Shown: positions 1 to 64,000 of the stretch, piece by piece
How positions within the stretch are numbered: position 1 is the stretch's first letter
Layout of the letters: each line of letters opens with the position of its first letter
Assembly: GCA_919902675.1 (NCBI GenBank)
Contig: CAKKRH010000012.1
Coordinates: 16,178 to 80,177, forward strand
Origin: Omnitrophica bacterium GWA2_41_15
Lineage (GTDB): Bacteria; Omnitrophota; Gorgyraeia; Gygaellales; UBA12090
Reading direction: 5' to 3'
DNA length: 64,000 nt
Program-made: the position numbers and the translations under genes
Notes under the pieces: model-generated
What the model saw: the letters and a program-made list of their open reading frames with translations, nothing else
Told to the model about the DNA's origin: nothing
Database searches by the model: none

Positions 1-1
1 C

Positions 2-118
2 GTGGAAGACGCGGTTGAGGTAGACAAGATGTTTACTATGCTGATGGGGGATGTGGTAGAGCCCCGCCGGGCCTTTATTGAAAGCTACGCCCACCAGGTG
101 AAAAATTTGGATGTATAA
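2..118 (+). CDS. gyrB: DNA gyrase subunit B, C-terminal end (5' part lies outside the window)
   Basis: Frame from nt 2 reads [38 protein letters not shown]-stop, the conserved GyrB C-terminus. It lies directly upstream of gyrA. Confidence 0.85.
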
Positions 119-128
119 TAAATAATTT

Positions 129-250
129 AAAAGGTAAAAGTCGAAATTCAAAAGTACAAGTCAAAAGCTAAAATTATTATCGGAAAAATATTTCTTTTAA
201 GAAAATTTTTAGCTCTTAATTTTGACTTTTGAGTTTTGACTTTTGAGTTT
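129..250. repeat. ORF-less imperfect inverted repeat built from ~7-nt tandem units (AAAAGTN word family) in the gyrB-gyrA spacer
   Basis: Left arm 129-175 reads AAAAGGT AAAAGTC GAAATTC AAAAGTA CAAGTC AAAAGCT AAAATT. Right arm 204-250 reads TTTTTAG CTCTTAA TTTTGAC TTTTGAG TTTTGAC TTTTGAG. The arms are largely reverse-complementary around a ~28-nt loop. Confidence 0.7.
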
Positions 251-253
251 ACA

Positions 254-2686
254 ATGTATACCCGTAACGAAAAAATAGTCCCGGTTTATATTGAGGACGA
301 GGTTAAGGACTCTTACCTTAATTACGCGATGAGCGTGATTGTGGGCCGGGCCCTGCCCGATGTCCGGGATGGGCTTAAGCCGGTGCATCGTCGGGTGCTC
401 TTTGCTATGCAGGATCTTAATTTAGAGCACAATAAACCTTATAAAAAAAGCGCCCGTATCGTGGGGGAGATTTTAGGTAAATACCACCCACACGGAGATG
501 TGGCGGTTTACGATACCTTGGTCCGGATGGCCCAGGATTTTTCCCTGCGCTATCCCTTGGTTGACGGCCAGGGAAATTTCGGATCGGTTGACGGGGACTC
601 CGCGGCCGCGATGCGCTACACCGAGGCCAGGTTGGAAGCCATTGCCGAGGAGATGCTGGCCGACATTGATAAAGATACGGTTAAGTTCGGGCCGAATTTT
701 GATACCTCCTTAAAGGAGCCTTTGCTTTTACCGGCCAAACTGCCTAACCTTTTGGTTAACGGTTCAAGCGGAATCGCCGTGGGCATGGCTACCAATATTC
801 CGCCGCACAATCTAAACGAGGTGGTTGAGGCCATAATCTATCTTCTGGAGCATCCCGAGGCTGAGGCCAAAGACCTGATGCGCTATGTCAAGGGGCCGGA
901 TTTTCCCACCGGAGGGGTAATCTGCGGCCGGGGCGGGATCAAAGACGCCTATAACACCGGGCGCGGCAAGCTTACTGTGCGGGCCAAGGCCGCGGTTGAG
1001 CACCTAAAGAGCGGTAAGGATATGATCGTAATTACCGAAATACCTTATCAGGTGCAAAAGGCCGGCTTGATTGAGGCAATCGCGGATTTGGTTGAGGATA
1101 AAAAGATTGAGGGGATTTCCGATATCCGCGATGAGTCGGATAAGGATGGAATGCGTATTGTGGTGGAGCTTAAGCGGGATGTAGAGCCCCAGATTGTCTT
1201 AAATCAGCTGTTTAAGCACACCCAATTAGAGACCACCTTCGGAATCATTATGCTGGCCTTAGTGGATAATCGGCCTAAGGTTTTGAATCTGCGCCAGATT
1301 CTTGGCCACTATATTGAACACCGCAAGGTAATTATCCGCCGCAGGACCCAGTTTGAATTAGATAAGGCCCTAAGAAGGGCGCATATCTTGGAAGGCCTTA
1401 AGATCGCCTTAAAGTTTATTGACCGGATAATTAAGGTAATCAAGACCTCTAAAAGCGTGGAGGCGGCCAAAGAGAACCTGATTAAAGAGTTTGAGCTTTC
1501 TGAAATCCAGGCCCAGGCGATTTTAGAGATGCAGTTACAGCGTCTGACCGCCCTGGAACAGGACAAGATTGACGCCGAATACAAAGAACTACTTAAAAAG
1601 ATTGAGCTTTGCCGCTCTATCCTGGCCTCGGAGAAAAAGATTGAGGCAATCATCAAAGAAGAGCTGGAAGACCTAAAGAAAAAATACGGCGACCAACGCC
1701 GAACCGAGATTGTGGGAGAGGTGGAAGAGTTTAATCTTGAGGACTTGATTGCCGATGAAGATGTGGTGGTAACTATCAGCCACGGCGGATACATCAAGCG
1801 CCTTCCGGTGTCTTCCTATCGCAAGCAAAAGCGCGGGGGCAAGGGGGCCTCGGGCGCCGAGGTAAAAGAAGAGGATTTCATTGAACATCTCTTTGTGGCT
1901 TCCACCAAGGATTATCTTTTGATTTTTACCGATAAGGGACAGGCGCATTGGCTTAAGGTTTATGAGATTCCCCAGGCCAGCCGTATTTCCAAAGGCAAGG
2001 CAATCATAAATTTATTACAGGTGAGTTCGGAAGGAAAAATAGCGGCAACCATACCGGTCCAGGAATTTTCCCCGGATAAATATTTAGTGATGGTTACCAG
2101 GCAGGGCCTGATTAAAAAGACCTGTTTAGACGCTTATAGCAATCCCCGCAAGGGTGGTATTATCGGCATAACCCTGGAAAAGGATGACGCGCTTATCGGC
2201 GTAGAAATGACTGACGGTAAACAGGAGCTTCTGATTGGAACCCGGGAGGGCAAGGCTGTCCGCTTCCCCGAGGCCCAGGCGCGGGATATGGGCCGGGCCG
2301 CTAAAGGCGTGCGGGGGATCAGGCTGTCTAAAAAGGACCAGGTTATCGCGATGATTATTGCCCAGGCAGAGGCCACTATCCTTACGGTTACCGAATTGGG
2401 TTTTGCCAAGCGCACCCTGTTTAAAGAATACCGCTTGACCCGCCGCGGGGGCAAAGGTATCATAAACATCAAAGTTACCGATAAAAACGGTTTTGCCATA
2501 GCCCTTAAAACTGTCCGCGATGAAGACGAGCTGATGGTAATTACCCAGACTGGAATGTTCTTAAGGTGCGCCATCAAAGATATCCGTCCTACCGGAAGGG
2601 CTGCTCAGGGCGTGCGCCTGATTAAGCTTGACGATAAAGACCGGGTTTCCTGCGTAGCCCCGGTAATCGCGGAGGAAACAGAGTAA
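254..2686 (+). CDS. gyrA: DNA gyrase subunit A
   Basis: N-terminus has [24 protein letters not shown] and the active-site region [10 protein letters not shown], and the length is right for GyrA. The track start at 236 is a TTG inside the repeat arm, so I prefer the ATG at 254. Confidence 0.97.
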
Positions 2687-2725
2687 AAAACCTGTTAACC
2701 TGCGAGGTTAGCAGAGGGTTTAAAA

Positions 2726-3178
2726 ATGAAAACTATTCATAGAAATTTGCCATTTCTTATTTTTCCTTTCTTGATAGTTACATTTCTCCAAAAGACGCCA
2801 GATAGTTTTGCAGCTTTGAATAATCTTCAGTATTTATATCAAACTTGGTTTCATTCTTATGAAGAACAAGAGAGCCGTACTGAATCCATCGAGACCTATC
2901 GTCCAGAGGGATTGAATGAATTTCCACCCAGTAGGTTCCGTAATAAATATATTTTTAAAGAAGACGGTTCTTGTCAATGGTTAGTCTTGCATCCAGCCGA
3001 TGCGCACTATCTAAAATCAGGAACATGGGAAGTCTCGCGAAACGAGACCCAAGTGATTTTAATCTATGATCAGCACCATAATTTGCAGAAATCATTTAAA
3101 ATTATAGAAATACAAAAGGACTTATTAAGAATAAAGTCAATAGTATTCTTGCCAGAAGAACGTCCTGAAAATAAATAG
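2726..3178 (+). CDS. Hypothetical secreted or membrane-anchored protein
   Basis: 150-aa ORF with a hydrophobic N-terminus (LPFLIFPFLIVTFL). It is visibly more AT-rich than its neighbours, and I recognise no family. Confidence 0.55.
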   Translation: MKTIHRNLPFLIFPFLIVTFLQKTPDSFAALNNLQYLYQTWFHSYEEQESRTESIETYRPEGLNEFPPSRFRNKYIFKEDGSCQWLVLHPADAHYLKSGTWEVSRNETQVILIYDQHHNLQKSFKIIEIQKDLLRIKSIVFLPEERPENK

Positions 3179-3251
3179 ACCCCATCGTCTAGCCTGGTTA
3201 GGACAAGAGCTTTTCAAGCTCTCGACACGGGTTCAAATCCCGTTGGGGTCA
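3178..3251 (+). tRNA. tRNA-Glu (anticodon UUC)
   Basis: Manual cloverleaf: acceptor GACCCCA/TGGGGTC, anticodon stem AGAGC/GCTCT with loop TTTTCAA, T-arm ACGGG TTCAAAT CCCGT. Length 74 nt, no encoded CCA. Confidence 0.9.
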
Positions 3252-3262
3252 CTTTATAATTA

Positions 3263-3294
3263 GCTATCGGCTTTCAGCCGATAGCCGATAGCGG
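3263..3294. repeat. Hairpin plus heptamer repeat (GCCGATA family) between tRNA-Glu and glmS
   Basis: GCTATCGGC (3263-3271) pairs perfectly with GCCGATAGC (3277-3285) across a 5-nt loop. GCCGATA is then repeated in tandem (3277-3290). Confidence 0.6.
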
Positions 3295-3304
3295 AAAGCT
3301 ATAT

Positions 3305-5140
3305 ATGTGCGGAATAGTCGGTTACATCGGAAACAGATCAGCCCAAGATGTCCTTCTGGGAGGACTTAAGCGCCTGGAATACCGAGGGTATGATTCCAGC
3401 GGTATCAGCGTAATTAATTCCGATAACAGTAAAATCTCTACCCAGAAATCCCCGGGTAAGATTGTTCTTCTGGAGGGCCTTTTAAAGAAAAAGCCTCTTA
3501 GCGGAAACGTTGGCATCGCCCATAGCCGCTGGGCCACCCACGGCGCGCCCAACCATATCAACGCCCATCCCCACGCCGACTGCAAAAAAGAAATAACCAT
3601 AGTCCATAACGGAATCATTGAAAATTACGAATCCTTAAAAACCGGCCTGATCAAAGAAGGACACCATTTCTTAAGCCAGACGGATACTGAAGCCATTGTT
3701 CACCTTATAGAAAAATTCTATAAAAACGGCGCTTCTTTGGAAGAGGCCGTGCGTAAAAGCCTAAGGCTTTTAGCCGGTTCGTTTGCCATCGGGGTTATTT
3801 CGGCCCGCGAACCGGATAAGCTCATCGGAGCGCGCTTAGGCAGCCCTTTGATAATAGGCGTTGGTAAGGATGAGAATTTTCTGGCCTCGGATGTGCCGGC
3901 AGTGTTGGGGTCTACCAAAGAGGTAGTTTTCCTGGAAGAAAACGAGATGGCGGTATTGAGTAAGGATGGCGTAAGGATCAGCAATTTAGACGGCAAGGAA
4001 GTTTCCCGGAAACCGGTGCATATCAGCTGGGATATCGCCCAGGCTCAAAAGCAGGGATATAAGCATTTTATGCTTAAAGAAATCAACGAACAACCCAGGA
4101 TTGCGGAGGATCTGCTTAAACTGCGGATAAAAGACAAAAGGGTAATTTTTGACGAACAAAAGATCCCGGAAGCCAAATTAAAAGCGGTCAAAAACATTTT
4201 TATTGTTGCCTGCGGCACCGCGTATCACGCCGGCATGGTAGGAAAATATATTATAGAATCCATATGTTCTATTCCGGTAAGCGTGGATGTCTCCAGCGAA
4301 TTTCGTTATCGCAATCTCCTGTTAAATAAGGATACCCTGGTAATCGCGGTAAGCCAGTCCGGGGAGACCGCCGATACCCTGGCCGGAATTAAAGAGGCCA
4401 AGAAATACGGGGTACAGGTGCTTTCTATCTGCAACGTCTTAGGCTCAAGCCTTACCCGGGAGTCCGACGGTGTTATCTATACCCACGCCGGCCCGGAGAT
4501 GGGAGTGGCCTCCACCAAGGCCTATACCGCCCAGCTAATGGCTTTTTATTTCCTAGCCTTTTATCTGGCTGAATTAAAAGGGGTTATGCCGCGGGAAAAA
4601 ATAGCTCAGGCCTTGTCAGAGCTAAAAAAGATTCCCTATCAGCAAAAGGATATTTTAAAAGGCCAGGCCGCGATTGCCATCCTGGCCAGGCGCCATTCCC
4701 ATCTGGGGTCATTTTTATACCTGGGAAGGAATGTGAATTTCCCTTCGGCCCTGGAAGGAGCCTTAAAACTGAAAGAGATTTCTTATATCCCGGCCGAAGG
4801 CTATGCCGCCGGCGAGATGAAGCACGGCCCGATTGCCTTGATTGACGAATATCGGGCGGTGGTCTGTATTTGTCCGCAGTCGCACGTCTACGAAAAAATG
4901 GTTTCCAATCTTCAGGAAATCCGGGCCCGGCGCGGTAAAATCATCGCTATTGCCAGCGCGGGTGATAAAAAAATCAAAGAACAAGTCAAAGAGATAATCT
5001 ATATCCCGCTATGTTCGGAGATTTTTTCTCCGCTCCTGGTAGTCCTGCCCCTGCAACTTATTGCCTACCATATCGCGGTCAAAAGAGGCTGTGATGTGGA
5101 CCAACCCCGTAACCTGGCCAAGAGCGTCACGGTAGAGTAA
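3305..5140 (+). CDS. glmS: Glutamine--fructose-6-phosphate aminotransferase
   Basis: Starts MCGIVGYIG (N-terminal Cys nucleophile). It has two SIS-domain regions and the canonical C-terminus DQPRNLAKSVTVE. Length 611 aa. Confidence 0.97.
   Translation: MCGIVGYIGNRSAQDVLLGGLKRLEYRGYDSSGISVINSDNSKISTQKSPGKIVLLEGLLKKKPLSGNVGIAHSRWATHGAPNHINAHPHADCKKEITIVHNGIIENYESLKTGLIKEGHHFLSQTDTEAIVHLIEKFYKNGASLEEAVRKSLRLLAGSFAIGVISAREPDKLIGARLGSPLIIGVGKDENFLASDVPAVLGSTKEVVFLEENEMAVLSKDGVRISNLDGKEVSRKPVHISWDIAQAQKQGYKHFMLKEINEQPRIAEDLLKLRIKDKRVIFDEQKIPEAKLKAVKNIFIVACGTAYHAGMVGKYIIESICSIPVSVDVSSEFRYRNLLLNKDTLVIAVSQSGETADTLAGIKEAKKYGVQVLSICNVLGSSLTRESDGVIYTHAGPEMGVASTKAYTAQLMAFYFLAFYLAELKGVMPREKIAQALSELKKIPYQQKDILKGQAAIAILARRHSHLGSFLYLGRNVNFPSALEGALKLKEISYIPAEGYAAGEMKHGPIALIDEYRAVVCICPQSHVYEKMVSNLQEIRARRGKIIAIASAGDKKIKEQVKEIIYIPLCSEIFSPLLVVLPLQLIAYHIAVKRGCDVDQPRNLAKSVTVE
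5101..5140 (+). repeat. Direct repeat copy 1 (the functional glmS 3' end)
   Basis: CCAACCCCGTAACCTGGCCAAGAGCGTCACGGTAGAGTAA recurs at 6557-6596 with 3 substitutions. Confidence 0.9.
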
Positions 5141-5153
5141 GCCAAAATAAATA

Positions 5154-5210
5154 TTGACAAACTGTATCGGACAATATATGCTATTATTGTCCGATATGTC
5201 AGACAATAAT
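5154..5210 (+). promoter_or_regulatory. Putative sigma70-type promoter with an overlapping operator-like palindrome
   Basis: TTGACA (5154-5159), 17-nt spacer, TATGCT (5177-5182). The inverted repeat TCGGACAATA (5167-5176) / TATTGTCCGA (5185-5194) straddles the -10 element. A third partial copy GTCAGACAATA follows. Confidence 0.45.
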
Positions 5211-5223
5211 AAAAGGGCTGGTT

Positions 5224-6546
5224 ATGGAAAAAAGTGAAATAATAGAGAGCCTTTTGGCCTGGAATTTTTGGCAAAAAGGCCTTGATACCGGGATAAGCCG
5301 CGGGCCGTATTTAGAACAAATCCGCCGTTATTTAAAGACTGATGAGGTTGTTGCTCTTTCTGGGATCCGGCGCTGCGGAAAGAGCACCATTCTCCTGCAA
5401 GTCCTGTCCGAGCTGATAAATAACGGCCTGCCGAAGCAAAATACCCTATACATCAATTTTGAGGACCCCAAATTTTTCAATTTTTTAGGGCTGGATTTGT
5501 TGGATAAGATATGGCGGGCTTATCAGGAATATCTGAAGCCGCGGGGCAAGGTATATCTGGTGCTGGATGAGGTGCAGAAGGTAAAGGGATGGGAGCATTG
5601 GGTCAGGGCCAAATACGACCAGAAGGAAAGCGTTAAAATCTTTGTTACCGGCTCAAATGCCGAATTGCTCTCCGCGGAGTTTTCCAGCGTCCTCACCGGC
5701 AGGCATTTAGAGCTGGCGGTGGCGCCTTTAAATTTCAGGGAATACCTGGGGTTTAGAGGGGTGAAGATAGAGAACAATAAGCTTTGGATGGTAGAAAGCC
5801 GAGATCTTCTTTATGGTCACGCCCTGGAGTATCTGCGGATCGGCGGCTTTCCCAAGATAGTCCTCACCGGGGATGAATTACTGCGTAAGGAATTGCTCGA
5901 GCAGTATTTTAACGATATTCTGACCAAGGATATCCGGGACAGGTATAAACTGAAAGAGGCGGGTAAATTAAAGAACCTGGCCTTGTTTTTTGCCGCCAAT
6001 TTCACCCGGCCCTATACCTTCCGTAAGGTCAAGTCCTTGTCCGAAATTCCCTTATCCCTGGATACTGTCCACCGTTTTTCCCATTACTTGGAAAATTCTT
6101 TCATTGTGGATTTTTTAAGCCGCTTTTCCTATTCGCTTAAGAACCGGATGCAGACCGCCCGCAAGGTTTACTTTGTGGATAACGGCCTGCGCAATGCGGT
6201 GGCCTTTAAATTCTCTTCGGATACGGGTAAACTTCTAGAAAACGCCGTTTTTCATCATTTAAAGCAGCAAAAAAAGGAAATTTATTATTACCAGGAAAAG
6301 CAAGAGGTGGATTTTGTTATTAAAGAAGGTTTGAAAATTACCGGACTTATCAATGTGTCAAACAATATTGAGGACAAAGAGACATATTTAAGGGAAACTG
6401 CCTCCTTAAAAGAGGGAATGAGATATTTTAAGCGGAAAGATGCAACGCTAATCACCCTTGAAGGCAAGGCCAAAACCATTAGCGACGAAGGCTTTACTAT
6501 CCTAACAGTTCCTTTTTATCAATGGGCGATAGCAGATTTGCCTTAA
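5224..6546 (+). CDS. AAA+ ATPase with C-terminal DUF4143-type domain (COG1373-like)
   Basis: Walker A GIRRCGKST, Walker B LVLDEVQKV, then VTGSNAELL. Overall layout is typical of AAA_14 + DUF4143 proteins. 440 aa. Confidence 0.8.
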   Translation: MEKSEIIESLLAWNFWQKGLDTGISRGPYLEQIRRYLKTDEVVALSGIRRCGKSTILLQVLSELINNGLPKQNTLYINFEDPKFFNFLGLDLLDKIWRAYQEYLKPRGKVYLVLDEVQKVKGWEHWVRAKYDQKESVKIFVTGSNAELLSAEFSSVLTGRHLELAVAPLNFREYLGFRGVKIENNKLWMVESRDLLYGHALEYLRIGGFPKIVLTGDELLRKELLEQYFNDILTKDIRDRYKLKEAGKLKNLALFFAANFTRPYTFRKVKSLSEIPLSLDTVHRFSHYLENSFIVDFLSRFSYSLKNRMQTARKVYFVDNGLRNAVAFKFSSDTGKLLENAVFHHLKQQKKEIYYYQEKQEVDFVIKEGLKITGLINVSNNIEDKETYLRETASLKEGMRYFKRKDATLITLEGKAKTISDEGFTILTVPFYQWAIADLP

Positions 6547-6556
6547 TACCTCAACT

Positions 6557-6596
6557 CCAACCCCGCAACCTGGCCAAGAGCGTCACGGTAGAATAG
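6557..6596 (+). repeat. Direct repeat copy 2 (orphan glmS 3' end relic)
   Basis: CCAACCCCGCAACCTGGCCAAGAGCGTCACGGTAGAATAG still encodes QPRNLAKSVTVE-stop. It differs from copy 1 only by CGT>CGC, GAG>GAA and TAA>TAG. Confidence 0.9.
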
Positions 6597-6621
6597 TTTT
6601 TCCCCTGACATAAAGATTGTC

Positions 6622-6690
6622 AATCCCGCCTGCCTAGCGGCCCTCGGCTTCGCCGAGAGGCGAGCAAGGCCGCTGGCTTTCGCGGGAATT
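6622..6690. other. GC-rich nested palindrome (three stacked helices), function unknown
   Basis: CCCGC (6625-6629) pairs with GCGGG (6682-6686). AGCGGCC (6636-6642) pairs with GGCCGCT (6668-6674). CTCGGC (6643-6648) pairs with GCCGAG (6652-6657). No T-tract follows. Confidence 0.4.
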
Positions 6691-6768
6691 CAGCAAAAAA
6701 CGATTTATAAGCCACCCAAGAAAGCGCTTTCCCAAAACCCCTGATTTAGCCTTGTTTTTACCTCTTCC

Positions 6769-9700
6769 ATGTGGTTTACTTTAAGTATGCCCCATAGGTG
6801 TAATAAGCTCATTTCCTTCACCTTATGTCTTTTGCTTCTTCTGGAACAAACCGGTTTGGCCCAGACCGTCAGCCTTAACCTGTCTAACTATCTTAGCCAG
6901 GCCCCTAAGCCGGCAGTTTCGGACACCTTCCGCCCGTTACACCTGCGCTATATCTCTTATGACAATTCTAGCCAAAACTTTCAGCTTCTCTTAGACAAGG
7001 GAAGCGCTAAAAATCCGGAAAACAGCGTAGTTAATGATACCACCAAAGAACTGCTCAAGTATTTCTTTATCGGTCTAACCCTGCCTAATGAGAAATTCTG
7101 GGTCAACCTCAGGCCGGACTCGCCCGATGACATCTTGGACCCGGACTTGGAGAAGACCGACATCGGCCGGATATTCCTAGAGGCCGATGTCCAGCTTAAA
7201 AAAGATACTTCCGGGATGACCTCGCCCCAGACCCCGGAAGGCAAGCAATATTGGGATAAGCTGTATAAAAAGGCCGGAGAACTTTTCGGCAGTGAAAACA
7301 TCACCATTCCCACCTTAACCCGGCCTTGGATAGTCCCGGATGAGGTGATCATCCGGGAATCCCCGGAAGGGGCCTATATCTATAAGGCAACGCTGAAGGT
7401 GATGCTGGAGGAGGATTATCTCGAGGGATATCAGCCTTCAGCTGTCAGCTCTCAGCAATCCAAGCCAAACTACCAACTTCTAACTTCTAACTACACCTTC
7501 TCTGACCCCAGGCTTAAAGAGCTCAACGAATATTCCACCCAATTAATTAAAGAAACCATTATCCCCAAGCTCACCCGCCAGATAAATACCTCTAAACGCT
7601 ATGCCCCACTAAGACAAGTTTACTATTCCCTCATCCTGGCCCAATGGTTTAAACAGAAATACGGTCGCCAGTCTGCGGTCTCCGGCCTCCAGTCAGCAGA
7701 ACAAAATAATCCCTATGTCAAACTCATAGATTCCGGCAGCCTAACTTCAAACTTCCAACCTCTAACTTCCCAGAACCCTTATTCTAAAGAGATTTACTTC
7801 CAGCAATATCAGAAGTCCTTCAAAGACGGTGAATACAACCTCCAGGAGCCGGTATATACGCCTATGGGGCAGAGTATCAGGCGGTATATGAGCGGGGGGA
7901 TGCAAATGGATTGCTTTCCTGCGATTAAGGCAGGAAAAATTTCCGGGGCAGGCTCGCCTGTAGATGGCCTGCGGCCAATTATTAAGAAATACTGCCTGTT
8001 GATAGGTTTACCCTTTGCAATGTTTTTATCCGCAGAACCTTCTGTAAATGCAATAACCCTTAATAATAATGGGTTAAGGCTTGAAGCGGTTGTTGAGAGC
8101 GAAGAATCATTGGAAGAGGTGGTAAGGGTGGCATGTAAAAGATTAGGTCTCAATATCGAAGATGGGGACATCAAGGGATATGTAGCTATTCTTCATAATC
8201 AATACCCCGCGGAAGTTAAAAGAGGTGATAGCATAAATATAAAAGAATTGGTTGAAAAAATGATTGTAGAAGATATTTTGAAAAAATGCGAAGTTGTTTC
8301 GAAGCAATTAATAGAAGTCGACAATATAAAGTATAAGGTCTATTTTGTTAAATCAGGCAAGGATATCAAATATTTTTCTTCAACAAAAGGGGCTTCCATC
8401 GGTGACACCATTTTTATTAATTTGGAGATTTTGAAACGGGATGTTAAGTCCGCATTGGAGGATAGGGTAAGGAATTTTATACCTCCTGGGACAACAGAAG
8501 CCGAGTTATTCAATGATACGCTCAAAGCAACGCTTATACATGAATTGATGCATATATTATTATCTAAGTGGTTGAAGGAAGGATTGAAAACATCGCATTT
8601 GGATGAGGTGCTGAGTGATTGGTTTGGAGAAGTTCCATCGGCAAAGAGTTATATGATGAAACAAGAATTAATAGCTCATCTTGCGCAAACCTTAAGCAGC
8701 CTTTATCCGAAGAGTTATTTAGCCAGCTTCATGGCGGGCTTGATTAGCAATGACCATCCGGAATGGTACATCAATATTTTTGCGCTGATTATTGATGAAG
8801 TGCTTAATCCGGGAGCGGATGGCGATCCAGTAAAAAGGTTAGAAAGGTTATCCAATGTTGAAATTATGGGTACGGTTAGGGGGATGTTAGAGAAATACTT
8901 TAGGAAAGATATAATCAAAATACTTTTAGAGCTTCAGAAAGCGGTTGATGGATTACTTTCTGCCGAGAAAAAGCCAAACAATATTGGAAACGGCGATGCG
9001 ATTCATAGCATCCCTACCGAGAAAGCGGAGTCTCCTATAATCCCGGATTCTTCCGGCAGTCCGGCTACGGAAAAAATAAAGGAGTACATTCCTCCTGGCT
9101 CCTCTTCTCCTATGGAGCCCCCTTCCGCCAGCTTGAAGCCTGTGGATGAAGAAATGCAGCGATACATTGATAAGATGGCAGAAGTAATTTTTAATCCGCA
9201 AACAAATAAGTTTGTTGATAGTCTGCCTATTGAAGATTTGTCGCTAGGGATAACTATAGAAAAACTTACCGGAGGAAACAGGGGGAAACCCGTCTATAAA
9301 CTATCCACAGGAAGTGAAAGCGTGGTGGTAAAGTTTTTTCCTCCAAAATTGCCGGACATAGAAAGTGATTTTGATATTGAGCGTATAGGGTTAGAGAGGG
9401 GAAAAGGACTTCCAGGGTTTCAGCAGCTCAGAGCCAGCAAAAAATATCCGGATTTGAATGTAAGTTATATTTTAACTGAGTTTATTCCCGGGAAAAGTTT
9501 TTCCGCCGGGAAGTGGGACTTTTGGGAATATCAGAAAAAACAGAGCGAATATATTAAAAAATTAACCCCGGAAATTGAAATAATGCCCTTAGAGCACTGG
9601 AAGCAATTAGTTTTAATATATTTACGGGCCGATGAAAACGAAATTACGCTGGATGTTAGTCCGGAGAATTTTAAATATCACCCCGAGAGAGGGTTTATGG

Positions 9701-10218
9701 TTTTGGATTATTATCCTAGAGGAGGAGGGCTTTATTTTAGCCATTATTCAGTAGAGCATGATGTTGTGGAAATAGTTACCGGCATAAAGGAGCATATGCT
9801 TGGAACAGATAACAAGCTTGTAAAGTTTATTAAGAAAAAGATATTTGAAGCCCAGAAGGCAGTAAATAAAGAGGTTAAAACCGGCGGTATTGACCTAAGC
9901 CGCATCAATAAGAGCATGCGTATGGAAAGCGTATCTTCGCCCGGATCCGGAGGTTTGGATAGCCCGGTGGATGTAGATTTCGATTTGGATGAGGAGCTCT
10001 CCCAACTGCAGAAATTACTTAACGCCCAGATCATCCCTTCAGCCGACCGGCTGAAGCGCTATGCCTATGCCGCCCGCGCAAGCTCTTTTTCTTCTCCGGA
10101 GTCAGCCGACAGCGCCCTTTCGCTTGTAGCCGAGACCTTCCGCCTGCAGGAGGAGAATGCCCTCCCCGCCTCCCCGGAGCTCAAAGCCCTGGCTGCCTGG
10201 CTGGAGCAGACCGGGTAA
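6769..10218 (+). CDS. Large secreted multidomain protein: conserved-unknown N- and C-terminal parts, central HExxH zincin-like and protein-kinase-like modules
   Basis: 1149-aa ORF with a signal-like segment LISFTLCLLLLLEQTGLAQT. HELMH is encoded at 8539-8553. Kinase-like motifs lie at ~9250-9740 (GGNRGKPVYKL..VVVKF, LTEFIPG, LDVSPENF, VLDYY). The central ~7950-9900 is visibly AT-richer than the flanks. Confidence 0.75.
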   Translation: MWFTLSMPHRCNKLISFTLCLLLLLEQTGLAQTVSLNLSNYLSQAPKPAVSDTFRPLHLRYISYDNSSQNFQLLLDKGSAKNPENSVVNDTTKELLKYFFIGLTLPNEKFWVNLRPDSPDDILDPDLEKTDIGRIFLEADVQLKKDTSGMTSPQTPEGKQYWDKLYKKAGELFGSENITIPTLTRPWIVPDEVIIRESPEGAYIYKATLKVMLEEDYLEGYQPSAVSSQQSKPNYQLLTSNYTFSDPRLKELNEYSTQLIKETIIPKLTRQINTSKRYAPLRQVYYSLILAQWFKQKYGRQSAVSGLQSAEQNNPYVKLIDSGSLTSNFQPLTSQNPYSKEIYFQQYQKSFKDGEYNLQEPVYTPMGQSIRRYMSGGMQMDCFPAIKAGKISGAGSPVDGLRPIIKKYCLLIGLPFAMFLSAEPSVNAITLNNNGLRLEAVVESEESLEEVVRVACKRLGLNIEDGDIKGYVAILHNQYPAEVKRGDSINIKELVEKMIVEDILKKCEVVSKQLIEVDNIKYKVYFVKSGKDIKYFSSTKGASIGDTIFINLEILKRDVKSALEDRVRNFIPPGTTEAELFNDTLKATLIHELMHILLSKWLKEGLKTSHLDEVLSDWFGEVPSAKSYMMKQELIAHLAQTLSSLYPKSYLASFMAGLISNDHPEWYINIFALIIDEVLNPGADGDPVKRLERLSNVEIMGTVRGMLEKYFRKDIIKILLELQKAVDGLLSAEKKPNNIGNGDAIHSIPTEKAESPIIPDSSGSPATEKIKEYIPPGSSSPMEPPSASLKPVDEEMQRYIDKMAEVIFNPQTNKFVDSLPIEDLSLGITIEKLTGGNRGKPVYKLSTGSESVVVKFFPPKLPDIESDFDIERIGLERGKGLPGFQQLRASKKYPDLNVSYILTEFIPGKSFSAGKWDFWEYQKKQSEYIKKLTPEIEIMPLEHWKQLVLIYLRADENEITLDVSPENFKYHPERGFMVLDYYPRGGGLYFSHYSVEHDVVEIVTGIKEHMLGTDNKLVKFIKKKIFEAQKAVNKEVKTGGIDLSRINKSMRMESVSSPGSGGLDSPVDVDFDLDEELSQLQKLLNAQIIPSADRLKRYAYAARASSFSSPESADSALSLVAETFRLQEENALPASPELKALAAWLEQTG
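7470..7497 (+). repeat. In-frame heptamer array (AACTTCT word family) inside the large ORF
   Basis: CTACCAACTTCTAACTTCTAACTACACC. The 17-mer TCTAACTTCTAACTACA (7479-7495) is identical to 17377-17393, which lies in the right arm of the carA-carB cassette. Confidence 0.8.
7741..7770 (+). repeat. Second in-frame array of the same word family
   Basis: CTAACTTCAAACTTCCAACCTCTAACTTCC, translated as LTSNFQPLTS. It has the same orientation as the array at 7470. Confidence 0.75.
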
Positions 10219-10311
10219 GTCTACTGCAAATTTTCCTTGATGCCTCCAAAAATATATGTAATTTGAAGTTGTGTATTCCAGATTGATTGGACCGTAAAAT
10301 AGTGATTAGGC

Positions 10312-10340
10312 TTGACAATACGTACGCTATATGATACGCT
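10312..10340 (+). promoter_or_regulatory. Putative promoter/operator of the toxin-antitoxin pair
   Basis: TTGACA (10312-10317), 17-nt spacer, TGaTACGCT extended -10-like element. TACGCT occurs twice (10323-10328 and 10335-10340). Confidence 0.4.
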
Positions 10341-10360
10341 TTGGGTAAGGAGGTAAACCA

Positions 10361-10603
10361 ATGACAACTTTAACTGCTACCCAGGCGCGCGCCAGGCTGT
10401 ATAGATTGCTGGATTCTGTCGCCCAATCCCACGAACCGGTGCAAATCACCGGCAAGCGCCATAACGCGGTATTGATATCCGATGACGACTGGCGTTCCAT
10501 AAAAGAAACCCTTTATTTGCTTTCCATTCCCGGTATGCGCAAGTCAATCCGCCAGGGGCTGAAGACCACGGTTTCCCGCTGCGCCAAGACCATTAAATGG
10601 TAA
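10361..10603 (+). CDS. Phd/YefM family antitoxin
   Basis: 80 aa. MTTLTATQARARLYRLLDSV...PVQITGKRHNAVLIS..DWRSIKETLYLLSIPG is the typical YefM pattern. Its stop overlaps the toxin start (ATGGTAA). Confidence 0.85.
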   Translation: MTTLTATQARARLYRLLDSVAQSHEPVQITGKRHNAVLISDDDWRSIKETLYLLSIPGMRKSIRQGLKTTVSRCAKTIKW

Positions 10604-10863
10604 GTTGGCAGTTAGTTTACACTAAACATGCGCAAAGGGATGCTAAAAAACTTTCCGCGTCGGGTTTGCGGCTCAAGGCTGAGGCCTTGCTGGAAATCTT
10701 AAAAGAAAATCCCTTCCAAAATCATCCTCCTTTTGAAAAGCTGGTTGGGGATTTAGCCGGAGCCTACTCGCGCAGGATAAACATCCAGCATCGCCTGGTA
10801 TATCAGGTTATTAAAGAATCCCGGACAGTCAAAATTGTCCGGATGTGGACGCATTACGAATAA
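10597..10863 (+). CDS. Txe/YoeB family toxin (mRNA interferase)
   Basis: 88 aa with YSRRINIQHRLVYQV and a C-terminal MWTHYE, characteristic of YoeB. It is translationally coupled to the antitoxin. Confidence 0.85.
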   Translation: MVSWQLVYTKHAQRDAKKLSASGLRLKAEALLEILKENPFQNHPPFEKLVGDLAGAYSRRINIQHRLVYQVIKESRTVKIVRMWTHYE

Positions 10864-10871
10864 AATTTGCC

Positions 10872-10899
10872 TTGACTTGAGATAAAAATTTGGTATAGT
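10872..10899 (+). promoter_or_regulatory. Strong sigma70-type promoter (extended -10) for the pyr operon leader
   Basis: TTGACT (10872-10877), 16-nt spacer, TGgTATAGT (10891-10899). Confidence 0.65.
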
Positions 10900-10906
10900 A
10901 AGGATA

Positions 10907-11023
10907 CCCTTTAAATCCGGCCCCGAGAGGCTGGAAAGGAATGAAAATGGAATACAATAAAAAAAGAATAATCATAGCCAAAACAGCCCTTGACGCCAAA
11001 AAGCGTTCAAGGGTTTTTATTTT
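10907..11023 (+). promoter_or_regulatory. PyrR-binding attenuator-like leader (binding hairpin plus intrinsic terminator)
   Basis: CCCUUUAAAUCCGGCCCCGAGAGGCUGGAAAGG (10907-10939) resembles the PyrR binding loop (CCUUUAA..UCC..GAGAGGCU..AAGG). The terminator CCCTTGACGC/GCGTTCAAGGG (10987-11013) is followed by TTTTTATTTT. The element lies upstream of pyrR-pyrB-pyrC. Confidence 0.5.
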
Positions 11024-11358
11024 ATGAAAATAGTAAATAATATCCTTTTAAGCGAACTTAAAGAAATGGCCGAAAAAGGTTTTGGCAGCATGGTAAAGGC
11101 TGTGGTGGACGTAGAGAAAGAAATCATAGCCGTAGACGCCGAGTTGCATTCGGACGAAGAGGCCTTGCTTTTGGAAAACGGATCGCGGCAAAAAGATCTC
11201 TGGGGAATAAATTTGTATCCTGGCGCAAGCGGGGATAATTTTATAGAATTTGATTCAATGATTAATCTGCGTCCGTCGCAAGGCAATATGAGCCGCGGCG
11301 TGGATAATCCCGAAGCGCGCGAGAAGATCACGGCGGCAGTCAACAAGATTATAAAAAG

Positions 11359-11362
<4 letters not shown>
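11024..11362 (+). CDS. Conserved hypothetical protein (I recall it as DUF5674-like; unverified)
   Basis: 112-aa ORF, first gene after the leader, overlapping the next ORF by ATGA. The minus-strand ORF at 11017-11373 is its shadow. Confidence 0.6.
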
Positions 11363-13179
<1,817 letters not shown>

Positions 13180-13183
<4 letters not shown>

Positions 13184-14472
13184 AGCTATTAATTAAGGGC
13201 GGACGGGTTATCGATCCGGAAAACCGGATGGATGAGGTTTTAGATCTCCTGGTTGAAGGCGATAAGATATCTAAGGCCGAAAAAAACATAAAGTGCCCGG
13301 CGGATAAGATAATAGACGCCGCGGACAAAATCGTGATTCCGGGACTGGTGGATTTACACGCGCATCTGCGAGAGCCCGGCCGGGAGGACAAAGAAACGGT
13401 TTTAAGCGCCACCCGGGCGGCCCTAAAGGGAGGGGTGACGACAATTTTGGCTATGCCCAACACCTCTCCGGCAATGGATTCTCCGGAAAATGTCGCCTTA
13501 TTGCAAGAGATTATCCGAAGAGATGCCCAGACAAATGTCCTTATCTGCGGGGCAATTACCATGGCTCGCCAAGGTAGGGAATTGACCGATATCGCTGGGT
13601 TAAAAAAGGCGGGGGTGCGCGCTGTTTCCGATGACGGCTCAGCCGTGGATAACGAGCAACTGTTTTTCGAGGCCTTAAAAAAGGCAAAAGAAGAAAAGGT
13701 CTTAGTGACCTGTCATTGCGAAGACCGGCTTTTGTCTAATAAAGGGGTAGTTAATCTGGGCTTTACCTCTACCCGCCTGGGTTTAAGGGGGATTTCCCGG
13801 GAATCCGAATATAAAAGGATAGAAAGAGACATCTGCCTGGCTGAAAAGGCCAAGGCCTCCATACATATCGCCCATGTTAGCTGTAAAGAGTCGGTAGAGA
13901 TAATTGCCATAGCCAAAAAAAGAGGGGTTCATCTGACCTGTGAGGCCTGCCCGCACCATTTTTCCCTAAGCGAGGAAGATGTCCTGGATTACGATGCCAA
14001 TAAGAAGATGAATCCTCCTTTGCGGGGAAAAGAGGATGTGGAGGCCATAAGGCAGGGCTTAAAAGACGGGATTATCGACGCTATTGCCTCAGATCACGCC
14101 CCGCATACCGAAAACGAAAAGGACATAGAGTTTGAACGCGCGGAGTTTGGGGTCATCGGTCTGGAGACAATGCTGGCGGTAAGTATCACCGAGTTAGTCA
14201 GCGGCGGCATATTGAATTGGCCGAACTTAGTAAGGAGGATGTCTTTAGGCCCGGCTAAGATTTTAGGCCTGGACAAGGGCACGCTGGGAGCAGGGTGCGT
14301 AGCGGATATAGCGGTGGTTGACCCAGAGAAGGAATGGACGGTTGAGAAAGGTGGGTTTGTTTCCAAATCCCGGAATTCAGCCTTCCTGGGCCGGAAGCTA
14401 AAAGGAGTCGTTGAGTATACGATTCACAATGGTATAATAGCCTATCCCTTTGATAATGGAATTTGTCGCTGA
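13180..14472 (+). CDS. pyrC: Dihydroorotase
   Basis: GLVDLHAHLREPG metal-binding motif, DHAPH motif, 430 aa. Overlaps the pyrB stop. Confidence 0.95.
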
Positions 14473-15694
14473 TTTTCATATACACTCAAAATACTCCCGG
14501 GCCACCTCCAAGGATATGGATGTGGAGCATTTAGCCCAATGGGCCAAGATAAAAGGCATCCAGTTGATGGGCACCGGGGATTTTACCCATCACTTATGGC
14601 TGGAGGAACTCCGGAGTAAATTAGAGGATAAGGGAAACGGTTTATATGAATATAAAGGCATTAATTTTATCTTATCCAGCGAGATAAGCAGTATCTATTC
14701 CAAAAATAACCGGGGCCATCGCATCCATAACATTATTTTTGCCCCTTCATTTAAAACCGTAGACAAAATTAACGCCCATTTGGCCGGAATTGGTAACCTG
14801 GCCTCGGATGGACGGCCGATTCTGGGCCTGGACGCCGCGGAATTAGCCCGGATAATTTTTGATATTGATGAGAACTGTGTCCTGGTGCCCGGGCATATCT
14901 GGACTCCCTGGTTTAGTTTGTTTGGCTCAATGTCCGGGTTTAATAAAATTGAGGATTGTTTTGAAGAGCAGACTTCCAAGATATTTGCCTTGGAAACAGG
15001 ACTTTCTTCGGACCCAGCAATGAATTGGCGTTTAAGCGCCTTGGATAGGTTCAGTTTAATTTCTAATAGTGATAGCCATTCTCCCGCAAAAATCGGCCGG
15101 GAGGCCAATGTCTTTAACTGTGAGCTTTCTTATCCGGCAATAATGGAGGCCTTAAGAACTAAAGATAAAAGCAAGTTTTTATATACTATAGAGTTTTATC
15201 CGGAGGAAGGCAAATACCATTACGATGGCCATCGCCTCTGCGGGGTGCGATTTTCGCCCCAGGAAAGCAAGGCCCATAAAAACCTCTGCCCCAAATGCGG
15301 TAAGCCTTTGACCATCGGGGTGATGAACCGGGTGGACCAGCTCGCCGACCGGCCCGAGAGCTTTAAGCCGGATAATGCTATTCCCTTTAAAAACCTGATT
15401 CCTTTGGATGAGATTATTGCCGATGTTAAGGGAATGGGCAAGGCCTCAAAGAGTGTGGAACAGGAATACCGGAGTATCCTGGCTAAGTTCGGTACGGAAT
15501 TTGAGGTTTTGGGCAAGGTGCCGCAAGAGGATTTGCGTAAAGGGATGGACCCGCGCATCGCCGAGGCAATCATCCGCAGCCGCCAGGGCAAGGTGAATAT
15601 CACCCCCGGCTATGACGGCGAATACGGCAAGGTCTCCATCTTTGGCGATGACGATAAGCCCAAAAAGCACGAAGAGCAGTTAAGCTTTTTTTGA
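14456..15694 (+). CDS. PHP-domain endonuclease Q-like protein
   Basis: MEFVADFHIHSKYSRATS PHP metal motif and the Zn-ribbon CPKCGKPLTIGVMNRV. The layout matches EndoQ-type enzymes as I recall them. The track start at 14450 is TTG, so I prefer the ATG at 14456. Confidence 0.65.
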   Translation: MEFVADFHIHSKYSRATSKDMDVEHLAQWAKIKGIQLMGTGDFTHHLWLEELRSKLEDKGNGLYEYKGINFILSSEISSIYSKNNRGHRIHNIIFAPSFKTVDKINAHLAGIGNLASDGRPILGLDAAELARIIFDIDENCVLVPGHIWTPWFSLFGSMSGFNKIEDCFEEQTSKIFALETGLSSDPAMNWRLSALDRFSLISNSDSHSPAKIGREANVFNCELSYPAIMEALRTKDKSKFLYTIEFYPEEGKYHYDGHRLCGVRFSPQESKAHKNLCPKCGKPLTIGVMNRVDQLADRPESFKPDNAIPFKNLIPLDEIIADVKGMGKASKSVEQEYRSILAKFGTEFEVLGKVPQEDLRKGMDPRIAEAIIRSRQGKVNITPGYDGEYGKVSIFGDDDKPKKHEEQLSFF

Positions 15695-15704
15695 GATAAA
15701 TTGC

Positions 15705-15776
15705 GCGCCTGTGGCCCAACGGATAGGGCAGCAGCCTCCGAAGCTGCTGGTGCAGGTTCAATTCCTGCCAGGCGCA
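15705..15776 (+). tRNA. tRNA-Arg (anticodon CCG)
   Basis: Acceptor GCGCCTG/CAGGCGC, anticodon stem GCAGC/GCTGC with loop CTCCGAA, T-arm GCAGG TTCAATT CCTGC. 72 nt. Confidence 0.88.
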
Positions 15777-15782
15777 TAAATA

Positions 15783-15820
15783 CAGAGTTAAGAGTAAAGA
15801 ATTAAGAGCTAAGTTAGGTT
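15783..15820. repeat. Solo heptamer array (TAAGAG/TAAAGA word family) 3' of tRNA-Arg
   Basis: CAGAGTT AAGAGTA AAGAATT AAGAGCT AAGTTAG. The 12-mer TAAGAGTAAAGA (15789-15800) also occurs at 25032-25043, in the left arm of the second cassette. Confidence 0.7.
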
Positions 15821-15879
15821 AACAGCTATTTTCAGAAGTGGAGTAGTTAACCCATAAAATTAGTACAATTGAGGTAAAA

Positions 15880-16977
15880 GTGGGGCAAGCAATACTGCTA
15901 TTAGAGGATGGGACAAGTTTCGTGGGGGAAGGCTTTGGGGTGCAGGGTGAGGCCTTCGGGGAGGTGGTTTTTAATACCTCTATTACCGGCTATCAGGAAA
16001 TCATTACTGATCCTTCTTATAAGGGGCAGATTGTCTTGATGACCTATCCGCTGATTGGTAACTATGGGGTTAATGAAGAGGATGTGGAATCCCGCAAGCC
16101 CTGGTTGGAAGGATTTGTGGTTAAGGAGTTGAGCTCAATTCGCTCTAACTGGCGCTCCACGATGAGCTTGGATGAGTATTTGAAAAAATATAACATCGTG
16201 GGCATCCAGGGGATTGACACCCGGGCCTTGACCCGGCACCTGCGGATGAAGGGGGCCCAGCAGGGGGTAATCTCAACCCAAGACCTTGATGCCGACAGCC
16301 TGATGAAAAAGCTTAAGGCCTCGCCTCGGCTGGTAGGCGTTGATTTAGTAAAAGAGGTAACCTGCAAAGAACCGTATGAATGGAGTGAGAAGTTAGGAGT
16401 TGCAAAGCACAAGTTAAAATATAAAGTTGCAGTCTTAGACTGCGGAGTAAAATTCAATATCCTGCGCAATCTGGTAAGCGTCGGCTGTAAGGTAAAGGTA
16501 ATGCCGGCGCGAACCTCTGTTGAAGAGATACTGAAACTTAAGCCCGACGGCCTCTTGCTTTCCAATGGCCCCGGCGACCCGGAGGCGGTTACTTATGTGA
16601 TTGAAACCGCGCGTAAACTTTTGGGTAAGCTTCCTATATTCGGGATATGCCTGGGCCATCAGATACTGGGGTTGGCCTTAGGTGGGAAAACCTATAAGTT
16701 AAAATTCGGCCATCACGGCGGAAACCATCCGGTGAAGGATTTAAAAACCGGCAAAATCTCCATCACCAGTCAAAACCACGGTTTTAATGTGGACATGCGG
16801 TCTATTCCCGACAAAAAAGCAGTGATGACTCACATCAATTTATACGATAATACCGCCGAAGGATTAGAACATAATAAACTAAAGCTTTTTAGCGTCCAGT
16901 ATCACCCCGAAGCCGGCCCCGGCCCTCACGACGCCCGATATTTGTTTGAGCGCTTTGTAAAGCTGATGAGGAAGTAG
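15880..16977 (+). CDS. carA: Carbamoyl-phosphate synthase small (glutaminase) subunit
   Basis: GTG start. PIFGICLGHQ catalytic Cys motif and the VQYHPEA motif. 365 aa. Confidence 0.95.
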   Translation: MGQAILLLEDGTSFVGEGFGVQGEAFGEVVFNTSITGYQEIITDPSYKGQIVLMTYPLIGNYGVNEEDVESRKPWLEGFVVKELSSIRSNWRSTMSLDEYLKKYNIVGIQGIDTRALTRHLRMKGAQQGVISTQDLDADSLMKKLKASPRLVGVDLVKEVTCKEPYEWSEKLGVAKHKLKYKVAVLDCGVKFNILRNLVSVGCKVKVMPARTSVEEILKLKPDGLLLSNGPGDPEAVTYVIETARKLLGKLPIFGICLGHQILGLALGGKTYKLKFGHHGGNHPVKDLKTGKISITSQNHGFNVDMRSIPDKKAVMTHINLYDNTAEGLEHNKLKLFSVQYHPEAGPGPHDARYLFERFVKLMRK

Positions 16978-16982
16978 AAACA

Positions 16983-17010
16983 GAAGTTTGAAGTTTGAAG
17001 TTTGAGGTTA
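16983..17010. repeat. Left inverted arm of four-helix-bundle cassette 1 (4 x 7 nt)
   Basis: GAAGTTT GAAGTTT GAAGTTT GAGGTTA, located immediately after the carA stop. Confidence 0.8.
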
Positions 17011-17015
17011 GGAAT

Positions 17016-17381
17016 ATGGAAAAGTTTATTTTTGAAAAATTAGAGGTATATAAAAAAGCCTTAGAATTCATAGGAAAAGTAATTGATACGGCAAAAACCT
17101 TGCCCACAGATATAAAATACACTTTGGGAAAGGAGTTGATAAAAACAAGCGTGTCTATTGCCAATAATTTAGCTGAGGGAAGCGGCAGAAGAAGCAGAAA
17201 GGAAAAAAGACAATTTTATGATATTGCTCAAGGCTCCATATTTGAATGTATTCCTATGCTTAGTGTATTAAAAAATAAAACATTTATTACTCAAGAAGAA
17301 TATTCAGAGTTATATGAGTATTGTTTTGTAATGGCTAAAATGGTTTCCGGCTTAATCCGCCACCAAACTACTAACCTCTAA
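17016..17381 (+). CDS. Four-helix-bundle protein (23S rRNA intervening-sequence protein / Avd family)
   Basis: FEKLEVYKKALEF...SVSIANNLAEGSGRRSRKEKRQFYDIAQGSIFEC matches the family signature (NIAEG..R.S.KE...F..IA.GS..E). The ORF is AT-rich. The ATG at 17016 is preferred over the TTG at 16995. Confidence 0.85.
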   Translation: MEKFIFEKLEVYKKALEFIGKVIDTAKTLPTDIKYTLGKELIKTSVSIANNLAEGSGRRSRKEKRQFYDIAQGSIFECIPMLSVLKNKTFITQEEYSELYEYCFVMAKMVSGLIRHQTTNL

Positions 17382-17395
17382 CTTCTAACTACAGC
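17364..17395. repeat. Right inverted arm of cassette 1
   Basis: AACTACT AACCTCT AACTTCT AACTACA. The reverse complement GTTAGAAGTTAGAGGTTAG matches the left-arm GTTTGAAGTTTGAGGTTAG at 17 of 19 positions. The arm overlaps the ORF stop. Confidence 0.8.
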
Positions 17396-17400
17396 TTTTT

Positions 17401-20400
17401 ATGCCAAAAAGAACCGACATCAAAAAAATCCTGATTATTGGCTCTGGTCCGATCATTATCGGCCAGGCCTGCGAGTTTGATTATTCCGGGACCCAGGCCT
17501 GTAAGGCTTTACGGGAAGAAGGTTTTAAAGTAATTTTGGTCAATTCTAACCCGGCAACCATTATGACCGACCCGGAAACCGCGGACAGGACCTATATTGA
17601 GCCGATAACCGTGGAGATGTTAGAGAAGATTATTCAGAAAGAAAAACCCGACGCTCTGCTTCCTACTTTAGGCGGACAAACCGGATTAAATGTAAGTATC
17701 AAGCTGGCGGAGGCCGGAATCCTGGATAAGCATAAGGTTCAGATGATTGGCGCTGACCGTAAGGCTATCAAGAAGGCCGAGGACCGCAAGCTCTTTAAAC
17801 AGGCGATGCAAAAAATCGGCCTGGATTTGCCTAAGAGCGGATTGGCCCGCGACATAAAAGAAGCCAAAAAGATTGCCGCGAAAATCGGCTTTCCGCTGAT
17901 TATCCGTCCTTCCTTTACCTTAGGCGGCAGCGGCGCCGGCACAGTTTATACCGCGCAGGAATTTGAGCTTATGGCCCGGAGGGGTCTGGAATCCAGCATG
18001 ATTTCCGAGATCCTGATTGAAGAATCCATCATCGGCTGGAAGGAATATGAGCTGGAGGTAATGCGGGATAGAAAAGACAATGTGGTGATCATCTGTTCTA
18101 TTGAGAACTTTGACCCGATGGGGGTGCATACCGGAGATTCTATCACCGTGGCCCCGGCCCAGACTCTGAGCGACCGGGAATACCAGAAGATGCGCGACGC
18201 GGCAATTGCCTGTATCCGGGAAATCGGAGTGGAAACCGGTGGTTCAAATATCCAGTTCGCGGTCAATCCGGATAATGGCCGGATGGTGGTGATTGAGATG
18301 AATCCCAGGGTTTCCCGTTCCTCAGCCCTGGCCTCCAAGGCCACCGGTTTTCCCATTGCCAAGATTGCCGCCAAGCTGGCGGTAGGTTATACCCTGGATG
18401 AAATCCCCAATGATATCACCAAAAATACCCCGGCCTCTTTTGAGCCGACTATAGACTATTGCGTGGTCAAGATTCCCCGTTTTGCCTTTGAAAAATTCCC
18501 TTCGGCAGACTCTACCCTGACTATTCAGATGAAGTCCGTGGGCGAGGTAATGGCTATCGGCCGGACTTTTAAAGAGGCCCTGCAAAAGGGAATCCGCGGC
18601 CTGGAGATTAAGCGCGACGGCTTAAGCGGGATAAAATATAAGGATAAAACCGAACTGGAAGAACAGTTAAAAAGGCCGAACGCGGAAAGATTATTTTATC
18701 TCTATGAAGCGCTTAAAGAAAATTATTCCTTAGACAGGCTTTATGAGCTAACCAAGATAGACCGCTGGTTTCTGCAAAACTTAAAAGAGCTTGTAGAATT
18801 TGAGAGTCAGCTTTCAGCAAAAGAAAACCCTCCGCAAGAAATAATTTTAAAAGCCAAACAGCTGGGTTTTAGCGATAAACAAATAGCCAGGATTTTAAAT
18901 AAAGACGAAGATAGCGTCCGGGCCTTGCGCAAGGCCCAAGGTGTTGAGCCGGTGTATAAGCTGGTGGATACCTGCTCCGCGGAGTTTGAGGCCTGGACTC
19001 CGTATTATTATTCTACTTATGAAACGCCCTTCGCTAAACCCGAAACCCGAAACCCGAAACCCGAAACAAATCCTAATGACCAAAACCAAAATTTCCAAAT
19101 TACCGAAGACGAAACCAGAAAGACCGAGAAGAAAAAGATTATGATTTTAGGCGGAGGGCCGAACCGGATCGGCCAGGGGATAGAGTTTGACTATTGCTGT
19201 GTGCACGCCTCTTTTGCCCTCAAAGAAATGGGTTATGAGACCATAATGGTTAACTCTAACCCCGAGACTGTCTCCACTGATTACGATACCTCGGATAAAT
19301 TATACTTTGAACCCTTGACCAAAGAAGATGTACTAAATATCATCGATAAGGAAAAGCCGGAAGGGGTAATTGTGCAGTTGGGCGGTCAGACCCCTTTGAA
19401 TCTGGCGGTGCCGCTTAAAGAGGCCGGGGTGAGGATTTTAGGCACTTCGGCCGATGCCATTGACCGGGCTGAGGACCGCAAGCGTTTTTCCCAGCTGGTG
19501 GAAAAATTAGGCCTGGTTCAGCCGGCTAACGGCAGCGCGGTTACCTTTGAGCAGGCTAAGACAATCGCTCGAAAAATCGGCTATCCGGTTTTGGTCAGGC
19601 CTTCGTATGTTCTTGGTGGCCGGGCCATGGAGATCATCTATGACGATCAGGCCCTGGAGTATTATATTCAGCGCGCGGTCTGGGCTTCTCCGGAGCGTCC
19701 GATTCTGGTGGATAAATTTATTGAGGATGCCATTGAAGTGGATGTGGATATGGTTGGCGACGGGGAAACCTTTTGTATTGGAGCAATTATGGAACATATC
19801 GAAGAGGCCGGGGTGCATTCAGGCGACGCGGCCATGGTTTTGCCGGCGCATACCTTAACCCCTGAGATTTTAGATAAGGTCCGTGATTATACATATCGCC
19901 TGGCCAAAGAGCTGAATATTATCGGTTTAATGAATGTGCAATACGCGGTCAAAAATAGCACCGTCTATATCTTAGAGGTTAACCCCCGGGCCTCACGCAC
20001 CGCGCCTTTTGTTTCTAAGGCTATCGGCGTGCCCCTTGCCAAGTTAGCGGCCAAGGTAATGGCAGGTGAGACTCTTAAAGAACTGGGCTTTACCCGGGAA
20101 ATTACCCCAAAACACATTTCAGTCAAGGAATCCGTCCTGCCTTTTGTGAAATTTCCCGGAGTGGACATAACCTTAGGCCCGGAGATGAAATCAACCGGCG
20201 AGGTAATGGGCATTGATACCGATTTTGGCCGGGCTTACGCCAAGAGCCAGCTGGCCGCTTATCAGAATTTGCCCGCGGCCAAAGGCACGGTTTTCATCAG
20301 CGTCAAAGACAAGGATAAAAGAACACAGATGGCCAAGACCGCCAAGAAGCTAAAGGACTTGAAATTTGAAATTATCTCAACTCTGGGCACGGCTAAGTTC

Positions 20401-20724
20401 CTGGAGGAAAACGGAATTATCGCCCGGACCATCCAGAGGGTCAGCGACGGAAAACCCAATGTCCTGGATTTGATACAAGAGGGCAAAATCAAACTGATAA
20501 TTAACACCGTATCGGGAAAAATCCCCCGTCAGGATGAGCTGAAAATACGCACTAGCGCCATCGCCTTAGGCATCCCGGTGATTACTACCTTGCCCGGGGC
20601 AGAGGCCTGCTCCCGGGGAATCGAGGCCTTGATAAAACATAAATTAGGAGTCAAGCCGATACAGGCCTATCATAAAAAGTTAAAAGTTAAAAGTAAAAAG
20701 GCAAAAAGACAAAGCAAGGTGTAA
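17401..20724 (+). CDS. carB: Carbamoyl-phosphate synthase large subunit
   Basis: Duplicated ATP-grasp halves, each beginning I(L)[17 protein letters not shown], plus an MGS-like C-terminus. 1107 aa. It has an expanded inter-half linker and a Lys-rich tail. Confidence 0.97.
19036..19067 (+). repeat. In-frame heptamer array (AAACCCG x4) in the carB inter-domain linker
   Basis: AAACCCG AAACCCG AAACCCG AAACCCG AAAC, translated [12 protein letters not shown] degenerate CCAAAAY-type stretch follows to about 19105. Confidence 0.85.
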
Positions 20725-20767
20725 AATTTAAAGAAACACTTTTAACTTTTGCGTTTTGATTTTTGAA
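20674..20767. repeat. Inverted heptamer-array hairpin spanning the carB stop codon
   Basis: Left arm AAAAGTT AAAAGTT AAAAGTA AAAAGGC AAAAAGA (20674-20715) encodes the CarB tail [15 protein letters not shown]. Right arm CTTTTAA CTTTTGC GTTTTGA TTTTTGA (20739-20767) is roughly its reverse complement. Confidence 0.7.
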
Positions 20768-20793
20768 TTCCGAGCGACGAAAGGAGCGAGGTA

Positions 20794-21594
20794 ATGCCGG
20801 AACTGCCGGAAGTGGAGACTATAAAGCGGGATTTGGAGAAGGTGATTGTCGGTAAAAAGATTACCGATGTCTGCGTACACCATCCGGCAGTCATCCGCCA
20901 GCCTTCGCCGGATAAGTTTAAAAAGGGAATAGAGGGCGCGCTTATCAAAAATATCCTGCGCAAAGCCAAGGTCTTGATTTTGGAACTATCTAACGGCAAG
21001 TCTTTGACCGCGCATTTAAAGATGACCGGGCAATTGGTTTATCCGGGAAGCGGAGTAAAGAGCCGGGTAAGCTTTCATCTCTCAAATGGTAAGAATTTAG
21101 ACTTTAATGACCAGAGGCTTTTTGGCGAATTGCGCCTTTTGGACGACTGGCGCTCCTTGAAATTTATCCAGGGCTTAGGCCCTGAGCCGTTTGATATGAG
21201 CGAAACGCGGTTTAAGGAAATACTGGCTAAGAAAAAGACCAAAATCAAACCCCTTTTAATGGATCAGTCTTTTATTTCCGGAATCGGCAACATCTACGCC
21301 GCCGAGGGCCTGTTTCGAGGCCGGATCCATCCCGCAAGGCCGGCTAACAGCCTTTCGGATAAAGAGAAGGAGCTTCTTTTTAAGGAAATTAAAGCCACCC
21401 TGAAAGAGGCCATTGAGGCCGGCGGTTCTTCGGTGGACGATTATGTGCGGCTTTCCGGCGAACGAGGCGGCTACGCGAAATACCATAAGGTTTACGGCCG
21501 CCAGGGTAAGCCTTGTCTAGCCTGCAAAACCCCGATTAAAAGAATAGCCTTAGGTGGTCGAGGCACCTTCTTTTGCCCCAAATGCCAGAAATGA
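20794..21594 (+). CDS. mutM: Formamidopyrimidine-DNA glycosylase
   Basis: MPELPEVE N-terminus (catalytic Pro2/Glu3) and the C-terminal zinc finger CLACKTPI...FFCPKCQ. 266 aa. Confidence 0.93.
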   Translation: MPELPEVETIKRDLEKVIVGKKITDVCVHHPAVIRQPSPDKFKKGIEGALIKNILRKAKVLILELSNGKSLTAHLKMTGQLVYPGSGVKSRVSFHLSNGKNLDFNDQRLFGELRLLDDWRSLKFIQGLGPEPFDMSETRFKEILAKKKTKIKPLLMDQSFISGIGNIYAAEGLFRGRIHPARPANSLSDKEKELLFKEIKATLKEAIEAGGSSVDDYVRLSGERGGYAKYHKVYGRQGKPCLACKTPIKRIALGGRGTFFCPKCQK

Positions 21595-22457
21595 AACCTT
21601 TTCAAATAACCGCTAAAATCATCTCAAATAAAAATATAAAAAATAATTACTTTGAAATCGTTTTGCTTGCTCCACAGATAGCCCGGAATGCCCTGCCGGG
21701 GCAGTTTGTGAATATCAAGACCAGCGAGGGATTTGAGCCGTTATTACGCAGGCCGTTGAGCATACATAGGATTGGTCGCCAGTCTCGAGTCGCCAGTCTC
21801 GAGTCAAAAGAAGGTAAAGAGATTATAATGCTTTATGAGGTCCTGGGCAAAGGCACGCAAATACTTTCTCAGAGAATGCAGGGTGAGTTTTTGGATGTGA
21901 TTGGGCCATTAGGTAACGGTTTTAATTGCTATCCGCTATCCGCTATCCGCTATCCGCCGATTTTGATTGCCGGGGGAATGGGCACCGCCCCCTTAGTTTT
22001 TCTCGCGGAAAGATTAGTCCACAGTCCACAGTCCATAGTCCATAGAAAGCCGTTGGTCTTGATTGGTGCCAGGTCAGAAAGCCATATTCTTTGCGAAAAA
22101 GAGTTTAAAGAATTGGGGTGCGAGGTAAAAATTGCCACCGACGACGGCTCCCGCGGATTTAAGGGTTATGTCAGCAGTTTATTAACTGAAATCCTGTCAA
22201 CCGTCAACTGTCAACCGTCAACTATATATGCTTGCGGGCCAAAGCTTTTGCTTAAGGAAATCAGCCGGATATCCCTTGAGCAGAATATCCCGGCCCAGCT
22301 GTCCTTGGAATCGCATATGGCCTGCGGAATCGGGGCCTGTATGGGATGCGTAATAAAAGTAAAAAGTAAAAAGGCAAAAGGCAAAATTGACGACGAGTAT
22401 AAACGGGTTTGCAAAGAAGGGCCGGTGTTTGAGGCTCGGGAGATAGCTTGGGAATGA
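21591..22457 (+). CDS. pyrK: Dihydroorotate dehydrogenase electron-transfer subunit
   Basis: PGQFVNI, LLRRPLSI, GPLGNGF, and the C-terminal 2Fe-2S motif MACGIGACMGC...VCKEGPVF. The ATG at 21591 overlaps the mutM stop. It contains five tandem arrays. Confidence 0.9.
   Translation: MKPFQITAKIISNKNIKNNYFEIVLLAPQIARNALPGQFVNIKTSEGFEPLLRRPLSIHRIGRQSRVASLESKEGKEIIMLYEVLGKGTQILSQRMQGEFLDVIGPLGNGFNCYPLSAIRYPPILIAGGMGTAPLVFLAERLVHSPQSIVHRKPLVLIGARSESHILCEKEFKELGCEVKIATDDGSRGFKGYVSSLLTEILSTVNCQPSTIYACGPKLLLKEISRISLEQNIPAQLSLESHMACGIGACMGCVIKVKSKKAKGKIDDEYKRVCKEGPVFEAREIAWE
21775..21805 (+). repeat. In-frame tandem array in pyrK (14 nt x2, an ABAB heptamer pattern)
   Basis: GTCGCCAGTCTCGA GTCGCCAGTCTCGA GTC, translated RQSRVASLES, immediately after the conserved RRPLSI motif. 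Confidence 0.9.
21928..21955 (+). repeat. In-frame heptamer array in pyrK (GCTATCC x4)
   Basis: GCTATCC GCTATCC GCTATCC GCTATCC, translated CYPLSAIRYP, between the GNGF and GGMGTAP motifs. Confidence 0.9.
22016..22045 (+). repeat. In-frame heptamer array in pyrK (AGTCCAC/AGTCCAT x4)
   Basis: AGTCCAC AGTCCAC AGTCCAT AGTCCAT AG, translated HSPQSIVH. It shares the 13-mer ACAGTCCACAGTC with the pyrD array. Confidence 0.9.
22196..22223 (+). repeat. In-frame heptamer array in pyrK (GTCAACC/GTCAACT, ABAB)
   Basis: GTCAACC GTCAACT GTCAACC GTCAACT, translated STVNCQPST, just before YACGP. Confidence 0.9.
22355..22386 (+). repeat. In-frame heptamer array in pyrK (AAAAGTA x2, AAAAGGC x2)
   Basis: AAAAGTA AAAAGTA AAAAGGC AAAAGGC AAAA, translated [10 protein letters not shown], inside the Fe-S cluster region. 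It is near-identical to the 21-mer at 20686 and 56210. Confidence 0.9.
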
Positions 22458-23407
22458 GGGAAGGCCTGGTGGTAAATATAGGAAGACTGCGCTTAAAAAA
22501 TCCGGTGATGGCGGCCTCCGGCACCTTTGGCTACGCCGAGGAGTTTAAGCATTTTATAGATTTAAAGAAGTTAGGGGCAATAGTTACTAAAACTATTACC
22601 TTGAAGCCGCGCGTGGGAAATCCCCCTCCGCGCACCTGCGAAACTCCGGCCGGATTGCTTAATTCTATCGGTTTGGAGAATCCCGGGATAGACAGGTTTA
22701 TCGATGAGAAAATACCTTTTATCAAGAGCCTGGGCGTGCCTTTAATTGTCAGTATCGCCTCAGAAGGAGGCGTTGAGGAATTTGTCAGCCTGGCTAAGCG
22801 TTTAGATAGGGTAAAAGAAGTCTCTGCTATTGAACTGAATATTTCCTGTCCCAATATTAAAAACAGTCCACAGTCTACAGTCTACAGTCTACAGAAAAAC
22901 AATGGACAATTGATTTCACAAGACGCAAAGGCGACATACGAAGTGGTTAAGATGGCGCGTAAGGCTACCCGGAAAACCTTGATCACCAAGCTGTCTCCGA
23001 ATGTTACCGATATTACGGAAATTGCTCAGGCCGCCCAGGATGGGGGAAGCGATTGCCTGGCCTTGATAAACACCCTGATGGGAATGAGTGTTGATGTGCG
23101 CACCCGCAAGCCCAAGATAGCCATGGTGACTGCCGGCCTAAGCGGCCCGGCTGTCCGACCGGTGGCCTTACGGATGGTCTGGGAGGTTTACAAAAAAGTC
23201 AAAATCCCCATAATCGGGATGGGCGGAATAACCGACACTGAGAGCGTCCTGGAATTTTTTATAGCTGGAGCAAGCGCTATTGCCGTGGGCACGGCTAATT
23301 TTATCAATCCCCGGACTATGATTGAAATCATTTCCGGCTTAGAGAAATATTTAGCCCGGAATAGAATCAAAGACATAAAAGAACTGATAGGAAGCCTGAA
23401 GATATGA
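22454..23407 (+). CDS. pyrD: Dihydroorotate dehydrogenase (class 1B) catalytic subunit
   Basis: NPVMAASGTFGY, GLENPG, ELNISCPN and GGI motifs. The ATG at 22454 overlaps the pyrK TGA (ATGA). Confidence 0.94.
   Translation: MREGLVVNIGRLRLKNPVMAASGTFGYAEEFKHFIDLKKLGAIVTKTITLKPRVGNPPPRTCETPAGLLNSIGLENPGIDRFIDEKIPFIKSLGVPLIVSIASEGGVEEFVSLAKRLDRVKEVSAIELNISCPNIKNSPQSTVYSLQKNNGQLISQDAKATYEVVKMARKATRKTLITKLSPNVTDITEIAQAAQDGGSDCLALINTLMGMSVDVRTRKPKIAMVTAGLSGPAVRPVALRMVWEVYKKVKIPIIGMGGITDTESVLEFFIAGASAIAVGTANFINPRTMIEIISGLEKYLARNRIKDIKELIGSLKI
22864..22894 (+). repeat. In-frame heptamer array in pyrD (CAGTCCA/CAGTCTA x4)
   Basis: CAGTCCA CAGTCTA CAGTCTA CAGTCTA CAG, translated SPQSTVYSLQ, directly after the ELNISCPN active-site motif. 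Confidence 0.9.
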
Positions 23408-24072
23408 ACGAACGAAAAATAATCCTGGCTTTGGATGTGGACAGCTTTGAAAAAGCCAGGAATTTAATAAACCTGCTGTATCCTAAAGTAAGGATTTTTA
23501 AGATTGGCTCCCAGCTTTTTACCGGATGCGGGCCGAAGATTATAGAGTTTATCCATAAAAAAGGAGGAGAGGTTTTTTTAGACCTCAAGTTCCACGATAT
23601 CCCCAATACCGTGGCCAATGCCGTCTTCCAGGCCTGCCGGCTTAAGGTTAAAATGCTGACCTTGCATATTTCCGGAGGGAAAGAAATGTTAGAAGCGGCA
23701 GTCAAGGCGGCTAAAGAGGCCTCCTTAGCCATTAAGCGCGAATCTCCACTTTTAATCGGGGTTACGGTTTTAACCAGCCAGGAGTCAGGCCGGGATGAGG
23801 TCTTGCGTTTAGCCGGGATAGGCTTAAGCTGCGGCTTAGACGGGGTGGTCTGTTCTGCCCAGGAAGTGAGGTTCTTACGGGGTGAGCTTGGCAAAGATTT
23901 TGTAATAGTAACCCCGGGGATCAGGCCTAAGCAGGCAGGAGTTGATGATCAAAAAAGGACAGCCACAGCCACCCAGGCTATTGCCGCCGGAAGCGATTTT
24001 TTGGTGGTGGGCCGGCCGATTTTAGAGGCCAAGGATCCGGCAGTGGCATTAGCCGGCATATTGAATGAATAA
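23404..24072 (+). CDS. pyrF: Orotidine 5'-phosphate decarboxylase
   Basis: ILALDV, FLDLKFHDIPNT and VGRPI motifs. 222 aa. Confidence 0.95.
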   Translation: MNERKIILALDVDSFEKARNLINLLYPKVRIFKIGSQLFTGCGPKIIEFIHKKGGEVFLDLKFHDIPNTVANAVFQACRLKVKMLTLHISGGKEMLEAAVKAAKEASLAIKRESPLLIGVTVLTSQESGRDEVLRLAGIGLSCGLDGVVCSAQEVRFLRGELGKDFVIVTPGIRPKQAGVDDQKRTATATQAIAAGSDFLVVGRPILEAKDPAVALAGILNE

Positions 24073-24463
24073 ACAGCCTAAGGATCAGACGCTTTTCCAT
24101 CTTCAAAAAAAGGTGCGGGAGTTTATTCAAGAACGGGATTGGCTGAAATTTCACTCCCCCAAAAATATCAGTATGTCTATCGCCATTGAGGCCGCTGAGC
24201 TGATGGAGCATTTTCAATGGCTAGACGCCAGGGAATCCAAAGAACTGCTCCGGGATAGAACCAAACGCGGGGAAATCGAGGATGAGCTGGCCGATATCGC
24301 TATCTATATCCTGGATTTCTGCGAGCACTTTGGAGTTGACCTGGAAAAAAGCATCCTGAGCAAGCTGGATAAGACCGCCAAAAAATACCCGGCGCGCTTA
24401 GTCAAAGGCAAGGCCCATAAGTATACCTATTATTTAAAGAGAAGACAGGCAAAAGCTTTATAG
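24065..24463 (+). CDS. MazG-like nucleotide pyrophosphohydrolase
   Basis: 132 aa. FHSPKN..SIAIEAAELMEHFQW...EIEDELADIAIYIL is the EExxE/D all-alpha NTP-PPase signature. Overlaps the pyrF stop. Confidence 0.8.
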   Translation: MNKQPKDQTLFHLQKKVREFIQERDWLKFHSPKNISMSIAIEAAELMEHFQWLDARESKELLRDRTKRGEIEDELADIAIYILDFCEHFGVDLEKSILSKLDKTAKKYPARLVKGKAHKYTYYLKRRQAKAL

Positions 24464-24492
24464 TTGACAGACCGGGGATTACAGGGTAGTAT
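24464..24492 (+). promoter_or_regulatory. Putative sigma70-type promoter
   Basis: TTGACA (24464-24469), 17-nt spacer, TAGTAT (24487-24492). A strong RBS AAGGAGGAGG precedes the ATG at 24530. Confidence 0.55.
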
Positions 24493-24529
24493 TTAACGGT
24501 ATCGGAAGCATAACCAAGGAGGAGGATTT

Positions 24530-24931
24530 ATGAAAAATACAATCGCGGCGATTATGTTGTTAGGGTGTTGTATGTTTGTTCAATCGGTTTCTTATGCCAA
24601 GGGCTCGGAGGTAAAGGAGTGTAATTTAGAAAAGCACGCCAAAAAAGCCAAAGGGGCCAAAGCGGATAAGATTAAGGCCAGGCTTGATAAATGGACCAAG
24701 GCCTTAAGCCTGACCCCCGAACAGCAGGCCCAAACCAAAGAAATCCTCGCCAAGGCCAAAGAGGACATAAAGGTTGTCTGGAAGGACACCAAGGCCAAAA
24801 CCAAGGAAATCCGCGTTGCGGCGCATGACCAAATAGCCGGCATTTTGACAGATGAGCAGAAGGCCAAATTCCAGAACCTGCGCAAGGAATGCGAAGAATC
24901 CCCCGAAGCCCATAGCGAGAGTAAGGAATAA
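24530..24931 (+). CDS. Periplasmic Spy/CpxP-family (LTxxQ motif) protein
   Basis: Signal peptide ending SVSYA. Two LTxxQ motifs (LTPEQQAQTKEIL and LTDEQKAKFQNL). Lys-rich helical protein of 133 aa. Confidence 0.7.
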   Translation: MKNTIAAIMLLGCCMFVQSVSYAKGSEVKECNLEKHAKKAKGAKADKIKARLDKWTKALSLTPEQQAQTKEILAKAKEDIKVVWKDTKAKTKEIRVAAHDQIAGILTDEQKAKFQNLRKECEESPEAHSESKE

Positions 24932-24938
24932 AATATTC

Positions 24939-25012
24939 GGGCGCTTAGCTCAGCTGGTTAGAGCATCTGCTTTACACGCAGAGGGTCAGGGGTTCAAGTC
25001 CTCTAGCGCCCA
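24939..25012 (+). tRNA. tRNA-Val (anticodon UAC)
   Basis: Acceptor GGGCGCT/AGCGCCC, anticodon stem TCTGC/GCAGA with loop TTTACAC, T-loop TTCAAGT. 74 nt. Confidence 0.9.
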
Positions 25013-25014
25013 TT

Positions 25015-25043
25015 AAAGCAGAGTAAAGAGGTAAGAGTAAAGA
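25015..25043. repeat. Left inverted arm of four-helix-bundle cassette 2
   Basis: AAAGCAGAGTAAAGAGGTAAGAGTAAAGA starts 3 nt after tRNA-Val and runs into the ATG. Confidence 0.85.
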
Positions 25044-25408
25044 TGAGTGCGGATGAGCCTCGGTATAGAAGGTTGCTGATATGGAAAAAAGCGCATAATA
25101 ACGCGATTATCTTGATAACGTTAATAAAAAACTGCAACTCGAAATACGGCCGCGTTATAGATCAATGTCTTGGCAGTGTTACCTCAATAGGCGCGAATAT
25201 CGCGGAAGGTAATGAATCCGCGACACATAAACAAAAAGAAAGCTATTTCCAGATTTCCCTGAATTCGGCATACGAATTGGATAACTGGCTGCAAATATTA
25301 AAAGACGGAGAAATAATTACCGACAAAGAAAAAATAGCAGTGATAGAAAAAGAAAACATTGAAGTAATCAAAATTTTGTGTACAATAATTAAATCCCTTA
25401 GGTTTTGA
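25043..25408 (+). CDS. Four-helix-bundle protein (23S rRNA intervening-sequence protein / Avd family)
   Basis: 121 aa. LLIWKKAHN...SIGANIAEGNES..HKQKESYFQISLNSAYELDNWL fits the family signature. The ORF is AT-rich. Confidence 0.8.
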   Translation: MSADEPRYRRLLIWKKAHNNAIILITLIKNCNSKYGRVIDQCLGSVTSIGANIAEGNESATHKQKESYFQISLNSAYELDNWLQILKDGEIITDKEKIAVIEKENIEVIKILCTIIKSLRF

Positions 25409-25412
25409 TTTT

Positions 25413-25448
25413 TCTTTACTCTTACCTCTTTACTCTTAATTCTGCTTT
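25413..25448. repeat. Right inverted arm of cassette 2
   Basis: TCTTTACTCTTACCTCTTTACTCT (25413-25436) is the perfect reverse complement of 24 nt of the left arm. After a 5-nt insertion, CTGCTTT completes the match. The arm ends 3 nt before tRNA-Asp. Confidence 0.9.
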
Positions 25449-25451
25449 ACT

Positions 25452-25530
25452 GGGGTCGTGGTGTAGCCTGGTTTAACACATCGCCCTGTCACGGCGAAGA
25501 CCGCGGGTTCAAATCCCGTCGACCCCGCCA
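25452..25530 (+). tRNA. tRNA-Asp (anticodon GUC), CCA encoded
   Basis: Acceptor GGGGTCG/CGACCCC, anticodon stem TCGCC/GGCGA with loop CTGTCAC, T-loop TTCAAAT, then discriminator G plus CCA. Confidence 0.9.
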
Positions 25531-25541
25531 TAAACAACATA

Positions 25542-25570
25542 AACCGCGAAATCTCTCGCGGTTTTTTGTT
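25542..25570 (+). terminator. Intrinsic terminator after the tRNA cluster
   Basis: AACCGCGA / TCGCGGTT stem with a 6-nt loop, followed by TTTTTGTTTT. Confidence 0.75.
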
Positions 25571-25598
25571 TTGATAAAGCGTAAAAATGTTGTATAAT
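25571..25598 (+). promoter_or_regulatory. Putative sigma70-type promoter
   Basis: TTGATA (25571-25576), 16-nt spacer, TATAAT (25593-25598). Confidence 0.6.
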
Positions 25599-25639
25599 AA
25601 TTAAAGTGAAATAAATACGGAAAATAGGAGAAAACGAAA

Positions 25640-26275
25640 ATGAGCATTATTAAAAAAATATTAGGTTTTAGCGCGGTGCCGGTATTGTCTTTTGTTTTTA
25701 TGTTTTCCGCTTTCGCTCAAGAGGCGGAGAAGTTGGTTTTGGATGATTTTGAAGGGGTGATTTCCGGAGGCGAGCAGGGGACAGTGGATTTTGGCTCAGG
25801 TGGCGGCTCGCTTGTTGAGGTAAGGGCATCTAAAGATATAAAACACCACGGAGAGCAGGCCCTGGAGGTGAAGTTTGAGGCAATAGCCGGCGGGTATATG
25901 TGGATTGGCCGGGGATACGATATGACGGTAAAAGGCGCGGCCTGTTGGCTGGTTAAGCCTGAGGACATAGATTTTAAGAAGTTTAACGCTATCTCGATAA
26001 ATATTTACGGTGCCGACACCAAAGGGCAGATAGCCGTGGATTTGGTGGACAGCGGTTCGGAATACTGGCGCTATTTGATTGAGGATAATTTCAGCGGGTG
26101 GAAGGAGATTGTGATACTTTTTGGCGATTTCTTCTCCCGGGGCGATTGGCAGCCGGAGAAGGCGGATAAAAACGGGGTGATGGATTTTCCGCTTAAGGTG
26201 TTTCAGTTTGAGCCCCGGCCGGAAGCAAAAGGCACAATATATTTTGATTATGTGAGGTTGGTAAAAACAGAGTAA
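25640..26275 (+). CDS. Secreted beta-sandwich protein, carbohydrate-binding-module-like (CIA30/CBM11-type by pattern)
   Basis: Signal peptide ending SAFAQE. LVLDDFEG... and the C-terminal GTIYFDYVRLV are typical of CBM-like modules. 211 aa. Confidence 0.5.
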   Translation: MSIIKKILGFSAVPVLSFVFMFSAFAQEAEKLVLDDFEGVISGGEQGTVDFGSGGGSLVEVRASKDIKHHGEQALEVKFEAIAGGYMWIGRGYDMTVKGAACWLVKPEDIDFKKFNAISINIYGADTKGQIAVDLVDSGSEYWRYLIEDNFSGWKEIVILFGDFFSRGDWQPEKADKNGVMDFPLKVFQFEPRPEAKGTIYFDYVRLVKTE

Positions 26276-26318
26276 GGGGACGGTTTAAAACCGTTCCCTA
26301 CAAACAAGGAGGTGGATT

Positions 26319-26381
26319 ATGGGTTGCGGAACTTGTGCTCCTAAAAAGAAAAAGCCGGTGGCAAAGAAGAAAAAGAAATAG
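26319..26381 (+). CDS. 20-aa Cys-x2-Cys, poly-lysine microprotein (MGCGTCAPKKKKPVAKKKKK)
   Basis: Consensus RBS AAGGAGG lies 6 nt upstream of the ATG, and the ORF is followed by a perfect 16-bp stem terminator. It falls below the ORF-track length cutoff. Confidence 0.5.
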   Translation: MGCGTCAPKKKKPVAKKKKK

Positions 26382-26401
26382 TTTCGCTACGGCTAAAGTT
26401 T

Positions 26402-26440
26402 AAATGGGCGCCTGCGTATCCAACACGCAGGCGCCCATTT
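26402..26440 (+). terminator. Perfect 16-bp hairpin (terminator-like)
   Basis: AAATGGGCGCCTGCGT / ACGCAGGCGCCCATTT with loop ATCCAAC, followed by a short T-run. Confidence 0.65.
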
Positions 26441-26460
26441 ATCTAAAAGGATAAAAAAAT

Positions 26461-27180
26461 ATGCTGGAAATTGCTTTTAGAAAGATTGAATCAGTCGCGG
26501 TTTTGGATTTGACCGGTAATATTAATATAGATTCAGCCAATTTTATAGAAAAAATCGGCTGGTGTTTGGAAAACGGTTACCCGGACATCCTCTGTAATTT
26601 TGAAAACATCAATCTGGTGGATTATGCCGGATTATCGGTGCTGGCGATCGCCTTTAAGAATGTGGAAAATCATAAAGGCAGGATAAAACTCATGGGTGTG
26701 CCAGGACATATCAAAAATATTTTCTCCCTGATGTGCTTAGACCGGATTGTTGAGATTTGTGATGAGGAAAAGCAAGCCATCAGCGGCTTTAAGGAAGACC
26801 AGGTTATTTCTGAGATTAAAAAGAAGAAGTTAAGAAGAAGATTCCGCCGCCTGCCTTTAGATATCAAGGTGGAGTTTAAAGCTAAGGATAAGAATGAGGA
26901 ATTCAGCCGCGGGAAAGTAGCGAATCTCAGCGGGGTGGGTTTATTAGTTGTGGCGGACAAGCTGTATCCGCTTAATGAAATGCTGGAGGTTAGGCTGATG
27001 CTCTCGCCCAAAATCGGGGTATTGGTATTTCAGGCCAAGGTGGCCTGGTTGGTGCGGATGGAATTACAGCCGCAGTTTTATCCCGGAATGGGCTTGGAGT
27101 TTTATCAACTTGAACATAGCCTGCAGAAAAAGATTGTTGAGTTTGTGGAAAGGAACCTGCCTTCAGGCTGCAATATATAG
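26461..27180 (+). CDS. STAS (anti-sigma-factor-antagonist-like) domain fused to a PilZ c-di-GMP-binding domain
   Basis: The N-terminal ~110 aa follow the STAS pattern (VAVLDLTGNIN..DYAGLSVL). The C-terminus has the PilZ motifs RRRFRR and NLSGVG. 239 aa. Confidence 0.7.
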   Translation: MLEIAFRKIESVAVLDLTGNINIDSANFIEKIGWCLENGYPDILCNFENINLVDYAGLSVLAIAFKNVENHKGRIKLMGVPGHIKNIFSLMCLDRIVEICDEEKQAISGFKEDQVISEIKKKKLRRRFRRLPLDIKVEFKAKDKNEEFSRGKVANLSGVGLLVVADKLYPLNEMLEVRLMLSPKIGVLVFQAKVAWLVRMELQPQFYPGMGLEFYQLEHSLQKKIVEFVERNLPSGCNI

Positions 27181-27182
27181 AA

Positions 27183-29111
27183 TTACCCCGCGCGCAGCTG
27201 CCTTTCGGCATCCACGATGTCCCGGTTGATTTTAGGAATAAGAGAGCTAATTTTTTCTTTAAGGATATCCGAACTCAGGCGGTTGGAAAGCATTTCCCTT
27301 AAAAGCTGATTGGACATCCTCAGATATCTGACTAACTCTCCTTCGTCAGTTGAGGTGTTCAGGATGGCCTTATGAAAGGGCTCTCCCCGGACCCAGGCCT
27401 CTACGGTATTAGCCAGATGGTAATGGGGAATCTTACTGGCCGGATATATTTTAAATCTATCTTCCTGTCTTAATATCTGGCGCATTATGTTCTCGGTAAG
27501 ATTTTTGAGATTTTTCCCCTGGCGGGATAATTTGGGCAGCTCATCGTGGCGGCGCGGCTCAAAGACCACCGCGGCCATCAGTATCGCCAGCTCCGTTTCA
27601 TTGAAATTTTCTAAGTATCCCTCCATAAACAGTTCGGATAAAATAATTTCATAACCGTATATCCCGGAGGCGAATTTACCCTTGGTGGTAAGCTCGTTAT
27701 TCTTGATGTAACCGGCAGACTTCAGGAAATTGATTTTCTGGCGCAGGAGGCCCAGGGCTTCTTCTTTTTTGCGCGCGCCGGATTGATAGAAGTGATAGGA
27801 AAGGGGATATATTTCCAGAAAGCGCTCTTTGTATTTTTCATACAAATGCAGCAGGGTGGCGTAAGAGCTGTTAAACTGGGAATTGACCGCCTCCGGCTGG
27901 CCGTAGATTATCCGCTTGAGCTCATCCGGGGTTATTTTACTCGGGTTGATTCGGGAATAAACAAAGCCCTCGGTATCAATTCCCCGCCTTCCGGCGCGTC
28001 CGGCCATCTGGTAGAAGTCCCGGGTTTTTAAACTGCACACATAATTTCCGTAGAATTTTCTTAAATCATCAAAGGCCACCGAGCGCGCCGGCATATTTAT
28101 CCCCAGGGCAAAGGTTTCGGTGGTAAAGATGACCTTTAAAAGGCGCGAGGTAAAAAGCTGTTCCACTACTTCTTTTAATGTAGGCAGCATCCCGGCGTGA
28201 TGATAGGCAATCCCCCGGCTGACCAAAGGATACATCCGGGAGGCGCTGGGTTCGCGCTCAAGGTCATAGCGTTTCAGCAGTTCGTTGAATAATTTAAGCA
28301 CGCTTTCGCGTTCGTCATCCTTCAGAAAGTCAAAGTTGTATAATTCCTCGGCCAGTTCCTCGCATCTGCGCCGGGAGAAACAGAAATAGATGCAGGGCAG
28401 TTCCTCATTCTGACGGATATGCCCAATAAGCGCGGTCAGGCGGTTGGGATGGGCTTCTTTATGGAATTCAGAGCGCTTTCCGCGATAGGCGTAGCTAATA
28501 ACTTTGAGGCTTATCTGCCGAAGCTCCTTAAAATCGTCTAAGATTTTGTTCTGGCACTGAAAGCGAAAATGCAGCGGTACGGGCCGGGTTTCCTCAATAA
28601 TAATCTTAAGCGGCATCTTGTGCACGGATTCAAGCCAGCGGCTAAATTCTTCGATATTGGGGACGGTTGCGCTTAAGCCCAGGATGCGGATATGGCTGGG
28701 TAAAAGCATTAAGGATTCCTCCCAGACCGTGCCCCGCTCATAGTTGTCAATATAGTGGATTTCGTCATAAATCACCCAGGAGAATTTCTTAAGTGTTCGC
28801 GGCTCATCCAGAATCTTATTACGGAAGATTTCGGTGGTCATAATCAGGACCGGGGCATCCGGATTGATCGAGACATCGCCGGTGAGGATGCCGATTTTAT
28901 CCCGGTAGGCCTTGGTGAAGTCGCGAAATTTCTGATTGGAGAGGGCCTTGATCGGGGCGGTATAGATTACCCCTTGGTTGGATTCTAAGCACTCCTCAAT
29001 CACATATTCGGCAATGGCGGTTTTTCCCGCTCCGGTGGGCGCGGAAACTATCACCGAATGGCCTTTTTTAATATAATCTATGGCTTCCTGTTGAAAGCGG
29101 TCGTAGCGCAT
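27183..29111 (-). CDS. Ski2-like superfamily-2 DEAD/DEAH-box helicase
   Basis: Motif I APTGAGKT, motif II DEIH, SAT, and the helicase C motifs HHAGM and MAGRAGRRG. An alpha-helical C-terminal extension follows. The ATG at 29111 (MRYDRFQQEAI) is preferred over the GTG at 29135. Confidence 0.85.
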   Translation of the reverse strand: MRYDRFQQEAIDYIKKGHSVIVSAPTGAGKTAIAEYVIEECLESNQGVIYTAPIKALSNQKFRDFTKAYRDKIGILTGDVSINPDAPVLIMTTEIFRNKILDEPRTLKKFSWVIYDEIHYIDNYERGTVWEESLMLLPSHIRILGLSATVPNIEEFSRWLESVHKMPLKIIIEETRPVPLHFRFQCQNKILDDFKELRQISLKVISYAYRGKRSEFHKEAHPNRLTALIGHIRQNEELPCIYFCFSRRRCEELAEELYNFDFLKDDERESVLKLFNELLKRYDLEREPSASRMYPLVSRGIAYHHAGMLPTLKEVVEQLFTSRLLKVIFTTETFALGINMPARSVAFDDLRKFYGNYVCSLKTRDFYQMAGRAGRRGIDTEGFVYSRINPSKITPDELKRIIYGQPEAVNSQFNSSYATLLHLYEKYKERFLEIYPLSYHFYQSGARKKEEALGLLRQKINFLKSAGYIKNNELTTKGKFASGIYGYEIILSELFMEGYLENFNETELAILMAAVVFEPRRHDELPKLSRQGKNLKNLTENIMRQILRQEDRFKIYPASKIPHYHLANTVEAWVRGEPFHKAILNTSTDEGELVRYLRMSNQLLREMLSNRLSSDILKEKISSLIPKINRDIVDAERQLRAG

Positions 29112-29154
29112 AGATTTATTATAACACAATATCACGGACAGGAGGCCTAAAAAG

Positions 29155-29163
29155 TGGTATAAT
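29155..29163 (+). promoter_or_regulatory. Extended -10 promoter element
   Basis: TGGTATAAT lies 52 nt upstream of the ATG at 29215, and the RBS AAAGGAGG precedes the start. The -35 element is weak. Confidence 0.45.
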
Positions 29164-29214
29164 ATTTTGTTTTCTTATAATCAAGATTTTATTAACTAAA
29201 GGAGGATTTTCTAA

Positions 29215-31356
29215 ATGGATACCAAGAACAATCAGGTAGAAGCATATTTATCTCAGCTTCAACAGGAAAAGTTTAATGAACAGTTAAATAGCGCTTATGG
29301 GATTTCTAAGGATGCCGCCAACCCTAAGATAGCCCGGATAGGTTTTGACGGAAAAGAAAATCGCTTAGGCTGGACTCTGGCCAACCTGAATTGGATTCTG
29401 GGGAATTACCGGCTTGTGGAGAGCCTGCTCGAGGATGCCCAAAAGATCCGCGATAATTTCAAATACGCGGTTTTCTGCGGTATGGGGGGGTCGGGATTAA
29501 CCGTGCAGTTAGTCAAGGATACCTTTGGTGAGAGCGGGGTAACTATATACAGCTTAAGGACTACCGATCCTAAGGCGATCAAAGATATCTTGGATGAGAT
29601 AACCGCGATAGAAGGCTCTTTGGAGAAAGCGCTGGAGAAAATATTAGTGATTGCTATTAGCAAATCCGGGACCACCATTGAGACCGTTTCCCATAAAAAA
29701 TATTTTGAAGAGCTTTATAATAAATCCGGAATAGATATTAAAAAGCATCTCTGGGTCCTTACCGATAAAGGCTCACCAATGGATACCGGGGATTACAAGC
29801 AGAGAGAAATTCAGCTTAACGGCCGGGGAGATATCGGGGGCAGGTTTACCGCTCCGGCCACCAATATCTTTTTATTGCCTTTGGCCATAGCCGCCGCGCA
29901 GAAAGTGCGGACAGTTTTAGAGACGGCTAAATCCATGAATGATTTCGCTGATATTAAGCAAGACACATTCTTAAAGTTAGGGGCTTATTTATATCATATG
30001 GCCGCAGATGAGGGAAAAGATAAGCTTACTATGCTTATGCCGGATGAATTAAAAGACATCCCGATGTGGGCGGAGCAGTTGGTTGAGGAGTCTTTGGGTA
30101 AAGACGGTAAAGGCATAAGCCTTTTTTACGCGGAGAAGCTCTCGCCTAAGGAATTAAGGCCTGCCCGGGAGAATGACCGGGTATTTTTCCGGATAAATAT
30201 AGGCGGCCGGAAAACCAGCCCTGAGCTTTGGAATTATCTGACGGCAAATAAATATCCGGTGTTTGAGATAGACATAAAAGATCTGGACTCCATCGGCGGG
30301 ATTATGCTGGGATTACAAAGGGCGGTTGCCGCGATCGGCTATCTCTGGGATATTTGTTTTGTGGACCAGCCGGCAGTAGAAGGCTATAAGAAGGCGACTA
30401 AAGAGGTAATGAAAATAGGAGGGGAAGCCAAGGTTCCCGCGCAGTGGCGTTTTGCCGCCTTTAAAGGGTTGAAGTTATATTATAGCCCTTTACTTGAGGC
30501 AGGAGCCTTTAGCGACAGTCAATTGCGCGAAGAAGTAAAAAAGATGAAGGGAAATCCGGATAGCGCGCCTGATGCCTACGCGGCAATAATCAGCCTGCTT
30601 ATTCAAAAGGCAAAATTAGAGGCGATTGAGCTTACCTCTTACGGCAAGATGTCTCCGGCTTTTAAAAATATTCTTGATCAGGCCAGATATAGCCTCTTTA
30701 CCCGGGGCTTAAAACTTCCGGCAAAATTAGGGGAGGGCCCGGATAAGAACCATTCTTACCATCAGAATATTGAGGCTGGAAAAGATATGTGGTTTTCCAC
30801 TTATTTCCTGGCCGATAAAATTGAACAGCCCCAAGGTTTGGAATTTGACCCCAATCTGCTCAAGGCCCAGGCCATCGGAACAGTCCAGTCGCTCGTCAAC
30901 AATAAGCGCAAGGTGGCGCTGATTACCTTTGCCGGCACAGCTCAAGACGCCCAGGTTGAGCTAAAAGAATTCTGGGATAAGCTTTTAGGAATTCTTATTG
31001 CCGCGAAAATAATAAAAAGCCCCGAGGCAAGCCAGATGGTTACTTATGATGAATTCAGAAAATCAGAGATAAGGGTAGCGCGGATACAAGAGGTTAACCC
31101 GCATCCCAATGCCGACAGGCTTTATGTGCTCAAGATTGATTTAGGCGGTTCTCCGCGTCAGATCGTGGCCGGAATCCGCGCTTCCTATAAGCCTGAGGAA
31201 TTAGTGGGGAAACAGATCGCGGTTATAATTAATTTAGAGCCGGCAGTAATCCGGGGGGTGGAAAGCCAGGGAATGCTGTTGGCCGCTTCCGATGACACCG
31301 GAATCGCAATCTTAACTCCGCAAAGGGAAGTCAAGCCGGGGAGCGTGGTAAAATAA
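29215..31356 (+). CDS. Glucose-6-phosphate isomerase-like protein fused to a C-terminal tRNA-binding (Trbp111/CsaA-type OB) domain
   Basis: PGI motifs FCGMGGSGL, AISKSGTTIET and GGRFT. The last ~105 aa (VARIQEVNPHPNADRLYVLKIDLGG..RQIVAGI...GVESQGMLLAA) match the tRNA_bind domain. Confidence 0.75.
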   Translation: MDTKNNQVEAYLSQLQQEKFNEQLNSAYGISKDAANPKIARIGFDGKENRLGWTLANLNWILGNYRLVESLLEDAQKIRDNFKYAVFCGMGGSGLTVQLVKDTFGESGVTIYSLRTTDPKAIKDILDEITAIEGSLEKALEKILVIAISKSGTTIETVSHKKYFEELYNKSGIDIKKHLWVLTDKGSPMDTGDYKQREIQLNGRGDIGGRFTAPATNIFLLPLAIAAAQKVRTVLETAKSMNDFADIKQDTFLKLGAYLYHMAADEGKDKLTMLMPDELKDIPMWAEQLVEESLGKDGKGISLFYAEKLSPKELRPARENDRVFFRINIGGRKTSPELWNYLTANKYPVFEIDIKDLDSIGGIMLGLQRAVAAIGYLWDICFVDQPAVEGYKKATKEVMKIGGEAKVPAQWRFAAFKGLKLYYSPLLEAGAFSDSQLREEVKKMKGNPDSAPDAYAAIISLLIQKAKLEAIELTSYGKMSPAFKNILDQARYSLFTRGLKLPAKLGEGPDKNHSYHQNIEAGKDMWFSTYFLADKIEQPQGLEFDPNLLKAQAIGTVQSLVNNKRKVALITFAGTAQDAQVELKEFWDKLLGILIAAKIIKSPEASQMVTYDEFRKSEIRVARIQEVNPHPNADRLYVLKIDLGGSPRQIVAGIRASYKPEELVGKQIAVIINLEPAVIRGVESQGMLLAASDDTGIAILTPQREVKPGSVVK

Positions 31357-31398
31357 CCAAATCCAAGCCCGCATTGGAATTTTGGGATTAAATTTGAA

Positions 31399-32754
31399 AT
31401 GGAATTAAAACAATTTGTCCATTCGGATTATTGCCTTAAGTGTGTGGGTTGCTGCCGTTTTCTTGAAAATCCTACAATTTGGGCTCCCCAGGGATTCCGT
31501 TTAGTAAAAACCAACGATGGATACCGCTGTGAACACCTGAAAGAAGAGAATAATTGCTGTGCCATATATTCTCAAAGGCCGCTGGATTGCCGGCTGTATC
31601 CTTTTTTATTAGTTAGAAAATGCGGAAATCTTCATCTGGGCCTGCATAAAAGCTGTTGTTTTGTTGAAGAGAAACAGCCTGCCTCGGCCGATATTCAGGC
31701 TTACGCCCAATATCTTAAGAATAGACTCAATGCCGCTTCACTTATTTCCGCGATCCGTGAAAATCCGGAAATCGCCGCCGATTATCAGGAAAATGTAGAG
31801 CTAATCACAGATTTAAAATATATATTTGCCAAAGCCTATCTTCCTAAACTCAATAAACTTACTCTCAAAGATAAGCCCCTGATAGAGGGCTACCTTTTAA
31901 AATCTAAAACCAGCCTTTCAGCGTATCATTTCGCGGATATCTTTATTTGGAAGGATTTATTTCAGATTTTTTGGTTAATCCTTGAAGATGAGCTTTGTAT
32001 TTTTTATCATGATAAAATTGGGATGTTTATGATGTTGCCGCCCTTAGGAAAGTTTAAGCCAGCGGTGGTAATGAAGTGTTTTGAGATTATGAACGCGTAT
32101 AACTCTGATAGTCCGGTGAGCCGGATTGAGAACGCGGCCCGGGAAGATATTTCTAAATATTCGCGCTTAGGATTAAGTTCTAAGCTTAAAGACGGCGAAT
32201 ACCTTTGCTTAAGAAAAGATTTGATTGAATTAGCCGGTAAAGGCTTTAAGTCCAAGCGTTCAGGCTATAATTATTTCGTTAAGAACCATAAGGCCGATTT
32301 TTTAGAATATAAAGACAGCTGCTACCTTGACTGCCTCAAGCTTTATCAATACTGGAGCCGTCAACGTAAAGAAGGACACGGAGATGTTATTTATCAGCAG
32401 ATGTTGGAGGACAGTTTCTTAAGTTTCCAAACCGCTTTACGATACTATAAAAAGTTAGGCTTAAGAGGTTATGTGGTTCGACTACGCTCACCACAGGCGG
32501 CAAAGATTAACGGAAAAATAAAAGCCTGCACTTTCGGCTATTCTTTAAACAAAGAGACATTTTGTGTTTTATTTGAAATCTGCGATTTTAATTTTAAAGG
32601 AATAGCCCAGTATGTCTTCCGGGAGTTTTGCAAAAAGTTATCCGGGTATAAGTATATAAATATTATGGGCGCCTCAGATTTAGAGAACCTAAAAACAGTA
32701 AAACTTTCCTACCACCCGAAGAAAGAAATCGGAGTCTACAATATTTATCAATAA
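31399..32754 (+). CDS. YkgJ-type CxxCxxCC cysteine-cluster domain fused to a DUF2156 (MprF C-terminal-like) domain
   Basis: N-terminus has CLKCVGCCRF...C.IY..RPLDCRLYPF. The C-terminal ~300 aa resemble phosphatidylglycerol lysyltransferase C-terminal-like proteins, by pattern only. Confidence 0.5.
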   Translation: MELKQFVHSDYCLKCVGCCRFLENPTIWAPQGFRLVKTNDGYRCEHLKEENNCCAIYSQRPLDCRLYPFLLVRKCGNLHLGLHKSCCFVEEKQPASADIQAYAQYLKNRLNAASLISAIRENPEIAADYQENVELITDLKYIFAKAYLPKLNKLTLKDKPLIEGYLLKSKTSLSAYHFADIFIWKDLFQIFWLILEDELCIFYHDKIGMFMMLPPLGKFKPAVVMKCFEIMNAYNSDSPVSRIENAAREDISKYSRLGLSSKLKDGEYLCLRKDLIELAGKGFKSKRSGYNYFVKNHKADFLEYKDSCYLDCLKLYQYWSRQRKEGHGDVIYQQMLEDSFLSFQTALRYYKKLGLRGYVVRLRSPQAAKINGKIKACTFGYSLNKETFCVLFEICDFNFKGIAQYVFREFCKKLSGYKYINIMGASDLENLKTVKLSYHPKKEIGVYNIYQ

Positions 32755-32766
32755 TGACGATCTAAA

Positions 32767-34200
32767 ATGCCATATTTAACCTGGAAATCCTTTGGCTGGA
32801 AGATGGGTGCCTGGCCAATCTTTGAGGCAATTAAGGGTAAGCAAAATGTATTTTTTTTAGACAGCTCTCTGCGCCGTCCGGCCTTAGGCCGTTATTCCTT
32901 TTTAGGCTTTGAGCCGTTTTATATCTTTAAGGCTAAAGGCCAAAAAGATTCTCTTGATCAGTTAAGAGGTTTGCTTAGGTGCTACAGGTTAGCAAATACC
33001 AAATTTCCTTTTTTAGGCGGGGCAGTCGGCTATTTGGCTTATGATTTCGGATTAAGCTTAGAGAATATTAAGGAAAAAACCAAAGATGATCTGGGTTTGC
33101 CGGATGTGTTTTTTGGATTTTACGATACCATAATCGCCATTGACCATTGGCAGAGAAAACTGACTGTTTTTTCCACCGGTTTTCCCGAAAAAAGCTCTTT
33201 CTTAGCCAAAAAACGCTCAGAGCAGAGATTAAAACAGTTTATTCAGGAGTTGTCTAACCAAGGCCGTCATTCAAGTTGTGTTACGATGTCATTGCGAGTA
33301 GCCGCAGGCGATGCGGCAATCTCAAAAACGGGTTTGCTTCACCCCTTCGGGGTTCGCAATGACAAATTAGCAGTTAAGCCCGTATCTAATTTCACCAAAG
33401 AGAAATATTTAAAAGCAGTTACCAAAGCCAAGGATTACATAAAAAAAGGCGACATCTATCAGGTTAATCTTTCCCAGAGATTCAGCGCGCAAACCCCTTT
33501 AAGCAGTTTTGACTTATATCAGAAACTGCGTCAGGCTTCACCCAGCGATTTCTCAGCTTACCTTGACTGCGGAGATTTTCAGATTATCAGCTCTTCTCCG
33601 GAGAGATTTCTTAATTTTGACGGGAAAAAGGTTTCCACCCGGCCGATGAAGGGGACCAGGCCGCGGGGAACAAATCCCCGGGCTGACGCGCGCCATAAGC
33701 GGGATTTGCTTCAAAGTCCCAAAGATAAGGCCGAATTGCTGATGATTGTGGATTTACTGCGCAATGACCTGGGCCGGGTCTGTAAATACGGCTCAATCAA
33801 AGTCAGCTCACCGCGCGCCCTGGAGGCCTATTCTACGGTTTATCAGACCACCGCCTCTATTGAAGGAATTTTGCATCCGGAAAAAGACCGCCTTGACCTG
33901 CTCAAGGCCTGTTTTCCCGGAGGCTCAATAACTGGATGCCCCAAAATCCGCTCAATGCAAATAATTGAGGAGTTAGAGCCGAGCCGCAGGGCAATTTATA
34001 CCGGCTCGCTGGGGTATCTTAGTTTTAATAACACCCTGGATTTGAATATCTTAATCCGCACAATTTTAAAAAAAAGTGATAAAATATACTTTCAAACCGG
34101 CGGCGGAATCGTGGCCGACTCCCAAGCCGAGAATGAATACCAGGAAACTCTGATCAAAACCCAAGGCATCTTCCGGGCGTTAAATGGCGAGAGCGCGTAA
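32767..34200 (+). CDS. pabB: Aminodeoxychorismate synthase component I (chorismate-binding enzyme)
   Basis: Chorismate-binding motifs SSPERFL, RPMKGTRPRG, PGGSITGCPK and IYTGSLGY. The operon partner pabC lies downstream. It carries an in-frame palindromic insert. Confidence 0.85.
   Translation: MPYLTWKSFGWKMGAWPIFEAIKGKQNVFFLDSSLRRPALGRYSFLGFEPFYIFKAKGQKDSLDQLRGLLRCYRLANTKFPFLGGAVGYLAYDFGLSLENIKEKTKDDLGLPDVFFGFYDTIIAIDHWQRKLTVFSTGFPEKSSFLAKKRSEQRLKQFIQELSNQGRHSSCVTMSLRVAAGDAAISKTGLLHPFGVRNDKLAVKPVSNFTKEKYLKAVTKAKDYIKKGDIYQVNLSQRFSAQTPLSSFDLYQKLRQASPSDFSAYLDCGDFQIISSSPERFLNFDGKKVSTRPMKGTRPRGTNPRADARHKRDLLQSPKDKAELLMIVDLLRNDLGRVCKYGSIKVSSPRALEAYSTVYQTTASIEGILHPEKDRLDLLKACFPGGSITGCPKIRSMQIIEELEPSRRAIYTGSLGYLSFNNTLDLNILIRTILKKSDKIYFQTGGGIVADSQAENEYQETLIKTQGIFRALNGESA
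33288..33363. mobile_element. 76-bp palindromic MITE-like element translated in frame within pabB
   Basis: Terminal inverted repeats GTCATTGCGA / TCGCAATGAC. Internal hairpins GCCGCA-GGCGA-TGCGGC and CCCC-TTCG-GGGG. Translated as SLRVAAGDAAISKTGLLHPFGVRND. Confidence 0.7.
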
Positions 34201-34219
34201 TAAAGAGAAACGAATTTTG

Positions 34220-34248
34220 TTGACAAGCAATCCATTTTCGGCGATAAT
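34220..34248 (+). promoter_or_regulatory. Near-consensus sigma70-type promoter, possibly giving a leaderless mRNA
   Basis: TTGACA (34220-34225), 17-nt spacer, GATAAT (34243-34248). The ATG at 34256 is only 7 nt downstream of the -10 element and has no RBS. Confidence 0.6.
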
Positions 34249-34255
34249 GTAAAGT

Positions 34256-35461
34256 ATGAAATACATTCACAGATTCCTGGAAGAAAGAATACGCCATACA
34301 TTTAAGCGGGGTAAGAGCGTTCTTTTGCTTGGTGCGCGCCAAACCGGTAAAACTACGCTCATCAGCCGGTTTAAGCATGATTTGCTGGTTTCGTTTGTGC
34401 CGCCGGATATAAGACAGCAGTATGAAAAATCCCCCCATTTATTAAAAGGAGAAGTGGAGGCCTTGGCGGCCGCGCAAACGGGAAAGCGCCCGCTGATTAT
34501 CCTGGATGAGGTTCAGAAGGTTCCGGTTATCTTGGATGTTGTTCAGGACCTGATTGACCGGGGAAAAGCTAATTTTATACTTACGGGCTCAAGCGCCCGT
34601 AAGCTTCGCCGGGGTGCCCAGGTAAACCTCCTTCCCGGACGCGTTGTTGCCTTTAAGATGGACCCGTTTAGTTTGAGGGAATTTCCCGCGAAGGATCTCA
34701 ATGAACGGCTTCTTTACGGTTCATTGCCCGGCATTCTCTCGGTCCCGTCGTTAGCAGACAGGGAGGCCGATTTAGAATCGTATGTAACGACTTATTTGGA
34801 AGAAGAAGTGCGAGCTGAAGCCGTGGTGCGCAATCTGGGGGATTTTGCGAGGTTTTTAGAGCTCGCCGCATCCGAATCCGGAGGAATTATAAATTTAAGA
34901 AAACTGTCGCAGGAGATTGGCGTTTCTCACACGACTATTGGGGCTTATTATCAAATATTGGAGGATTGCCTTATTGCCGAGCGGATAGAACCGTTAACCA
35001 TAAGCAAAACCAGAAAAAAACTTACCAAGTCCGAGAAATATCTTTTTTTTGATTTAGGGGTCAGGAGGCTTGCCGCTCGGGAAGGAACAAGGCTTTCCCG
35101 CGACGCGATGGGGCGGATTTTTGAACAGTTTGTCGGCCTTGAACTCTTAAGATCAGCGCATACAAAAGGCCGGGGGATAAAGATTAGGTTCTGGCGCGAC
35201 CCGGACGGCCCGGAAGTGGATTGGATTATAGACAAGGACGGCGCGTATACTCCCATAGAAGTTAAGTTGACCGCGAGCCCCGGCATATGCGATATACGGC
35301 ATTTGGAGGTTTTCTTATCCGAGTATAAAACCGCGAAACATGGTTTTTTGGTCTGTCAGGTTTCGCGCAAGCTTAAGCTAAGCGAAAGAGTCTTTGCCTT
35401 GCCCTGGCATGAAATCAGCGAAGTCCTTGGAAAAGGGAAAAAGGGGACGCTTCTATTTTAA
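34256..35461 (+). CDS. AAA+ ATPase with C-terminal DUF4143-type domain (second, divergent paralogue)
   Basis: Walker A GARQTGKTT, Walker B IILDEVQKV, then LTGSSARKL. 401 aa. The last 7 codons lie in the 19-bp inverted repeat. Confidence 0.8.
   Translation: MKYIHRFLEERIRHTFKRGKSVLLLGARQTGKTTLISRFKHDLLVSFVPPDIRQQYEKSPHLLKGEVEALAAAQTGKRPLIILDEVQKVPVILDVVQDLIDRGKANFILTGSSARKLRRGAQVNLLPGRVVAFKMDPFSLREFPAKDLNERLLYGSLPGILSVPSLADREADLESYVTTYLEEEVRAEAVVRNLGDFARFLELAASESGGIINLRKLSQEIGVSHTTIGAYYQILEDCLIAERIEPLTISKTRKKLTKSEKYLFFDLGVRRLAAREGTRLSRDAMGRIFEQFVGLELLRSAHTKGRGIKIRFWRDPDGPEVDWIIDKDGAYTPIEVKLTASPGICDIRHLEVFLSEYKTAKHGFLVCQVSRKLKLSERVFALPWHEISEVLGKGKKGTLLF
35440..35458. repeat. Left 19-bp inverted repeat bracketing the RAYT-like gene
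   Basis: AAAGGGGACGCTTCTATTT is the perfect reverse complement of 36157-36175. Confidence 0.9.
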
Positions 35462-35496
35462 TTGACACGAAGAATGTTCTGTGATATTTTCAGTCT

Positions 35497-36162
35497 ATGC
35501 CAAGAATATTTAGGTTTCTTCCTGAAATAGGTGTCTTCCATATTCTGACTAGAGGTAATAATCGTCAAAAAGTATTTAGAGACGATAAGGATTATCAGTT
35601 TTATCTTGAGCTCTTACAGCGTTATAAAGAGGAACATAACTTTTTGCTGTATCATTATTGTCTCATGCCAAATCATGTCCACCTTATTTTAGAGACTACT
35701 CGCCAGACAGACCTCTCCAAGTTAATGAAGCAAATCAACCTGAAATATCATTATTATTTTAGAAGAAGGTATAGATACTGTGGTCATCTCTGGCAAGGAA
35801 GGTTCAAGAGCCTGCTTATTGAAAAGGATAGCTATCTTATTGCTTGCGCTAGATACATTGAAAGAAATCCTGTAAGAGCAAAGATGGTAGAGAAGGCGGA
35901 AGATTACCGTTGGTCAAGTTACCTTTACTACGTGAATGGTAAAAATAATCCTCTTTTGGACAGGGATCCATTGTACCAAGGCTTAGGAGTGGATGATAAG
36001 AAAAGACAGGAAAGTTATCAGCTGTCTCTTGATAAAACTCATACGCCAAATTTGAATCTTAGGTTTATAGGCTCAAACCCATTTATAAAGGCAATGGAGG
36101 AAAAGTTCGGGATAAAGAACCTTAAAAGTAAGAGGGGAAGGCCGATAAAAGCAAATAAATAG
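35497..36162 (+). CDS. IS200-like / REP-associated tyrosine transposase (HUH Y1) family protein
   Basis: HUH motif in YHYCLMPNHVHLILE and a Tyr motif in ARYIERNPV. 221 aa, AT-rich relative to the flanks. Confidence 0.85.
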   Translation: MPRIFRFLPEIGVFHILTRGNNRQKVFRDDKDYQFYLELLQRYKEEHNFLLYHYCLMPNHVHLILETTRQTDLSKLMKQINLKYHYYFRRRYRYCGHLWQGRFKSLLIEKDSYLIACARYIERNPVRAKMVEKAEDYRWSSYLYYVNGKNNPLLDRDPLYQGLGVDDKKRQESYQLSLDKTHTPNLNLRFIGSNPFIKAMEEKFGIKNLKSKRGRPIKANK

Positions 36163-36175
36163 AAGCGTCCCCTTT
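36157..36175. repeat. Right 19-bp inverted repeat bracketing the RAYT-like gene
   Basis: AAATAGAAGCGTCCCCTTT overlaps the stop codon of the transposase-like ORF. Confidence 0.9.
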
Positions 36176-36211
36176 ACTACCCTTTACTACCCTTTACCTT
36201 TACCGCCCTTT
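36169..36211. repeat. Tandem repeat (CCTTTACTAC x2 plus degenerate CCTTTAC units)
   Basis: CCCCTTTACTACCCTTTACTACCCTTTACCTTTACCGCCCTTT, immediately after the right inverted repeat. Confidence 0.8.
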
Positions 36212-36241
36212 CTGTTATTCGGAGCGTAGCTGGTTTTTAAG

Positions 36242-37057
36242 ATGAAAATTTGGATTAATGGGAAATTTGTAGAGGAGGCAGAGGCCAAGGTTGACATTGT
36301 CTCAGCCGGTTTTTTATACGGCCAGGGGGTTTTTGAGACGATGCGGGCGTATAATGAGCGGGTTTTTCGCTTAGACAGCCATCTGGAGCGTTTGTTTAAG
36401 GCCCTGCCTGTGCTTAATTTGGAATTAACCTTAGGGCCCGATGTTTTGAAAAAGGCGCTTAAGCAGGCCTTGAAAGAAAATAATCTTAAAGACGCCTATT
36501 TGCGGATAACGGTCTGGCAGGGGAAAGATAAGGCTGAGGCCGCGGTTTTTGCCAAAGCCAATAATTTTTTAACCAAAGATGATTATTACAAAGGCTTTAA
36601 GGCCATAGCTTCCAGTTTCCGGCAGAATGAATTTTCAATCCTTTCCGGAATCAAGTCCGCGAACTATTTGCCCTTACTCCTGGCCTACCAGGAGGCGAAA
36701 AAGAAAAATGCCGATGAGGCCATACTTTTAAATACCCGGGATTTTCTGGCTGAGGCCTCACGGGCCAATATCTTTTTAGTTAAAGATAATTGTTTATTGA
36801 CCCCATCTTTAGACTGCGGATGTCTTCCCGGAATTACCCGGGATACGGTTTTGGGTCTGGCGGTTAAGGAAAAGATAAAGGTAATTGAGGCTAAGCTTAA
36901 GCCTGAGGATATCCAAAGAGCCGATGAGGCCTTTTTGACTAATTCCTTAATTGAGATTATGCCGCTGACAACTTTTGAGGGCCGGCCGATTAAAAAAGGA
37001 TTTCCCGGTAAAATTACCGAGTTGATTTTAAAGCGCTACCGCTTGCTATTACAATGA
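36242..37057 (+). CDS. pabC: Aminodeoxychorismate lyase (class IV aminotransferase fold)
   Basis: 271 aa. GQGVFETMR and the SGIKSANYL (catalytic Lys region) patterns of class IV PLP enzymes. Genomic pairing with pabB. Confidence 0.75.
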   Translation: MKIWINGKFVEEAEAKVDIVSAGFLYGQGVFETMRAYNERVFRLDSHLERLFKALPVLNLELTLGPDVLKKALKQALKENNLKDAYLRITVWQGKDKAEAAVFAKANNFLTKDDYYKGFKAIASSFRQNEFSILSGIKSANYLPLLLAYQEAKKKNADEAILLNTRDFLAEASRANIFLVKDNCLLTPSLDCGCLPGITRDTVLGLAVKEKIKVIEAKLKPEDIQRADEAFLTNSLIEIMPLTTFEGRPIKKGFPGKITELILKRYRLLLQ

Positions 37058-37389
37058 TAAAACATATATTGAGATTGTTGAAAAACATGGTTTTTCAACA
37101 ATCTCATCCTGAGGAGGGACGCAAGTCCCGACGAAGGATCTCATGCGGAAGTGTTCAAGATAAGCGTTCTCAGGGGTTTTGTAACGGTCTTATATTCAGG
37201 ATAAGCCTAGGGGTGGTTTTGATACTTTTAGGCGTTGCTGGGATATTTTTGCCGATTATGCCCGGGCTATTATTAATTCTTTTGGGCAGCGCGGTAATAG
37301 TAGAGAAAAACCCCAAGGTTTTATTCGGCGAGCTCGCTGAAAAGGTAAAAAGAAAGATGAGGGCTAAAGAAGATGAAAAGGCTCGTTAA
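37054..37389 (+). CDS. Small membrane protein (two predicted TM helices, PGPGW-like motif region)
   Basis: ATGA-coupled to pabC. C-terminal LGVVLILLGVAGIFLPIMPGLLLILLGSAVI. The N-terminal ~30 aa are encoded by a palindromic repeat, so the true start is uncertain. Confidence 0.5.
   Translation: MIKHILRLLKNMVFQQSHPEEGRKSRRRISCGSVQDKRSQGFCNGLIFRISLGVVLILLGVAGIFLPIMPGLLLILLGSAVIVEKNPKVLFGELAEKVKRKMRAKEDEKAR
37101..37145. repeat. Small palindromic element flanked by a 7-bp direct repeat
   Basis: ATCTCAT (37101-37107) and ATCTCAT (37138-37144) flank CCTGAGGAGGGACGCAAGTCCCGACGAAGG. The inner hairpin is GGGAC-GCAA-GTCCC. The CATCCTGAG...GAAGGATCT word is one I recall as a widespread repeat. Confidence 0.5.
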
Positions 37390-39721
37390 GCTGTGTTGTA
37401 TTATCTTAATTTTTCTCGTTGGTTGCTCCGCGGAGCTGGAGAACGCCAAACATCTGGCGGAAAAATCAAAATCCGCGTATAAGCGGTCCATAGCCGGCTA
37501 CCAAAGGCTTTTAGCTAAAAATAAGAAAAACAATGATTTACGGCTGGAATTGGCTAGGCTTTATTTGGGCCACGGAGATTACGACAGCGCTATAGCTGTT
37601 CTGCATGGCTCAGAAGGGCTAAAATCCCAGATGCTTTTGGCCGTTTCTCTGTATAAATCCGGGGACTATACTCAGGCCTTGGGCATTTTCGAAAAGTTAG
37701 GAAAAATTCAGGACGGTGAGTATTTGTATTATTACGGCTTGACCTGCAAAAAACACAATCTCTATGAGCAGGCCTTGGAGGCGTTGACCCGGATAAAAAA
37801 TAAAGAATACGCCCCCAAAGCCCAAGAACTGATTAAGTCCATCCAGGGCTCAACCCGGGAATATCCGCAAAACACCACTCCCGAGCTTAAAGAGGCGATA
37901 CTTAACTCTACCCAGGAGAAATATCCTCTGGCCGGAGCGGTAATAATCCTGGCGGATGAGGATATCCGGCTTTTAAAAGATGATACCGTGGTTTCACAGT
38001 CGCGGTTTATTATCAAGATATTAAACGAACGGGGCAAAAATGATTTTTCCGAGATAGTCATCGGTTACGATTCTACCTATGAAAAGGTGGAGGTCGAATA
38101 CGCCCGGACTATTCTTCCGGATGGCCAGGTGATCACGGTGGGGGAAAAAGACATACGGGATGTTTCCTTGTATCTGAATTTCCCGCTCTATTCCAATGCC
38201 CGGGCCAGGATAATTTCTATGCCGGGCCTTGTCGAGGGCTCAATCGTGGAATACAAGGTGAGGCACATAGAGAATCTGGGCTTGAGTAAAAAAGGCTTTA
38301 ATTTGGCCTATAGCCTGAAGGAAGGCCAGCCAATAGCGGACGCCAACTTTAAATTAACCGTCCCTAAGGATAAAAATCTAAAAACCAAGCTATTAAATCC
38401 CGAATACAATACAGAGAAATTTGATTTATCTCCCCTGATTACTCAAACTCGGGATGAGAAAATTTATACTTGGGCTTTTCAAAATATTCCTCAGATAGAA
38501 GTAGAACCGAATATGCCGCCGGAGGCTGAAATAAATCCGATAATTCTTGTTTCAACTTATCAATCCTGGGATGAGATTTATAAATGGTGGCAGGAATTAG
38601 CCAAAGACAGGATGTTAGCGGATAAGGCTATCAGCGAAAAGGTTACACAGCTTATCCAGGGTAAAAAAAATAAAGAGGAAATTATCCGGGCTATCTATAA
38701 CTACTGTGCCCAGGACATCCGTTATGTGGGCATAGAATACGGCCAGGCCGGATACCAGCCGCATTATGCCGGGGAAATATTTAAAAACAAATACGGCGAC
38801 TGCAAGGATAAGGCCATACTTTTTATTGCCATGCTCAAATCCGCCGGATTTAGCGCTTATCCGGTTTTAATCGGCACCCGGGGCAATCCGGCACCACAGG
38901 ATGACATCCCAGCGGATATCTTTAACCATTGCATCGCCGCGGTAGAGTTAGACGGTAGATTGATTTTCCTGGATATTACTGCCGAGGTTTGTTCTTTTGG
39001 GGATCTGCCGGCAGGTGATCAACAAAGGCGGGTTTTGGTCTTTAGGGAGGATAGATATGAAATAGTCGAAACTCCGTTATTGAGCCCTCAGCAGAATCGG
39101 ATTAACTACCTTACCCGGATGAATATTGCCAAAGACGAATCTGTTTTCGCCCAAAGGCAGGTTGATAGTCGGGGAGAGTTTGACCAGGCCCAGCGCTATT
39201 GGCTTAGATATACCCAGCCGGATTTGATTGAGCAGGGTTTAAAGGAAAGGGTTCAGTCTATGGTGGTTTCCGGGGATTTAATCAAGTATAATTATGAAAA
39301 CGCCGATGACTTGAATATCCCAATCAGGCTGACCTATGAATTCCAGGGAAAGAATTTTCTCTGGCGTTCCGGACGGGCCAGGATAATGCCGCCTCTGGCC
39401 GCGATGGATGCCTCTATAGCGGCTAAAAGCGCGCGGGTGTATCCTTTGGAATTGGGCCAGCCGCACAGTAAGGAATCTGTTCTTGAGATTAAGTTAGAGA
39501 AGAATTTTATTCTCAAGTATCTTCCGGAAAAGGTGGATGTCAAAAGCCCCTGGTTAGATTATTTAGTTAGCTATGAGTTTAAGGGCCAGGTTTTAAAGGT
39601 CTCTCAAAAGGAAACCTTAAAATTAAGGGAGGTCAGCCGGCAAGAATATCCGGAGTTTAAAAGGTTTTTAGAGGATTTGGCCGGTAAATTAAAGGAGTAT
39701 ATAATCTTAGAGAAAAAATAA
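37373..39721 (+). CDS. Lipoprotein with TPR region, DUF3857-like domain and transglutaminase-like cysteine protease core
   Basis: Lipobox LVGC. The transglutaminase core YGDCKDKAILFIAMLKSAG has downstream His/Asp residues. 782 aa. Confidence 0.75.
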   Translation: MKRLVKLCCIILIFLVGCSAELENAKHLAEKSKSAYKRSIAGYQRLLAKNKKNNDLRLELARLYLGHGDYDSAIAVLHGSEGLKSQMLLAVSLYKSGDYTQALGIFEKLGKIQDGEYLYYYGLTCKKHNLYEQALEALTRIKNKEYAPKAQELIKSIQGSTREYPQNTTPELKEAILNSTQEKYPLAGAVIILADEDIRLLKDDTVVSQSRFIIKILNERGKNDFSEIVIGYDSTYEKVEVEYARTILPDGQVITVGEKDIRDVSLYLNFPLYSNARARIISMPGLVEGSIVEYKVRHIENLGLSKKGFNLAYSLKEGQPIADANFKLTVPKDKNLKTKLLNPEYNTEKFDLSPLITQTRDEKIYTWAFQNIPQIEVEPNMPPEAEINPIILVSTYQSWDEIYKWWQELAKDRMLADKAISEKVTQLIQGKKNKEEIIRAIYNYCAQDIRYVGIEYGQAGYQPHYAGEIFKNKYGDCKDKAILFIAMLKSAGFSAYPVLIGTRGNPAPQDDIPADIFNHCIAAVELDGRLIFLDITAEVCSFGDLPAGDQQRRVLVFREDRYEIVETPLLSPQQNRINYLTRMNIAKDESVFAQRQVDSRGEFDQAQRYWLRYTQPDLIEQGLKERVQSMVVSGDLIKYNYENADDLNIPIRLTYEFQGKNFLWRSGRARIMPPLAAMDASIAAKSARVYPLELGQPHSKESVLEIKLEKNFILKYLPEKVDVKSPWLDYLVSYEFKGQVLKVSQKETLKLREVSRQEYPEFKRFLEDLAGKLKEYIILEKK

Positions 39722-40119
39722 TGCCCAGAAAAAAAGAGGATAAGGAAAAAAAGTATTTGGATTTTGAGATTGATTTCTTCGAGCGATTGCTTAAGAAAAA
39801 GCCGGATTTTATCCTGGCTTTAACCGCCGTGGGAAATGCCTATACCCAGAGGGGAGATTATAAGAAAGGTTTGGAAATTGACCTGCATTTAAGCCGCCTG
39901 CGTCAGGATGATCCTACGGTGCGTTATAATCTGGCCTGCAGTTATTCTCTCCTGGGCGAACTGGATAAGGCTTTCTCCGCCCTAAAAAAGGCCATTGAAT
40001 TGGGTTATGATGATTTTGTGCATCTCAAGTATGATCCGGATTTGGAAAACTTAAAAAAAGACGAGCGTTTTCAGCTGATCTTAAAGAACAGGCAGGCCCC
40101 TTATGCGGACAAGCCCTGA
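39721..40119 (+). CDS. TPR-repeat protein
   Basis: 132 aa with TPR-like helices (AVGNAYTQRGDYKKGLE, YNLACSYSLLGELDKAFSALKKAIELG). The start overlaps the upstream stop (TAATG). Confidence 0.7.
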   Translation: MPRKKEDKEKKYLDFEIDFFERLLKKKPDFILALTAVGNAYTQRGDYKKGLEIDLHLSRLRQDDPTVRYNLACSYSLLGELDKAFSALKKAIELGYDDFVHLKYDPDLENLKKDERFQLILKNRQAPYADKP

Positions 40120-41215
40120 GGCAAAAAATTATCACCGGATAAAAAACAGCTTGTTTGTGTTTAATTTGTTGTTTTCTTTAATCGTGCTTCTGACGGTTAT
40201 CTTCAGTGGCTTTTCAATCTGGCTTAAGGCCGCGCTTGAGAAATATGCCCACAATCCACTCTTTTTAAGCGGCATATACATAACCGCGCTTTCGCTGTTT
40301 TTTTATATCTTAGGCCTGCCTCTGGAGCTTTACGAAGGCTACTACCTTGAGCGCCGCTTTAAGCTTTCCAATCAAAGTTTGGCCGGATATTTTAAGGATA
40401 ACCTGAAGAAATCCCTCCTCTCATTAGTTATCGTCCTGACGGCGGTTGAGGTTCTTTACTTATTCTTGGGAAGGTTTGCTCAAATCTGGTGGATTCTGGC
40501 GGCTATAGCCTGGTTTTTCCTGACCATAATTTTAGCCAAGATAACTCCGAATATCTTTGTCCCGCTTTTTTATAAATACCTGCCCTTAAAAGATATTGAG
40601 TTAAGGAATAAAATTATGCAGATGTTTAAGGATTCCGGAACCAGGCTCAAGGACGTGTATATGATTGATTTTTCTTCCAAGACAAAAAAATTAAACGCCG
40701 CGGTGGCCGGCTTCGGAAACAACCGCCGGGTAATTTTGACCGATAATCTATTAAGCGAACTTTCACATGATGAGATATTGGCTATAGTCGCCCATGAGCT
40801 GGGACATTATAAAAATAAGGATACTATCAAGATCATTTCTTTTGGCGCGCTGGTTACCGGAATTATGTTTTTTTTAAGTGATATGATCCTGAGGAAAAGT
40901 TTTGCTTATTTTGGCTATACCTCTATCGCCGATATCGCCGGGTTCCCCTTGTTTTGCCTGGTAATGCTTATTCTGGGGCTTTTCAGCCTGCCTCTGCAAA
41001 ACGGGTTTATTCGCTCTTTAGAAACCCAGGCCGACCTTTACAGCCTTAAGTCTATTGGCAAGGCGGATGTTTTTATCTCGATGATGGAGAAATTAGCCGC
41101 TAAGAATCTGGCTGAGCTAAATCCCTCTAAATTTATTGAGCTTATGCTTTATGACCATCCGCCGATAGGTAAAAGGATTGAGCTGGCCCGGAGATTCAAA
41201 AAAGATGAAAACTAA
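40103..41215 (+). CDS. M48 family (Ste24/HtpX-like) integral-membrane zinc metalloprotease
   Basis: Multiple TM helices and HELGHYKNKD (HExxH), with a downstream Glu in the ETQADLYS region. 370 aa. Confidence 0.8.
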   Translation: MRTSPEAKNYHRIKNSLFVFNLLFSLIVLLTVIFSGFSIWLKAALEKYAHNPLFLSGIYITALSLFFYILGLPLELYEGYYLERRFKLSNQSLAGYFKDNLKKSLLSLVIVLTAVEVLYLFLGRFAQIWWILAAIAWFFLTIILAKITPNIFVPLFYKYLPLKDIELRNKIMQMFKDSGTRLKDVYMIDFSSKTKKLNAAVAGFGNNRRVILTDNLLSELSHDEILAIVAHELGHYKNKDTIKIISFGALVTGIMFFLSDMILRKSFAYFGYTSIADIAGFPLFCLVMLILGLFSLPLQNGFIRSLETQADLYSLKSIGKADVFISMMEKLAAKNLAELNPSKFIELMLYDHPPIGKRIELARRFKKDEN

Positions 41216-43169
41216 ATCCGGGGAAAAAAGAGGATACCTGCGCCTGAATTCGGTGTTTCCGGTAAAATACCAGCTGATAAAAGCTCAAGCCGGGGAAGGC
41301 GCTTGGCATCAGGGCTTTACCGGCAATGTCAGTGATGGCGGGATATGCCTGGAGTTTTCCGATGTGGATAAGGAGATACTGGCCCTTTTAGACAGCCCCC
41401 AGGAGGTCCGGCTGAATTTAAAAATTAACATTCCGGTGTTCAGCCGTTCGGTTTGCGCGTGCGCCAAGGTAAGCTGGTTTAAGCAAGAACAGGATAAATT
41501 CGGCCACTACGCGGTTGGCCTAAGATACGACCATATAGCTGAAAAAGACCGCCAGAAGATTATGCGTTTTGCCTACAGTAAGGTAATTTTGCCCCGGTTG
41601 GCCTTAGGGGTTATTGTTATCCTGTCTTTGACCGCCGGGATTATCCTGTATAATAATTTCCGCCTCTCTTCGGATAATAAAAAGCTGGTTAAGGATATGG
41701 TAAATGTCCTGAAGGATTCCAGCGAAAGTAAAGCTGAGCTGGAAAATATTCAGAAAGAAAAGGCCCAATTAGACGCGAAACTCCGGGAGTCGGAATCTAA
41801 AATCAAGGCCTTTGACTCCCAGCTGAAAAATAAAGAAGAGGAATTTAAGATGATAGAAGAGGATAACACTGAGATGCTCAGCGAAAAGGAATTTGAAATC
41901 CATAAATTGAAATTAAGGATTATTGAGCAGGCCAAAGAAAATACCGGAATTTTGGAAAAGATAGGGGATTTAGGCAAAAAGGAAGAGACGGTGAGCAGTA
42001 AGCTGAATGAAATCAGGGATAAAAAAAATATTCTGGAGAAGGCCAGCTTCGAGCGGATGTATCAATGGGTTAAACTGCATCAAAATCCGCGCACCGGTTT
42101 AATTATCAGCTTTGAAGGTGATGGCGGGCTTAGTGACCAGGCCTTTACCTATGATCAGGCGCTTTCGGTGATCGCCTTTAGTTATTTTAAGGACTATGAA
42201 CCGGCCAAGAAAATCCTGGATTTTTATCTAAGCCGTCCGGAGCAGAAAAGCGGTTTCTATAATGGCTATTATGTTTCAACCGGAGAGGCCTGCGAATTTA
42301 CCGTGCATAGCGGGCCAAACCTTTGGCTGGGGATAGCGGTTTTACAGTATGCCAGGCTCACCCAGGACAGCAGTTATCTCCCCCTTGCCAAAAATATTGC
42401 CAGATGGATTATAAAGATGCAGAATGAGGATTCGGGAAAAGGCCTGCGCGGCGGACCGAATACCCTGTGGTATTCTACCGAACACAACCTGGATGGATTC
42501 GCCTTTTTCAATATGCTTTATAAAATTACCCAGGATGATTCTTATCGTGATTCCGGGTTAAATATCTTATCCTGGCTTAAGACCAATGCCTATGATAACC
42601 TGGATATTCCGATTAAACGGGGTAAGGGTGATGCCACTATTGCCACCGATACCTATGCCTGGTCAATTGCCAGTTTAGGCCCCCAAAGGCTGATTGACCT
42701 GGGGATGGATCCGGAGGCGATAATGCAATTTGCCCAGGATAATTGCGGTGTCGAGGTAGAGTTTCAGCGTCCGGATAACGGCAGCGTCCTGGTTAAAGGT
42801 TTTGATTTTGCCCGCGCCCGGCATATTGCCCGGGGCGGGGTAATCTCCGCGGAATGGACTGCCCAGATGGCCCTTTCCTATAAGCTCTTAAGCCGCTATT
42901 TTGCCGCGAAAGACGATATTGAAAAGGAATTGATTTATAAAAATAAAGCCGAGGAATATCTGGAGGAATTAAGTAAGATGATTATTTCAAGCCCCTCGCG
43001 CACCGGCCAGGGCCAGGGATGCCTGCCTTATGCCTCAAGCGATTTTGTGGATACCGGACACGGCTGGACCACCCCCAAAGGTGAAAACACCGGTTCGCTT
43101 TCAGCCACGATTTACGCCATCCTGGCTTATTACGGCTTTAATCCCTTAGAGTTAGACGGTCGGCTATGA
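41205..43169 (+). CDS. PilZ domain - TM - coiled coil - alpha/alpha-toroid-like domain protein
   Basis: N-terminal PilZ motifs (KRGYLRL and NVSDGG), a TM segment (LALGVIVILSLTAGIILY), and a Lys/Glu-rich coiled coil. The C-terminal ~380 aa have repeated aromatic/Gly helices typical of (alpha/alpha)6 barrels. The ATG at 41205 is preferred. Confidence 0.6.
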   Translation: MKTKSGEKRGYLRLNSVFPVKYQLIKAQAGEGAWHQGFTGNVSDGGICLEFSDVDKEILALLDSPQEVRLNLKINIPVFSRSVCACAKVSWFKQEQDKFGHYAVGLRYDHIAEKDRQKIMRFAYSKVILPRLALGVIVILSLTAGIILYNNFRLSSDNKKLVKDMVNVLKDSSESKAELENIQKEKAQLDAKLRESESKIKAFDSQLKNKEEEFKMIEEDNTEMLSEKEFEIHKLKLRIIEQAKENTGILEKIGDLGKKEETVSSKLNEIRDKKNILEKASFERMYQWVKLHQNPRTGLIISFEGDGGLSDQAFTYDQALSVIAFSYFKDYEPAKKILDFYLSRPEQKSGFYNGYYVSTGEACEFTVHSGPNLWLGIAVLQYARLTQDSSYLPLAKNIARWIIKMQNEDSGKGLRGGPNTLWYSTEHNLDGFAFFNMLYKITQDDSYRDSGLNILSWLKTNAYDNLDIPIKRGKGDATIATDTYAWSIASLGPQRLIDLGMDPEAIMQFAQDNCGVEVEFQRPDNGSVLVKGFDFARARHIARGGVISAEWTAQMALSYKLLSRYFAAKDDIEKELIYKNKAEEYLEELSKMIISSPSRTGQGQGCLPYASSDFVDTGHGWTTPKGENTGSLSATIYAILAYYGFNPLELDGRL

Positions 43170-43229
43170 GTAAGGACAAAAAAAGCACAAAAAAGATAAG
43201 TAAGCATTGCAGTTTTAGATAGTAGCTGT

Positions 43230-43595
43230 ATGAAAAAAGGTATAGGTCTTAGAATAAAGATTATTATCTTTATTCTTTTGTTTATTTTAAGTATATTCCT
43301 GCAATCTCGGTATCGATATATAGAGATATCCAATGTTGTGAGAGATAAAAAATGTAATGTTTCATTCACCGTAAGAAATACCACACGTAAAAAGTTAATT
43401 GTTGGATTGCTCATAAGTATAAACAGACTACCAACCAAGTTTCATTCTGGAGGGTCTAGAGGGTCAAAGCAAATAGAGCTAACATTACTGCCGCAAGATA
43501 AGAGGAACATCAAGGAAAGCTTGGCATGTTCAGGGCTTGTAACTGGAGGCGTTGCCGATATATTAGTAACAAGGATCAAAGAAATAAATAAATGA
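43230..43595 (+). CDS. Hypothetical membrane-anchored protein (AT-rich orphan)
   Basis: 121-aa ORF with an N-terminal TM segment (IKIIIFILLFILSIFL). It is strongly AT-rich, and I recognise no family. Confidence 0.45.
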   Translation: MKKGIGLRIKIIIFILLFILSIFLQSRYRYIEISNVVRDKKCNVSFTVRNTTRKKLIVGLLISINRLPTKFHSGGSRGSKQIELTLLPQDKRNIKESLACSGLVTGGVADILVTRIKEINK

Positions 43596-44221
43596 ATGAA
43601 ATAGAGAATATTTATCAGAAGCTCTACCGCCATTTCGGGCCCCAGGCCTGGTGGCCGGGAGAAACGTGTTTCGAGGTGATAGTGGGGGCCATCCTGACCC
43701 AAAATACCAACTGGCAGAATGTTTCTAAGGCCATAGCCAATCTCAAAAAAGCCAAAGTGCTCAGCCCTAAGAAGCTATATTCTCTGCCGCAAAGCAAGTT
43801 GGCCCAGTTGATCCGGCCTTCCGGCTATTTCAATATCAAGGCTAAACGGCTAAAGGAATTCCTGAATTTTCTCTTTAATAATTACGGGGGAAGCCTAAAG
43901 AAGATGTTTGGCCGGCCTTTAGAAGATTTAAGGAAGGAAATTCTGTCCGTTAAAGGCATCGGTCCGGAAACCGCCGACTCCATCCTGCTTTATGCCGGAG
44001 GCCTTCCGGTATTTGTGGTGGACGCATATACCAAAAGGATTTTTTCCCGCCAGAAGCTTTTAAGCGAGGAGGCGGACTATCATACGGTGCAAAAAATATT
44101 TGTGGAAAACCTGAAAAGAGATATCCGGCTATACAACGAATACCACGCCCTGATAGTGCGCCTGGGCAAGGATTTCTGCAAAAAGACCAAACCCAAATGC
44201 GAAATCTGCCCGATAAAATGA
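43592..44221 (+). CDS. Endonuclease III-related HhH-GPD domain protein
   Basis: ILTQNTNW, the HhH motif VKGIGPETADSILLYA, and the C-terminal Cys cluster CKKTKPKCEICP. 209 aa. Confidence 0.8.
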   Translation: MNEIENIYQKLYRHFGPQAWWPGETCFEVIVGAILTQNTNWQNVSKAIANLKKAKVLSPKKLYSLPQSKLAQLIRPSGYFNIKAKRLKEFLNFLFNNYGGSLKKMFGRPLEDLRKEILSVKGIGPETADSILLYAGGLPVFVVDAYTKRIFSRQKLLSEEADYHTVQKIFVENLKRDIRLYNEYHALIVRLGKDFCKKTKPKCEICPIK

Positions 44222-44305
44222 AGTTAGGCGTTCGTGAATCTCTTGATGAGATTTTGGAGTTGCTGATTCCAAAAATGGACTTAAAATGGAAGCGCAAAAA
44301 AAGCC

Positions 44306-47122
44306 ATGATAGGACAGAATAAAGTATATAGTACATTATTTTTTCTGATGAGCTTTATTTATTTGGCTCCTGGGGGTGTTTGCGCTTACCAGAATCCTAA
44401 ATACGAGATAGAGGCCAGGGTGGATACCGCCAGCCACATTATCCGGGCTAGACAAAAAGTAACTTTGGTGAATAATTCGGATACGGCTGTAAAAGAGGCC
44501 TATTTTCATATTTATCCTAACCGTAAATATACCGAAAAAGAAAAAAGGTTTATTTCCCGCTATGCCGCCTATTTTAAGGTGAATCTGTTCCCTGAGGGTT
44601 TTCAGTCGGGAAGCATAGAAATAAATTCGGTTTCCGCGTCAGGCCAGGGCCTCAAATACCAAATTGAAGGCCAAGACCAGACTATATTGAAGATTGAACT
44701 GGAAAAAGACCTTGCCTCTGGTTCCTCCGCGGTAGTGGAGTTAGAATATCAGGTAGAGATACCTCATGGTTACGGAAGGTTCGGCTGGAATAAAAATATT
44801 ACCAGTTTACTGCGCTGGTATCCTATGCTTTCGGTATTAGATAACCAGGGCTGGCATAATTATCCATTTTACCCTTATCATCAGCCTTATTTTTCTGATG
44901 CCGCCGAATATTCGGTTAAGCTCACCGTGGCCAAGGACGAGACGGTTATCCATAGCGGGATATTAAAAGAGGAAAAACAAAATCCGGATGGCAGCAAAAC
45001 CCTTTTTATTGAGTCCGAGCTTCCTTTGCGGGATTTTGGCTTGGCCTTAAGTCCGGATTATAAAGTAACATCCCTTCAGGCGGGAGGAATAAAGATAAAC
45101 TCTTATTATTTAGAAAGGGATGATTTTTACGCCCAAAATGCGGCGGAATCCGCCCGGGATTTAATAGAATTTTATTCTCAAAAGTTAGGCCCTTATCCTT
45201 ACAAGGAATTTAACATCGCCCCGGTGTATCTGGCCTACGGAGGGACTCAATCCTCTAATCTTATTCTGATTGATACCCGGGCCTACCGCCTGCCGAAATT
45301 TTTAATCCGCTATTTCGATTTTTTGATTAGCCATGAAACCGGCCACCAGTGGTTTTACAATTTAGCCGGTTCGGATGAATACCAGGAAATGGTGATTGAC
45401 GAGGGGCTGAACTCTTATTTTATCCTTAAACATCTGGAGAATAAATACGGCCTTGATGCCCAGGTGATGGTTTTGCCCAGGGCCCTGCAATGGATTATCC
45501 CCAATTTCTCCTTTTTGCGCGCTCAGACCGACCGCTACAGCTTTACCGCCGAAAACGGTTTAGACTCACCGGCCTTAAATAAGCTTTCCAGCTTCCAGGA
45601 GCCCAGTTCCATATTTTCCATCACCTACGGTAAAGGTTCTAAAATATGGGATATGCTTAATTATGTGGCCGGCGACGAAACCTTTAAAAGAATTACACGG
45701 AGGATTTTCGCGGAATACAAATTCAGGAATATCTCAATGCGGGACATTCAGGCCCTGGCCAAGGAAGAATCCAGAGAGGATCTGGACTGGTTTTTCCAGG
45801 AGTGGTTTAAGACTTCTAAAAAGTGCGATTATGCCGTCAAGGAGGTTAAGGATAACAAGGTTATCCTGGAAAACAGGGGTGAAATCCGGATGCCGGTTGA
45901 GCTCTTGGTGGAATTTGAAGACGGGACAAAACAGAAATTATCCTGGGATGGCCGGGGAAAAGAAAAAGAATTATTAATTGAGCCTTTTAAAACGATAAAA
46001 TCCGTCCAGCTGGATCCGGAAAAAAGGCTCTTGGATTTAGATCGGGTTAATAATAATTGGAAACGAAAAATAGAACTCAAACCGGTTCCTTTATATTATT
46101 CGATATACGAGATTCCGGTTTTTCTTAAAGACGATGCCTATAGCTTAGTTTTGGGTCCGCAGATAGGTAGTGATTTAGGGATAAAAGCATCTTTGCAAAA
46201 GCCCCAGGATAGTATTTTTTATTTCTCCAGCGGATATAATTTTGGCGAAGAGAGGATAAAAAATGTCTTAGGGTTCGAACAGCGCCATTTTGGAGGGAAG
46301 CTGCTTAAGTGGGGCATAGAGGCCTTTGATTATAATGACGCGAGCGGTAATGACGATCAGAATGGCTTTAAGCTGTATTTACGCAAAGAACTTTGGCCGG
46401 CCAGCTACGGTCTGATGGATGAGAATGATCATCTCAGCCTGTATCTTTTAAAGAGCCGGGATTTTAAAAGCGCTTTGACCTCCGGGGGATTGGAAGACAT
46501 CCGCAATTTATATTACCGTAAAGAGGATGAGGCTATAGCCGGGCTGAATCTAAAATTAGGCCGATATGGCACTTATCCCGACCCCCAGGAAGGCTGGAAA
46601 TTCATCTCTACCTTAGAAAATGCCGGGCATTTCCTAGGAGGCGACAATTCTTTCTGGCGGTTTTCCCCGGAGTTGACCCGTTATTTTAATTTTAACCCTC
46701 AGCAAAAAATTGCCACCCGGCTAAAATTAGGGCTGGGATATCCCGATGATAAGGGGCTGTTTCAATTAGGAGGCGAAAATAGTTTGCGCGGTTTCGCCTA
46801 TAAGACCATTAACGGCTCGCGGGCACTGATGTTTAATGCCGAATACCGCCAGGATTTAATTGATGACCTGGATATCAGATTTCTTGACAATATTATTTGT
46901 CTTGATAAGATTCAAGGAGTAGGATTCTTTGATATCGGAAAGAGCTGGTTCGGCAGTTTTAACGACAGAAGCTTTAAAAAAGATGCCGGCCTGGGCCTGC
47001 GTCTGCATTTTACCTTAGGTTCATTTTTAGAGAAGTTTATCCTGCGTTTAGACGCCGCCCAGCCTCTGAATCAGCCTAAATCCAAGCGGCATTATTGGCT
47101 TGGCCTGGGACACTCTTTTTAG
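44306..47122 (+). CDS. M1-type gluzincin peptidase domain fused to a C-terminal Omp85/BamA-type beta-barrel
   Basis: HETGHQWFYNLAGSDEYQEMVIDEG gives HExxH-x18-E exactly. The C-terminus GGENSLRGF...DAGLGLRL...WLGLGHSF (terminal Phe) is typical of Omp85 barrels. 938 aa. Confidence 0.7.
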   Translation: MIGQNKVYSTLFFLMSFIYLAPGGVCAYQNPKYEIEARVDTASHIIRARQKVTLVNNSDTAVKEAYFHIYPNRKYTEKEKRFISRYAAYFKVNLFPEGFQSGSIEINSVSASGQGLKYQIEGQDQTILKIELEKDLASGSSAVVELEYQVEIPHGYGRFGWNKNITSLLRWYPMLSVLDNQGWHNYPFYPYHQPYFSDAAEYSVKLTVAKDETVIHSGILKEEKQNPDGSKTLFIESELPLRDFGLALSPDYKVTSLQAGGIKINSYYLERDDFYAQNAAESARDLIEFYSQKLGPYPYKEFNIAPVYLAYGGTQSSNLILIDTRAYRLPKFLIRYFDFLISHETGHQWFYNLAGSDEYQEMVIDEGLNSYFILKHLENKYGLDAQVMVLPRALQWIIPNFSFLRAQTDRYSFTAENGLDSPALNKLSSFQEPSSIFSITYGKGSKIWDMLNYVAGDETFKRITRRIFAEYKFRNISMRDIQALAKEESREDLDWFFQEWFKTSKKCDYAVKEVKDNKVILENRGEIRMPVELLVEFEDGTKQKLSWDGRGKEKELLIEPFKTIKSVQLDPEKRLLDLDRVNNNWKRKIELKPVPLYYSIYEIPVFLKDDAYSLVLGPQIGSDLGIKASLQKPQDSIFYFSSGYNFGEERIKNVLGFEQRHFGGKLLKWGIEAFDYNDASGNDDQNGFKLYLRKELWPASYGLMDENDHLSLYLLKSRDFKSALTSGGLEDIRNLYYRKEDEAIAGLNLKLGRYGTYPDPQEGWKFISTLENAGHFLGGDNSFWRFSPELTRYFNFNPQQKIATRLKLGLGYPDDKGLFQLGGENSLRGFAYKTINGSRALMFNAEYRQDLIDDLDIRFLDNIICLDKIQGVGFFDIGKSWFGSFNDRSFKKDAGLGLRLHFTLGSFLEKFILRLDAAQPLNQPKSKRHYWLGLGHSF

Positions 47123-47125
47123 ACT

Positions 47126-48118
47126 ATGACAGGTAAAAAGTTATCCAAGATTTTTATTTCTTTTCTGGCCGCGGTTTCTTTCTTATCTTTAGGAGAGCTT
47201 GGCCTGAGGTTATTTTGGGAGATGGCTCCTTCGGTGCGCCGGCCGTTTTATCAAAGAAGCAAGAATCCCTATATCCGCTATGAGCTTATTCCCGGCGCCG
47301 TATCCGCAAATATCAAAATAAATTCTGCCGGTTTCCGCGGCTCGGAAATAACCATTGAAAAGCAGGAAGGTGCTTATCGCATTCTAATGCTGGGAGATTC
47401 AGAGCTGTTTTCAATATTATTGCCCGAAGAAGACAATCTTAGCCGTCAGTTAGAGAAGCTTCTGAATGAAAAATCCGGCGGTTTAAAATTCGAGGTGGTT
47501 AATACCGGGGTGGAAGGGTATAATACCTATCAGGAGTTTGAGGTCTTAAAGGATAAAGGCCTTAAATACGCTCCGGATTTAGTGGTCTTAAATTATGTCT
47601 TAAATGACCCGGAGCCGGGTGAGTATTATTTCGGGAATAATTTCCTTTCCCGAAACAGCGCCTTATACCGCTATTGTATCTACCGGGTTAAGAAGGGATT
47701 AATTAAAAGAGAGCGTAAGAGGCTGAAGATTAAGACTGAGCCGGATCATTTTAATTATCTGCACAGCGGTGAATCTTTCCTCCATTTAAAGAATACAATT
47801 CTAGAAATGGCCGCTATGCTAGAGGAGCGTAAGATAAGGTTGGTGGTCCATATTTTTCCGGTATCAAGTTTAGCAGTGAATGATTTTAAGGAGAATTATC
47901 CTTATAGCCATCTGCATCAGATGATAAAAGATATAACCCATAAGAATATTATCTGTGTGGACGCGATAGAGGAATTTAACCGTTTGGAAATGACGCCGCA
48001 AGAGGTTTCTATTAATTATCAATATAACGAATCCCACAAGAACGCCTTAGCCCTGGGGGTTATGGCCGAGCTTTTATGCCGGGTATTCAGGGAGAACAAT
48101 CTTATTTCCGGTATATAA
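47126..48118 (+). CDS. SGNH/GDSL-type hydrolase with N-terminal membrane anchor
   Basis: The ILMLGDSE block (catalytic Ser) and downstream NTGVEGYN and LNDP-type blocks. 330 aa. Confidence 0.6.
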   Translation: MTGKKLSKIFISFLAAVSFLSLGELGLRLFWEMAPSVRRPFYQRSKNPYIRYELIPGAVSANIKINSAGFRGSEITIEKQEGAYRILMLGDSELFSILLPEEDNLSRQLEKLLNEKSGGLKFEVVNTGVEGYNTYQEFEVLKDKGLKYAPDLVVLNYVLNDPEPGEYYFGNNFLSRNSALYRYCIYRVKKGLIKRERKRLKIKTEPDHFNYLHSGESFLHLKNTILEMAAMLEERKIRLVVHIFPVSSLAVNDFKENYPYSHLHQMIKDITHKNIICVDAIEEFNRLEMTPQEVSINYQYNESHKNALALGVMAELLCRVFRENNLISGI

Positions 48119-48142
48119 AAACAATTAAGAAAGGATAGGGAA

Positions 48143-48301
48143 ATGATAGAAAAGAGCGAATACAAGGGAAACCCGATTATTGTGATTAAGAGAAGCGAGG
48201 ATGATAAGTATCCTTTTTCTTTCGGGGTAAGCAAGGCTAAGTTGATTCTAGAAAATATCGAAGAGATTAAAAAATTCGTGGAAGAAAATCCAGGAAAATA
48301 G
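48143..48301 (+). CDS. Small conserved hypothetical protein (52 aa)
   Basis: MIEKSEYKGNPIIVIKRSEDDKYPFSFGVSKAKLILENIEEIKKFVEENPGK. An RBS-like GGATAGGGA lies upstream. It fills the gap between two genes and falls below the track cutoff. Confidence 0.5.
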   Translation: MIEKSEYKGNPIIVIKRSEDDKYPFSFGVSKAKLILENIEEIKKFVEENPGK

Positions 48302-48304
48302 CCC

Positions 48305-48742
48305 ATGAAATACACCAAAGGCGGCATAGGCAGGATATTCCTGCTTAAGTTTGAAGATGACGATATCCTGATTAAGGAGCTTGAGGCCTTAGCCAGAAAA
48401 GAGCGCATAAAAGCGGCTACGTTTGTATTTCTAGGCGCGCTTAAAAAAGGGGATTTGGTTACCGGTCCTAAGAAGCCGGTTATTCCTCCGGAGCCTAACT
48501 GGGTGGCTTTTAAGGATGCCTGGGAGGCAATGGGAATCGGAACAATCTTTAGTAATGAAAAAGGCCCCCAGATTCACGTGCATACGGCAATGGGGAAGAA
48601 GGACAAAACCTTAACCGGATGTGTGCGCAAGGATTCCAAGGTGTTTTTGGTGATTGAGGCGATTGTGTTTGAATTAAAAGGCGTTAAGGCTGAGAAAGAT
48701 ATCGATCCGAAAACCGGATTGAATCTGTTAAAGATACTCTAA
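48305..48742 (+). CDS. PPC (DUF296) domain protein
   Basis: 145 aa. GRIFLLKFEDDDILIKELEALARKE.I.AA.F..LGALKKG and HVH...G patterns are typical of the PPC/DUF296 fold. Confidence 0.6.
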   Translation: MKYTKGGIGRIFLLKFEDDDILIKELEALARKERIKAATFVFLGALKKGDLVTGPKKPVIPPEPNWVAFKDAWEAMGIGTIFSNEKGPQIHVHTAMGKKDKTLTGCVRKDSKVFLVIEAIVFELKGVKAEKDIDPKTGLNLLKIL

Positions 48743-48755
48743 GATTGCGAAAGAC

Positions 48756-48789
48756 GATAAATCACACGCGATAAACCACAGGTGATAAA
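48756..48789. repeat. Tandem 14-nt repeat (ABAB heptamer pattern) immediately upstream of an ORF
   Basis: GATAAATCACACGC GATAAACCACAGGT GATAAA, running into the ATG at 48790. Confidence 0.75.
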
Positions 48790-49446
48790 ATGAGCGTTTA
48801 TAAAACCAAATCCTTAGATAGCATTGAGCAAAAAATAATGGAGGCCGACCCGGAAACTTTCCGCCGGCATGTCTTAGAGAGCGCCAAGGATTTTAAGACC
48901 TCCTGGATAGAATTAGGCCGGGCATTATACGCGGTGTGGAAGGATAAGTTGTATAAGGAATGGGGCTACGCGACTATAGACGCCTACGCGGCCAAGGAAA
49001 TCGGCATCCGCAAGCAGACGGTGATGAAGCTTTTAAGGAGCTATTCTTTTCTGGAGAAGGAAGAGCCGGGATATCTAAAGGACGAATATGTCGATTCTCA
49101 AAGCACGGCTTTGGTGCCTGGCTATGAGTCTATCGATGTTCTTCGCCAGGCCAGGAATAAAAAAGATTTGGACCAGGAGGATTACGCGGGCCTAAAGAAA
49201 GCGGTATTTGAAAAAGGTAAAGACGCCGGAGAGCTCAAGAAGGATTTAACTAACATTATTAGGGAGCGCAGAGAGCTTGAGCCTGAGGAGGCTCGCCAAG
49301 AAAAGAAACTTTCGCTGTTAAAAAGGTTCCTGGGCAGCCTAAAAGCCATAACCCGGGAATTGGAAACCGCGAAATTGGGCCCGGCTTCCTTAGCCAGGGA
49401 AGCGGAAAGCTTAATTAAGAAAATAGAAGCAGAGATAAACCTATGA
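48790..49446 (+). CDS. Hypothetical protein
   Basis: 218-aa charged, helical ORF in an operon with the DUF1805-like gene. I recognise no family. Confidence 0.5.
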   Translation: MSVYKTKSLDSIEQKIMEADPETFRRHVLESAKDFKTSWIELGRALYAVWKDKLYKEWGYATIDAYAAKEIGIRKQTVMKLLRSYSFLEKEEPGYLKDEYVDSQSTALVPGYESIDVLRQARNKKDLDQEDYAGLKKAVFEKGKDAGELKKDLTNIIRERRELEPEEARQEKKLSLLKRFLGSLKAITRELETAKLGPASLAREAESLIKKIEAEINL

Positions 49447-49733
49447 TCGAGCGTAGAAAGATTAAAATAGGCGCTAAATATATCGAGGCATTTTTGATAA
49501 ATTTAGAGAGTAAAAACCTTATTCTCTTAAGAGGATCCCGTGGCTACGTGATGTGCGGCTATTTGAATATGAAGGCAGCAGAGAGATTTAAGGATGTGGC
49601 AATAAAAATCACCGGAATATCCGCTATCAAAGAGGCATTAAAAACTTCAGTTCATTCCTGCACCAGCCCCGCAAGAAAATTAGGCATCTATAAAGGCCAG
49701 CCGATAAAGGAAGTTTTGAAGATCATCGCCTAA
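49443..49733 (+). CDS. DUF1805 (YunC-like) protein
   Basis: 96 aa. LILLRGSRGYVMCGYLNM..AE.F.D.A..ITG matches my recollection of YunC-family proteins. ATGA overlap upstream. Confidence 0.6.
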   Translation: MIERRKIKIGAKYIEAFLINLESKNLILLRGSRGYVMCGYLNMKAAERFKDVAIKITGISAIKEALKTSVHSCTSPARKLGIYKGQPIKEVLKIIA

Positions 49734-50857
49734 TGCCTCTTTCCTTATATATCCACGTCCCTTTTTGCGAAAAGAAATGCCAGTATTGTGATTTTTACAG
49801 CATAGCTTCTCAAGAAAAGTTGGCCGGGGATTATATTCAGGCGTTGATTGAGCAGATTGGGCAAATAGACGCTCTTGTTTCAAGCATTTATATCGGTGGC
49901 GGGACGCCATCGGTGTTGGAGGTGGATTTATTGGGTCAATTACTTAAAAGCCTTAAGAGAGTAATCGCCCCGTCGGTCGAATTTACTATTGAGGTTAATC
50001 CGGAAAGCTTTAGTAAAGAAACGGCGGAATTGTTTTTAGTAAACGGGGTGAATCGTTTAAGTATAGGTCTGCAATCTTTTAACGATAAAAAGCTAAAAAA
50101 ATTAGGCCGGATCCATAGCGCTAAAAAAGCCCGGGAAGCGGTTTATCTGGCCCAAAAAAGCGGATTTAAGAATATAAGCATTGATTTGATTTTTGGCCTC
50201 TGGGATGAAAAATTAGCAGATTGGAAAAAAGAATTGCAACAGGCAGTCATCCTGCCGGTTAAACATATATCGGTTTACTCTTTAAGCTATGAGAAAGGCA
50301 CGGCTTTATCTAAAATGCTCAAAAAGGGCTTGATTAAACCCTTAGAAGATGAGGCTGTTGCCGGGATGTATGAATACGCGGTTGATTTTCTGCAAGGCCA
50401 CGGATTTAAACGTTACGAGGTATCCAATTTTGCCCGGGGCGGCTATATCTGCCGGCATAATTACGGTTATTGGCAAAATGAGCCTTATATCGGCCTGGGC
50501 CCTTCGGCAGTTTCCTATCTTGAGGGCGTAAGAAAGAAGAATATTTCCGATGTCAAAGAGTATACCGCGAGAATTAAGAAGGGAAGCAGTGTTGTTAAGT
50601 CTCAGGAAAAACTTTATAGTGTCCAGAAAGCCAAAGAAACCGCCGCGCTTAAAATCAGGACTAAGGAAGGGATAAACCTTGAGTGGTTTAAAGAGCAGAC
50701 AGGATTTGATTTCTTAAGATTAGAAAAAGACTCAGTAACCGGCTTGCGGGAAAAGGAACTCATTGACTACGAGAAAAAAGACGGTAAAATAAAAAGAGTT
50801 TCACTTACCGATAAGGGGTTTTTATTCTGCGATATTGTTTCTAGTGAATTGCTATAA
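49733..50857 (+). CDS. hemW: Radical SAM heme chaperone HemW (HemN-like, oxygen-independent coproporphyrinogen oxidase family)
   Basis: LYIHVPFCEKKCQYCDF (CxxxCxxC), GGGTPS, and a HemN_C-like tail. 374 aa. Confidence 0.9.
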   Translation: MPLSLYIHVPFCEKKCQYCDFYSIASQEKLAGDYIQALIEQIGQIDALVSSIYIGGGTPSVLEVDLLGQLLKSLKRVIAPSVEFTIEVNPESFSKETAELFLVNGVNRLSIGLQSFNDKKLKKLGRIHSAKKAREAVYLAQKSGFKNISIDLIFGLWDEKLADWKKELQQAVILPVKHISVYSLSYEKGTALSKMLKKGLIKPLEDEAVAGMYEYAVDFLQGHGFKRYEVSNFARGGYICRHNYGYWQNEPYIGLGPSAVSYLEGVRKKNISDVKEYTARIKKGSSVVKSQEKLYSVQKAKETAALKIRTKEGINLEWFKEQTGFDFLRLEKDSVTGLREKELIDYEKKDGKIKRVSLTDKGFLFCDIVSSELL

Positions 50858-50875
50858 AAGGGGGAGTTTCAAGGA

Positions 50876-53497
50876 ATGATTTACCGCTTTATTGATAACC
50901 AGGGGACATTTAGGGTTAAAGACCCGCATAAATATAATCTTTATTTCCCACTGACTAACCGGGATGGCAGTATTTTAAGCTCAATCAGCCCGAATCTCTC
51001 CGGGGATATCAAGAAAGATAACGAACATTTTTTAATGGCTCCGGTCAGTATTGAGGACTTAAGGAGCAACCTCCTCTGCCGGCGGGAATTTTTTCTTAAA
51101 ACCGAAGGCCGCTCTATAAGGCTGTCCCATGCCTACAATGATACCCTGGAAGCAGGGCTTTTATATCATAAGATTACTAAAAATATAGGCGCCTTAGAAA
51201 TAGAAATCCTTACCTTTATCCCCTATGATTGCGCGGTGGAGATTACCCGGATTAGCGTCCGGAATAAGGGGAATAAAGAGATAAAGATTACGCCGACTTC
51301 TTTTATCCCCCTTTATGGCCGTTCGGAAAAATGCCTGCGGGACCACCGGCATGTCAGCTCTTTACTGAACCGGGTTTATCTGGATAAATACGGCATCTTG
51401 CTTAAACCAACCATGGTTTTTGATGAAAAAGGGCATAAAGCTAATGAGGTTATCTATTATACCTTGGGTTTTGAAGGCCAAAAAACGGCGCCTATCGGGC
51501 AATTTCCCACTCTGGATTATTTCTTTGGAGAGTCGGATATAACCTCACCTGACGCCATAGAAAAGAAGGTTAAGCCTGTATCTAAAAAGCTTCCCGAATT
51601 TGACGGTAAGGAGTCCTGCGCGGCCTTTCGTTTTAAAGAAAAAACCCTAAAAAAGAACGATGACGCGGAATATTTTCTTTTTTCCGGAATAGATACTGCC
51701 GGAAAAAATATCCAAAATACATTTAATAGATTTGACAGCCCTCGGAAAATCCAAGAAAGCTTTGAGGAAACAAAAAAATATTGGCTGAATTATCTGTCGG
51801 CTTTAGAGTTTGATTTCAAGGATAGAAATTACAATAACTGGTTGTTCTGGGTAAAGCTTCAGCCCACCCTAAGAAAACTGTTCGGCTGTTCATTCCTGCC
51901 CCATTTTGATTACGGTAAAGGCGGCCGCGGCTGGCGCGATCTCTGGCAGGATGCCCTGACCCTACTTTTGATCCAGGCCGGCCCAGGGGCCAGGAGTTTT
52001 ATCCTGAATAATTTTAAAGGGGTGCGCATTGACGGCTCTAACGCCACTATTATTACCAAGGACGGAGAATTTATCTCGGATAGAAACCGTATCAGCCGGG
52101 TCTGGATGGACCACGGAATCTGGCCTTATCTGACCTTACGGCTGTATCTGAATAAGACCGCGGATATAGGTATCCTTTTGGAAAAAGATGTCTATTTCCA
52201 GGACCATCAGTTAAGGAGGGCGCGGGAGGTAAACCGGGATTTTCATCACCAGAGCTACATCTTGCATACCAAAGACGGCCAGGTTTACCGCGGGAGCATT
52301 CTGGAGCATATTCTGGTTCAGAATCTGGTGCAGTTTTTTAACGTGGGCCGGCACAATATTATCCGCTTAGAGAACGCCGACTGGAATGACGGTTTGGATA
52401 TGGCCCCGGATAACGGGGAGAGCGTCACTTTTAGTTTTATGTATGCCCATAACTTAGCTGACCTCTGCGGATTTCTGGAAAGGCTGAAGAAAAAGGTTGA
52501 GAAAGTAGATATTTTGGCGGAACTGACTTTTCTCCTGGATGCCGCTGGAAATTCAACTCACTATCGCGATTATTCCTATAAGCATAAAAGATTGGATGAA
52601 TACCTGCACCGGGTAAAAAGCATAAGCGGGGACAAAAAAGAAATTGCCATTTCGGACCTGATCGCGGATCTAAAGGCAAAATCAGGGCATTTATTTAAAT
52701 GGCTGAGAGAAAAGGAATGGCTTAGGGAGGGTTTCTTTAACGGCTATTATGATAATAAGGGAAACAGGGTAGAGGGAAAGACCGCCGGGCAGAATATCCG
52801 GATGCTCCTGCCTTCCCAGGTCTTTGCCATAATGAGCGGGGGAGCGGATAACCGGCAGATTAAGAAGACCTGGGCCTCAATAAAAAAATATCTCTGGGAT
52901 AAACAATTAGGGGGATTTCGCCTGAATACCAATTTTAACTCTCACCATAATCTGGATTTAGGAAGGGCCTTCGGTTTTTCCTACGGCGACAAAGAAAACG
53001 GGGCTTTTTTCAGTCATATGGTAGTAATGCTGGCCAATGCTTTATATAACCGAGGCTTTATCAATGAAGGTTTTGAAGCCTTTAATTCCATTTACAAGAT
53101 GGCATTAAGCGATAAAGGAAGGATCTATCCGATTATCCCGGAATATTTCAATAACGAGGGAAGAGGGCTTTATCTGTATTTAACCGGCTCGGCCAGCTGG
53201 TATATCTATACCTTATTAGAAGAAGTCCTGGGGATAAAGTTTGATTTCGGGAATATCTGTTTAGAGCCAAAGCTTACCCGGAGCAGCTTTCTTAGCAAGG
53301 AAATCAAGGTAAAATTAAGCCTGCGGGATAATCCGGTTGAGATCGTCTTTACCAGAGAGGTTTCTAAGGATGTTTACCGCGTCCGGGATGTCTATGTGGG
53401 AGATGAAAAACAAATTCTCCCTAAGAATAACCGCTATATTCTTAAAAGAGAAGATTTAAATAATAAAGAAAATCTTATTAGGGTGCGTTTAGGCTAA
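50876..53497 (+). CDS. GH94/GT36-superfamily glycoside phosphorylase-like protein
   Basis: 873 aa. RGWRDLWQD and ENADWNDGLD motifs resemble cellobiose/chitobiose phosphorylase catalytic (alpha/alpha)6 domains. This is a family-level call only. Confidence 0.5.
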   Translation: MIYRFIDNQGTFRVKDPHKYNLYFPLTNRDGSILSSISPNLSGDIKKDNEHFLMAPVSIEDLRSNLLCRREFFLKTEGRSIRLSHAYNDTLEAGLLYHKITKNIGALEIEILTFIPYDCAVEITRISVRNKGNKEIKITPTSFIPLYGRSEKCLRDHRHVSSLLNRVYLDKYGILLKPTMVFDEKGHKANEVIYYTLGFEGQKTAPIGQFPTLDYFFGESDITSPDAIEKKVKPVSKKLPEFDGKESCAAFRFKEKTLKKNDDAEYFLFSGIDTAGKNIQNTFNRFDSPRKIQESFEETKKYWLNYLSALEFDFKDRNYNNWLFWVKLQPTLRKLFGCSFLPHFDYGKGGRGWRDLWQDALTLLLIQAGPGARSFILNNFKGVRIDGSNATIITKDGEFISDRNRISRVWMDHGIWPYLTLRLYLNKTADIGILLEKDVYFQDHQLRRAREVNRDFHHQSYILHTKDGQVYRGSILEHILVQNLVQFFNVGRHNIIRLENADWNDGLDMAPDNGESVTFSFMYAHNLADLCGFLERLKKKVEKVDILAELTFLLDAAGNSTHYRDYSYKHKRLDEYLHRVKSISGDKKEIAISDLIADLKAKSGHLFKWLREKEWLREGFFNGYYDNKGNRVEGKTAGQNIRMLLPSQVFAIMSGGADNRQIKKTWASIKKYLWDKQLGGFRLNTNFNSHHNLDLGRAFGFSYGDKENGAFFSHMVVMLANALYNRGFINEGFEAFNSIYKMALSDKGRIYPIIPEYFNNEGRGLYLYLTGSASWYIYTLLEEVLGIKFDFGNICLEPKLTRSSFLSKEIKVKLSLRDNPVEIVFTREVSKDVYRVRDVYVGDEKQILPKNNRYILKREDLNNKENLIRVRLG

Positions 53498-56149
53498 GGC
53501 GCTAAGTTCCAGAACCCTTTCTCTTAAACCAACCGCGATTGCCTCGTATTCATCTCCGTCTGTTTTTTTCGCCCCCGCTTCTTTCAGCTCTTCCCGGGCG
53601 CAAGGCTTCCCAAAGATAATTTTAATTGGATGCGGCCTGGGAAAGGTTTTTCCCCTGGGCCAGCTATGATGTGAACCCTGGATATAACAGGGAACCACCA
53701 GGGCGGAAGTTTCCTTGATTAAAATCCCAGCGCCTTTTTTAAAAGGTTTAAGCTGATCGTCTATGGAGCGCTCGCCCTCAGGAAATACGCACAGGGATTT
53801 GTTATTACGCAAGACATAAGAAGACGCCTGCATCGCCTCGGTAAGGTTAAGGGCCGGATCAACGGCGATTAACCGGGCGATTTTTACCGCCCACTTCACC
53901 AGGGGGTGTTGGAAATACACGCTATAGCCTAAGAAAAATAGATTTAACTCCCGCTTCATCCCCACGCTTGAGGCCGCCACAAAGCCGTCCAAGTAACTGG
54001 CGTGGTTAGGGCAGAGGATGAAGGGTTTATCCCGGGGTAAATTCTCCCTGCCCTTTATTTCCAGCCGCCAAAATATTTTTAAGACTAAAAGTGTTAAATT
54101 AAGCAGGAGGAAGGAAATTATCTTATCCGTGATACCGGGATGAAGATTGATTTTATCAAGGATTTCTTGTTTCGGTTCTTTTTGGATAATCTGGCTCCAG
54201 ACCGGCTGAATACTAGGCTTAAGCTTTTCCTGGCCGGTATTTAAAAGAGAACCTATTTTGGCGATTAACTCTTTCACGGTGAAGATTTCCGAGAAATCCG
54301 CGTCCGGTATATTGATATTGAATCTTTTTTCAAGAGCGATGGCCAGCTCCACCCGGATTAAGGAATCAATCCCTAAATCCAGCTCTAAATGATCATTGAG
54401 GCTAACTTTAGTTTTTAACTGTTGAGAGAGGAATTTTATGATTTCCTCCGCTAACGGCTCCAGGGGGATATTTTCCTTTGCCAAAGCAGCCTCTTTTTTG
54501 AGTTGGTTTGTTTCGGATTCGCCAGCTCCGGACAGAGGTAAATATCCGGCCTTGATTTCGTATCTTTTCAGCTTACCCAAACGGGTCTTAGGCAATTCTT
54601 CCTTGGCGATCGTGAAACCCATAATCCGTTTATAAGAAGGAAGCTCTTTGGAGAGGTTTTCTAAAATCCAACGGATCTTACCTTGGATATTTATCTCCCG
54701 GGTTTTACGGAAATAATCAACATTGGGAAATACTACCGCGTATAAAGAAGACAGGCCGGTGGAGGTTGTTTCTAAAACACAAATCTCTTTGATGTAGGGG
54801 CTTTTCAGGTAATGGTTTTCGATTTCCTCAGGATAGATATTTTTACCGCTGGATAGAACAATTATTTCTTTGGAGCGTCCGGTAAGATGGAGGTATCCCT
54901 TTTTATCAATAAAACCTAAGTCCCCGGAATAAAACCACCCCTCTTTTAAAACCTCAAGTGTCTCTTTGGGTTTTTTATAATAGCCTTTCATTACGTTGGG
55001 GCCCTGGATGAGGACCTCGCCGACGTTTTCGTTGTTGGGGTTATTTATTTTTATTTTTACCTCAGGTATAGGCGGCCCTACCGAGCCGATCCGGACCCGC
55101 TTTAGGGGATTGAAGGTAACTACGGGCGAGGTTTCAGTCAGGCCGTAGCCTTCTAAAATAGTAAAGCCCAGCAGGGTTAAACCGCGTCCGACCTTGGGGT
55201 CTAAACGCGCTCCCCCAGAGGCAAAAAAGCGCAAAGATGATCCGAATCTTTGATGCAGTTTTCTAAGCAGGATTTTATTGAGGTTCAGGCGCAGGGCCTT
55301 ACGTGCCAGATTTCCGGCTTTAAGGACAGGCAGTAAAATTAAAGGGTTAGGGATTTTTTCAAAAATAGCCTTATGCAGGAGGTGATAGAGCTGGGGCACT
55401 CCCACTAAAATAGTGGCATTAGTTTCTTCCAGGCACTTAAGCAGGTCTTCGGACTTCAGGCTGTTTAAAAAGGTTATTTTTGAACCTGTAAAAAGCGGGG
55501 TAAGCAGGGTAACCATGAAGGGATAAGAATGATGCAGGGGAAGCAGGGCGATAATATTGTCCCGGGGCAGGATTATTTTAAGCCTAAAGATACTCTCAAA
55601 ATTAGAAGAGAAGTTTTTGTGGGTAAGCATCACTCCTTTAGGAGAAGCGGTGGTGCCGGAGGTATAAAGGAGAGAGGCGATGTCGCCGGGATTATTTTCA
55701 ACCGATATTTCTTTAGGCTCTATAATATCTATTTCCTTAAAGGGATAAAGAAGCGCGCATTTAAAAGAAAGTATATTTTTTAACCGGGGCTCAAGCGGTT
55801 CATAAAGTTCGCTTGAGCTAAAGAGTATCCTGGCCCCGGAATCCCGGATGATATTATTGACTTCGTAGGGGGTAAGTTTGGGGTCTATGGGCACCGCGGT
55901 TGCGCCGGCGGCCATAATTCCAAAGTATATCGCCGGCCATAGGTGCGAATTTTCCAGAAGTATGGCCGCGCGTTCGCCTTTAGCCAGGCCTTCCTGCTTC
56001 AAGAAGTGAGCGAATTTTAAGCTCAACTCGTAAAGCCGGGCGTAGGTAAAGGTTTGATAAGTATTACCTTCCTTTATTTGACAGGCAATAGCATTGGGAT
56101 AAGCTTTAACCGATTTTTGAAACCGAAGGAACAGGCAATATTTCTCCAT
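53489..56149 (-). CDS. Tri-domain acyl-AMP ligase - acyl carrier domain - lysophospholipid acyltransferase (Aas-like, permuted)
   Basis: AMP-binding motif LLYTSGTTASPKGVMLTHKN. Phosphopantetheine site LGIDSL. PlsC motifs NHASYLD and FPEGERS. 886 aa. Confidence 0.8.
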   Translation of the reverse strand: MEKYCLFLRFQKSVKAYPNAIACQIKEGNTYQTFTYARLYELSLKFAHFLKQEGLAKGERAAILLENSHLWPAIYFGIMAAGATAVPIDPKLTPYEVNNIIRDSGARILFSSSELYEPLEPRLKNILSFKCALLYPFKEIDIIEPKEISVENNPGDIASLLYTSGTTASPKGVMLTHKNFSSNFESIFRLKIILPRDNIIALLPLHHSYPFMVTLLTPLFTGSKITFLNSLKSEDLLKCLEETNATILVGVPQLYHLLHKAIFEKIPNPLILLPVLKAGNLARKALRLNLNKILLRKLHQRFGSSLRFFASGGARLDPKVGRGLTLLGFTILEGYGLTETSPVVTFNPLKRVRIGSVGPPIPEVKIKINNPNNENVGEVLIQGPNVMKGYYKKPKETLEVLKEGWFYSGDLGFIDKKGYLHLTGRSKEIIVLSSGKNIYPEEIENHYLKSPYIKEICVLETTSTGLSSLYAVVFPNVDYFRKTREINIQGKIRWILENLSKELPSYKRIMGFTIAKEELPKTRLGKLKRYEIKAGYLPLSGAGESETNQLKKEAALAKENIPLEPLAEEIIKFLSQQLKTKVSLNDHLELDLGIDSLIRVELAIALEKRFNINIPDADFSEIFTVKELIAKIGSLLNTGQEKLKPSIQPVWSQIIQKEPKQEILDKINLHPGITDKIISFLLLNLTLLVLKIFWRLEIKGRENLPRDKPFILCPNHASYLDGFVAASSVGMKRELNLFFLGYSVYFQHPLVKWAVKIARLIAVDPALNLTEAMQASSYVLRNNKSLCVFPEGERSIDDQLKPFKKGAGILIKETSALVVPCYIQGSHHSWPRGKTFPRPHPIKIIFGKPCAREELKEAGAKKTDGDEYEAIAVGLRERVLELSALA

Positions 56150-56203
56150 AAGGTTTATTATACTTAAGTTTTAGTGGTAAGCCAAGGGAATTAAGATATA
56201 ATA

Positions 56204-56240
56204 AATAAAGTTAAAAGTAAAAAGGCAAAATTAAAAAAGG
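56204..56240. repeat. Heptamer array (AAAAGTN family) in the divergent region upstream of era
   Basis: AAAGTTA AAAGTAA AAAGGCA AAATTAA AAAAGG. The 21-mer GTTAAAAGTAAAAAGGCAAAA (56210-56230) is identical to 20686-20706 and differs by 1 nt from 22359-22379. Confidence 0.85.
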
Positions 56241-56248
56241 AAATTTAT

Positions 56249-57166
56249 ATGGTTGAAAAACATTGTGGCATCGCGGCGATTGTCGGCCGGACCAATACGG
56301 GGAAATCGACATTGCTTAACGCCCTCCTGGGCCAAAAGGTTTCTATTGTCTCAAGAATTCCCCAAACCACCCGTAATATCATTCGCGGGATCCTGACCGA
56401 AGAGAGGGGACAAATTGTCTTTGTGGATACCCCGGGCCTGCATAAGCCCAAGCACCATTTGGGAAAATATATGAATATCCTGGCTGAGGACTCGGCCAAG
56501 GGCGCGGATGTGGTTTTACATTTGGTGGATTCATCGGAAAATGTGGGTGAAGAAGAGACGATGATTGTGAGTTTTTTAAGCCGGCAAATATTGGGAAAGC
56601 TTCCTATAATCCTGGTTTTAAACAAGATAGATTTAGGGGGGAAATTTATTTCGGAATACCTGAAGCTCTGGGAGGAAAAAGGCGGGAAGCCCATTAATGA
56701 ACTCCTTGACAAACTAATCGTTGTTCCGGTTTCCGCCTTAAAGGGAACAAGCTTAGATAAGCTTTTAGAGGTTTTGTTCTCGTATATGCCTAAGGGGCCG
56801 CTGTTGTATCCTGAGGATATAATTTCGGATTTTCCGGATAATCTGGCTTACGCCGATATAATTCGTCAAAAGCTTTTTGAACGTATGCGCCAGGAGATCC
56901 CTTATTCTATCGGAGTGTTGATTGATGAGGTTATAAAACGGACAAAAGAGTTAATTTTTATAAAAGCCGTGATTCTGGTGGAAAGAGATTCTCAGAAGGC
57001 AATGGTGATCGGAGATAAAGGCAGGCTTATAAAAGAGGTAGGCAGTGCCTCTCGCAAGGAATTGGAAGGAATGCTGGACAAAAAGGTTTACCTGGAGCTG
57101 ACTGTCAAGACTAATCCCAATTGGCGCGAAGATAAGGAAATCCTTACCCGGATGGGGATTATTTAG
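56249..57166 (+). CDS. era: GTPase Era
   Basis: G1 motif GRTNTGKST, G3 motif DTPG, G4 motif NKID, and a C-terminal KH domain. 305 aa. Confidence 0.95.
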   Translation: MVEKHCGIAAIVGRTNTGKSTLLNALLGQKVSIVSRIPQTTRNIIRGILTEERGQIVFVDTPGLHKPKHHLGKYMNILAEDSAKGADVVLHLVDSSENVGEEETMIVSFLSRQILGKLPIILVLNKIDLGGKFISEYLKLWEEKGGKPINELLDKLIVVPVSALKGTSLDKLLEVLFSYMPKGPLLYPEDIISDFPDNLAYADIIRQKLFERMRQEIPYSIGVLIDEVIKRTKELIFIKAVILVERDSQKAMVIGDKGRLIKEVGSASRKELEGMLDKKVYLELTVKTNPNWREDKEILTRMGII

Positions 57167-57347
57167 TATTTGCGAATACCGGAACCCGGATAGGAAAATT
57201 AGAAATTTGCGTGGTAATTATCCCGGATTATTCTGATGATAAAGCGAGATTTCATAGCGTAACTTATTGCAGAGACTAAAGATAAGATTATGGCAAATAT
57301 AGTTTTTTATTAAAAGAAAGCGTTTTCAAAAAAAGCTGTTTTTGCCC

Positions 57348-57376
57348 TTGAAAATTAATAAGACATAGTGTATACT
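57348..57376 (+). promoter_or_regulatory. Putative sigma70-type promoter for the pilus-like locus
   Basis: TTGAAA (57348-57353), 17-nt spacer, TATACT (57371-57376). It lies about 285 nt upstream of the ATG at 57662. Confidence 0.5.
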
Positions 57377-57499
57377 TAAACTAAGATTTGAAAAGCAGTC
57401 AAATCTTTTTAATGATTCGTTCTTTCACACTTTTAAAAAGTATAGATTACCTTAACGAAAAGGCAATCCTCCTTTTTTCTGACCTATCTAAATAGGAAT

Positions 57500-57612
57500 A
57501 GAAGCAAAGCAGGGGCGCAAATCCGGAGGTTCTTAGCTTATAATATTAAGAATAGCCTGGCTGCCGAAAAAGGTGCACTAACTCCGGGCATTCAACAGCC
57601 GGATTTAGATAG
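57500..57612 (+). promoter_or_regulatory. Structured 5' leader with mutually exclusive CCGG helices (riboswitch/attenuator candidate, class unknown)
   Basis: AAATCCGG (57519-57526) can pair with CCGGATTT (57599-57606). CCGGAG (57523-57528) can pair with CTCCGG (57582-57587). TCCGG (57583-57587) can pair with CCGGA (57599-57603). The inner hairpin is TTCTTA/TAAGAA. Confidence 0.3.
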
Positions 57613-57661
57613 ATCTAGAGAAACCAAAAGGTCAGGGTCAAGAAACAAAAGGAGGAGCAAG

Positions 57662-58258
57662 ATGAAAAAGGGAATTTTTGTAGCAGTGATGAGTTTAATA
57701 GCGGTGGGGGCCATAGTAGTGAACGCAGAGGCGACCAGTGTTACAGTATACAATGGCAGCGGCACGGCAATTAGTGATGGCAGCGCGACAGGAGAAAGAA
57801 CTGGCCAGGCCAACATTATCGGAGCAGGATCTCAACAGCTTACTGTAACAGCAAAACTTACTAACAGTTTAAACGTGGCAATAGACGGTAGTTACTTTGG
57901 GTATGCTATTAATAAAGCCGGCACCTATCAGGCCCCGGCTTTTGGTGTAACCCCTAAAAGTTCTTCAGCAAACAATGTTACGATGGTAATTAAGGGTTCA
58001 AAATTAAAAAGCGGCAGTAAAGAATTAGACACTTCATATGGTGTTGGAGATGTAAATAATGATACCCAGCCGCCAGGAACGTACGATTCGGTAACTAAAA
58101 ATACTTCCATTACTAAGTCATTGACCCCTAGTAGTGACGGAAGCAAAAAGTATTATATTTGGAATAAAATCACTGTGAAGTCCGGTGATATCCCTTCTGT
58201 AGACACAGAAAACTATACTGATACCGCCGTAACTGTCACTATATCGCAAAGCACTTAA
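57662..58258 (+). CDS. Secreted Thr/Ser/Gly-rich beta protein, SCPU/Csu-type pilin-like (tentative)
   Basis: Signal peptide ending VNAEA and strong RBS AAAGGAGGAG. The C-terminal YTDTAVTVTISQ resembles the G-x-Y-T-D-T-V-T-V-T ending of SCPU-domain subunits. It has its own terminator. 198 aa. Confidence 0.45.
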   Translation: MKKGIFVAVMSLIAVGAIVVNAEATSVTVYNGSGTAISDGSATGERTGQANIIGAGSQQLTVTAKLTNSLNVAIDGSYFGYAINKAGTYQAPAFGVTPKSSSANNVTMVIKGSKLKSGSKELDTSYGVGDVNNDTQPPGTYDSVTKNTSITKSLTPSSDGSKKYYIWNKITVKSGDIPSVDTENYTDTAVTVTISQST

Positions 58259-58282
58259 GGGTTAAGGCGTCAAGCAAAATAA

Positions 58283-58312
58283 AAAAGGCTGCTTTAAAAG
58301 CGGCCTTTTTTA
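58283..58312 (+). terminator. Intrinsic terminator after the putative subunit gene
   Basis: AAGGCTGC / GCGGCCTT stem (one G-U pair) with loop TTTAAAA, followed by TTTTTT. Confidence 0.7.
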
Positions 58313-58341
58313 TTGACTTCATCTTTTACGAATGATATGAT
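58313..58341 (+). promoter_or_regulatory. Putative sigma70-type promoter for the two downstream genes
   Basis: TTGACT (58313-58318), 17-nt spacer, TATGAT (58336-58341). Confidence 0.55.
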
Positions 58342-58412
58342 TATAAATAGTCGTAGAATTAGATAATTATAACGCAAGGTTACTAGCCCACTGGGTATAC
58401 GCAATTGATAGT

Positions 58413-59633
58413 ATGCTGATTATCAAATTTCTTCTTTCTCTGACAGTATTATTTTTATCACGTAATTCTTTATGCCTAGCTCAGGGGACATTCGGAGTTA
58501 CGCCTGCTGTAATTGAATTGAGTTTGGGCAGGGGCGGAACAAAGATTTTTTCCTTTGAAATTTCTAATAATAGCAAAGAAAGTCCTGCCGAGTTTAAGAT
58601 ATACGCAATGGATTTGGAGGCGGATAGGGAGGGAAATTCGGATTTTCTGGAAATCGGTGAGTCTAAATATTCCTGTAGCAGATGGATTCAGGTTGAGCCC
58701 AATAAAATAGTTATAGCCCCGGGCCAGAGTAAAAATATTACCGGTAAATTGATTGCGCCGGCTTCCGCTTCCTCCGGAGGATATTATAGCGCGGTTATCT
58801 GTGAGCTAATAACTGAAAAACCCAAAGTTAATAAGGGAACATTAGTAACTTGGCGCATTGCCACTTTAGTAAGGGTAAGCGTATTGGGCGGCAAGATCGA
58901 AAAAGAAGCAGAGGCGCAAGATTTTTACTTACGAACTCTATTCGAAAAAGAAGAGGATGGGGAGCAGGGTTTAACTTTCTTTGTCAGCCTGCGTAATCAG
59001 GGGAATATTCATATAAAAGCTGAAGGGAAATTAACAGTGCTGACCCAAGACAGGAAAAGGAGAGGAGAGGTTGATTTTAAGGCCGGCACAGGCGTAATTC
59101 TTCCTGGTCATATCCGGGATTTTACGGCAGCTTACGATAAGTTTTTGTCGGAAGGAGAATATATCGCCAGGGCGGTTTTCCGATACGGAGGAATGAATTC
59201 CATAGAGAAAGAAATACCATTTTTAGTAACAGCTGGTAAACAGAACAGCGATAAAGCCGCAGAAGGAAACGCGGTAGCAGTGTCTTCTTTGAGGCTTATT
59301 CCTGAGAAAATAGTCCTTAAGATCCCTGCCGGAGGATTTCGTACCGCTGGCTTCACTATTCAGAATCAAAGGATAAACAATTTGCGCGCTCAGGTGTCTT
59401 TAGATAAAGAGGGAGGAATCGAGAATTGGTTTAATATTAAGCCTTTAGAGGTTACCGTAGACGGCGGCAAGGAAGCTAAATTTTTATTGCAGGTTAATAT
59501 TCCCCAGGGAGCCAAAGAAGGCAAATATACCACCAAGATTAATATTATTCCTCATTTAATAAGCGGCCCCGGACAGGGCGAAGAGCCAGAACCTCAAAGC
59601 ATAGAGGTAAGCCTTGAAATACCCAGCTTTTAA
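58413..59633 (+). CDS. Periplasmic/secreted protein with several predicted Ig-like beta-sandwich modules (possible assembly chaperone)
   Basis: Signal peptide ending CLAQG. Repeated modules of the type V.P..I.L....G..K.F.F.I.N.S (aa ~28-150 and ~290-400). 406 aa. No family confidently recognised. Confidence 0.5.
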   Translation: MLIIKFLLSLTVLFLSRNSLCLAQGTFGVTPAVIELSLGRGGTKIFSFEISNNSKESPAEFKIYAMDLEADREGNSDFLEIGESKYSCSRWIQVEPNKIVIAPGQSKNITGKLIAPASASSGGYYSAVICELITEKPKVNKGTLVTWRIATLVRVSVLGGKIEKEAEAQDFYLRTLFEKEEDGEQGLTFFVSLRNQGNIHIKAEGKLTVLTQDRKRRGEVDFKAGTGVILPGHIRDFTAAYDKFLSEGEYIARAVFRYGGMNSIEKEIPFLVTAGKQNSDKAAEGNAVAVSSLRLIPEKIVLKIPAGGFRTAGFTIQNQRINNLRAQVSLDKEGGIENWFNIKPLEVTVDGGKEAKFLLQVNIPQGAKEGKYTTKINIIPHLISGPGQGEEPEPQSIEVSLEIPSF

Positions 59634-61266
59634 CAGTTACAGAGGCAGTGCGTATCTTTGTTTTATTTTTTTTCTTATATTTATTCCGGTAGCAGTTTCG
59701 GCAGAGGAAAAGAATATCCCGGAATTTGCGGACGAAGAAGAGGTTTTAGTAACTAACTCCTTTTTTGAAACCGATATTCGGGAGGTGCTTAGGGATATTT
59801 CGGCCCAGACCGGCATCAAAATTGTAGCTGATGAAACTGTTCAGGGAAGCATATCTATAGAATTAAAAGCAATTCCTCTTGAGGAGGCATTGCGAATGGT
59901 GTTAGCTATAGGCAATTATATTTTTCGCAAGATGCCAGAAGGGTATTATTTAGTTGGTTTGTGCACACCTAGCAGTCCTTCCTTTAACCGCCTTTCAGTA
60001 ACTGAATATTTCAAGCCCAGCTATCGTAAGGTTACAGAGCTGCAAAGCCTTTTCTCGGAATTTTACCAGCCATATCTTAAGGTGAACGATGACGCTAATA
60101 ATATAACTATTACCGCTTCGCCGGAAATAGTTAAACGCGTCAAAGAAGATTTGATCCATCTTGATCTTCCGCCGGTACAGGTGATGATCGAGGCGCTGGT
60201 GGTAGAACTAAACGAGGAAGGCAAAAAATCCCTCGGGGTTACTTGGGGTTCAATGCTTGACGGCGGATTCTCGGTGTATCCTCCCTCTTCTAGTTTTGAG
60301 TATACCCGCAGTACTGCCGGACAAGGAAGCTGGGAGATGTCCGGAGCTTTAAGCAGCGATCTCTTTTTACGGGTCAATACCTTGGTTTCGCAGGGCCAGG
60401 CCAAAATCAGGGCTAATCCCAGGCTGGCCACTCTGGAGGGAAAAGAGGCTGAGATAAATATCGGTAGGGAAGAGTATTATCTGATCAGCGTGGGTTCAGG
60501 CTCGCAGGTAAGCTATACCCTGCAATCTATCGCTACCGGTGTAGTTTTAAAGATCACTCCTTATGTGGATAAGAATAATCAAATCCGGGTCAATTTTTCT
60601 CCTCAGGTAAGTGAAGTTGTGGGTAAGGGCGCAACAAATCTTCCGGTAATCACCAAGCGCACCGTTAGCACATCGGTGAGGGTTGAAGACGGACAAACTA
60701 TCGCTATCGGAGGTCTGGTTCAGGAGCAGTCCGGAGAAACCGTAAGCAAGGTTCCGATAATGGGCTCTTTGCCGCTGGTGGGAACGCTTTTCCGCCATAA
60801 GAAAACCACCTCCGAGAATAAAGAAGTGGTTATTTTTATTACCCCGCGTATTCTCCGCGATACTGTAAAATCGAAACCGCCGGCAGATTCTCTTGTGTCC
60901 GATAATGATATTTCAAAAACCAAAATCGGCCGGATAATATCCGCGCCTGACAAGGCCAAAGACAAAAATGAGAATGAGCCTCTAAAAAGATATTATGAGA
61001 GAATAAGCCGGATTATCGACGGCCATAAACGGTTTCCGGATTTAGGAGAATTAAAACGCGGAGGCCTTCGTGAGGTAACTTTGAAGTTTACCGTGTTTTC
61101 CGGAGGCCTGATCGATAATGTCGAAGTTTTGAAGAGCTCGGGGGTGCCGTTCTTAGACTTACTTGCCTCTAAAATGATAGAAGATATTTCCTCTTTCCCG
61201 CCTTTTTCCGCTGAGATGAAGCAGTCTTACATAACCTTCGTAGTTCCGGTCAAATACCAGCCGTAA
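59614..61266 (+). CDS. Secretin (STN/N0 + secretin_N + secretin domains) with a C-terminal TonB_C/TolA-like domain
   Basis: The N0/STN-like region is DIREVLRDISAQTGIKIVADETVQG..LEEALRMVL. The secretin core ends VPIMGSLPLVGTLFRHKKTTSENKEVVIFITPRIL. The last ~90 aa (LREVTLKFTVFSGGLIDNVEVLKSSGVPFLD...) resemble TonB_C. TTG start with GAGGT RBS. Confidence 0.75.
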   Translation: MKYPAFNSYRGSAYLCFIFFLIFIPVAVSAEEKNIPEFADEEEVLVTNSFFETDIREVLRDISAQTGIKIVADETVQGSISIELKAIPLEEALRMVLAIGNYIFRKMPEGYYLVGLCTPSSPSFNRLSVTEYFKPSYRKVTELQSLFSEFYQPYLKVNDDANNITITASPEIVKRVKEDLIHLDLPPVQVMIEALVVELNEEGKKSLGVTWGSMLDGGFSVYPPSSSFEYTRSTAGQGSWEMSGALSSDLFLRVNTLVSQGQAKIRANPRLATLEGKEAEINIGREEYYLISVGSGSQVSYTLQSIATGVVLKITPYVDKNNQIRVNFSPQVSEVVGKGATNLPVITKRTVSTSVRVEDGQTIAIGGLVQEQSGETVSKVPIMGSLPLVGTLFRHKKTTSENKEVVIFITPRILRDTVKSKPPADSLVSDNDISKTKIGRIISAPDKAKDKNENEPLKRYYERISRIIDGHKRFPDLGELKRGGLREVTLKFTVFSGGLIDNVEVLKSSGVPFLDLLASKMIEDISSFPPFSAEMKQSYITFVVPVKYQP

Positions 61267-61324
61267 TAATTGACCCCTTTTGTTTTGGCTTGCAATATTA
61301 CCGGATTATATTAAAATATGTTTT

Positions 61325-61714
61325 ATGGATGTTCGTGTCTATTACGAAGATACCGATTGCGGCGGGATTGTTTATTACGCCAATTACCTTAAATATTTTG
61401 AGAGGGGCCGCACCGAATACCTGGAATCCAGGGGCATATTCGTCAAGGAATGCCTGGCCAAAGGTTTCTCCTTTGTGGTGGCTCGTCAGGAAGTTGATTA
61501 TAAGGCTCCGGCTCGCTACGGGGATATTTTGAATGTCGAAACCAGGGTTTCTGGGATTTCCAAGGCCAGCTTTACCTTTGAATACGCGGTAAATAATAAA
61601 AATACCGATCAGCTTATCGCTACAGGTTCAACCGTCATGGTGTGCGTGGATAAAGATATCCAGCCTATAGGAATTCCCTTGGAATTCAAGGAGCGGTTGT
61701 CCGCTAAAGCGTAA
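61325..61714 (+). CDS. YbgC/4HBT-family acyl-CoA thioesterase
   Basis: MDVRVYYEDTDCGGIVYYANYLKYFERGRTEYL is the hotdog-fold YbgC signature. The ATG at 61325 is preferred over the upstream alternative start. Confidence 0.85.
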   Translation: MDVRVYYEDTDCGGIVYYANYLKYFERGRTEYLESRGIFVKECLAKGFSFVVARQEVDYKAPARYGDILNVETRVSGISKASFTFEYAVNNKNTDQLIATGSTVMVCVDKDIQPIGIPLEFKERLSAKA

Positions 61715-61750
61715 TTTTGATAGTTGAATTTTGATATTTTAATTTCTTCT

Positions 61751-61972
61751 ATGCCTATCTACGAGTATCATTGCGATAAATGCGGCAGGGATTTTGAGTA
61801 TTTCCTGCGCGGCCAGTCGGAGAAAGTGGTTTGCTTGGCTTGTAATTCGGAAAAGATATCCCGCAAGGTCTCGGCATTCGCCTTTTATTCCAAGGGCTCC
61901 TCAGGCCCAGCCGTATCGGGTTCATCCTGTGCCGGATGCGTCGGGAGTAATTGCTCAACCTGCGTTCATTAG
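61751..61972 (+). CDS. FmdB-family zinc-ribbon protein
   Basis: MPIYEYHCDKCGRDFE...VVCLACNS is the canonical FmdB CxxC...CxxC N-terminus, followed by a Cys-rich tail. The ATG at 61751 is preferred. Confidence 0.8.
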   Translation: MPIYEYHCDKCGRDFEYFLRGQSEKVVCLACNSEKISRKVSAFAFYSKGSSGPAVSGSSCAGCVGSNCSTCVH

Positions 61973-63100
61973 ATGATCAATCGCGAGAGGCTGATAGCGT
62001 TAACCCAAAGGCTGATTCAGATAGATTCCCAAAATCCCCCGGGCAATGAGTTTGAGATTGTTAGATTTATCCGGGAGCATCTGGACAGTTTTGGCCTGAA
62101 ATCCAGGATTTATGAGTTTGCTAAAAACAGGCCGAATATTATCTGCTGCTTGAGGTCGGACAGCCTATACGCTAAGACTATTCTTATTAGTCCACATTTG
62201 GATACGGTTCCAGCTGGCGGAGGCTGGAAATATCCTCCTTTAAGGGGAGCAATTAAAGGTGGTAGGATTTACGGCCGGGGGGCAACAGATTGTAAGGGTA
62301 ATCTGGCCGCGGCCATCGAGGTTTTAAGCAGCCTGGTTGAGGATAAGGCCAAGATAAAAAACAATATCCTTTTTGCCGCTACCGCCGATGAGGAAACAGG
62401 CTCAGGGCTGGGGTTGATTCCTTTATTAAAGAAAAATATTTTAAAAGCGGATTACGCCCTTATCCTGGATTCGGATGAGTTTGATATAATAGTCGCCCAA
62501 AAAGGATTGATTCATTTTAAGGTCCGCCTGTTCGGGCGCAAGGCTCATGGGGCCTATCCCTCAAGAGGCATAAATGCCATAAATATCGCCAGCCGCGTAA
62601 TAGAGGATTTGGACGGTTATAAATTTAAATATAAAAGATACCCTCTTTTGCATCCTCCGACAATCAACGTCGGCACGATACGCGGCGGAGACAAAGTGAA
62701 TATGGTAGCGGATTGGTGCGAGTTTGAACTTGATGTGCGTTATCTGCCTGGGATGTCGGCCCAGAATATCCTGGGCGATTTTAAAAAAGTTATCGCCAAG
62801 AGGACAAAAAGATTCATCCTGAAGGTAGACGGGATTCAGAATCCTTACGAAATTGAGCGAAATCACGAGTTAGTCAGTTCTTTATTAAAAGTCTGGCGCA
62901 GACACAAAAAATCCGCCGGCCTGAAAGGTTCGGAAGGAGCCACAGTGATTACATTTTTTAAGGAAAAAGGGATTCCGGCGGTGGCCACCGGATTCGGCTC
63001 CCGGGAATGCGCCCACATCAATGATGAATATGTTAAAATTGAGAGCCTTTGCCGGGGGGCGCGGGCGCTGGAAGAGTTTTTAAAAGAAGGAATAAAATAG
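61973..63100 (+). CDS. M20-family metallopeptidase (ArgE/DapE-like deacylase)
   Basis: SPHLDTVP, GRGATDCKG and ADEETGS metal/catalytic motifs. 375 aa. Confidence 0.85.
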   Translation: MINRERLIALTQRLIQIDSQNPPGNEFEIVRFIREHLDSFGLKSRIYEFAKNRPNIICCLRSDSLYAKTILISPHLDTVPAGGGWKYPPLRGAIKGGRIYGRGATDCKGNLAAAIEVLSSLVEDKAKIKNNILFAATADEETGSGLGLIPLLKKNILKADYALILDSDEFDIIVAQKGLIHFKVRLFGRKAHGAYPSRGINAINIASRVIEDLDGYKFKYKRYPLLHPPTINVGTIRGGDKVNMVADWCEFELDVRYLPGMSAQNILGDFKKVIAKRTKRFILKVDGIQNPYEIERNHELVSSLLKVWRRHKKSAGLKGSEGATVITFFKEKGIPAVATGFGSRECAHINDEYVKIESLCRGARALEEFLKEGIK

Positions 63101-63106
63101 AGATAG

Positions 63107-63187
63107 AAAATAACCAATAACCAATTTCCAAATAACCAAATAATAATCAACCACTAATACCCAATTATCAAAGGCTTGATTATTTTT
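63107..63187. repeat. Degenerate heptamer array (CCAATAA family) plus a weak hairpin/T-run
   Basis: AAAATAA CCAATAA CCAATTT CCAAATA ACCAAAT AATAATC. AATAATCAA (63142-63150) pairs with TTGATTATT (63176-63184), followed by TTT. Confidence 0.6.
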
Positions 63188-63212
63188 ACAACAGAAAAGG
63201 AGATTTTTTAAG

Positions 63213-64000
63213 GTGAAAATTACTATATCATTGTCTAAAAAACCAAGATTGAGAAAACCGGTTTTGATCTGCGCCTGGCCGGGGATGGGAGAGGTGGCTT
63301 TTAAATTAGGATTATACTTAAGGGATAAACTTAAGATGGAGGAATTCGGGACATTGCTGGCTCCGGAGTTGTTTCCTCCCACGGGCATCTGGATTGAGAA
63401 TAATCTGGCGCAGCTGCCCAAGGCCGGAATCGGGAAATTTTATTTTTATAAGAATAAGGCCGGATCATCCGACTTGATTGTTTTTTTAAGCGATGCCCAG
63501 CCGCTTTTAGAGCACGCCTATGAATACTGCAAAAAAATACTTTTGACGGCTAAGGATTTAAAAGTCTATCGAATATTCAGCTTTGCCGCGATGCCTCAGC
63601 CGATTGACCATACCCTTGAATCCCAAGTCTGGTTTTGCGCCACTAATAAAAAGTTATTTGATGAATTGAACAGCCTTAATCTCGGACTGAAGACCCTTAG
63701 CTCCGGCCAGGTGAGCGGGCTTAACGGATTATTTTTAGGGGTAGCCAAAGAATTTGGTTTTGAAGGGGCCTGTTTTCTGGGCGAGATCCCTCTTTTTACT
63801 ATTCAGATGGATAATCCCAAGGCATCTTTAGCCATATTAAATAAACTTAGCCGTCTGTTAAGAATTGATATTGATGTCAGCGGTTTAGCCCAATCGGCCA
63901 AGCTAATGGAGCAGGAGATTGATAAGATCATTGAGTTTATTCAGCAGATTCCCTCTGAGATCGGGCCCGGCCCGATAGGCCAGGATGAGATTGATAAGAT
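63213..64000 (+). CDS. PAC2 (proteasome assembly chaperone-like, COG1938) family protein, 3'-truncated by window edge
   Basis: GTG start after an AAGGAG RBS. The frame stays open to the window end. VLICAWPGMGEVAF and SGLNGLFLG patterns match PAC2-family proteins. It is absent from the ORF track because it has no stop codon. Confidence 0.65.
   Translation, partial: MKITISLSKKPRLRKPVLICAWPGMGEVAFKLGLYLRDKLKMEEFGTLLAPELFPPTGIWIENNLAQLPKAGIGKFYFYKNKAGSSDLIVFLSDAQPLLEHAYEYCKKILLTAKDLKVYRIFSFAAMPQPIDHTLESQVWFCATNKKLFDELNSLNLGLKTLSSGQVSGLNGLFLGVAKEFGFEGACFLGEIPLFTIQMDNPKASLAILNKLSRLLRIDIDVSGLAQSAKLMEQEIDKIIEFIQQIPSEIGPGPIGQDEIDK

Follow-up and report, generated by a model that had tools for sequence, protein, structure and literature searches.

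Heptanucleotide tandem arrays in loop-encoding segments of pyrK and pyrD in Omnitrophota

In a 64,000-nucleotide stretch of the Omnitrophica bacterium GWA2_41_15 genome (hereafter the window), pyrK carries five and pyrD one in-frame tandem array of 7-nt units (Table 1), as had been described in a first-pass annotation, and both open reading frames are intact. The arrays encode loops, have periods of 7 and 14 nt only, change by 21 nt, differ among near-identical strains and alter their units in concert. We regard it as probable that they are frame-locked heptanucleotide microsatellites, generated by slippage or template switching that favours heptamers, with the reading frame as a filter and with copying between sites in addition.

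Arrays in pyrK, pyrD and elsewhere in the window

The two host proteins were identified by their matches to PDB 5KSW_B/1EP3_B (PyrK, E~1e-36) and 1EP1_A (PyrD, E=1.8e-79), and the PyrK sequence has an exact (100%) counterpart among NCBI proteins, from an Omnitrophota MAG. With 67-71% identity, versus 72-96% for the other proteins of the neighbourhood, PyrK is the fastest-evolving protein there. Among periods of 4 to 21 nt, compared with 20 dinucleotide shuffles, an excess was seen for 7 and 14 only: the window has 11 and 8 such arrays, respectively, versus 0.0 and 0.15 in the shuffles.

Table 1. Genes and repeat arrays in the window (positions of the window; S1-S5, arrays of pyrK)
Feature	Position	Strand	Repeat	Context
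Arm between carA and carB	16983..17005	+	(GAAGTTT)x3	upstream of PF05635 gene 16995-17381, between carA and carB
carB inter-domain linker array	19032..19067	+	(AAACCCG) x4.6	same repeat class
carB C-terminal tail array	20673..20713	+	AAAAGTT/AAAAGTA/AAAAGGC	words as in S5
pyrK (dihydroorotate dehydrogenase B electron-transfer subunit)	21573/21594..22457	+		open ORF; five arrays
S1	21775..21805	+	(GTCGCCAGTCTCGA) x2.2 = GTCGCCA GTCTCGA x2 + GTC, ABAB	PyrK residues ~61-71
S2	21928..21957	+	(GCTATCC) x4.3	PyrK residues ~112-122, after GPLGNGF
S3	22016..22045	+	AGTCCAC x2 AGTCCAT x2 AG	PyrK residues ~142-151, after helix following GGMG
S4	22194..22223	+	CTGTCAA CCGTCAA x2.1 (x2 + CT)	PyrK residues ~201-210, before IYACGP
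S5	22355..22386	+	AAAAGTA x2 AAAAGGC x2 AAAA	PyrK residues ~255-265
pyrD (class 1B dihydroorotate dehydrogenase catalytic subunit)	22448..23407	+		open ORF; one array
pyrD array	22863..22894	+	ACAGTCC + ACAGTCT x3.6 (x3 + ACAG)	directly after ELNISCPNIK (catalytic-Cys motif)
Inverted-repeat left arm, heptamer array	25020..25043	+		brackets PF05635 gene 25043-25408; right arm 25413-25436
24-nt array copy	56207..56230	+	AAAGTTAAAAGTAAAAAGGCAAAA	intergenic, 5' region of gene starting 56249

Alignment with solved PyrK and PyrD structures and with outgroup sequences bore out the earlier proposal that the arrays add lineage-specific residues between conserved elements, and the AF2 model together with the PDB alignments supported their position in surface loops. 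All five PyrK arrays fall in coil or low-confidence segments, with S1 in coil at pLDDT<50 (residues 63-72) and S5 between Cys 3 and Cys 4 of the 2Fe-2S motif. The pyrD array corresponds to a 12-residue insert, opposite a 12-residue gap in 1EP1_A.

The first-pass annotation had assigned a different heptamer word to each array and described arrays in pyrK and pyrD; some words are in fact shared, and arrays also occur outside these two genes. The word ACAGTCC is common to S3 and the pyrD array (13-18 nt identical), and S5 is identical over 18 nt to 20689-20706 in the carB C-terminal array and to 56213-56230; the segment 56207-56230 is in turn identical over 24 nt to 20683-20706, located 35 kb away. 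Besides the two arrays of carB, further ones flank two small PF05635 genes. The arms at 25020-25043 and 25413-25436 are 100% complementary over 24 nt, and the arm between carA and carB has an imperfect complement at 17371-17390; the latter cassette is missing in the close relative L082. Arrays orthologous to that of the carB linker consist of AAATCCC (L003, L022) or AAATCCG (L015), so that the words differ between species in every unit, indicating that the units changed together. The gene fpg, between carB and pyrK, as well as pyrB, pyrC and pyrR, are without arrays. A replication origin or terminus near pyrK was ruled out, the GC skew being uniformly positive over the window.

Distribution in Omnitrophota and differences between strains

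In 1.05 Mb of DNA around pyrK from 68 Omnitrophota loci, array density amounted to 1.39/kb in pyrK, 0.20/kb in intergenic DNA and 0.005/kb in other coding DNA, that is, pyrK exceeds these by 7-fold and ~260-fold, respectively. Most loci of the closer Omnitrophota have period-7 arrays, and the outgroups L066-L080 have almost none; in the relatives, as in the window, only periods 7 and 14 are enriched. Counting coding arrays by period in 69 loci gave 89 of period 7 and seven of period 8, with 0-3 each for periods 4, 5, 6, 9, 10, 11 and 12, and coding DNA contained 98 of the 114 arrays of this pyrK-centred sample. On the sense strand the arrays have a high A+C content, and K, S, R, P, T and Q are frequent in the peptides that they encode. 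Pairs of arrays with an identical word made up 4.5% of pairs within a locus versus 1.2% between loci.

In the relatives, too, arrays occupy these five loops of PyrK and this loop of PyrD, mostly with different words. The loop of S1 holds another ABAB array in L082 (AGCTATC AGCCGCC x2), that of S2 has the same word CTATCCG in L081, L003, L005, L007 and L038, and that of S4 is filled by an array of about four units in almost every Omnitrophota relative, the words being related (CTATCGA, CTGTCGA and CTTTCAG, for instance). At the S5 site, the difference between L081 and L082 is +7 aa, and L081 has a perfect (AAAAGGC)x4. The earlier view of many insertion events as the main picture is not supported by this shared placement; a small number of old sites, at which arrays turn over rapidly and change in concert, is a better fit than many independent hits. 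Loop lengths tabulated across species for S4 and S5 by means of anchor regexes were constant for S4 in many species (16 aa between anchors) and varied for S5 (8, 16-17, 19 and 24 aa); the PyrD segment measures 31-32 aa in many relatives as well as in the outgroups, while other relatives have 37-53 aa (37-38, 40, 43-44 and 48-53 aa). Strict 7-aa steps across species were accordingly dismissed as approximate only, and the PyrK/PyrD loops have layered histories.

A word-based metagenome sample contained 40 intergenic arrays, 17 at ORF edges and 35 in coding DNA. The pyrK-centred sample had suggested a phenomenon of the pyrimidine operon only. This was rejected after an independent word-based scan, in which HypF, KdtA, LpxK, KdsB, PheT and others had in-frame arrays of this kind; the enrichment thus extends beyond pyr genes, and pyrK retains its very high density. 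The word CTATCCG gave at least 120 metagenome matches and forms 10 arrays in the pyrK sample. In the independent metagenome sample, all its coding arrays (35/35) were in sense orientation, its reverse complement containing TAG; together with the A+C richness, this points to selection on strand. A special 'master' role of this word is not supported, since control heptamers form arrays about as often in viral contigs (5 and 16 matches for two arbitrary controls versus 5 and 7 for the observed words). Inverted pairs of CTATCCG arrays, 17-86 nt apart, were present at 6/80 metagenome loci, and the PyrK S3 loop of L005 and L016 likewise contains two arrays in inverted orientation. Heptamer-periodic inverted arms bracketed PF05635 genes in 4/4 cases in the Omnitrophota data and in one metagenome contig of GC 60% (L143).

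The postulated active process was corroborated by strain comparison, in which unit number was polymorphic among sequences 99-100% identical elsewhere. Between L083 and L084 (99.07% over 3535 nt), the single indel is a (TGGCAAA)x3 of 21 nt in PyrK S1, producing a filled/empty pair of 1.x versus 4.x units built from local sequence. L085 and L086 (99.78% over 12137 nt) also differ by a single indel of 21 nt, in S4; here, however, the difference is a non-repeat palindrome of 21 nt, CCTGCCTCGCCGGCAGGCAGG, which one strain has within the array and the other lacks. Other loops, carB and the intergenic DNA of many loci contain palindromes almost identical to it, and the window contains none. In addition, the S4 arrays of L083 and L084 are distinguished by four SNPs exactly 7 nt apart, all four units being changed at the same unit position, and the unit variants of an N-terminal pyrF array differ between L085 and L086.

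These 21-nt-only indels confirm the assertion that only insertions of a multiple of three survive. Perfect coding arrays have exactly three added units, 7-aa length differences occur within 90% clusters, and, within coding DNA, the exact lag-7 runs have two modes (9-13 and 22-27, none >=28). Four full units were counted in 50/89 coding arrays compared to 0/6 intergenic arrays. L088, in turn, equals L084 over 962 nt except for one lost 8-nt unit, which splits the pyrK ORF. This frameshifted allele derives from a groundwater assembly, and pyrK, which the first-pass annotation calls essential, is presumed to be so. A frameshift in S4 is common to two independent sequences. Only two minor frameshifted alleles were found, and pyrK was frameshifted in 0/80 species-representative loci (77 full length, two cut by contig ends and one just under the cut-off, residues 13-287). 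P0136 (217 aa) was discarded as a frameshifted allele, as it is cut by a contig end.

Origin of the arrays

Taken together, these results suggest a model in which this Omnitrophota clade would possess a repeat-generating bias nearly exclusive to 7-nt units, with few 8-nt ones. Slipped-strand or template-switch events in replication or repair may amplify a short local seed made up of one unit and 2-5 nt of the following one. Within genes, survival would be limited to net changes divisible by three, giving steps of +21 nt or 7 codons, and the visible states would therefore be ~1.x and 4.x units. Hits would be confined to positions tolerating seven extra polar residues, i.e. surface loops, linkers and termini, and tolerance and persistence would then be the reason for the five arrays in pyrK. 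Once established, arrays may turn over by collapse, re-expansion and unit-to-unit conversion, which would keep units alike within an array while the word drifts between species, and arrays may occasionally be copied to other sites, as the identical 24-nt arrays at 20683 and 56207 and the more frequent sharing of words within loci indicate. Slippage or template switching is a plausible molecular event; many bacteria have an excess of heptamer SSRs, for which polymerase slippage has been put forward (PMC4692102, citing Mrazek 2007). The passage from 1.x to 4.x units in one step departs from what simple slippage would give, as stepwise growth would traverse two frameshifted states. Moreover, ABAB arrays of two 14-nt units (S1, S4) are not buildable in frame by 14-nt slippage, so a length-neutral conversion is needed. 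The density in pyrK is not obviously explained by tolerance alone, and the same word at non-homologous sites, along with the palindrome inside an array, suggests sequence that is imported and not only locally amplified.

These last features lead to a different reading, in which a dedicated small-element mechanism writes the arrays. Very small modules, mobile or templated, would then comprise both the heptamer arrays, which are often paired in inverted orientation, and the palindromes of 20-21 nt; they would be like the small dispersed repeats of Nostoc and possibly tied to the PF05635 (23S-rRNA-IVS-protein-like) cassettes. Permissive sites would receive them, and in genes no products other than those of 21 nt would survive. 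Recurrence of one word at different sites of a genome (L007 x3, L038 x2, L018 x2 pairs), the sharing of words within the window between S3 and pyrD and among S5, carB and 56207, the inverted array pairs, the bracketed PF05635 genes and the presence/absence of the palindrome in strains that are 99.8% identical are all in its favour. We nonetheless consider it unlikely: words vary by site and drift gradually between species (S4, carB linker), which fits local evolution, the S1 polymorphism uses local sequence, and arbitrary control heptamers form arrays in viral contigs about as often, so that no word stands out there as special. Furthermore, a Pfam scan of 20 of the ~52 window genes revealed no mobilising enzyme, and PF05635 genes are not known to have such an activity. 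A more specific version is rather doubtful, namely that 21-nt modules, be it three heptamer units or a palindrome, are written into loops by a sequence-copying process which also builds the PF05635 hairpin arms; this would amount to natural in-frame loop diversification with a strong PyrK or regional preference in Omnitrophota and perhaps other phyla.

A unit that is not a multiple of three within coding DNA is the classic design of a contingency switch, and gain or loss of units could, by shifting the frame, silence and restore de novo pyrimidine synthesis in a nanobacterium that depends on a host, the arrays being kept by second-order selection for switchability. The one-unit-deletion allele from groundwater, the S4 frameshift common to two sequences and the concentration of arrays in the genes of one pathway would agree with such phase variation. 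The arrays, however, have only four units and occupy five or six sites per gene in place of one 5' tract; they also lie at C-terminal tails, where a frame shift would not switch the gene off, and in HypF, KdtA, LpxK, KdsB and PheT. With no representative locus frameshifted, we judge this reading very unlikely, and nothing in the analysis supports the earlier suggestion that coding targets are exploited. It is likewise hardly probable that selection keeps the encoded peptide, i.e. polar, disordered loops with a 7-residue period from which PyrK/PyrD would gain some property specific to the lineage, with the DNA periodicity as a by-product. The polar composition, the occupation of all five loops throughout the closest relatives and the constant length of S4 would be expected of it, yet S2 reads NCYPLSAIRYPP in the window and NIDRRPLTIDYRP in P0006, unrelated peptides in close relatives, strains that are 99% identical differ in whether they have a loop, and nucleotide-level identity within arrays, including synonymous positions, is unexplained by protein selection. 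Finally, the window is a MAG contig, but the likelihood of an assembly or binning artefact is negligible, given the same architecture in dozens of independent assemblies from different assemblers and samples, arrays of 30 nt that are shorter than the k-mers used, preservation of frame in every array and the exact protein match in NCBI.

Overall, the arrays provide a natural example of mutational bias combined with frame constraint, in which loops change in steps of seven residues and PyrK thereby becomes the fastest-evolving protein of its neighbourhood, and a comparative system for why bacterial repeat instability often prefers 7-nt units. Annotation and phylogeny of Omnitrophota by homology must allow for such inserts. 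Should a dedicated copying mechanism prove true, it would add a new type to the small mobile or templating systems.

Comparison with known repeat systems

Literature searches on the array sequence and on Omnitrophota tandem repeats returned nothing relevant. The closest counterparts are the STRR of heterocystous cyanobacteria, with words such as CCCCAGT, TTGGTCA and CAACAGT, and bacterial heptanucleotide SSRs. According to Mazel in 1990, STRR are reportedly mostly intergenic. The same is stated elsewhere for STRR and the GGGAATC-type repeats of Xanthomonas and Nostoc (PMC4692102). The analogy to STRR drawn beforehand is apt, as the arrays here share the 7-nt unit in a handful of tandem copies, the use of several words per genome that recur at many sites, and a strong lineage specificity, and also occur between genes and as inverted pairs. 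Tandem 7-nt units beyond chance (11 arrays versus 0 in 20 shuffles), occurrence across the closer Omnitrophota loci and strain polymorphism in unit number (+3 units = 21 nt; -1 unit = 8 nt) place them among STRR-like heptanucleotide SSRs. They are not STRR proper, however, having other words and an Omnitrophota host, and they lie in frame in conserved housekeeping genes with copy number pinned at ~4.

A coding counterpart is neuO of the E. coli K1 prophage CUS-3, whose heptanucleotide VNTR (5'-AAGACTC-3') is ON only when the number of heptads is divisible by 3 and forms one long 5' tract of 3-53 units with high-rate switching, 66% of genomes being OFF (PMC13001214). The arrays resemble it in being heptamer repeats in a coding region, with a frame rule for the full-length protein and three units equalling 7 residues. 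In contrast to a phase-variable locus with a long tract and frequent out-of-frame alleles, they comprise four units at many sites per gene, with all 80 representatives in frame.

The small dispersed repeats (SDR) of Nostoc punctiforme are said, after Elhai et al. in 2008, to be inserts of 21-27 nt within conserved genes, some hairpin-forming, and associated with heptamer repeats. The 21-nt palindrome inside a PyrK heptamer array is similar by description, whereas the six arrays are tandem repeats and not palindromes, and the window is without the palindrome. REP/REPIN are short, palindromic, dispersed, extragenic elements, hairpin-forming in pairs, present in many copies and RAYT-dependent (PMC3116915). 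Like these, the arrays are short, dispersed, present in many copies and hairpin-forming when paired; unlike these, they are tandem heptamers in genes, and no RAYT was seen among the window genes scanned against Pfam. The Omnitrophota arrays are thus a coding-region variant of the known heptamer repeat class.

Heptamer arrays in the window

Using direct reading of the region, TRF and a separate period scan, we recovered all six in-frame arrays that the first-pass annotation had placed in pyrK (S1 to S5, numbered 5' to 3') and pyrD, and both reading frames were confirmed to be open (see table). Both products match class 1B dihydroorotate dehydrogenase (PyrK, PDB 5KSW_B/1EP3_B, E~1e-36; PyrD, PDB 1EP1_A, E=1.8e-79), and the PyrK of the window is 100% identical to a Candidatus Omnitrophota MAG protein. 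Among periods 4-21, only periods 7 (11 arrays vs 0 in dinucleotide shuffles) and 14 (8 vs 0.15) exceeded the shuffled sequences in the window. Arrays of the same kind were found in carB, upstream of gyrA and inside a 1149-aa ORF without Pfam match, and further ones flank two small genes.

The claim that each array uses its own word does not hold for S3 and the pyrD array, which have ACAGTCCACAGTC in common. Moreover, two identical copies of a 24-nt array, AAAGTTAAAAGTAAAAAGGCAAAA, lie 35 kb apart, one at 20683 in the carB tail and one at 56207, 5' of another gene; S5 contains 18 nt of it. In three loci from other genomes (L007, L038, L018), one word occupies several loops or genes, and identical words are 3.7x commoner within loci than between loci.

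In the 1149-aa ORF, where several weaker arrays lie, CTAACTTCTAACTACA recurs at window position 17377 and GTCGCCAGTCT in S1 of pyrK; units of the CAGCNNT type are similar to the PyrK S4 of relatives. Array words at 1.6-1.7 units in other genes could be seeds or collapsed arrays; their ~10 clusters vs ~3.8 expected represent only a modest excess over chance.

The operon order is pyrR-like PRTase, pyrB, pyrC, unknown gene, carA, PF05635 gene, carB, fpg, pyrK, pyrD, pyrF and MazG-like gene, and GC skew indicated no replication origin or terminus in the window. Every PF05635 gene seen (23S-rRNA-intervening-sequence-protein-like, four-helix-bundle) is bracketed by inverted repeats with heptamer-array arms. 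In the window, tRNA-Val and tRNA-Asp flank one of these genes (25043-25408), whose 24-nt arms are perfectly complementary. The close syntenic relative L082 has no PF05635 gene between carA and carB; its tRNA site keeps a degraded ORF, and the arms there differ in their words yet remain complementary. Elsewhere, 27 nt of the glmS 3' end, repeated in direct orientation, bracket a single AAA_14/DUF4143 ATPase gene directly 3' of glmS, which suggests site-specific insertion there.

Heptamer arrays and associated features (window positions unless another locus is named)
Feature	Position	Words or remarks
pyrK S1	21775-21805	GTCGCCA GTCTCGA GTCGCCA GTCTCGA GTC
pyrK S2	21928-21957	GCTATCC x4.3
pyrK S3	22016-22045	AGTCCAC x2, AGTCCAT x2
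pyrK S4	22194-22223	CTGTCAA CCGTCAA x2
pyrK S5	22355-22386	AAAAGTA x2, AAAAGGC x2
pyrD array	22863-22894	ACAGTCC, ACAGTCT x3
carB inter-domain linker array	19032-19067	
carB C-terminal tail array	20673-20713	
Array upstream of gyrA	216-250	
1149-aa ORF	6769-10218	arrays chiefly at 7438-7492, 7664-7674, 7743-7769
1.6-1.7-unit stretches	3597-3608, 13678-13690, 30604-30615, 49618-49628	CCATAGTCCATA, AAAAAGGCAAAAG, CAAAAGGCAAAA, TATCCGCTATC
PF05635 genes with arms	16983-17390, 25020-25436; L081 13631-13975; L046 20278-20640; L143 2402-2937	
glmS-end repeat	5111-5137, 6567-6593	27 nt
AAA_14/DUF4143 gene	5224-6546	
Palindrome sites	L006 10398, 10599; L010 4196; L045 763, 18095; L089 1273, 1301; others	CCTGCCTG(N)CCGGCAGGCAGG
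L084 S3, 8-nt units	about 3063-3094	AAAGTCAC x4
L084 S5, 8-nt units	about 3405-3441	GGTCACCA
L005 S3, inverted arrays	10386-10456	TAGCGTA... then CTATACG/CTATCCG...
L016 S3, inverted arrays	6880-6959	TAGCGTA... then CTATACG/CTATCCG...

Hypervariable loops in PyrK and its relatives

Compared to Lactococcus PyrK, the window protein carries extra residues at five places, which are the array positions. An AlphaFold2 model (mean pLDDT 80, pTM 0.82) places the arrays (residues 61-71, 112-122, 142-151, 201-210 and 255-265) between conserved strands and helices, in segments that are coil or modelled at low confidence, with the S5 array separating cysteines 3 and 4 of the 2Fe-2S motif. The pyrD array falls within a 12-residue insert, relative to 1EP1_A, directly after NISCPN(I/V)K of the catalytic-Cys loop. 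The alignments and the model thus agree with the loop insertions proposed initially.

PyrK homologues are between 255 and 318 aa long and differ almost exclusively at the five loops and the N terminus. We further analyzed pyrK-region DNA from 80 species-representative genomes. Period 7 (with 14 and 21) was the sole enriched period in the closer Omnitrophota; the outgroups of this set were essentially free of such arrays. Across relatives, S4 carries CTATCGA, CTGTCGA, CTTTCAG, CTCACAA, ACGAAGG and other words, often at equal length between species, and S2 carries CTATCCG, ATCGTAC, CGAAAGA and others. In outgroups, and likewise in many relatives, the PyrD segment has 31-32 aa; lengths of 37-38, 40, 43-44 and 48-53 aa were found in the others. 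In L005 and L016, two S3 arrays in inverted orientation encode a hairpin-like 26-aa insert, with the polarity of inverted CTATCCG pairs found 17-86 nt apart in metagenomes.

Over 68 Omnitrophota loci (1.05 Mb), array density was 1.39 per kb in pyrK, 0.20 in pyrD and in intergenic DNA, 0.105 in carB, 0.097 in carA, 0.08 in pyrF and 0.005 in other coding DNA, and no array was found in 119 kb of pyrB, pyrC, pyrR and fpg. Between the window and L082, PyrK identity (67-71%) is the neighbourhood minimum, other neighbouring proteins showing 72-96%.

Many Omnitrophota loci also carry a second type of insert, a palindrome of 20-21 nt (CCTGCCTG(N)CCGGCAGGCAGG; peptide PACRQAG/PAGRQ), within PyrK loops, at the carB tail or in intergenic DNA; the window has no copy of it. 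It is polymorphic at 99.8% identity: L085 has it (10656-10676), flanked by a cluster of 11 SNPs within ~75 nt, and L086 lacks it.

At least 120 stretches were obtained by scanning metagenome contigs for (CTATCCG)x3.4. In the 80 loci analyzed among the matches listed, 35 arrays were coding and 40 intergenic, with another 17 at the edges of ORFs. The coding arrays were all in sense orientation (35/35); their reverse complement would bring a TAG into frame. Among these matches, many contigs had a GC of 0.6-0.7, and hosts on low-GC contigs included HypF (twice), KdtA, LpxK, KdsB, PheT, and TPR and glycosyltransferase proteins. As arbitrary heptamers formed arrays about as frequently as the observed words in viral contig controls, no special word is claimed.

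Length changes in steps of 21 nt

Exact 7-aa length differences were found at S1 and S4 within 90%-identity protein clusters. L083 and L084 (99.07% identity over 3535 nt) differ by a sole indel, (TGGCAAA)x3, so that S1 has 1.7 units in one and 4.7 in the other; L085 and L086 (99.78% over 12137 nt that span the whole operon) differ by a sole 21-nt indel in S4. Units also change in concert: at S4 of L083/L084, four SNPs at exact 7-nt spacing alter all four units alike. Unit variants of the pyrF N-terminal array differ between L085 and L086, and the carB linker array reads AAATCCC, AAATCCG or AAACCCG depending on the species. L088 equals L084 over 962 nt except for one 8-nt unit lost from a (AAAGTCAC)x4 array, which splits pyrK into two ORFs; an S4 frameshift is common to two further sequences. 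The strain comparison proposed earlier thus revealed unit-number polymorphism, and together the strain indels, concerted unit changes and frameshifted allele indicate that the active process postulated there is current.

In coding DNA, the lengths of exact self-match runs at lag 7 have two modes (9-13 and 22-27), and no run reaches 28; perfect coding arrays thus have exactly three added units. This and the 21-nt indels bear out the suggested frame filter, by which coding arrays survive only with a net length change divisible by 3. Full units number 2, 3, 4 and 5 in 9, 24, 50 and 6 coding arrays, and 2, 2, 3, 3, 3 and 5 in six intergenic ones. Period-8 arrays likewise lean to the four-unit form (4/7 score 3.x units, 2/7 four full units), as expected under this rule whenever the unit length is not a multiple of 3.

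Origin of the arrays and comparison with known systems

The best-supported explanation is heptamer-biased slippage or template switching, filtered by reading frame and structural tolerance. Such events would create arrays, frame and tolerance would decide which survive, and established arrays would persist, self-renew and occasionally be copied ectopically. Its main difficulties are the gain of three units in one step, the homogenization of ABAB arrays without length change, a pyrK density far above that of intergenic DNA, and the preference, for which it gives no reason, for period 7 rather than 6 or 9, which would be neutral to the frame. Rival explanations are a dedicated small-element mechanism that writes the arrays, protein-level selection that keeps them, and artefact. 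A contingency switch fails the tests available: arrays have just four units and occupy many sites rather than one, and pyrK is frameshifted in 0/80 representative genomes vs 66% OFF for neuO, a heptamer-repeat gene of E. coli K1 prophage CUS-3 (PMC13001214).

Heptamer SSRs are already known to be generally abundant in bacteria (PMC4692102, citing Mrazek 2007). Our literature search found no earlier account of systematic in-frame four-unit arrays in conserved Omnitrophota housekeeping genes, of five hypervariable loops in one enzyme, or of 21-nt-only polymorphism between near-identical strains. The analogy to cyanobacterial STRR drawn in the first-pass annotation stands in its generic part, since the arrays, like bacterial heptamer SSRs and STRR-like repeats, consist of 7-nt units in tandem, occur across the lineage and are polymorphic among strains; they are, however, not STRR proper, because both the words and the host differ.

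Follow-up and report, generated by a model that had tools for sequence, protein, structure and literature searches.

A gene for a four-helix-bundle protein fills the spacer between a tRNA-Val and a tRNA-Asp gene in 64 kb of DNA from an uncultured Omnitrophota bacterium (the window), with inverted heptamer arrays on either side of it. We consider it rather probable that this PF05635 cassette is expressed by way of a read-through precursor, tRNA processing and the stem that its arms would form. An earlier, sequence-only reading of the window had known of no description of the arrangement, and we likewise found no report of a tRNA-spacer cassette in the searchable literature, a scope that leaves most subscription journals outside.

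The cassette can form a closed stem-loop between two tRNA genes

The unit and its signals comprise the following elements, all on the + strand.

24464..24492, +: promoter-like site TTGACA-17-TAGTAT (promoter scan)
24530..24931, +: ORF for an LTXXQ-motif protein, directly 5′ of tRNA-Val
24939..25012, +: tRNA-Val (anticodon UAC; ARAGORN and Rfam), CCA not encoded
25014..25019, +: TAAAGC, 5′ strand of the outer stem, pairing with 25444-25449
25020..25043, +: 5′ arm, heptamers AGAGTAA/AGAGGTA in 3.4 tandem copies (TRF, period 7)
25043..25408, +: 121-aa ORF, PF05635/TIGR02436 four-helix-bundle protein (23S rRNA-IVS protein / Avd-like; profile HMM)
25359..25386, +: promoter-like site TTGAAG-16-TACAAT, within the 3′ end of the ORF
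25413..25436, +: 3′ arm, 3.6 heptamer units TCTTTAC/TCTTACC (TRF: 25413-25437)
25437..25443, +: asymmetric 7-nt bulge TAATTCT, separating inner and outer stem
25444..25449, +: GCTTTA, 3′ strand of the outer stem, pairing with 25014-25019
25452..25530, +: tRNA-Asp (anticodon GUC; ARAGORN/Rfam, 3′ end at 25527/25530), CCA encoded
25541..25572, +: intrinsic terminator, a stem at 25541-25564 followed by a T tract, the only one of the unit

The spacer between the two tRNA genes is 439 nt long and can fold as one closed stem-loop. An inverted-repeat search returned a 5′ arm at 25020-25043, AGAGTAAAGAGGTAAGAGTAAAGA, and a 3′ arm at 25413-25436, TCTTTACTCTTACCTCTTTACTCT; the two are 100% complementary, which bears out the 24-nt perfect inverted repeat of the sequence-only reading. 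That reading also had pairing resume past a 5-nt bulge: pairing does resume (TAAAGC/GCTTTA), but the bulge measures 7 nt and is confined to the 3′ side. The whole stem thus consists of 24 perfect and six outer base pairs, with 1 nt left unpaired past tRNA-Val and 2 nt ahead of tRNA-Asp. The arm duplex has an energy of -50.8 kcal/mol, and none of 100 shuffled sequences folded as well as the spacer (z -4.5 and -4.0). The 5′ arm includes a Shine-Dalgarno-like GAGGT (25028-25032) and its last nucleotide is the A of the start codon, while the 3′ arm includes an anti-Shine-Dalgarno-like ACCTC. Since identical arms were found in independent assemblies, an assembly artefact is ruled out; the contig itself recurs in ERZ1292635, ERZ1292638 and ERZ1292640, under contig names that start with 'Hain_H43'.

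The stop codon of the LTXXQ ORF lies 7 nt 5′ of tRNA-Val, and the two are probably co-transcribed; the same neighbour is present at two orthologous loci, L003 and L004. The promoter-like site at 24464..24492 is a candidate start for a unit consisting of the LTXXQ gene, tRNA-Val, the ORF and tRNA-Asp, and no other promoter-like site was found on the + strand between it and position 25359. tRNA-Asp may have a secondary promoter in the site at 25359..25386. A scan for terminator-like sites agrees with the earlier claim that no terminator separates the tRNA genes and that the sole one follows tRNA-Asp (25541-25564). The neighbours of the cassette in the window are LTXXQ, MazG-like, pyrF, CBM_11 and STAS/PilZ genes. 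They include neither a reverse transcriptase nor template/variable repeats, and a diversity-generating retroelement was rejected. A transposon or MITE was rejected as well: there is no transposase, and the sequences outside the arms are inverted (TAAAGC/GCTTTA), with no direct target duplication.

The Val-ORF-Asp order is common to relatives

We examined orthologues from about 15 Omnitrophota lineages (L001-L020, L021-L024, L139 and L180; 43-98% identity). Comparing tRNA-Val/Asp spacers in relatives had been proposed as a check, and it returned the same order in every orthologue: the gene lies between tRNA-Val(TAC) and tRNA-Asp(GTC), all on one strand. The flanking genes vary (pyrF/LTXXQ, V-ATPase, F-ATPase or M48 peptidase). 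Across 10 lineages with uninterrupted cassettes the stem begins 1-7 nt past tRNA-Val and ends 0-7 nt ahead of tRNA-Asp. In uninterrupted cassettes the gap from tRNA-Val to the ORF is too short to hold a promoter. A terminator search of their spacers found none but one weak match inside the ORF (L005); a canonical terminator stands 3-15 nt 3′ of tRNA-Asp in 7 of 13 lineages.

Where syntenic relatives lack the cassette, their spacer is ~60 nt long and has a canonical tRNA-Asp promoter. The pattern TTGnnn-16..18-TAnnnT is present in 55 of 67 short Val-Asp spacers, many of them syntenic with the window across pyrD-pyrF, and in 43 of those 55 the -10 box ends 12-19 nt ahead of tRNA-Asp. This canonical promoter is absent from the cassette carriers. 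By this comparison, the tRNA-Val(UAC)-tRNA-Asp(GUC) pair is ancient and the cassette replaced the short, promoter-carrying spacer that its relatives retain. Because the spacer holds neither promoter nor terminator and the ancestral spacer promoter has been lost, we infer that the gene is transcribed in a precursor; with no room for a promoter, no terminator and the tRNA-Asp promoter gone, read-through within a tRNA precursor is the simplest reading. Both co-transcription and a release of the spacer through tRNA processing are strongly suggested.

It is quite improbable, in our judgement, that the three genes are largely independent, with tRNA-Asp transcribed from the ORF-internal promoter, the ORF message a read-through tail of tRNA-Val and the stem without a role. 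The site TTGAAG-16-TACAAT recurs at the 3′ end of the ORF in L004, L005 and L006 and in weaker form in L011 and L013, but L007, L012, L014, L016 and L018 lack it and offer no alternative candidate promoter for tRNA-Asp; we rejected a conserved ORF-internal tRNA-Asp promoter, as only about half of the lineages carry one. In the window the site scores just 9/12 and falls inside the most conserved protein motif, NIEVIKIL, so its conservation may stem from the protein. Relatives that have arms and no ORF do carry a tRNA-Asp promoter in the equivalent place, just 5′ of the 3′ arm, which would suit independent expression. However, the stretch from the ORF to tRNA-Asp is free of terminators, and therefore any transcript of the ORF enters tRNA-Asp and includes both arms.

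The ORF encodes a conserved four-helix-bundle protein

The four-helix bundle proposed for the 121-aa ORF in the sequence-only reading is well supported. The ORF matches PF05635 (E 2.9e-19, 69.7 bits; cutoff 33.8) and TIGR02436 (E 5e-22, 78.2 bits; cutoff 24), and the AlphaFold2 monomer model has four long helices in an up-down bundle (pLDDT 94.4). The best Foldseek matches in the PDB are 2RLD and 2GSC (TM 0.74-0.87, rmsd 1.3-2.8 Å), followed by Avd of diversity-generating retroelements (DGRs); a profile search matches 2RLD at E 1e-11. The conserved motif of the PF05635 family is GxxRxxxSxxxNxxE (PMC3936711). In the present subfamily S48, N52 and E55 are invariant; the Val/Asp protein has Q41 where the motif has G, and G44 where it has R. 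Neither of the two four-helix-bundle proteins of the window matches any PADLOC model for anti-phage defence.

With 31 invariant columns in the alignment and a dN/dS of 0.13-0.29, the ORF is, as judged from substitution patterns, under purifying selection. Nearly all lineages, down to ~50% identity, have kept the ORF intact at 119-130 aa; only the L024 ORF is shorter, at 93 aa. Divergence of the ORF roughly parallels that of host genes, which indicates that the ORF is old and has been retained. Age and constraint, as read from these alignments, make it more than a parasitic spacer filler.

Selfish occupation of this site does occur in relatives, where this spacer has been taken by LAGLIDADG homing-endonuclease ORFs, some of them decayed, or by an IS256-like transposase, a VapBC-like pair or an rve-type IS. 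Cassette carriers also look patchy on a PyrF neighbour-joining tree, a tree of a single protein without support values that was built to weigh one old insertion followed by losses against repeated gains; either may apply. Short spacers resembling arm remnants are present at L115, L116 and L182. On these grounds the cassette could, like the Coxiella IVS, be an insertion that is neutral or parasitic, sitting in a spacer that is discarded at tRNA maturation and encoding a protein that the host does not need. Such an origin is nevertheless very improbable in view of the low dN/dS, the ORFs kept intact nearly everywhere, a divergence that tracks host genes, and conservation of the 3′ arm in excess of the neutral expectation. 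Between the window and L180 the core of this arm is identical at 29/29 positions, as against 70% identity at third codon positions, and this excess of conservation indicates that the 3′ arm itself is under selection.

Inverted heptamer arrays mark PF05635 genes

The Val/Asp cassette had been called the second of its kind in the window, and the first PF05635 ORF (16995-17381) indeed lies upstream, between carA and carB.

16982..17393, +: carA/carB cassette, the window's first with a PF05635 ORF (Pfam)
15784..15814, +: orphan heptamer array, nnTAAGA (unit family of the 5′ arm), right after tRNA-Arg

In the carA/carB cassette the ORF is enclosed by a 5′ array of GAAGTTT units (16982-17019) and a 3′ array of the AACTTCT family (17363-17393), giving arms that are inverted and imperfect. 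Its protein shares 35% identity over 49 residues with the Val/Asp protein; a tblastn search of the window for close paralogues returned none, and the carA/carB cassette was detected by Pfam only. TRF finds 21 period-7 arrays in the window. Besides the array after tRNA-Arg, orphan arrays of the same unit families lie at 7469-7495 and 7741-7770, and in-frame arrays are present within pyrK, pyrD and carB.

Inverted arrays flank PF05635 genes across phyla: an arm score of at least 30 was reached by 42 of 75 such genes versus 2 of 289 control ORFs, and array density is 4.3 per kb adjoining a PF05635 ORF versus 0.24 per kb elsewhere. The arms are therefore not private to the Val/Asp insertion but go with PF05635 genes in many phyla. 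Whether other copies of the cassette possess arms had been raised as a point that could speak against the earlier reading, and arms are present in independent assemblies and in the 10 uninterrupted lineages. Unit number differs between near-identical strains, by +7 and +35 nt. In six relatives (L108, L119, L135, L199, L208 and L213) arms without an ORF flank the tRNA-Asp promoter. A transcript started at that promoter would hold just one arm.

Rfam matched only tRNAs and one distant 16S fragment in the window and 77 PF05635 loci; the arms matched no family, and none of the 77 PF05635 genes lies inside an rRNA gene. We also considered the heptamers as stop codons in three frames, which applies to only 15/42 5′ arms and 13/42 3′ arms and is not general.

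Mismatches within the arms were compared for a trace of strand-specific selection on RNA. G-U mismatches show no excess over A-C mismatches, either in the Val/Asp arms (14 vs 11) or in 27 other PF05635 cassettes (39 vs 32), so they give no sign of selection for a helix in the sense-strand RNA. The match between the arms comes, in several lineages, chiefly from a common 5-nt heptamer core and not from compensatory change. The arms may act as DNA or as single-stranded repeat arrays, that is, as binding or recombination sites, which the four-helix-bundle protein itself or another factor might recognise, with folding of the transcript a by-product. We place this explanation on the unlikely side. 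It would account for the lack of G-U/A-C asymmetry, for complementarity derived largely from the shared core, and for a 3′ arm kept in sequence beyond mere pairing ability, but in the window the arms are perfect over 24 nt with the variable unit positions included, and 5′ arms lean towards purines in the sense strand (27 vs 14, p = 0.06, a trend only). It would equally accommodate the orphan arrays, the in-frame arrays, the ORF-less arms around a promoter and the variation in unit number, which is typical of DNA slippage. On the other hand, the stem closes within a few nucleotides of both tRNA processing sites across lineages. The last 5′ unit runs up to the start codon and the first 3′ units take in the stop codon, which fits a role in RNA.

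A model for expression by RNA processing

In the model we favour, the gene would have neither a promoter nor a terminator of its own and would be carried in a read-through precursor running from the LTXXQ mRNA through tRNA-Val, the ORF and tRNA-Asp to the terminator. An RNase Z-type cut past the CCA-less tRNA-Val and an RNase P cut at +1 of tRNA-Asp would free the 439-nt spacer RNA, whose first and last 30 nt would pair into the 24 + 6 bp stem with overhangs of 1-2 nt. Such a stem would hide the GAGGT ribosome-binding site and the AUG, and translation would therefore depend on cutting or opening of the stem. At a length of at least 22 bp the stem is compatible with RNase III and could serve as its substrate, as in rRNA intervening sequences. 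Stem formation in vivo, cleavage by RNase III and translational masking are all inferred from the anatomy of the locus; a search of the 64-kb window for an RNase III signature found none, which says nothing on the rest of the genome. The protein would be functional, and by likeness to Avd it is probably a pentameric bundle that binds nucleic acid.

Discussion

PF05635 is a very large family without an assigned function; its members have so far come from rRNA intervening sequences (IVSs) and, distantly, include Avd of DGRs. The present cassette extends the link between the family and stable-RNA operons beyond rRNA. A copy that is fixed in a tRNA spacer, kept throughout a phylum-level radiation and, by its substitution pattern, under purifying selection is a functional gene and not debris, and the family therefore has a host-relevant function. 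The arrangement also suggests a promoterless gene that is expressed and controlled purely by RNA processing, through tRNA punctuation and an end-to-end stem.

The sequence-only reading had drawn a direct analogy to a 23S rRNA IVS. The comparative data and the arm arrays together uphold the architecture of that analogy (protein family, long stem, co-orientation); the arms, however, are not private, and the ORF is old and conserved. A PF05635 ORF is common to the cassette and to the IVSs of Leptospira, Coxiella, Xanthomonas and Brucella 23S/16S rRNA and the rRNA insertions of CPR bacteria. In both, complementary arms on either side of the ORF can give a stable, long, RNase III-compatible stem, and the ORF lies co-oriented inside a stable-RNA unit without a promoter or terminator of its own, from which it would here be transcribed. 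The stems of rRNA IVSs are cleaved by RNase III (PMC4990558), and rRNA insertions carry PF05635 ORFs beside LAGLIDADG and GIY-YIG ORFs (PMC11270868). These ORF classes recur in or beside the Val-Asp spacer of relatives, so the two classes of site draw similar occupants. Unlike an IVS, the Val/Asp cassette lies between tRNA genes and not in an rRNA helix, in a window without rRNA; it fragments no functional RNA, its excision is not required for function, and the nucleases that form tRNA ends could free it alone. The Coxiella IVS ORF is decaying and apparently untranslated, whereas the Val/Asp ORF is under purifying selection, and IVSs are sporadic among strains, in contrast to an old, lineage-wide cassette.

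tRNA punctuation is familiar from polycistronic mitochondrial transcripts, and mixed tRNA-mRNA operons such as thrU-tyrU-glyT-thrT-tufB and tyrT-tpr occur in E. coli. In the bacterial cases known to us the mRNA lies 3′ of the tRNAs and has ordinary untranslated regions. Here too the coding RNA abuts same-strand tRNAs, on both sides and with only 1-2 nt unpaired, and RNase P and RNase Z would set both ends of the message. The difference is that the Val/Asp message is sandwiched by two tRNAs and its own ends would pair.

The short tandemly repeated heptamers (STRRs) of cyanobacteria are another point of comparison; heptamer repeats in bacteria have been described since 1990 and, to our knowledge, have no accepted function. 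The shared features are tandem 7-nt units in 2-6 copies, mostly intergenic and often ending beside a start codon, with lineage-specific units, convergent pairs capable of forming stem-loops, and copy-number variation among strains. TAACTGA repeats are found in Beggiatoaceae, cyanobacteria and Bacteroidetes (PMC4679880), and GGGAATC repeats in Xanthomonas, with 70-75 convergent pairs (PMC4692102). Neither paper mentions PF05635, whereas in the present data inverted arrays specifically bracket PF05635 ORFs. No link between heptamer repeats and this family was found in the searchable literature, with most subscription journals outside its scope. Inverted arrays that mark PF05635 genes may thus open an experimental route into bacterial heptamer repeats.

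Avd, the DGR accessory protein, is a pentameric bundle that binds nucleic acid and the reverse transcriptase. It shares the fold (PDB 4DWL and 8UB7, TM 0.75-0.79) and the superfamily of the Val/Asp protein, but sequence identity is ~15%, and the Val/Asp gene has no adjacent reverse transcriptase or template/variable repeat pair.

A broader idea, which we regard as unlikely, is that PF05635 proteins and heptamer arrays constitute a two-part system in which the gene is wrapped in its own cognate repeats and the protein binds or propagates arrays elsewhere. If this were true, a single phenomenon would show itself as rRNA intervening sequences, as the tRNA-spacer cassette and as the long-unexplained heptamer repeats known from cyanobacteria, Xanthomonas and Beggiatoa. 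The target arrays of such a system would be those standing as orphans after tRNAs, without an ORF around promoters, and in frame inside genes. In a narrower version, cassettes settle between highly conserved stable-RNA genes because such genes serve as portable homology arms, which may aid lateral spread. Homing-endonuclease genes, IS elements and toxin-antitoxin pairs also gather in the Val-Asp spacer; a tRNA spacer that is discarded may thus tolerate insertions as rRNA helices and introns do.

A maintained four-helix-bundle gene fills the spacer between tRNA-Val and tRNA-Asp

ARAGORN and Rfam agree on the two tRNA genes that bound the cassette. The 439-nt spacer between them holds a single ORF, which matches PF05635 (23S_rRNA_IVP; E 2.9e-19) and TIGR02436 ('four helix bundle protein'; E 5e-22).

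Features of the Val/Asp cassette
24939-25012, + strand: tRNA-Val(TAC)
25020-25043 and 25413-25436: inverted arms, 24 nt, 100% complementary
25043-25408: PF05635 ORF, 121 aa
25452-25527/25530, + strand: tRNA-Asp(GTC)

The perfect 24-nt arms described in the sequence-only reading were recovered by a repeat search. The renewed pairing beyond them shows on folding, whether of the precursor or of the spacer alone, and comprises six more pairs (25014-25019 with 25444-25449), but the intervening 3′-side bulge measures 7 nt instead of the 5 nt previously given. None of 100 shuffles folded as well (z -4.5 and -4.0), and the two arms as a duplex give -50.8 kcal/mol. The 5′ arm runs up to and includes the A of the ORF start codon. 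The 5′ arm carries a Shine-Dalgarno-like AAAGAGGT at 25028-25032, and the 3′ arm carries ACCTCTTT at 25424-25428, similar to the anti-Shine-Dalgarno end of 16S rRNA; GAGGT and ACCTC also occur in the arms of the carA/carB cassette. The latter, with a PF05635 ORF (16995-17381) between carA and carB and imperfect inverted arms, does make the Val/Asp element the second of its kind in the window. The sequence feature is real and the family assignment is secure.

An AlphaFold2 model of the protein, for which 23 homologues were used, has four long helices (pLDDT 94.4). Its closest PDB matches are BT_0352 (2RLD) and XCC0516 (2GSC), both from the 'S23 ribosomal protein' family and with five chains per entry, followed by Avd of the Bordetella phage diversity-generating retroelement (4DWL, 8UB7). 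A sequence profile also hits 2RLD. No reverse transcriptase was found among the genes near the cassette, and a PADLOC search gave zero matches. Pairwise dN/dS of the ORF is 0.13-0.29 and 31 alignment columns are invariant, whereas the ORF of the Coxiella IVS is decaying and apparently untranslated (PMC4990558). The Val/Asp ORF is a maintained gene, old and under selection, and not a parasitic filler.

The arrangement is conserved, and the ancestral spacer is short

A homologue search covering 5.8 billion proteins returned 46 homologues (49-98% identity), and all those with a source name are labelled Candidatus Omnitrophota or Omnitrophica. DNA was retrieved for twelve of them, yielding 20 contigs, and in 20/20 the gene shares its strand with the tRNA-Val(TAC) and tRNA-Asp(GTC) genes between which it sits, with neighbouring protein genes that vary by lineage (pyrF/LTXXQ, V-type ATPase, F-type ATPase, M48 peptidase). 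The position is identical for a 43% identical copy in a further Omnitrophota contig, L024. The comparison of relatives' spacers that had been proposed from the sequence alone thus reveals a conserved arrangement and not a local accident.

Metagenome contigs were also scanned for the tRNA-Val anticodon-to-T-arm signature, independently of the cassette. This gave 83 distinct spacers with a same-strand tRNA-Asp next, 67 of which are at most 200 nt (median 60). A TTGnnn-16..18-TAnnnT promoter is present in 55 of these 67 short spacers, and in 43 of the 55 its -10 box ends 12-19 nt upstream of tRNA-Asp. In many short-spacer contigs pyrD-pyrF precede tRNA-Val and encode proteins 60-70% identical to those of the window, which marks these contigs as real relatives. 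Judged from these counts and this synteny, the ancestral state is a short spacer that carries a separate promoter for tRNA-Asp.

Other or additional occupants of the Val-Asp spacer and its border, by contig
L139, L180: four-helix-bundle cassette
L101/L171 (ORF 12-962), L159 (7-705), L122, L126, L160: LAGLIDADG homing-endonuclease ORFs (Pfam)
L151: ORF for a PIN-domain toxin, preceded by a 70-aa ORF; taken together as a VapBC-like pair
L154: IS256-like transposase
L158: 3.9-kb gene block
L018-L020: rve-type IS between tRNA-Val and the four-helix-bundle ORF
L010 (2572-2838), L014 (2334-2600), L015 (441-707): GIY-YIG ORF

The LAGLIDADG ORFs are free-standing and lie on the tRNA strand, and several are broken. 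The GIY-YIG ORF (88 aa) lies just 5′ of, or overlaps, the tRNA-Val start in some cassette lineages. PF05635, LAGLIDADG and GIY-YIG are likewise the ORF classes reported for rRNA insertions of CPR bacteria (PMC11270868), a likeness that supports the analogy to rRNA intervening sequences drawn in the sequence-only reading: the spacer within a tRNA pair, being discarded, may behave as a tolerated landing site. Six relatives (L108, L119, L135, L199, L208 and L213) have ORF-less spacers of 73-133 nt with inverted heptamer arms running from tRNA end to tRNA end, and all except L208 hold the canonical tRNA-Asp promoter in the loop. L116, L182 and L200 have a 3′-arm-like array alone.

In a neighbour-joining tree of PyrF, a single protein without support values, cassette carriers fall into at least two groups with empty-site lineages in between. 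The four-helix-bundle protein has diverged roughly in step with PyrF, and the short spacers of L115, L116 and L182 resemble arm remnants. These observations fit either one ancient gain of the cassette followed by losses or several separate gains, which could have come about, for instance, through recombination between tRNA flanks that hardly vary.

Transcription signals and a possible processing route

In uninterrupted cassettes the 5′ arm starts 1-7 nt after tRNA-Val and extends to the start codon, and the 3′ arm starts within the stop codon or shortly past it and reaches to 0-7 nt from tRNA-Asp. No promoter would fit ahead of the ORF. Except for one weak ORF-internal match in L005, uninterrupted spacers contain no terminators, and a canonical terminator lies 3-15 nt past tRNA-Asp in 7/13 lineages. 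In the window, the only terminator-like hairpin of the unit on the + strand (25541-25564) is downstream of tRNA-Asp, as first described. The stop codon of the LTXXQ-motif gene lies 7 nt before tRNA-Val, and the closest upstream promoter-like site is at 24464-24492.

The canonical spacer promoter of tRNA-Asp is absent from cassette carriers. A weaker promoter-like site within the 3′ end of the ORF (25359-25386, TTGAAG-16-TACAAT) occurs in the window, L004, L005 and L006 and, in a weaker form, in L011 and L013. Since this site is absent in L007, L012, L014, L016 and L018, tRNA-Asp very probably comes from transcripts that read through the ORF, at least in these five lineages.

During tRNA maturation, an RNase Z-type enzyme cuts after the discriminator of a CCA-less tRNA and RNase P cuts at +1; CCA is not encoded in tRNA-Val and is encoded in tRNA-Asp. 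A single precursor would comprise the LTXXQ mRNA, tRNA-Val, the ORF and tRNA-Asp, and the RNA freed by cuts past the tRNA-Val discriminator and at tRNA-Asp +1 would correspond exactly to the 439-nt spacer. The ends of this RNA would pair in a 24+6 bp helix with 1- and 2-nt overhangs, hiding GAGGT and AUG, and the helix would have the length needed by RNase III, which excises rRNA IVSs (PMC4990558). The IVS analogy is right in architecture, a long stem around a PF05635 ORF, and, to go by these signals, probably right in transcription.

Heptamer arrays accompany PF05635 genes widely

Tandem Repeats Finder identified both Val/Asp arms as period-7 arrays. Arm units in other Omnitrophota lineages are ACTAAGA, GCTAAGA and TTTAAGA, with the inverted orientation kept, and those of the carA/carB cassette are GAAGTTT and AACTTCT. 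In the near-identical strains L001 and L003 (98% protein identity) the 3′ arm is unchanged relative to the window. The 5′-arm region (25013-25042 in the window) is 7 nt longer in L001 (401-437) and 35 nt longer in L003 (1456-1520), differences of whole heptamer or 14-mer units.

We sampled 80 PF05635 loci in one-genome-per-species contigs. About 75 of them are not of the Val/Asp type and come from Chloroflexota, Acidobacteriota, Planctomycetota, Bacteroidota, Firmicutes, Patescibacteria, Gammaproteobacteria and others. In 51 of these ~75 a period-7 array lies within 120 nt of the ORF, and array density is 4.3 per kb beside the ORF versus 0.24 per kb in the rest of these loci. An arm score counting Watson-Crick pairs only reached 30 or more for 42/75 PF05635 ORFs versus 2 of the 289 other ORFs that these loci contain (Mann-Whitney p = 3e-27). 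The units are lineage-specific (ATGAACA, GGATAAC, CAGGTGT, TAGCTTC and others), and none of 77 loci lies in an rRNA gene. One Thermodesulfovibrionia locus (L034, 2365-3021) has a PF05635 ORF between same-strand tRNA-Lys(TTT) and tRNA-Glu(TTC) with strong arms (-52.9 kcal/mol), and is a second, independent tRNA-spacer cassette. Heptamer repeats have been described in bacteria, namely TAACTGA (PMC4679880) and, in Xanthomonas, GGGAATC with 70-75 convergent pairs (PMC4692102); the PF05635 family is unmentioned in these papers. The arms are one case of a far broader association of heptamer repeats with PF05635 genes, of which we found no description in the literature searched.

RNA stem or DNA-level element

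There is evidence both for and against selection of the stem as RNA. The 24-bp match in the window is perfect even at variable unit positions, the stem closes at the tRNA borders in many lineages, and the 3′-arm core is identical over 29 nt between the window and L180, whose third codon positions are only 70% identical. However, transitions that yield G-U in the sense RNA show no excess over those that yield A-C (14 vs 11 and 39 vs 32), and the arms of several lineages match mostly via a common 5-nt core. Lone arrays of the same unit families also occur (15784-15814, 7469-7495 and 7741-7770), others lie in frame in the pyrK-like ORF, pyrD and carB, and six relatives have ORF-less arms, with the tRNA-Asp promoter between them in all but L208. 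Together, the mismatch result, the short core and these arrays make action at the DNA level, or as protein-binding sites, a serious rival to selection as RNA.

The window holds 21 period-7 arrays and at most four of any other period. Five lie in frame in variable loops of the pyrK-like ORF (21573-22457), which, like pyrD and carB, is a conserved enzyme gene.

In-frame heptamer arrays at variable loops
21775-21805, 21928-21957, 22015-22045, 22196-22222, 22355-22386: pyrK-like ORF
22863-22894: pyrD
19036-19067: carB

Compared with its L013 orthologue, pyrD has an insertion that corresponds to the array. The array at 15784-15814 (AGAGTTA AGAGTAA AGAATTA AGAGCTA), directly 3′ of tRNA-Arg(CCG), is of the Val/Asp 5′-arm unit family and has no ORF or inverted partner. 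Those at 7469-7495 and 7741-7770, inside a 1149-aa ORF (6769-10218), share the unit family of the carA/carB 3′ arm (AACTTCT/AACTACN). A hairpin of AGCCGAT heptamer units (GCTATCGGCT / AGCCGATAGC) follows tRNA-Glu at 3253-3300.

What the first reader, a model, noticed from the sequence alone, without database searches (positions are those of the whole stretch)
34201..36241. A 2-kb insertion splits pabB from pabC: leaderless AAA+/DUF4143 ATPase plus a RAYT-like HUH gene bracketed by perfect 19-bp inverted repeats
**Seen directly.**
- pabB and pabC are normally adjacent partners. Here they are separated by an ATPase gene with its own near-consensus promoter and by an AT-rich IS200-like/RAYT-like gene with the HVHLIL HUH motif.
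- AAAGGGGACGCTTCTATTT (35440-35458) and its exact reverse complement (36157-36175) bracket the RAYT gene.
- The left repeat encodes the last residues of the ATPase. The right repeat overlaps the RAYT stop and is followed by a CCTTTACTAC tandem repeat.

**Established knowledge.** RAYTs are single-copy domesticated Y1 transposases flanked by inverted REP-type hairpin sequences.

**Inference.** This is a RAYT with its cognate repeats, and it is a candidate mobiliser of some of the palindromic or array elements in this genome. This is also the second DUF4143 ATPase found at an insertion junction in the window.
Basis: partly seen in the sequence, partly recalled or inferred. Interest (0 to 1): 0.6.

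Follow-up and report, generated by a model that had tools for sequence, protein, structure and literature searches.

The report
Tyrosine-transposase gene with terminal inverted repeats
The gene between pabB and pabC is a "TIRtron", a RAYT-related tyrosine-transposase gene boxed in by 19-bp terminal inverted repeats, of a type first described in 2013; it sits next to a separate selfish ATPase gene in a spot where relatives carry other cargo or nothing, so it is real but essentially ordinary.

Summary
A perfect 19-bp inverted repeat (35440-35458 / 36157-36175) brackets a 221-aa HUH/Y1 gene. It overlaps the last six codons of the DUF4143 ATPase gene on the left and the Y1 stop codon on the right. 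Relatives have pabB and pabC abutting, so the ~2 kb block really is inserted.

The protein belongs to the RAYT class, not to IS200. However, it is the TIRYT / Group 1 / subclass 2.1 type, whose genes are flanked by terminal inverted repeats carrying a GGGGWSAS-like tip (here GGGGACGC), not by REP hairpins.

The exact 19-mer occurs in 91 stretches of species-representative genomes from more than ten phyla. There it brackets homologous genes, forms gene-less hairpin doublets (42, all tips outward), forms tandem arrays, or stands alone.

Inside this 64-kb window there are only the two copies. The claim that this gene mobilises the window's other palindromes is therefore unsupported.

The insertion is a composite of two independent modules:
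- a highly conserved 1.2-kb ATPase cassette, found in unrelated contexts elsewhere;
- the 736-bp TIRtron.

The pabB-pabC junction is a hotspot: close relatives carry a BrnT cassette or a Schlafen-like gene there. Verdict: a new member of a known kind, of modest interest.

The parts
32767..34200 (+). pabB (aminodeoxychorismate synthase component I), the left host flank of the insertion.
   Evidence: TIGR00553 scores 346.1 against a cutoff of 328.4. Pfam finds Chorismate_bind and Anth_synt_I_N. Homology to relatives L099 and L101 ends at 34193 and 34182.
34212..35429 (+). DUF4143 ATPase cassette: its own conserved promoter, an ATG 7 nt after the -10 box, and the conserved part of the ORF. It is an independent selfish module.
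   Evidence: Pfam finds AAA_14 and DUF4143. More than 100 clusters are 79-91% identical, typically 391 aa long. Homology to L122 covers exactly 34212-35429, in a different context. The upstream 45 nt are conserved in L117, L120 and L122.
34220..34248 (+). Promoter-like site TTGACA-17-GATAAT of the ATPase cassette. It ends 7 nt before the ATG at 34256, so a leaderless transcript is inferred.
   Evidence: It matches 11 of 12 consensus positions. It is conserved in cassette copies from other genomes.
35430..35461 (+). Non-homologous 3' tail of the ATPase ORF (GKGKKGTLLF, then stop). It is read through a tip-like GAAAAGGG and then TIR-L.
   Evidence: Homologues end at ...WQSIxEI(L/F), about 10 residues earlier.
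35440..35458 (+). Left terminal inverted repeat (TIR-L), AAAGGGGACGCTTCTATTT, with the GGGGACGC tip motif on the outer side.
   Evidence: establish the repeat in the window. The same 19-mer (17-19 of 19 positions identical) flanks homologues that are 54-67% identical. It occurs in 91 genome stretches.
35462..35490 (+). Promoter-like site TTGACA-17-TATTTT, directly abutting TIR-L. The ATG follows 6 nt later.
   Evidence: One search reports the site. A TTGACA immediately inside TIR-L recurs in L103, L104, L107, L109 and L017.
35497..36162 (+). TIRYT gene: a 221-aa HUH/Y1 enzyme with H60, H62, WQ at 99-100, Y120 in YIERNP, WSSY and a C-terminal KRGRPIK.
   Evidence: Pfam Y1_Tnp, E = 6.9e-19. NF047646 scores above its cutoff. 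It aligns over its full length with published TIRYTs. The AF2 model has pLDDT 85.8 and its best structural hit is 4ER8.
36157..36175 (-). Right terminal inverted repeat (TIR-R). It supplies the gene's last codon and its stop (AAA TAG).
   Evidence: establish the repeat. The same overlap with the stop codon is seen in L016, L017, L103 and L104.
36171..36212 (+). Reiterated partial TIR tips outside TIR-R: CCTTTACTAC twice, then CCTTTAC, CTTTAC and CGCCCTTTC.
   Evidence: (family D2) and direct reading. Tip k-mers are enriched in the outer flanks of TIR copies generally: AAAGG occurs 35 times against 12.4 +/- 3.4 in shuffles.
36242..37057 (+). pabC-like class IV aminotransferase, the right host flank.
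   Evidence: Pfam Aminotran_4. Homology to relatives resumes at 36236-36242.

Best explanation
The 2-kb block between pabB and pabC is made of two unrelated selfish modules that landed in a local insertion hotspot.

**Module 1 (34212-35429)** is a single-gene DUF4143 ATPase cassette with its own conserved promoter.

**Module 2 (35440-35458 to 36157-36175, 736 bp)** is a TIRtron. It is a gene for a TIR-associated tyrosine transposase (TIRYT; Group 1 RAYT; TnpA-Y1 subclass 2.1). It carries its own promoter directly inside the left repeat and is bounded by 19-bp terminal inverted repeats with the family's GGGG-A-C tip.

**What is shown**
- The module boundaries.
- Intact catalytic motifs.
- Near-invariance of the repeat across phyla while the genes have diverged to about 65-70% nucleotide identity.
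- An identical element in another Omnitrophota population has different flanks that diverge exactly at the repeat tips.

**What is inferred**
- The HUH/Y1 enzyme cuts and rejoins single-stranded DNA at the repeat tips when the two arms pair as a stem, for example on the lagging-strand template.
- This moves the gene-bearing unit or its gene-less hairpin doublets. The doublets are the MITE/REPIN-like form seen in other genomes.
- Binding at the left repeat, which abuts the -35 box, would also autoregulate the gene.
- Arrival of the TIRtron at the 3' end of the ATPase gene replaced its stop codon and added about 10 codons.
For: **Identity of the protein**
- Pfam Y1_Tnp.
- NCBIfam REP_Tyr_transpos scores 82.7, above its cutoff of 80, while IS200 scores below its cutoff.
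- Full-length BLASTP matches to 13 published TIRYTs (E = 1e-31 to 1e-50, 30-40% identity), most of them reaching the C-terminal tail. Canonical RAYTs match only over the core domain (E = 1e-4 to 1e-13).
- The subclass 2.1 motifs NHVH, WQ, Y..NP and SS can be read directly and compared with Table 1 of PMC6006769.
- The AF2 model's best structural hit is 4ER8.

**The repeats**
- The inverted repeat is perfect and not due to chance.
- There are no local hairpins at either end.
- The same 19-mer brackets homologues fetched independently of the repeat.
- Distant homologues on P. aeruginosa and Iodobacter plasmids have repeats starting AAAGGGGACAG and GGGGTCAG. These fit the published GGGGWSAS motif.

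**Dispersal**
- The exact 19-mer occurs in 91 genome stretches. About 4 would be expected from 2 x 596 Gb / 4^19 (my own calculation).
- Those stretches hold 125 exact copies and 184 copies with up to 2 mismatches.
- There are 42 tips-outward doublets and 0 tips-inward doublets.

**A discrete, movable unit**
- The element encoding the identical protein P0032 occurs with at least three flank combinations, which diverge at the repeat tips.

**Insertion and composite nature**
-.
- GC content is 0.37 for the TIRtron, 0.48 for the ATPase cassette and 0.44-0.45 for the host genes.
Against: - No biochemical activity of any TIRYT on its repeats has been reported in the papers I found. The cutting mechanism is therefore an analogy with IS608/ISDra2 TnpA and E. 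coli TnpA-REP.
- No further copy of the repeat exists in this 64-kb window. All 9 contigs carrying the identical protein that are long enough to judge show the same context. Activity in this genome is therefore not demonstrated.
- The tip is GGGGACGC, which matches 7 of 8 positions of the published GGGGWSAS.
- No Pfam HTH domain is detectable in the C-terminal tail, unlike what is described for subclass 2.1.
- The 19-mer scan was for exact matches only, so it is biased towards conserved copies.
Confidence: 0.8

Rival explanations
1. It is a canonical REP/REPIN-RAYT system. On this view the gene is a single-copy, domesticated RAYT, flanked by its cognate REP hairpins, which maintains a REPIN population in this genome.
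For: - The NCBIfam REP-associated tyrosine transposase model scores just above its cutoff.
- The best structural match is TnpA-REP, 4ER8.
- Gene-less inverted doublets of the repeat exist in other genomes.
- The reverse complement of the right flank contains GTAG twice.
Against: - The arms are not palindromic, and neither end folds better than shuffled sequence.
- No conserved GT[AG]G foot is seen in other copies.
- The protein matches TIRYTs over its full length but canonical RAYTs only over the core.
- No other copy of the repeat lies in the 64 kb.
- The identical 19-mer is shared across phyla, unlike lineage-specific REPs.
- An identical element occurs with different flanks.
Confidence: 0.1
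2. It is an immobile, fixed gene. On this view the inverted repeats now serve only as regulatory DNA: an operator next to the -35 box on the left, and a stop codon or 3' end signal on the right. The element does not move or mobilise anything in this organism.
For: - TIR-L directly abuts a conserved TTGACA.
- TIR-R supplies the stop codon.
- Only one copy lies in the window.
- The context is the same in every contig long enough to judge.
- Group 1 RAYTs mostly behave like low-copy genes.
Against: - Contigs from three assemblies start at 35439 or end at 36180, right at the repeat edges. This suggests alternative junctions in the community.
- The identical P0032 element has at least 3 flank combinations.
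- The repeat is dispersed without the gene in other genomes.
Confidence: 0.08
3. It is an ordinary IS200/IS605 insertion sequence.
For: - Pfam Y1_Tnp is named 'Transposase IS200 like'.
- IS608 and ISDra2 TnpA structures are the next-best structural hits.
Against: - NF033573 (IS200) scores 23.7 against a cutoff of 55.
- The tyrosine motif is YIERNP (class 2), not Y...Q.
- There are no subterminal hairpins.
- There is no tnpB gene.
- The protein is 221 aa with a conserved C-terminal tail, against about 150 aa for IS200 transposases.
Confidence: 0.02

Closest known systems
TIRtron / TIRYT (TIR-associated tyrosine transposase), Di Nocera, De Gregorio & Rocco 2013, BMC Genomics 14:522 (PMC3733652)
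   Same: - The gene is a RAYT-like Y1 gene of about 220-240 aa, flanked by terminal inverted repeats rather than REPs.
- The 3' repeat overlaps the end of the gene.
- The repeat tip is GGGG-A-C-x-C, close to GGGGWSAS.
- The repeats also occur as singles, dimers and clusters in some genomes.
- The protein aligns over its full length with pfs 148A, pca 3049, gbm 2474, dau 2153 and others, including the C-terminal ...G..F....E...G.....RGRP.K tail.
   Different: - The hosts are uncultivated Omnitrophota and neighbouring phyla, which were not in that survey.
- The seventh base of the motif is G, not A.
- The exact 19-mer is shared across more than ten phyla.
- This copy has no other repeat copies within 64 kb.
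TnpA-Y1 subclass 2.1 (Quentin, Siguier, Chandler & Fichant 2018, PMC6006769) = Group 1 RAYT (Bertels, Gallie & Rainey 2017, PMC5581495)
   Same: - It has the motifs NHVH, WQ, Y-I-E-x-N-P and SS.
- It is long (221 aa, against a median of 238).
- It has no REP hairpins nearby.
- The family has a wide, patchy taxonomic distribution.
- Homologues are rarely on plasmids: 30 of 72,556 plasmid records have one.
   Different: - No Bac_DnaA_C, HTH_23 or HTH_28 hit is found in the C-terminal tail.
- Quentin et al. reported finding no repeats near subclass 2.1 genes. Here, and in every homologue examined, clear terminal inverted repeats are present.
E. coli TnpA-REP / RAYT with REP and BIME repeats (PDB 4ER8) and REPIN-RAYT systems
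   Same: - It has the HUH/Y1 fold: Foldseek E = 1.6e-7, TM-score 0.76 on the target.
- The gene sits between inverted copies of its repeat.
- Gene-less inverted doublets form hairpins.
   Different: - Sequence similarity is marginal (phmmer E = 0.06).
- The repeat arm is not itself a palindrome.
- There is no conserved GTAG foot.
- The repeat is shared across phyla rather than being lineage-specific.
IS200/IS605 insertion sequences (IS608, ISDra2)
   Same: It has a single-domain HUH/Y1 catalytic core, and single-stranded DNA chemistry is expected.
   Different: - There are no subterminal hairpins.
- There is no tnpB gene.
- The tyrosine motif is different.
- The NCBIfam IS200 model scores below its cutoff.

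Membership tests
TIRYT / TIRtron (Di Nocera 2013) | HUH motif and catalytic tyrosine of a Y1 transposase. | tested here: met
   H60, H62 and Y120 are invariant in a 39-sequence alignment. Pfam Y1_Tnp, E = 6.9e-19.
TIRYT / TIRtron (Di Nocera 2013) | Full-length similarity to the published TIRYT proteins, including the long C-terminal tail. | tested here: met
   BLASTP against the sequences of Additional file 5 gives 13 TIRYTs at E = 1e-31 to 1e-50, mostly over about 215-230 residues. RAYTs match at E = 1e-4 to 1e-13, over the core only.
TIRYT / TIRtron (Di Nocera 2013) | The gene is flanked by terminal inverted repeats that are not REP hairpins. | tested here: met
   A 19-bp perfect inverted repeat is present. 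Neither end folds better than shuffled sequence: z = 0.06, 1.19, -0.07 and -1.49.
TIRYT / TIRtron (Di Nocera 2013) | The repeat carries the GGGGWSAS motif (a property of the majority type). | tested here: inconclusive
   This copy has GGGGACGC, which matches 7 of 8 positions. Homologues on P. aeruginosa and Iodobacter plasmids have GGGGACAG and GGGGTCAG.
TIRYT / TIRtron (Di Nocera 2013) | The repeat belongs to a repeated DNA family in the same genome (true of only some TIRtrons). | tested here: not met
   Only the two flanking copies occur in the 64-kb window. The rest of the genome was not available. In other genomes the same 19-mer is multi-copy.
TnpA-Y1 subclass 2.1 / Group 1 RAYT | Key motifs NHVH, W[EQ], Y[IV]xxNP and the proximal SS. 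| tested here: met
   PNHVHLIL, HLWQGRF, RYIERNP and RWSSY are read directly from the translation and compared with Table 1 of PMC6006769.
TnpA-Y1 subclass 2.1 / Group 1 RAYT | A C-terminal helix-turn-helix-like domain (Bac_DnaA_C, HTH_23 or HTH_28). | tested here: not met
   Pfam finds no such hit even at E <= 10. The model shows three short helices and a disordered basic RGRP end.
Canonical RAYT / REPtron (Groups 2 and 3) | Scores above the curated cutoff of the REP-associated tyrosine transposase model. | tested here: met
   NF047646 scores 82.7 bits against a cutoff of 80, which is borderline.
Canonical RAYT / REPtron (Groups 2 and 3) | Flanked by REP hairpins with a 5' GT[AG]G foot. | tested here: not met
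   There are no hairpins at the ends. The arm is not self-complementary. No GTAG is conserved across copies.
IS200/IS605 | The IS200 transposase model, the Y...Q motif, subterminal hairpins and often a tnpB gene. | tested here: not met
   NF033573 scores 23.7 against a cutoff of 55. The tyrosine motif is YIERNP. There are no hairpins. No tnpB ORF is present.

The most novel reading that the evidence does not exclude
This TIRtron lineage may not be a domesticated, vertically inherited RAYT. It may instead be an active element that moves between phyla. On this reading:
- its 19-bp ends are held almost invariant because the enzyme reads them;
- it seeds REPIN/MITE-like hairpin doublets in uncultivated groundwater and sediment lineages (Omnitrophota, Elusimicrobiota, Desantisbacteria, anammox Planctomycetota);
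- its activity leaves reiterated copies of the repeat tip (AAAGG...) outside the ends, such as the CCTTTACTAC array here. That would be a footprint recording the cleavage and joining site of a Y1 enzyme class for which no biochemistry exists.
Probability: 0.35. Interest if true: 0.5.

Novelty: new member of a known kind. Interest (0 to 1): 0.3.

Why it matters
For this finding alone, little: it puts a correct label (TIRtron/TIRYT) on a gene that would otherwise be called "IS200-like transposase" or "RAYT". It also corrects the idea that REP hairpins are involved.

Three by-products are of some use to people who study mobile DNA:

- Every homologue examined has clear terminal repeats, whereas the largest survey of the family reported finding none near subclass 2.1 genes. 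A near-invariant 19-mer shared across phyla gives a concrete substrate for the first biochemical test of a TIRYT.
- The reiterated repeat tips outside the ends point to where cutting and joining may occur.
- The pabB-pabC junction in this Omnitrophota lineage is an insertion hotspot. It holds four alternative states, which makes it a natural place to study how single-gene selfish cassettes arrive.

Tried and rejected
- **Relaxed searches for more repeat copies in the window.** Three searches found nothing beyond the two arms plus one chance-level hit:
  - the 19-mer with 3 mismatches;
  - GGGGACGCTTC with 1 mismatch;
  - AAGGGGACNNTTC with 1 mismatch.
- **Local hairpins at either end, both strands.** None folds better than shuffled sequence, so the IS200-type and REP-type end structures were rejected.
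- **Rfam scan of 33000-37500 at E <= 1.** No match.
- **Pfam on the C-terminal 79 residues at E <= 10.** No HTH domain.
- **Exact 19-mer in IMG/VR viral contigs.** No hits, so there is no sign of phage carriage.
- **Literature search for the repeat sequence itself.** Only unrelated primer-type hits. "TIRYT" or "TIRtron" appears in only two distinct works.
- **Supplementary sequences of Bertels et al. 2017.** They are not held, so the Group 1 assignment rests on the cross-reference in Quentin et al. and on motifs, not on a tree.
- **Invertible-segment idea.** Rejected. All assemblies show one orientation, and the contig ends (35439, 36180) do not match the branch points an inversion would give (35440, 36175).
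- **The GGGGTCAGACC hairpin repeat found next to pabC in relatives.** It is absent from the window.
- **The source genome.** It is not among the species-representative genomes: none of the 80 stretches shown, and no Y1-gene hit, has the window's arrangement (arms starting 717 nt apart, pabB/ATPase/pabC neighbours). Copy number in the source genome could therefore not be tested.
Full report
**1.

The region reads as four genes in a row:

| Gene | Coordinates | Evidence |
|---|---|---|
| pabB | 32767-34200 | TIGR00553 above its cutoff |
| AAA_14+DUF4143 ATPase | 34256-35461 | Pfam |
| 221-aa Y1_Tnp protein with PNHVHLIL | 35497-36162 | Pfam |
| class IV aminotransferase (pabC-like) | 36242-37057 | Pfam |

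- AAAGGGGACGCTTCTATTT (35440-35458) and its exact reverse complement (36157-36175) are a perfect 19-bp inverted repeat, 698 nt apart.
- They are the only matches in the window even with three mismatches allowed, and 0 of 100 shuffles gave two matches.
- The left arm encodes the ATPase's last six residues (KGTLLF).
- The right arm contains the Y1 gene's AAA TAG.
- CCTTTACTAC occurs twice directly after the right arm.
- Near-consensus promoter-like sites end 7 nt and 6 nt before the two ATGs. The leaderless reading is an inference.

**2. The block is inserted, and the site is a hotspot**

| Relative | pabC identity | What lies between pabB and pabC |
|---|---|---|
| L101 | 84% | nothing; the genes overlap by 17 nt |
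| context of P0136 | 70% | nothing; 10 nt apart |
| L099 / L100 | 89% | a BrnT toxin gene plus a 128-aa gene |
| L123 | 92% | pabC is preceded by a Schlafen-AlbA_2/HATPase_c_4/HTH gene |

DNA homology between the window and L099/L101 stops at 34193/34182 and resumes at 36236/36242. This matches the coordinates given in the finding.

**3. The insertion is two separate modules**

*The ATPase cassette.*
- The ATPase has more than 100 clusters that are 79-91% identical, typically 391 aa long.
- Its copies lie in unrelated neighbourhoods:
  - a defence-type island (L117);
  - between Band_7 and S4/SAICAR-synthase genes (L120);
  - after a peptidase gene (L122).
- Homology between these copies and the window covers only 34212-35429. 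That span is a conserved 45-nt promoter region plus the ORF.
- Homologues end at ...WQSIxEI(L/F). The window copy runs about 10 codons further, through a tip-like GAAAAGGG and the left repeat.
- I infer that the Y1 unit arrived at the 3' end of the ATPase gene and replaced its stop codon.

*Base composition.* GC content separates the parts: ATPase cassette 0.48, Y1 unit 0.37, pabB and pabC 0.44-0.45.

**4. What the Y1 unit is**

*Database models and structure.*
- The protein passes the NCBIfam REP-associated tyrosine transposase model (82.7 bits against a cutoff of 80). It fails the IS200 model (23.7 against 55).
- By sequence it barely sees E. coli TnpA-REP (E = 0.06).
- A confident AF2 model (pLDDT 85.8) has 4ER8 as its best structural match, ahead of the IS608 and ISDra2 TnpA structures.

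*What the literature describes.*
- Di Nocera et al. 2013 described RAYT-like genes flanked by terminal inverted repeats instead of REPs. They called them TIRtrons and TIRYTs. Many of the repeats share a GGGGWSAS motif, and some form repeat families arranged as dimers or clusters.
- Quentin et al. 2018 equate these with TnpA-Y1 subclass 2.1, which is Bertels' Group 1. Its features are the motifs NHVH, W[EQ], YIELNP and SS, a median length of 238 aa and a C-terminal extension.

*How this protein compares.*
- The window protein has NHVH, WQ, YIERNP and WSSY.
- Against the TIRYT sequences printed in Di Nocera's Additional file 5, it aligns mostly end to end with 13 of them (E = 1e-31 to 1e-50). 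The alignment includes a conserved C-terminal ...G..F....E...G.....RGRP.K tail.
- Canonical RAYTs match only over the core (E = 1e-4 to 1e-13).
- Its repeat tip GGGGACGC fits GGGGWSAS at 7 of 8 positions.
- Neither end of the unit forms a hairpin better than shuffled sequence.
- No Pfam HTH domain is found in the tail. That is the one subclass 2.1 feature not met.

The family is very large: 16,976 cluster representatives at E <= 1e-10.

**5. The repeat belongs to the gene family and is widely dispersed**

*Genome-wide scan.*
- The exact 19-mer occurs in 91 stretches of species-representative genomes.
- About 4 would be expected from 2 x 596 Gb / 4^19 (my own calculation, assuming uniform base composition).
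- By record title the hosts include:
  - Omnitrophota;
  - Elusimicrobiota;
  - Thermodesulfobacteriota;
  - Planctomycetota, including Scalindua;
  - Desantisbacteria;
  - Auribacterota;
  - Aminicenantes;
  - Firestonebacteria;
  - gammaproteobacterial MAGs.
- Some MAGs carry many copies. One Omnitrophota MAG, PPR_0461, has at least 24 exact copies.

*Arrangements in those stretches.*

| Count | What |
|---|---|
| 184 | copies with up to 2 mismatches |
| 42 | hairpin doublets, loops 8-95 nt, all with the GGGG tips outward |
| 0 | doublets with tips inward |
| 13 | direct tandems |
| 4 | gene-sized inverted pairs |
| 76 | unpaired copies |

Seven of the 91 stretches contain a recognisable Y1 gene or gene fragment.

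*Homologues fetched by protein identity, so unbiased with respect to the repeat.*
- All carry AAAGGGGACG[C/G/T]TTCTATTT at both ends (17-19 of 19 positions identical). The genes themselves are only 65-70% identical in nucleotide sequence.
- Most have a TTGACA directly inside the left repeat.
- Most have the stop codon inside the right repeat.

*More distant homologues.* Copies on P. aeruginosa and Iodobacter plasmids, 37% identical in protein, have repeats beginning AAAGGGGACAG and GGGGTCAG.

*A discrete unit.* The element encoding the identical protein P0032 appears as Fic|E|AbiEii, Fic|E|SDH-protease and ResIII|E|SDH-protease. The flanks diverge exactly at the repeat tips. The unit is therefore discrete and multi-copy or recombining in that population.

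**6. What is not supported**

- Within the window the repeat has no further copies or relaxed variants.
- The window's other palindromes are unrelated in sequence:
  - the 76-bp in-frame element in pabB;
  - the 24-bp repeats around a 23S-IVP gene.
- Nothing therefore links this gene to the "palindromic or array elements in this genome".
- The DUF4143-Y1 link looks like co-residence of two selfish cassettes, not a system.
  - The second DUF4143 gene in the window (5224-6546) is only 23% identical to this ATPase.
  - The close ATPase homologues whose loci were fetched (L117, L120, L122) have no Y1 neighbour.

**7. Mechanism**

*Shown:* the module boundaries, conserved catalytic residues, conserved ends, and variable flanks elsewhere.

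*Inferred by analogy with IS608/ISDra2 TnpA and E. coli TnpA-REP:*
- The enzyme acts on single-stranded DNA in which the two arms pair as a stem.
- It cuts at the tips and moves the unit or its gene-less doublets.
- Binding at the left arm next to the -35 box would autoregulate the gene.

No TIRYT biochemistry was found in the papers searched.

*Weak hints of activity or heterogeneity in this population:*
- Two contigs start at 35439 and one ends at 36180.
- Four third-codon-position differences are confined to 94 bp of the Y1 gene, against no more than one difference elsewhere in the 6 kb compared.
- Partial repeat tips are reiterated outside the ends. This is a general feature of the family: AAAGG occurs 35 times against 12.4 +/- 3.4 in shuffles. 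The number of tips also differs between two samples of the same site, L104 and L105.

**8. Verdict**

The feature is real and correctly described. Its label should be TIRtron/TIRYT rather than RAYT-with-REPs. It is a new member of a known kind, sitting beside an unrelated ATPase cassette in an insertion hotspot.

Noticed in passing
window 34212-35429; L117 4956-6197; L120 4956-6176; L122 2049-3266: The DUF4143 ATPase is a sharply bounded 1.2-kb single-gene cassette: a conserved TTGACA-17-GATAAT promoter, an ATG 7 nt later, and the ORF. Copies 79-91% identical occur in more than 100 Omnitrophota clusters in unrelated genomic contexts. It is far better conserved than the neighbouring housekeeping pabC. 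How it moves is unknown.
   Followed up: partly
L122 about 2010-2050 and 3290-3325: In one relative the ATPase cassette is flanked by direct repeats of about 33 bp (GGGACcAGaGTaAATTTAaGATGGcAGAAT). No such repeats flank the window copy.
   Followed up: no
window 34194-36241; L099 588-1746; L123 1-1426; L101 3004-3020: The pabB-pabC junction is an insertion hotspot with four alternative states in close relatives: ATPase plus TIRtron; BrnT toxin plus a 128-aa gene; a Schlafen-AlbA_2/HATPase_c_4/HTH gene; or empty.
   Followed up: yes
L099 about 760-820 and 1690-1745; L123 about 1375-1420: Relatives carry, next to the pabC start and around the BrnT cassette, a hairpin repeat of about 50 bp. It begins GGGGTCAGACCTCAAC and ends GTTGAGGTCTGACCCC. 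Its tip fits the TIRYT motif GGGGWSAS. It is absent from the window.
   Followed up: partly
window 33288-33363: A 76-bp palindromic element with ends GTCATTGCGA and TCGCAATGAC lies in frame in the linker between the two pabB domains. Relative L101 has an element with the same ends but a different interior at the same place. It looks like an intragenic REP/MITE-like insertion that the protein tolerates.
   Followed up: partly
window 25020-25043 / 25413-25436, ORF 25043-25408: A second gene in the window is bracketed by perfect inverted repeats. A 24-bp repeat (AGAGTAAAGAGGTAAGAGTAAAGA) surrounds a 121-aa 23S-rRNA-intervening-sequence protein gene (PF05635), which sits between two tRNA-like sequences. 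The repeat is built of GTAAAGA units that recall the GTAAAGG tips beside TIR-R.
   Followed up: partly
window 35964, 35967, 35976, 36057: The window differs from seven other assemblies of the same locus by four substitutions. All are at third codon positions, all are synonymous, and all lie within 94 bp of the Y1 gene. Elsewhere in the 6 kb compared there is no difference in L001 and only one in L005 (33821). This may be a gene-conversion patch from another copy.
   Followed up: partly
window 35439 and 36180 (L004, L006, L005): Contigs from three independent assemblies start at 35439, 1 nt outside TIR-L, or end at 36180, 5 nt outside TIR-R. Assembly-graph branches at the element's edges imply that the same sequence occurs with other flanks in those communities. 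L059, a contig binned as Firestonebacteria from the same site, shares 33 nt with the window (35436-35468).
   Followed up: partly
window 35430-35437 and 36171-36212; L104/L105 3925-3945; L012, L019, L033: Short reiterated copies of the repeat tip (AAAGG, GTAAAGG) lie just outside many TIR copies. The number of copies differs between two samples of the same site (L104 and L105).
   Followed up: partly
L013 (Candidatus Scalindua arabica contig, 7.7 kb): The contig carries six exact TIR copies with a 1028-bp period. Only the first 44 and last 37 codons of the Y1 gene are detectable between close pairs. These may be tandem, internally deleted units, but part of the locus is masked.
   Followed up: no
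window 37070-37106: A perfect 17-bp palindrome with a 3-nt loop (TGAGATTGTTGAAAAAC / GTTTTTCAACAATCTCA) lies just after the pabC stop, inside the start of the next ORF.
   Followed up: no
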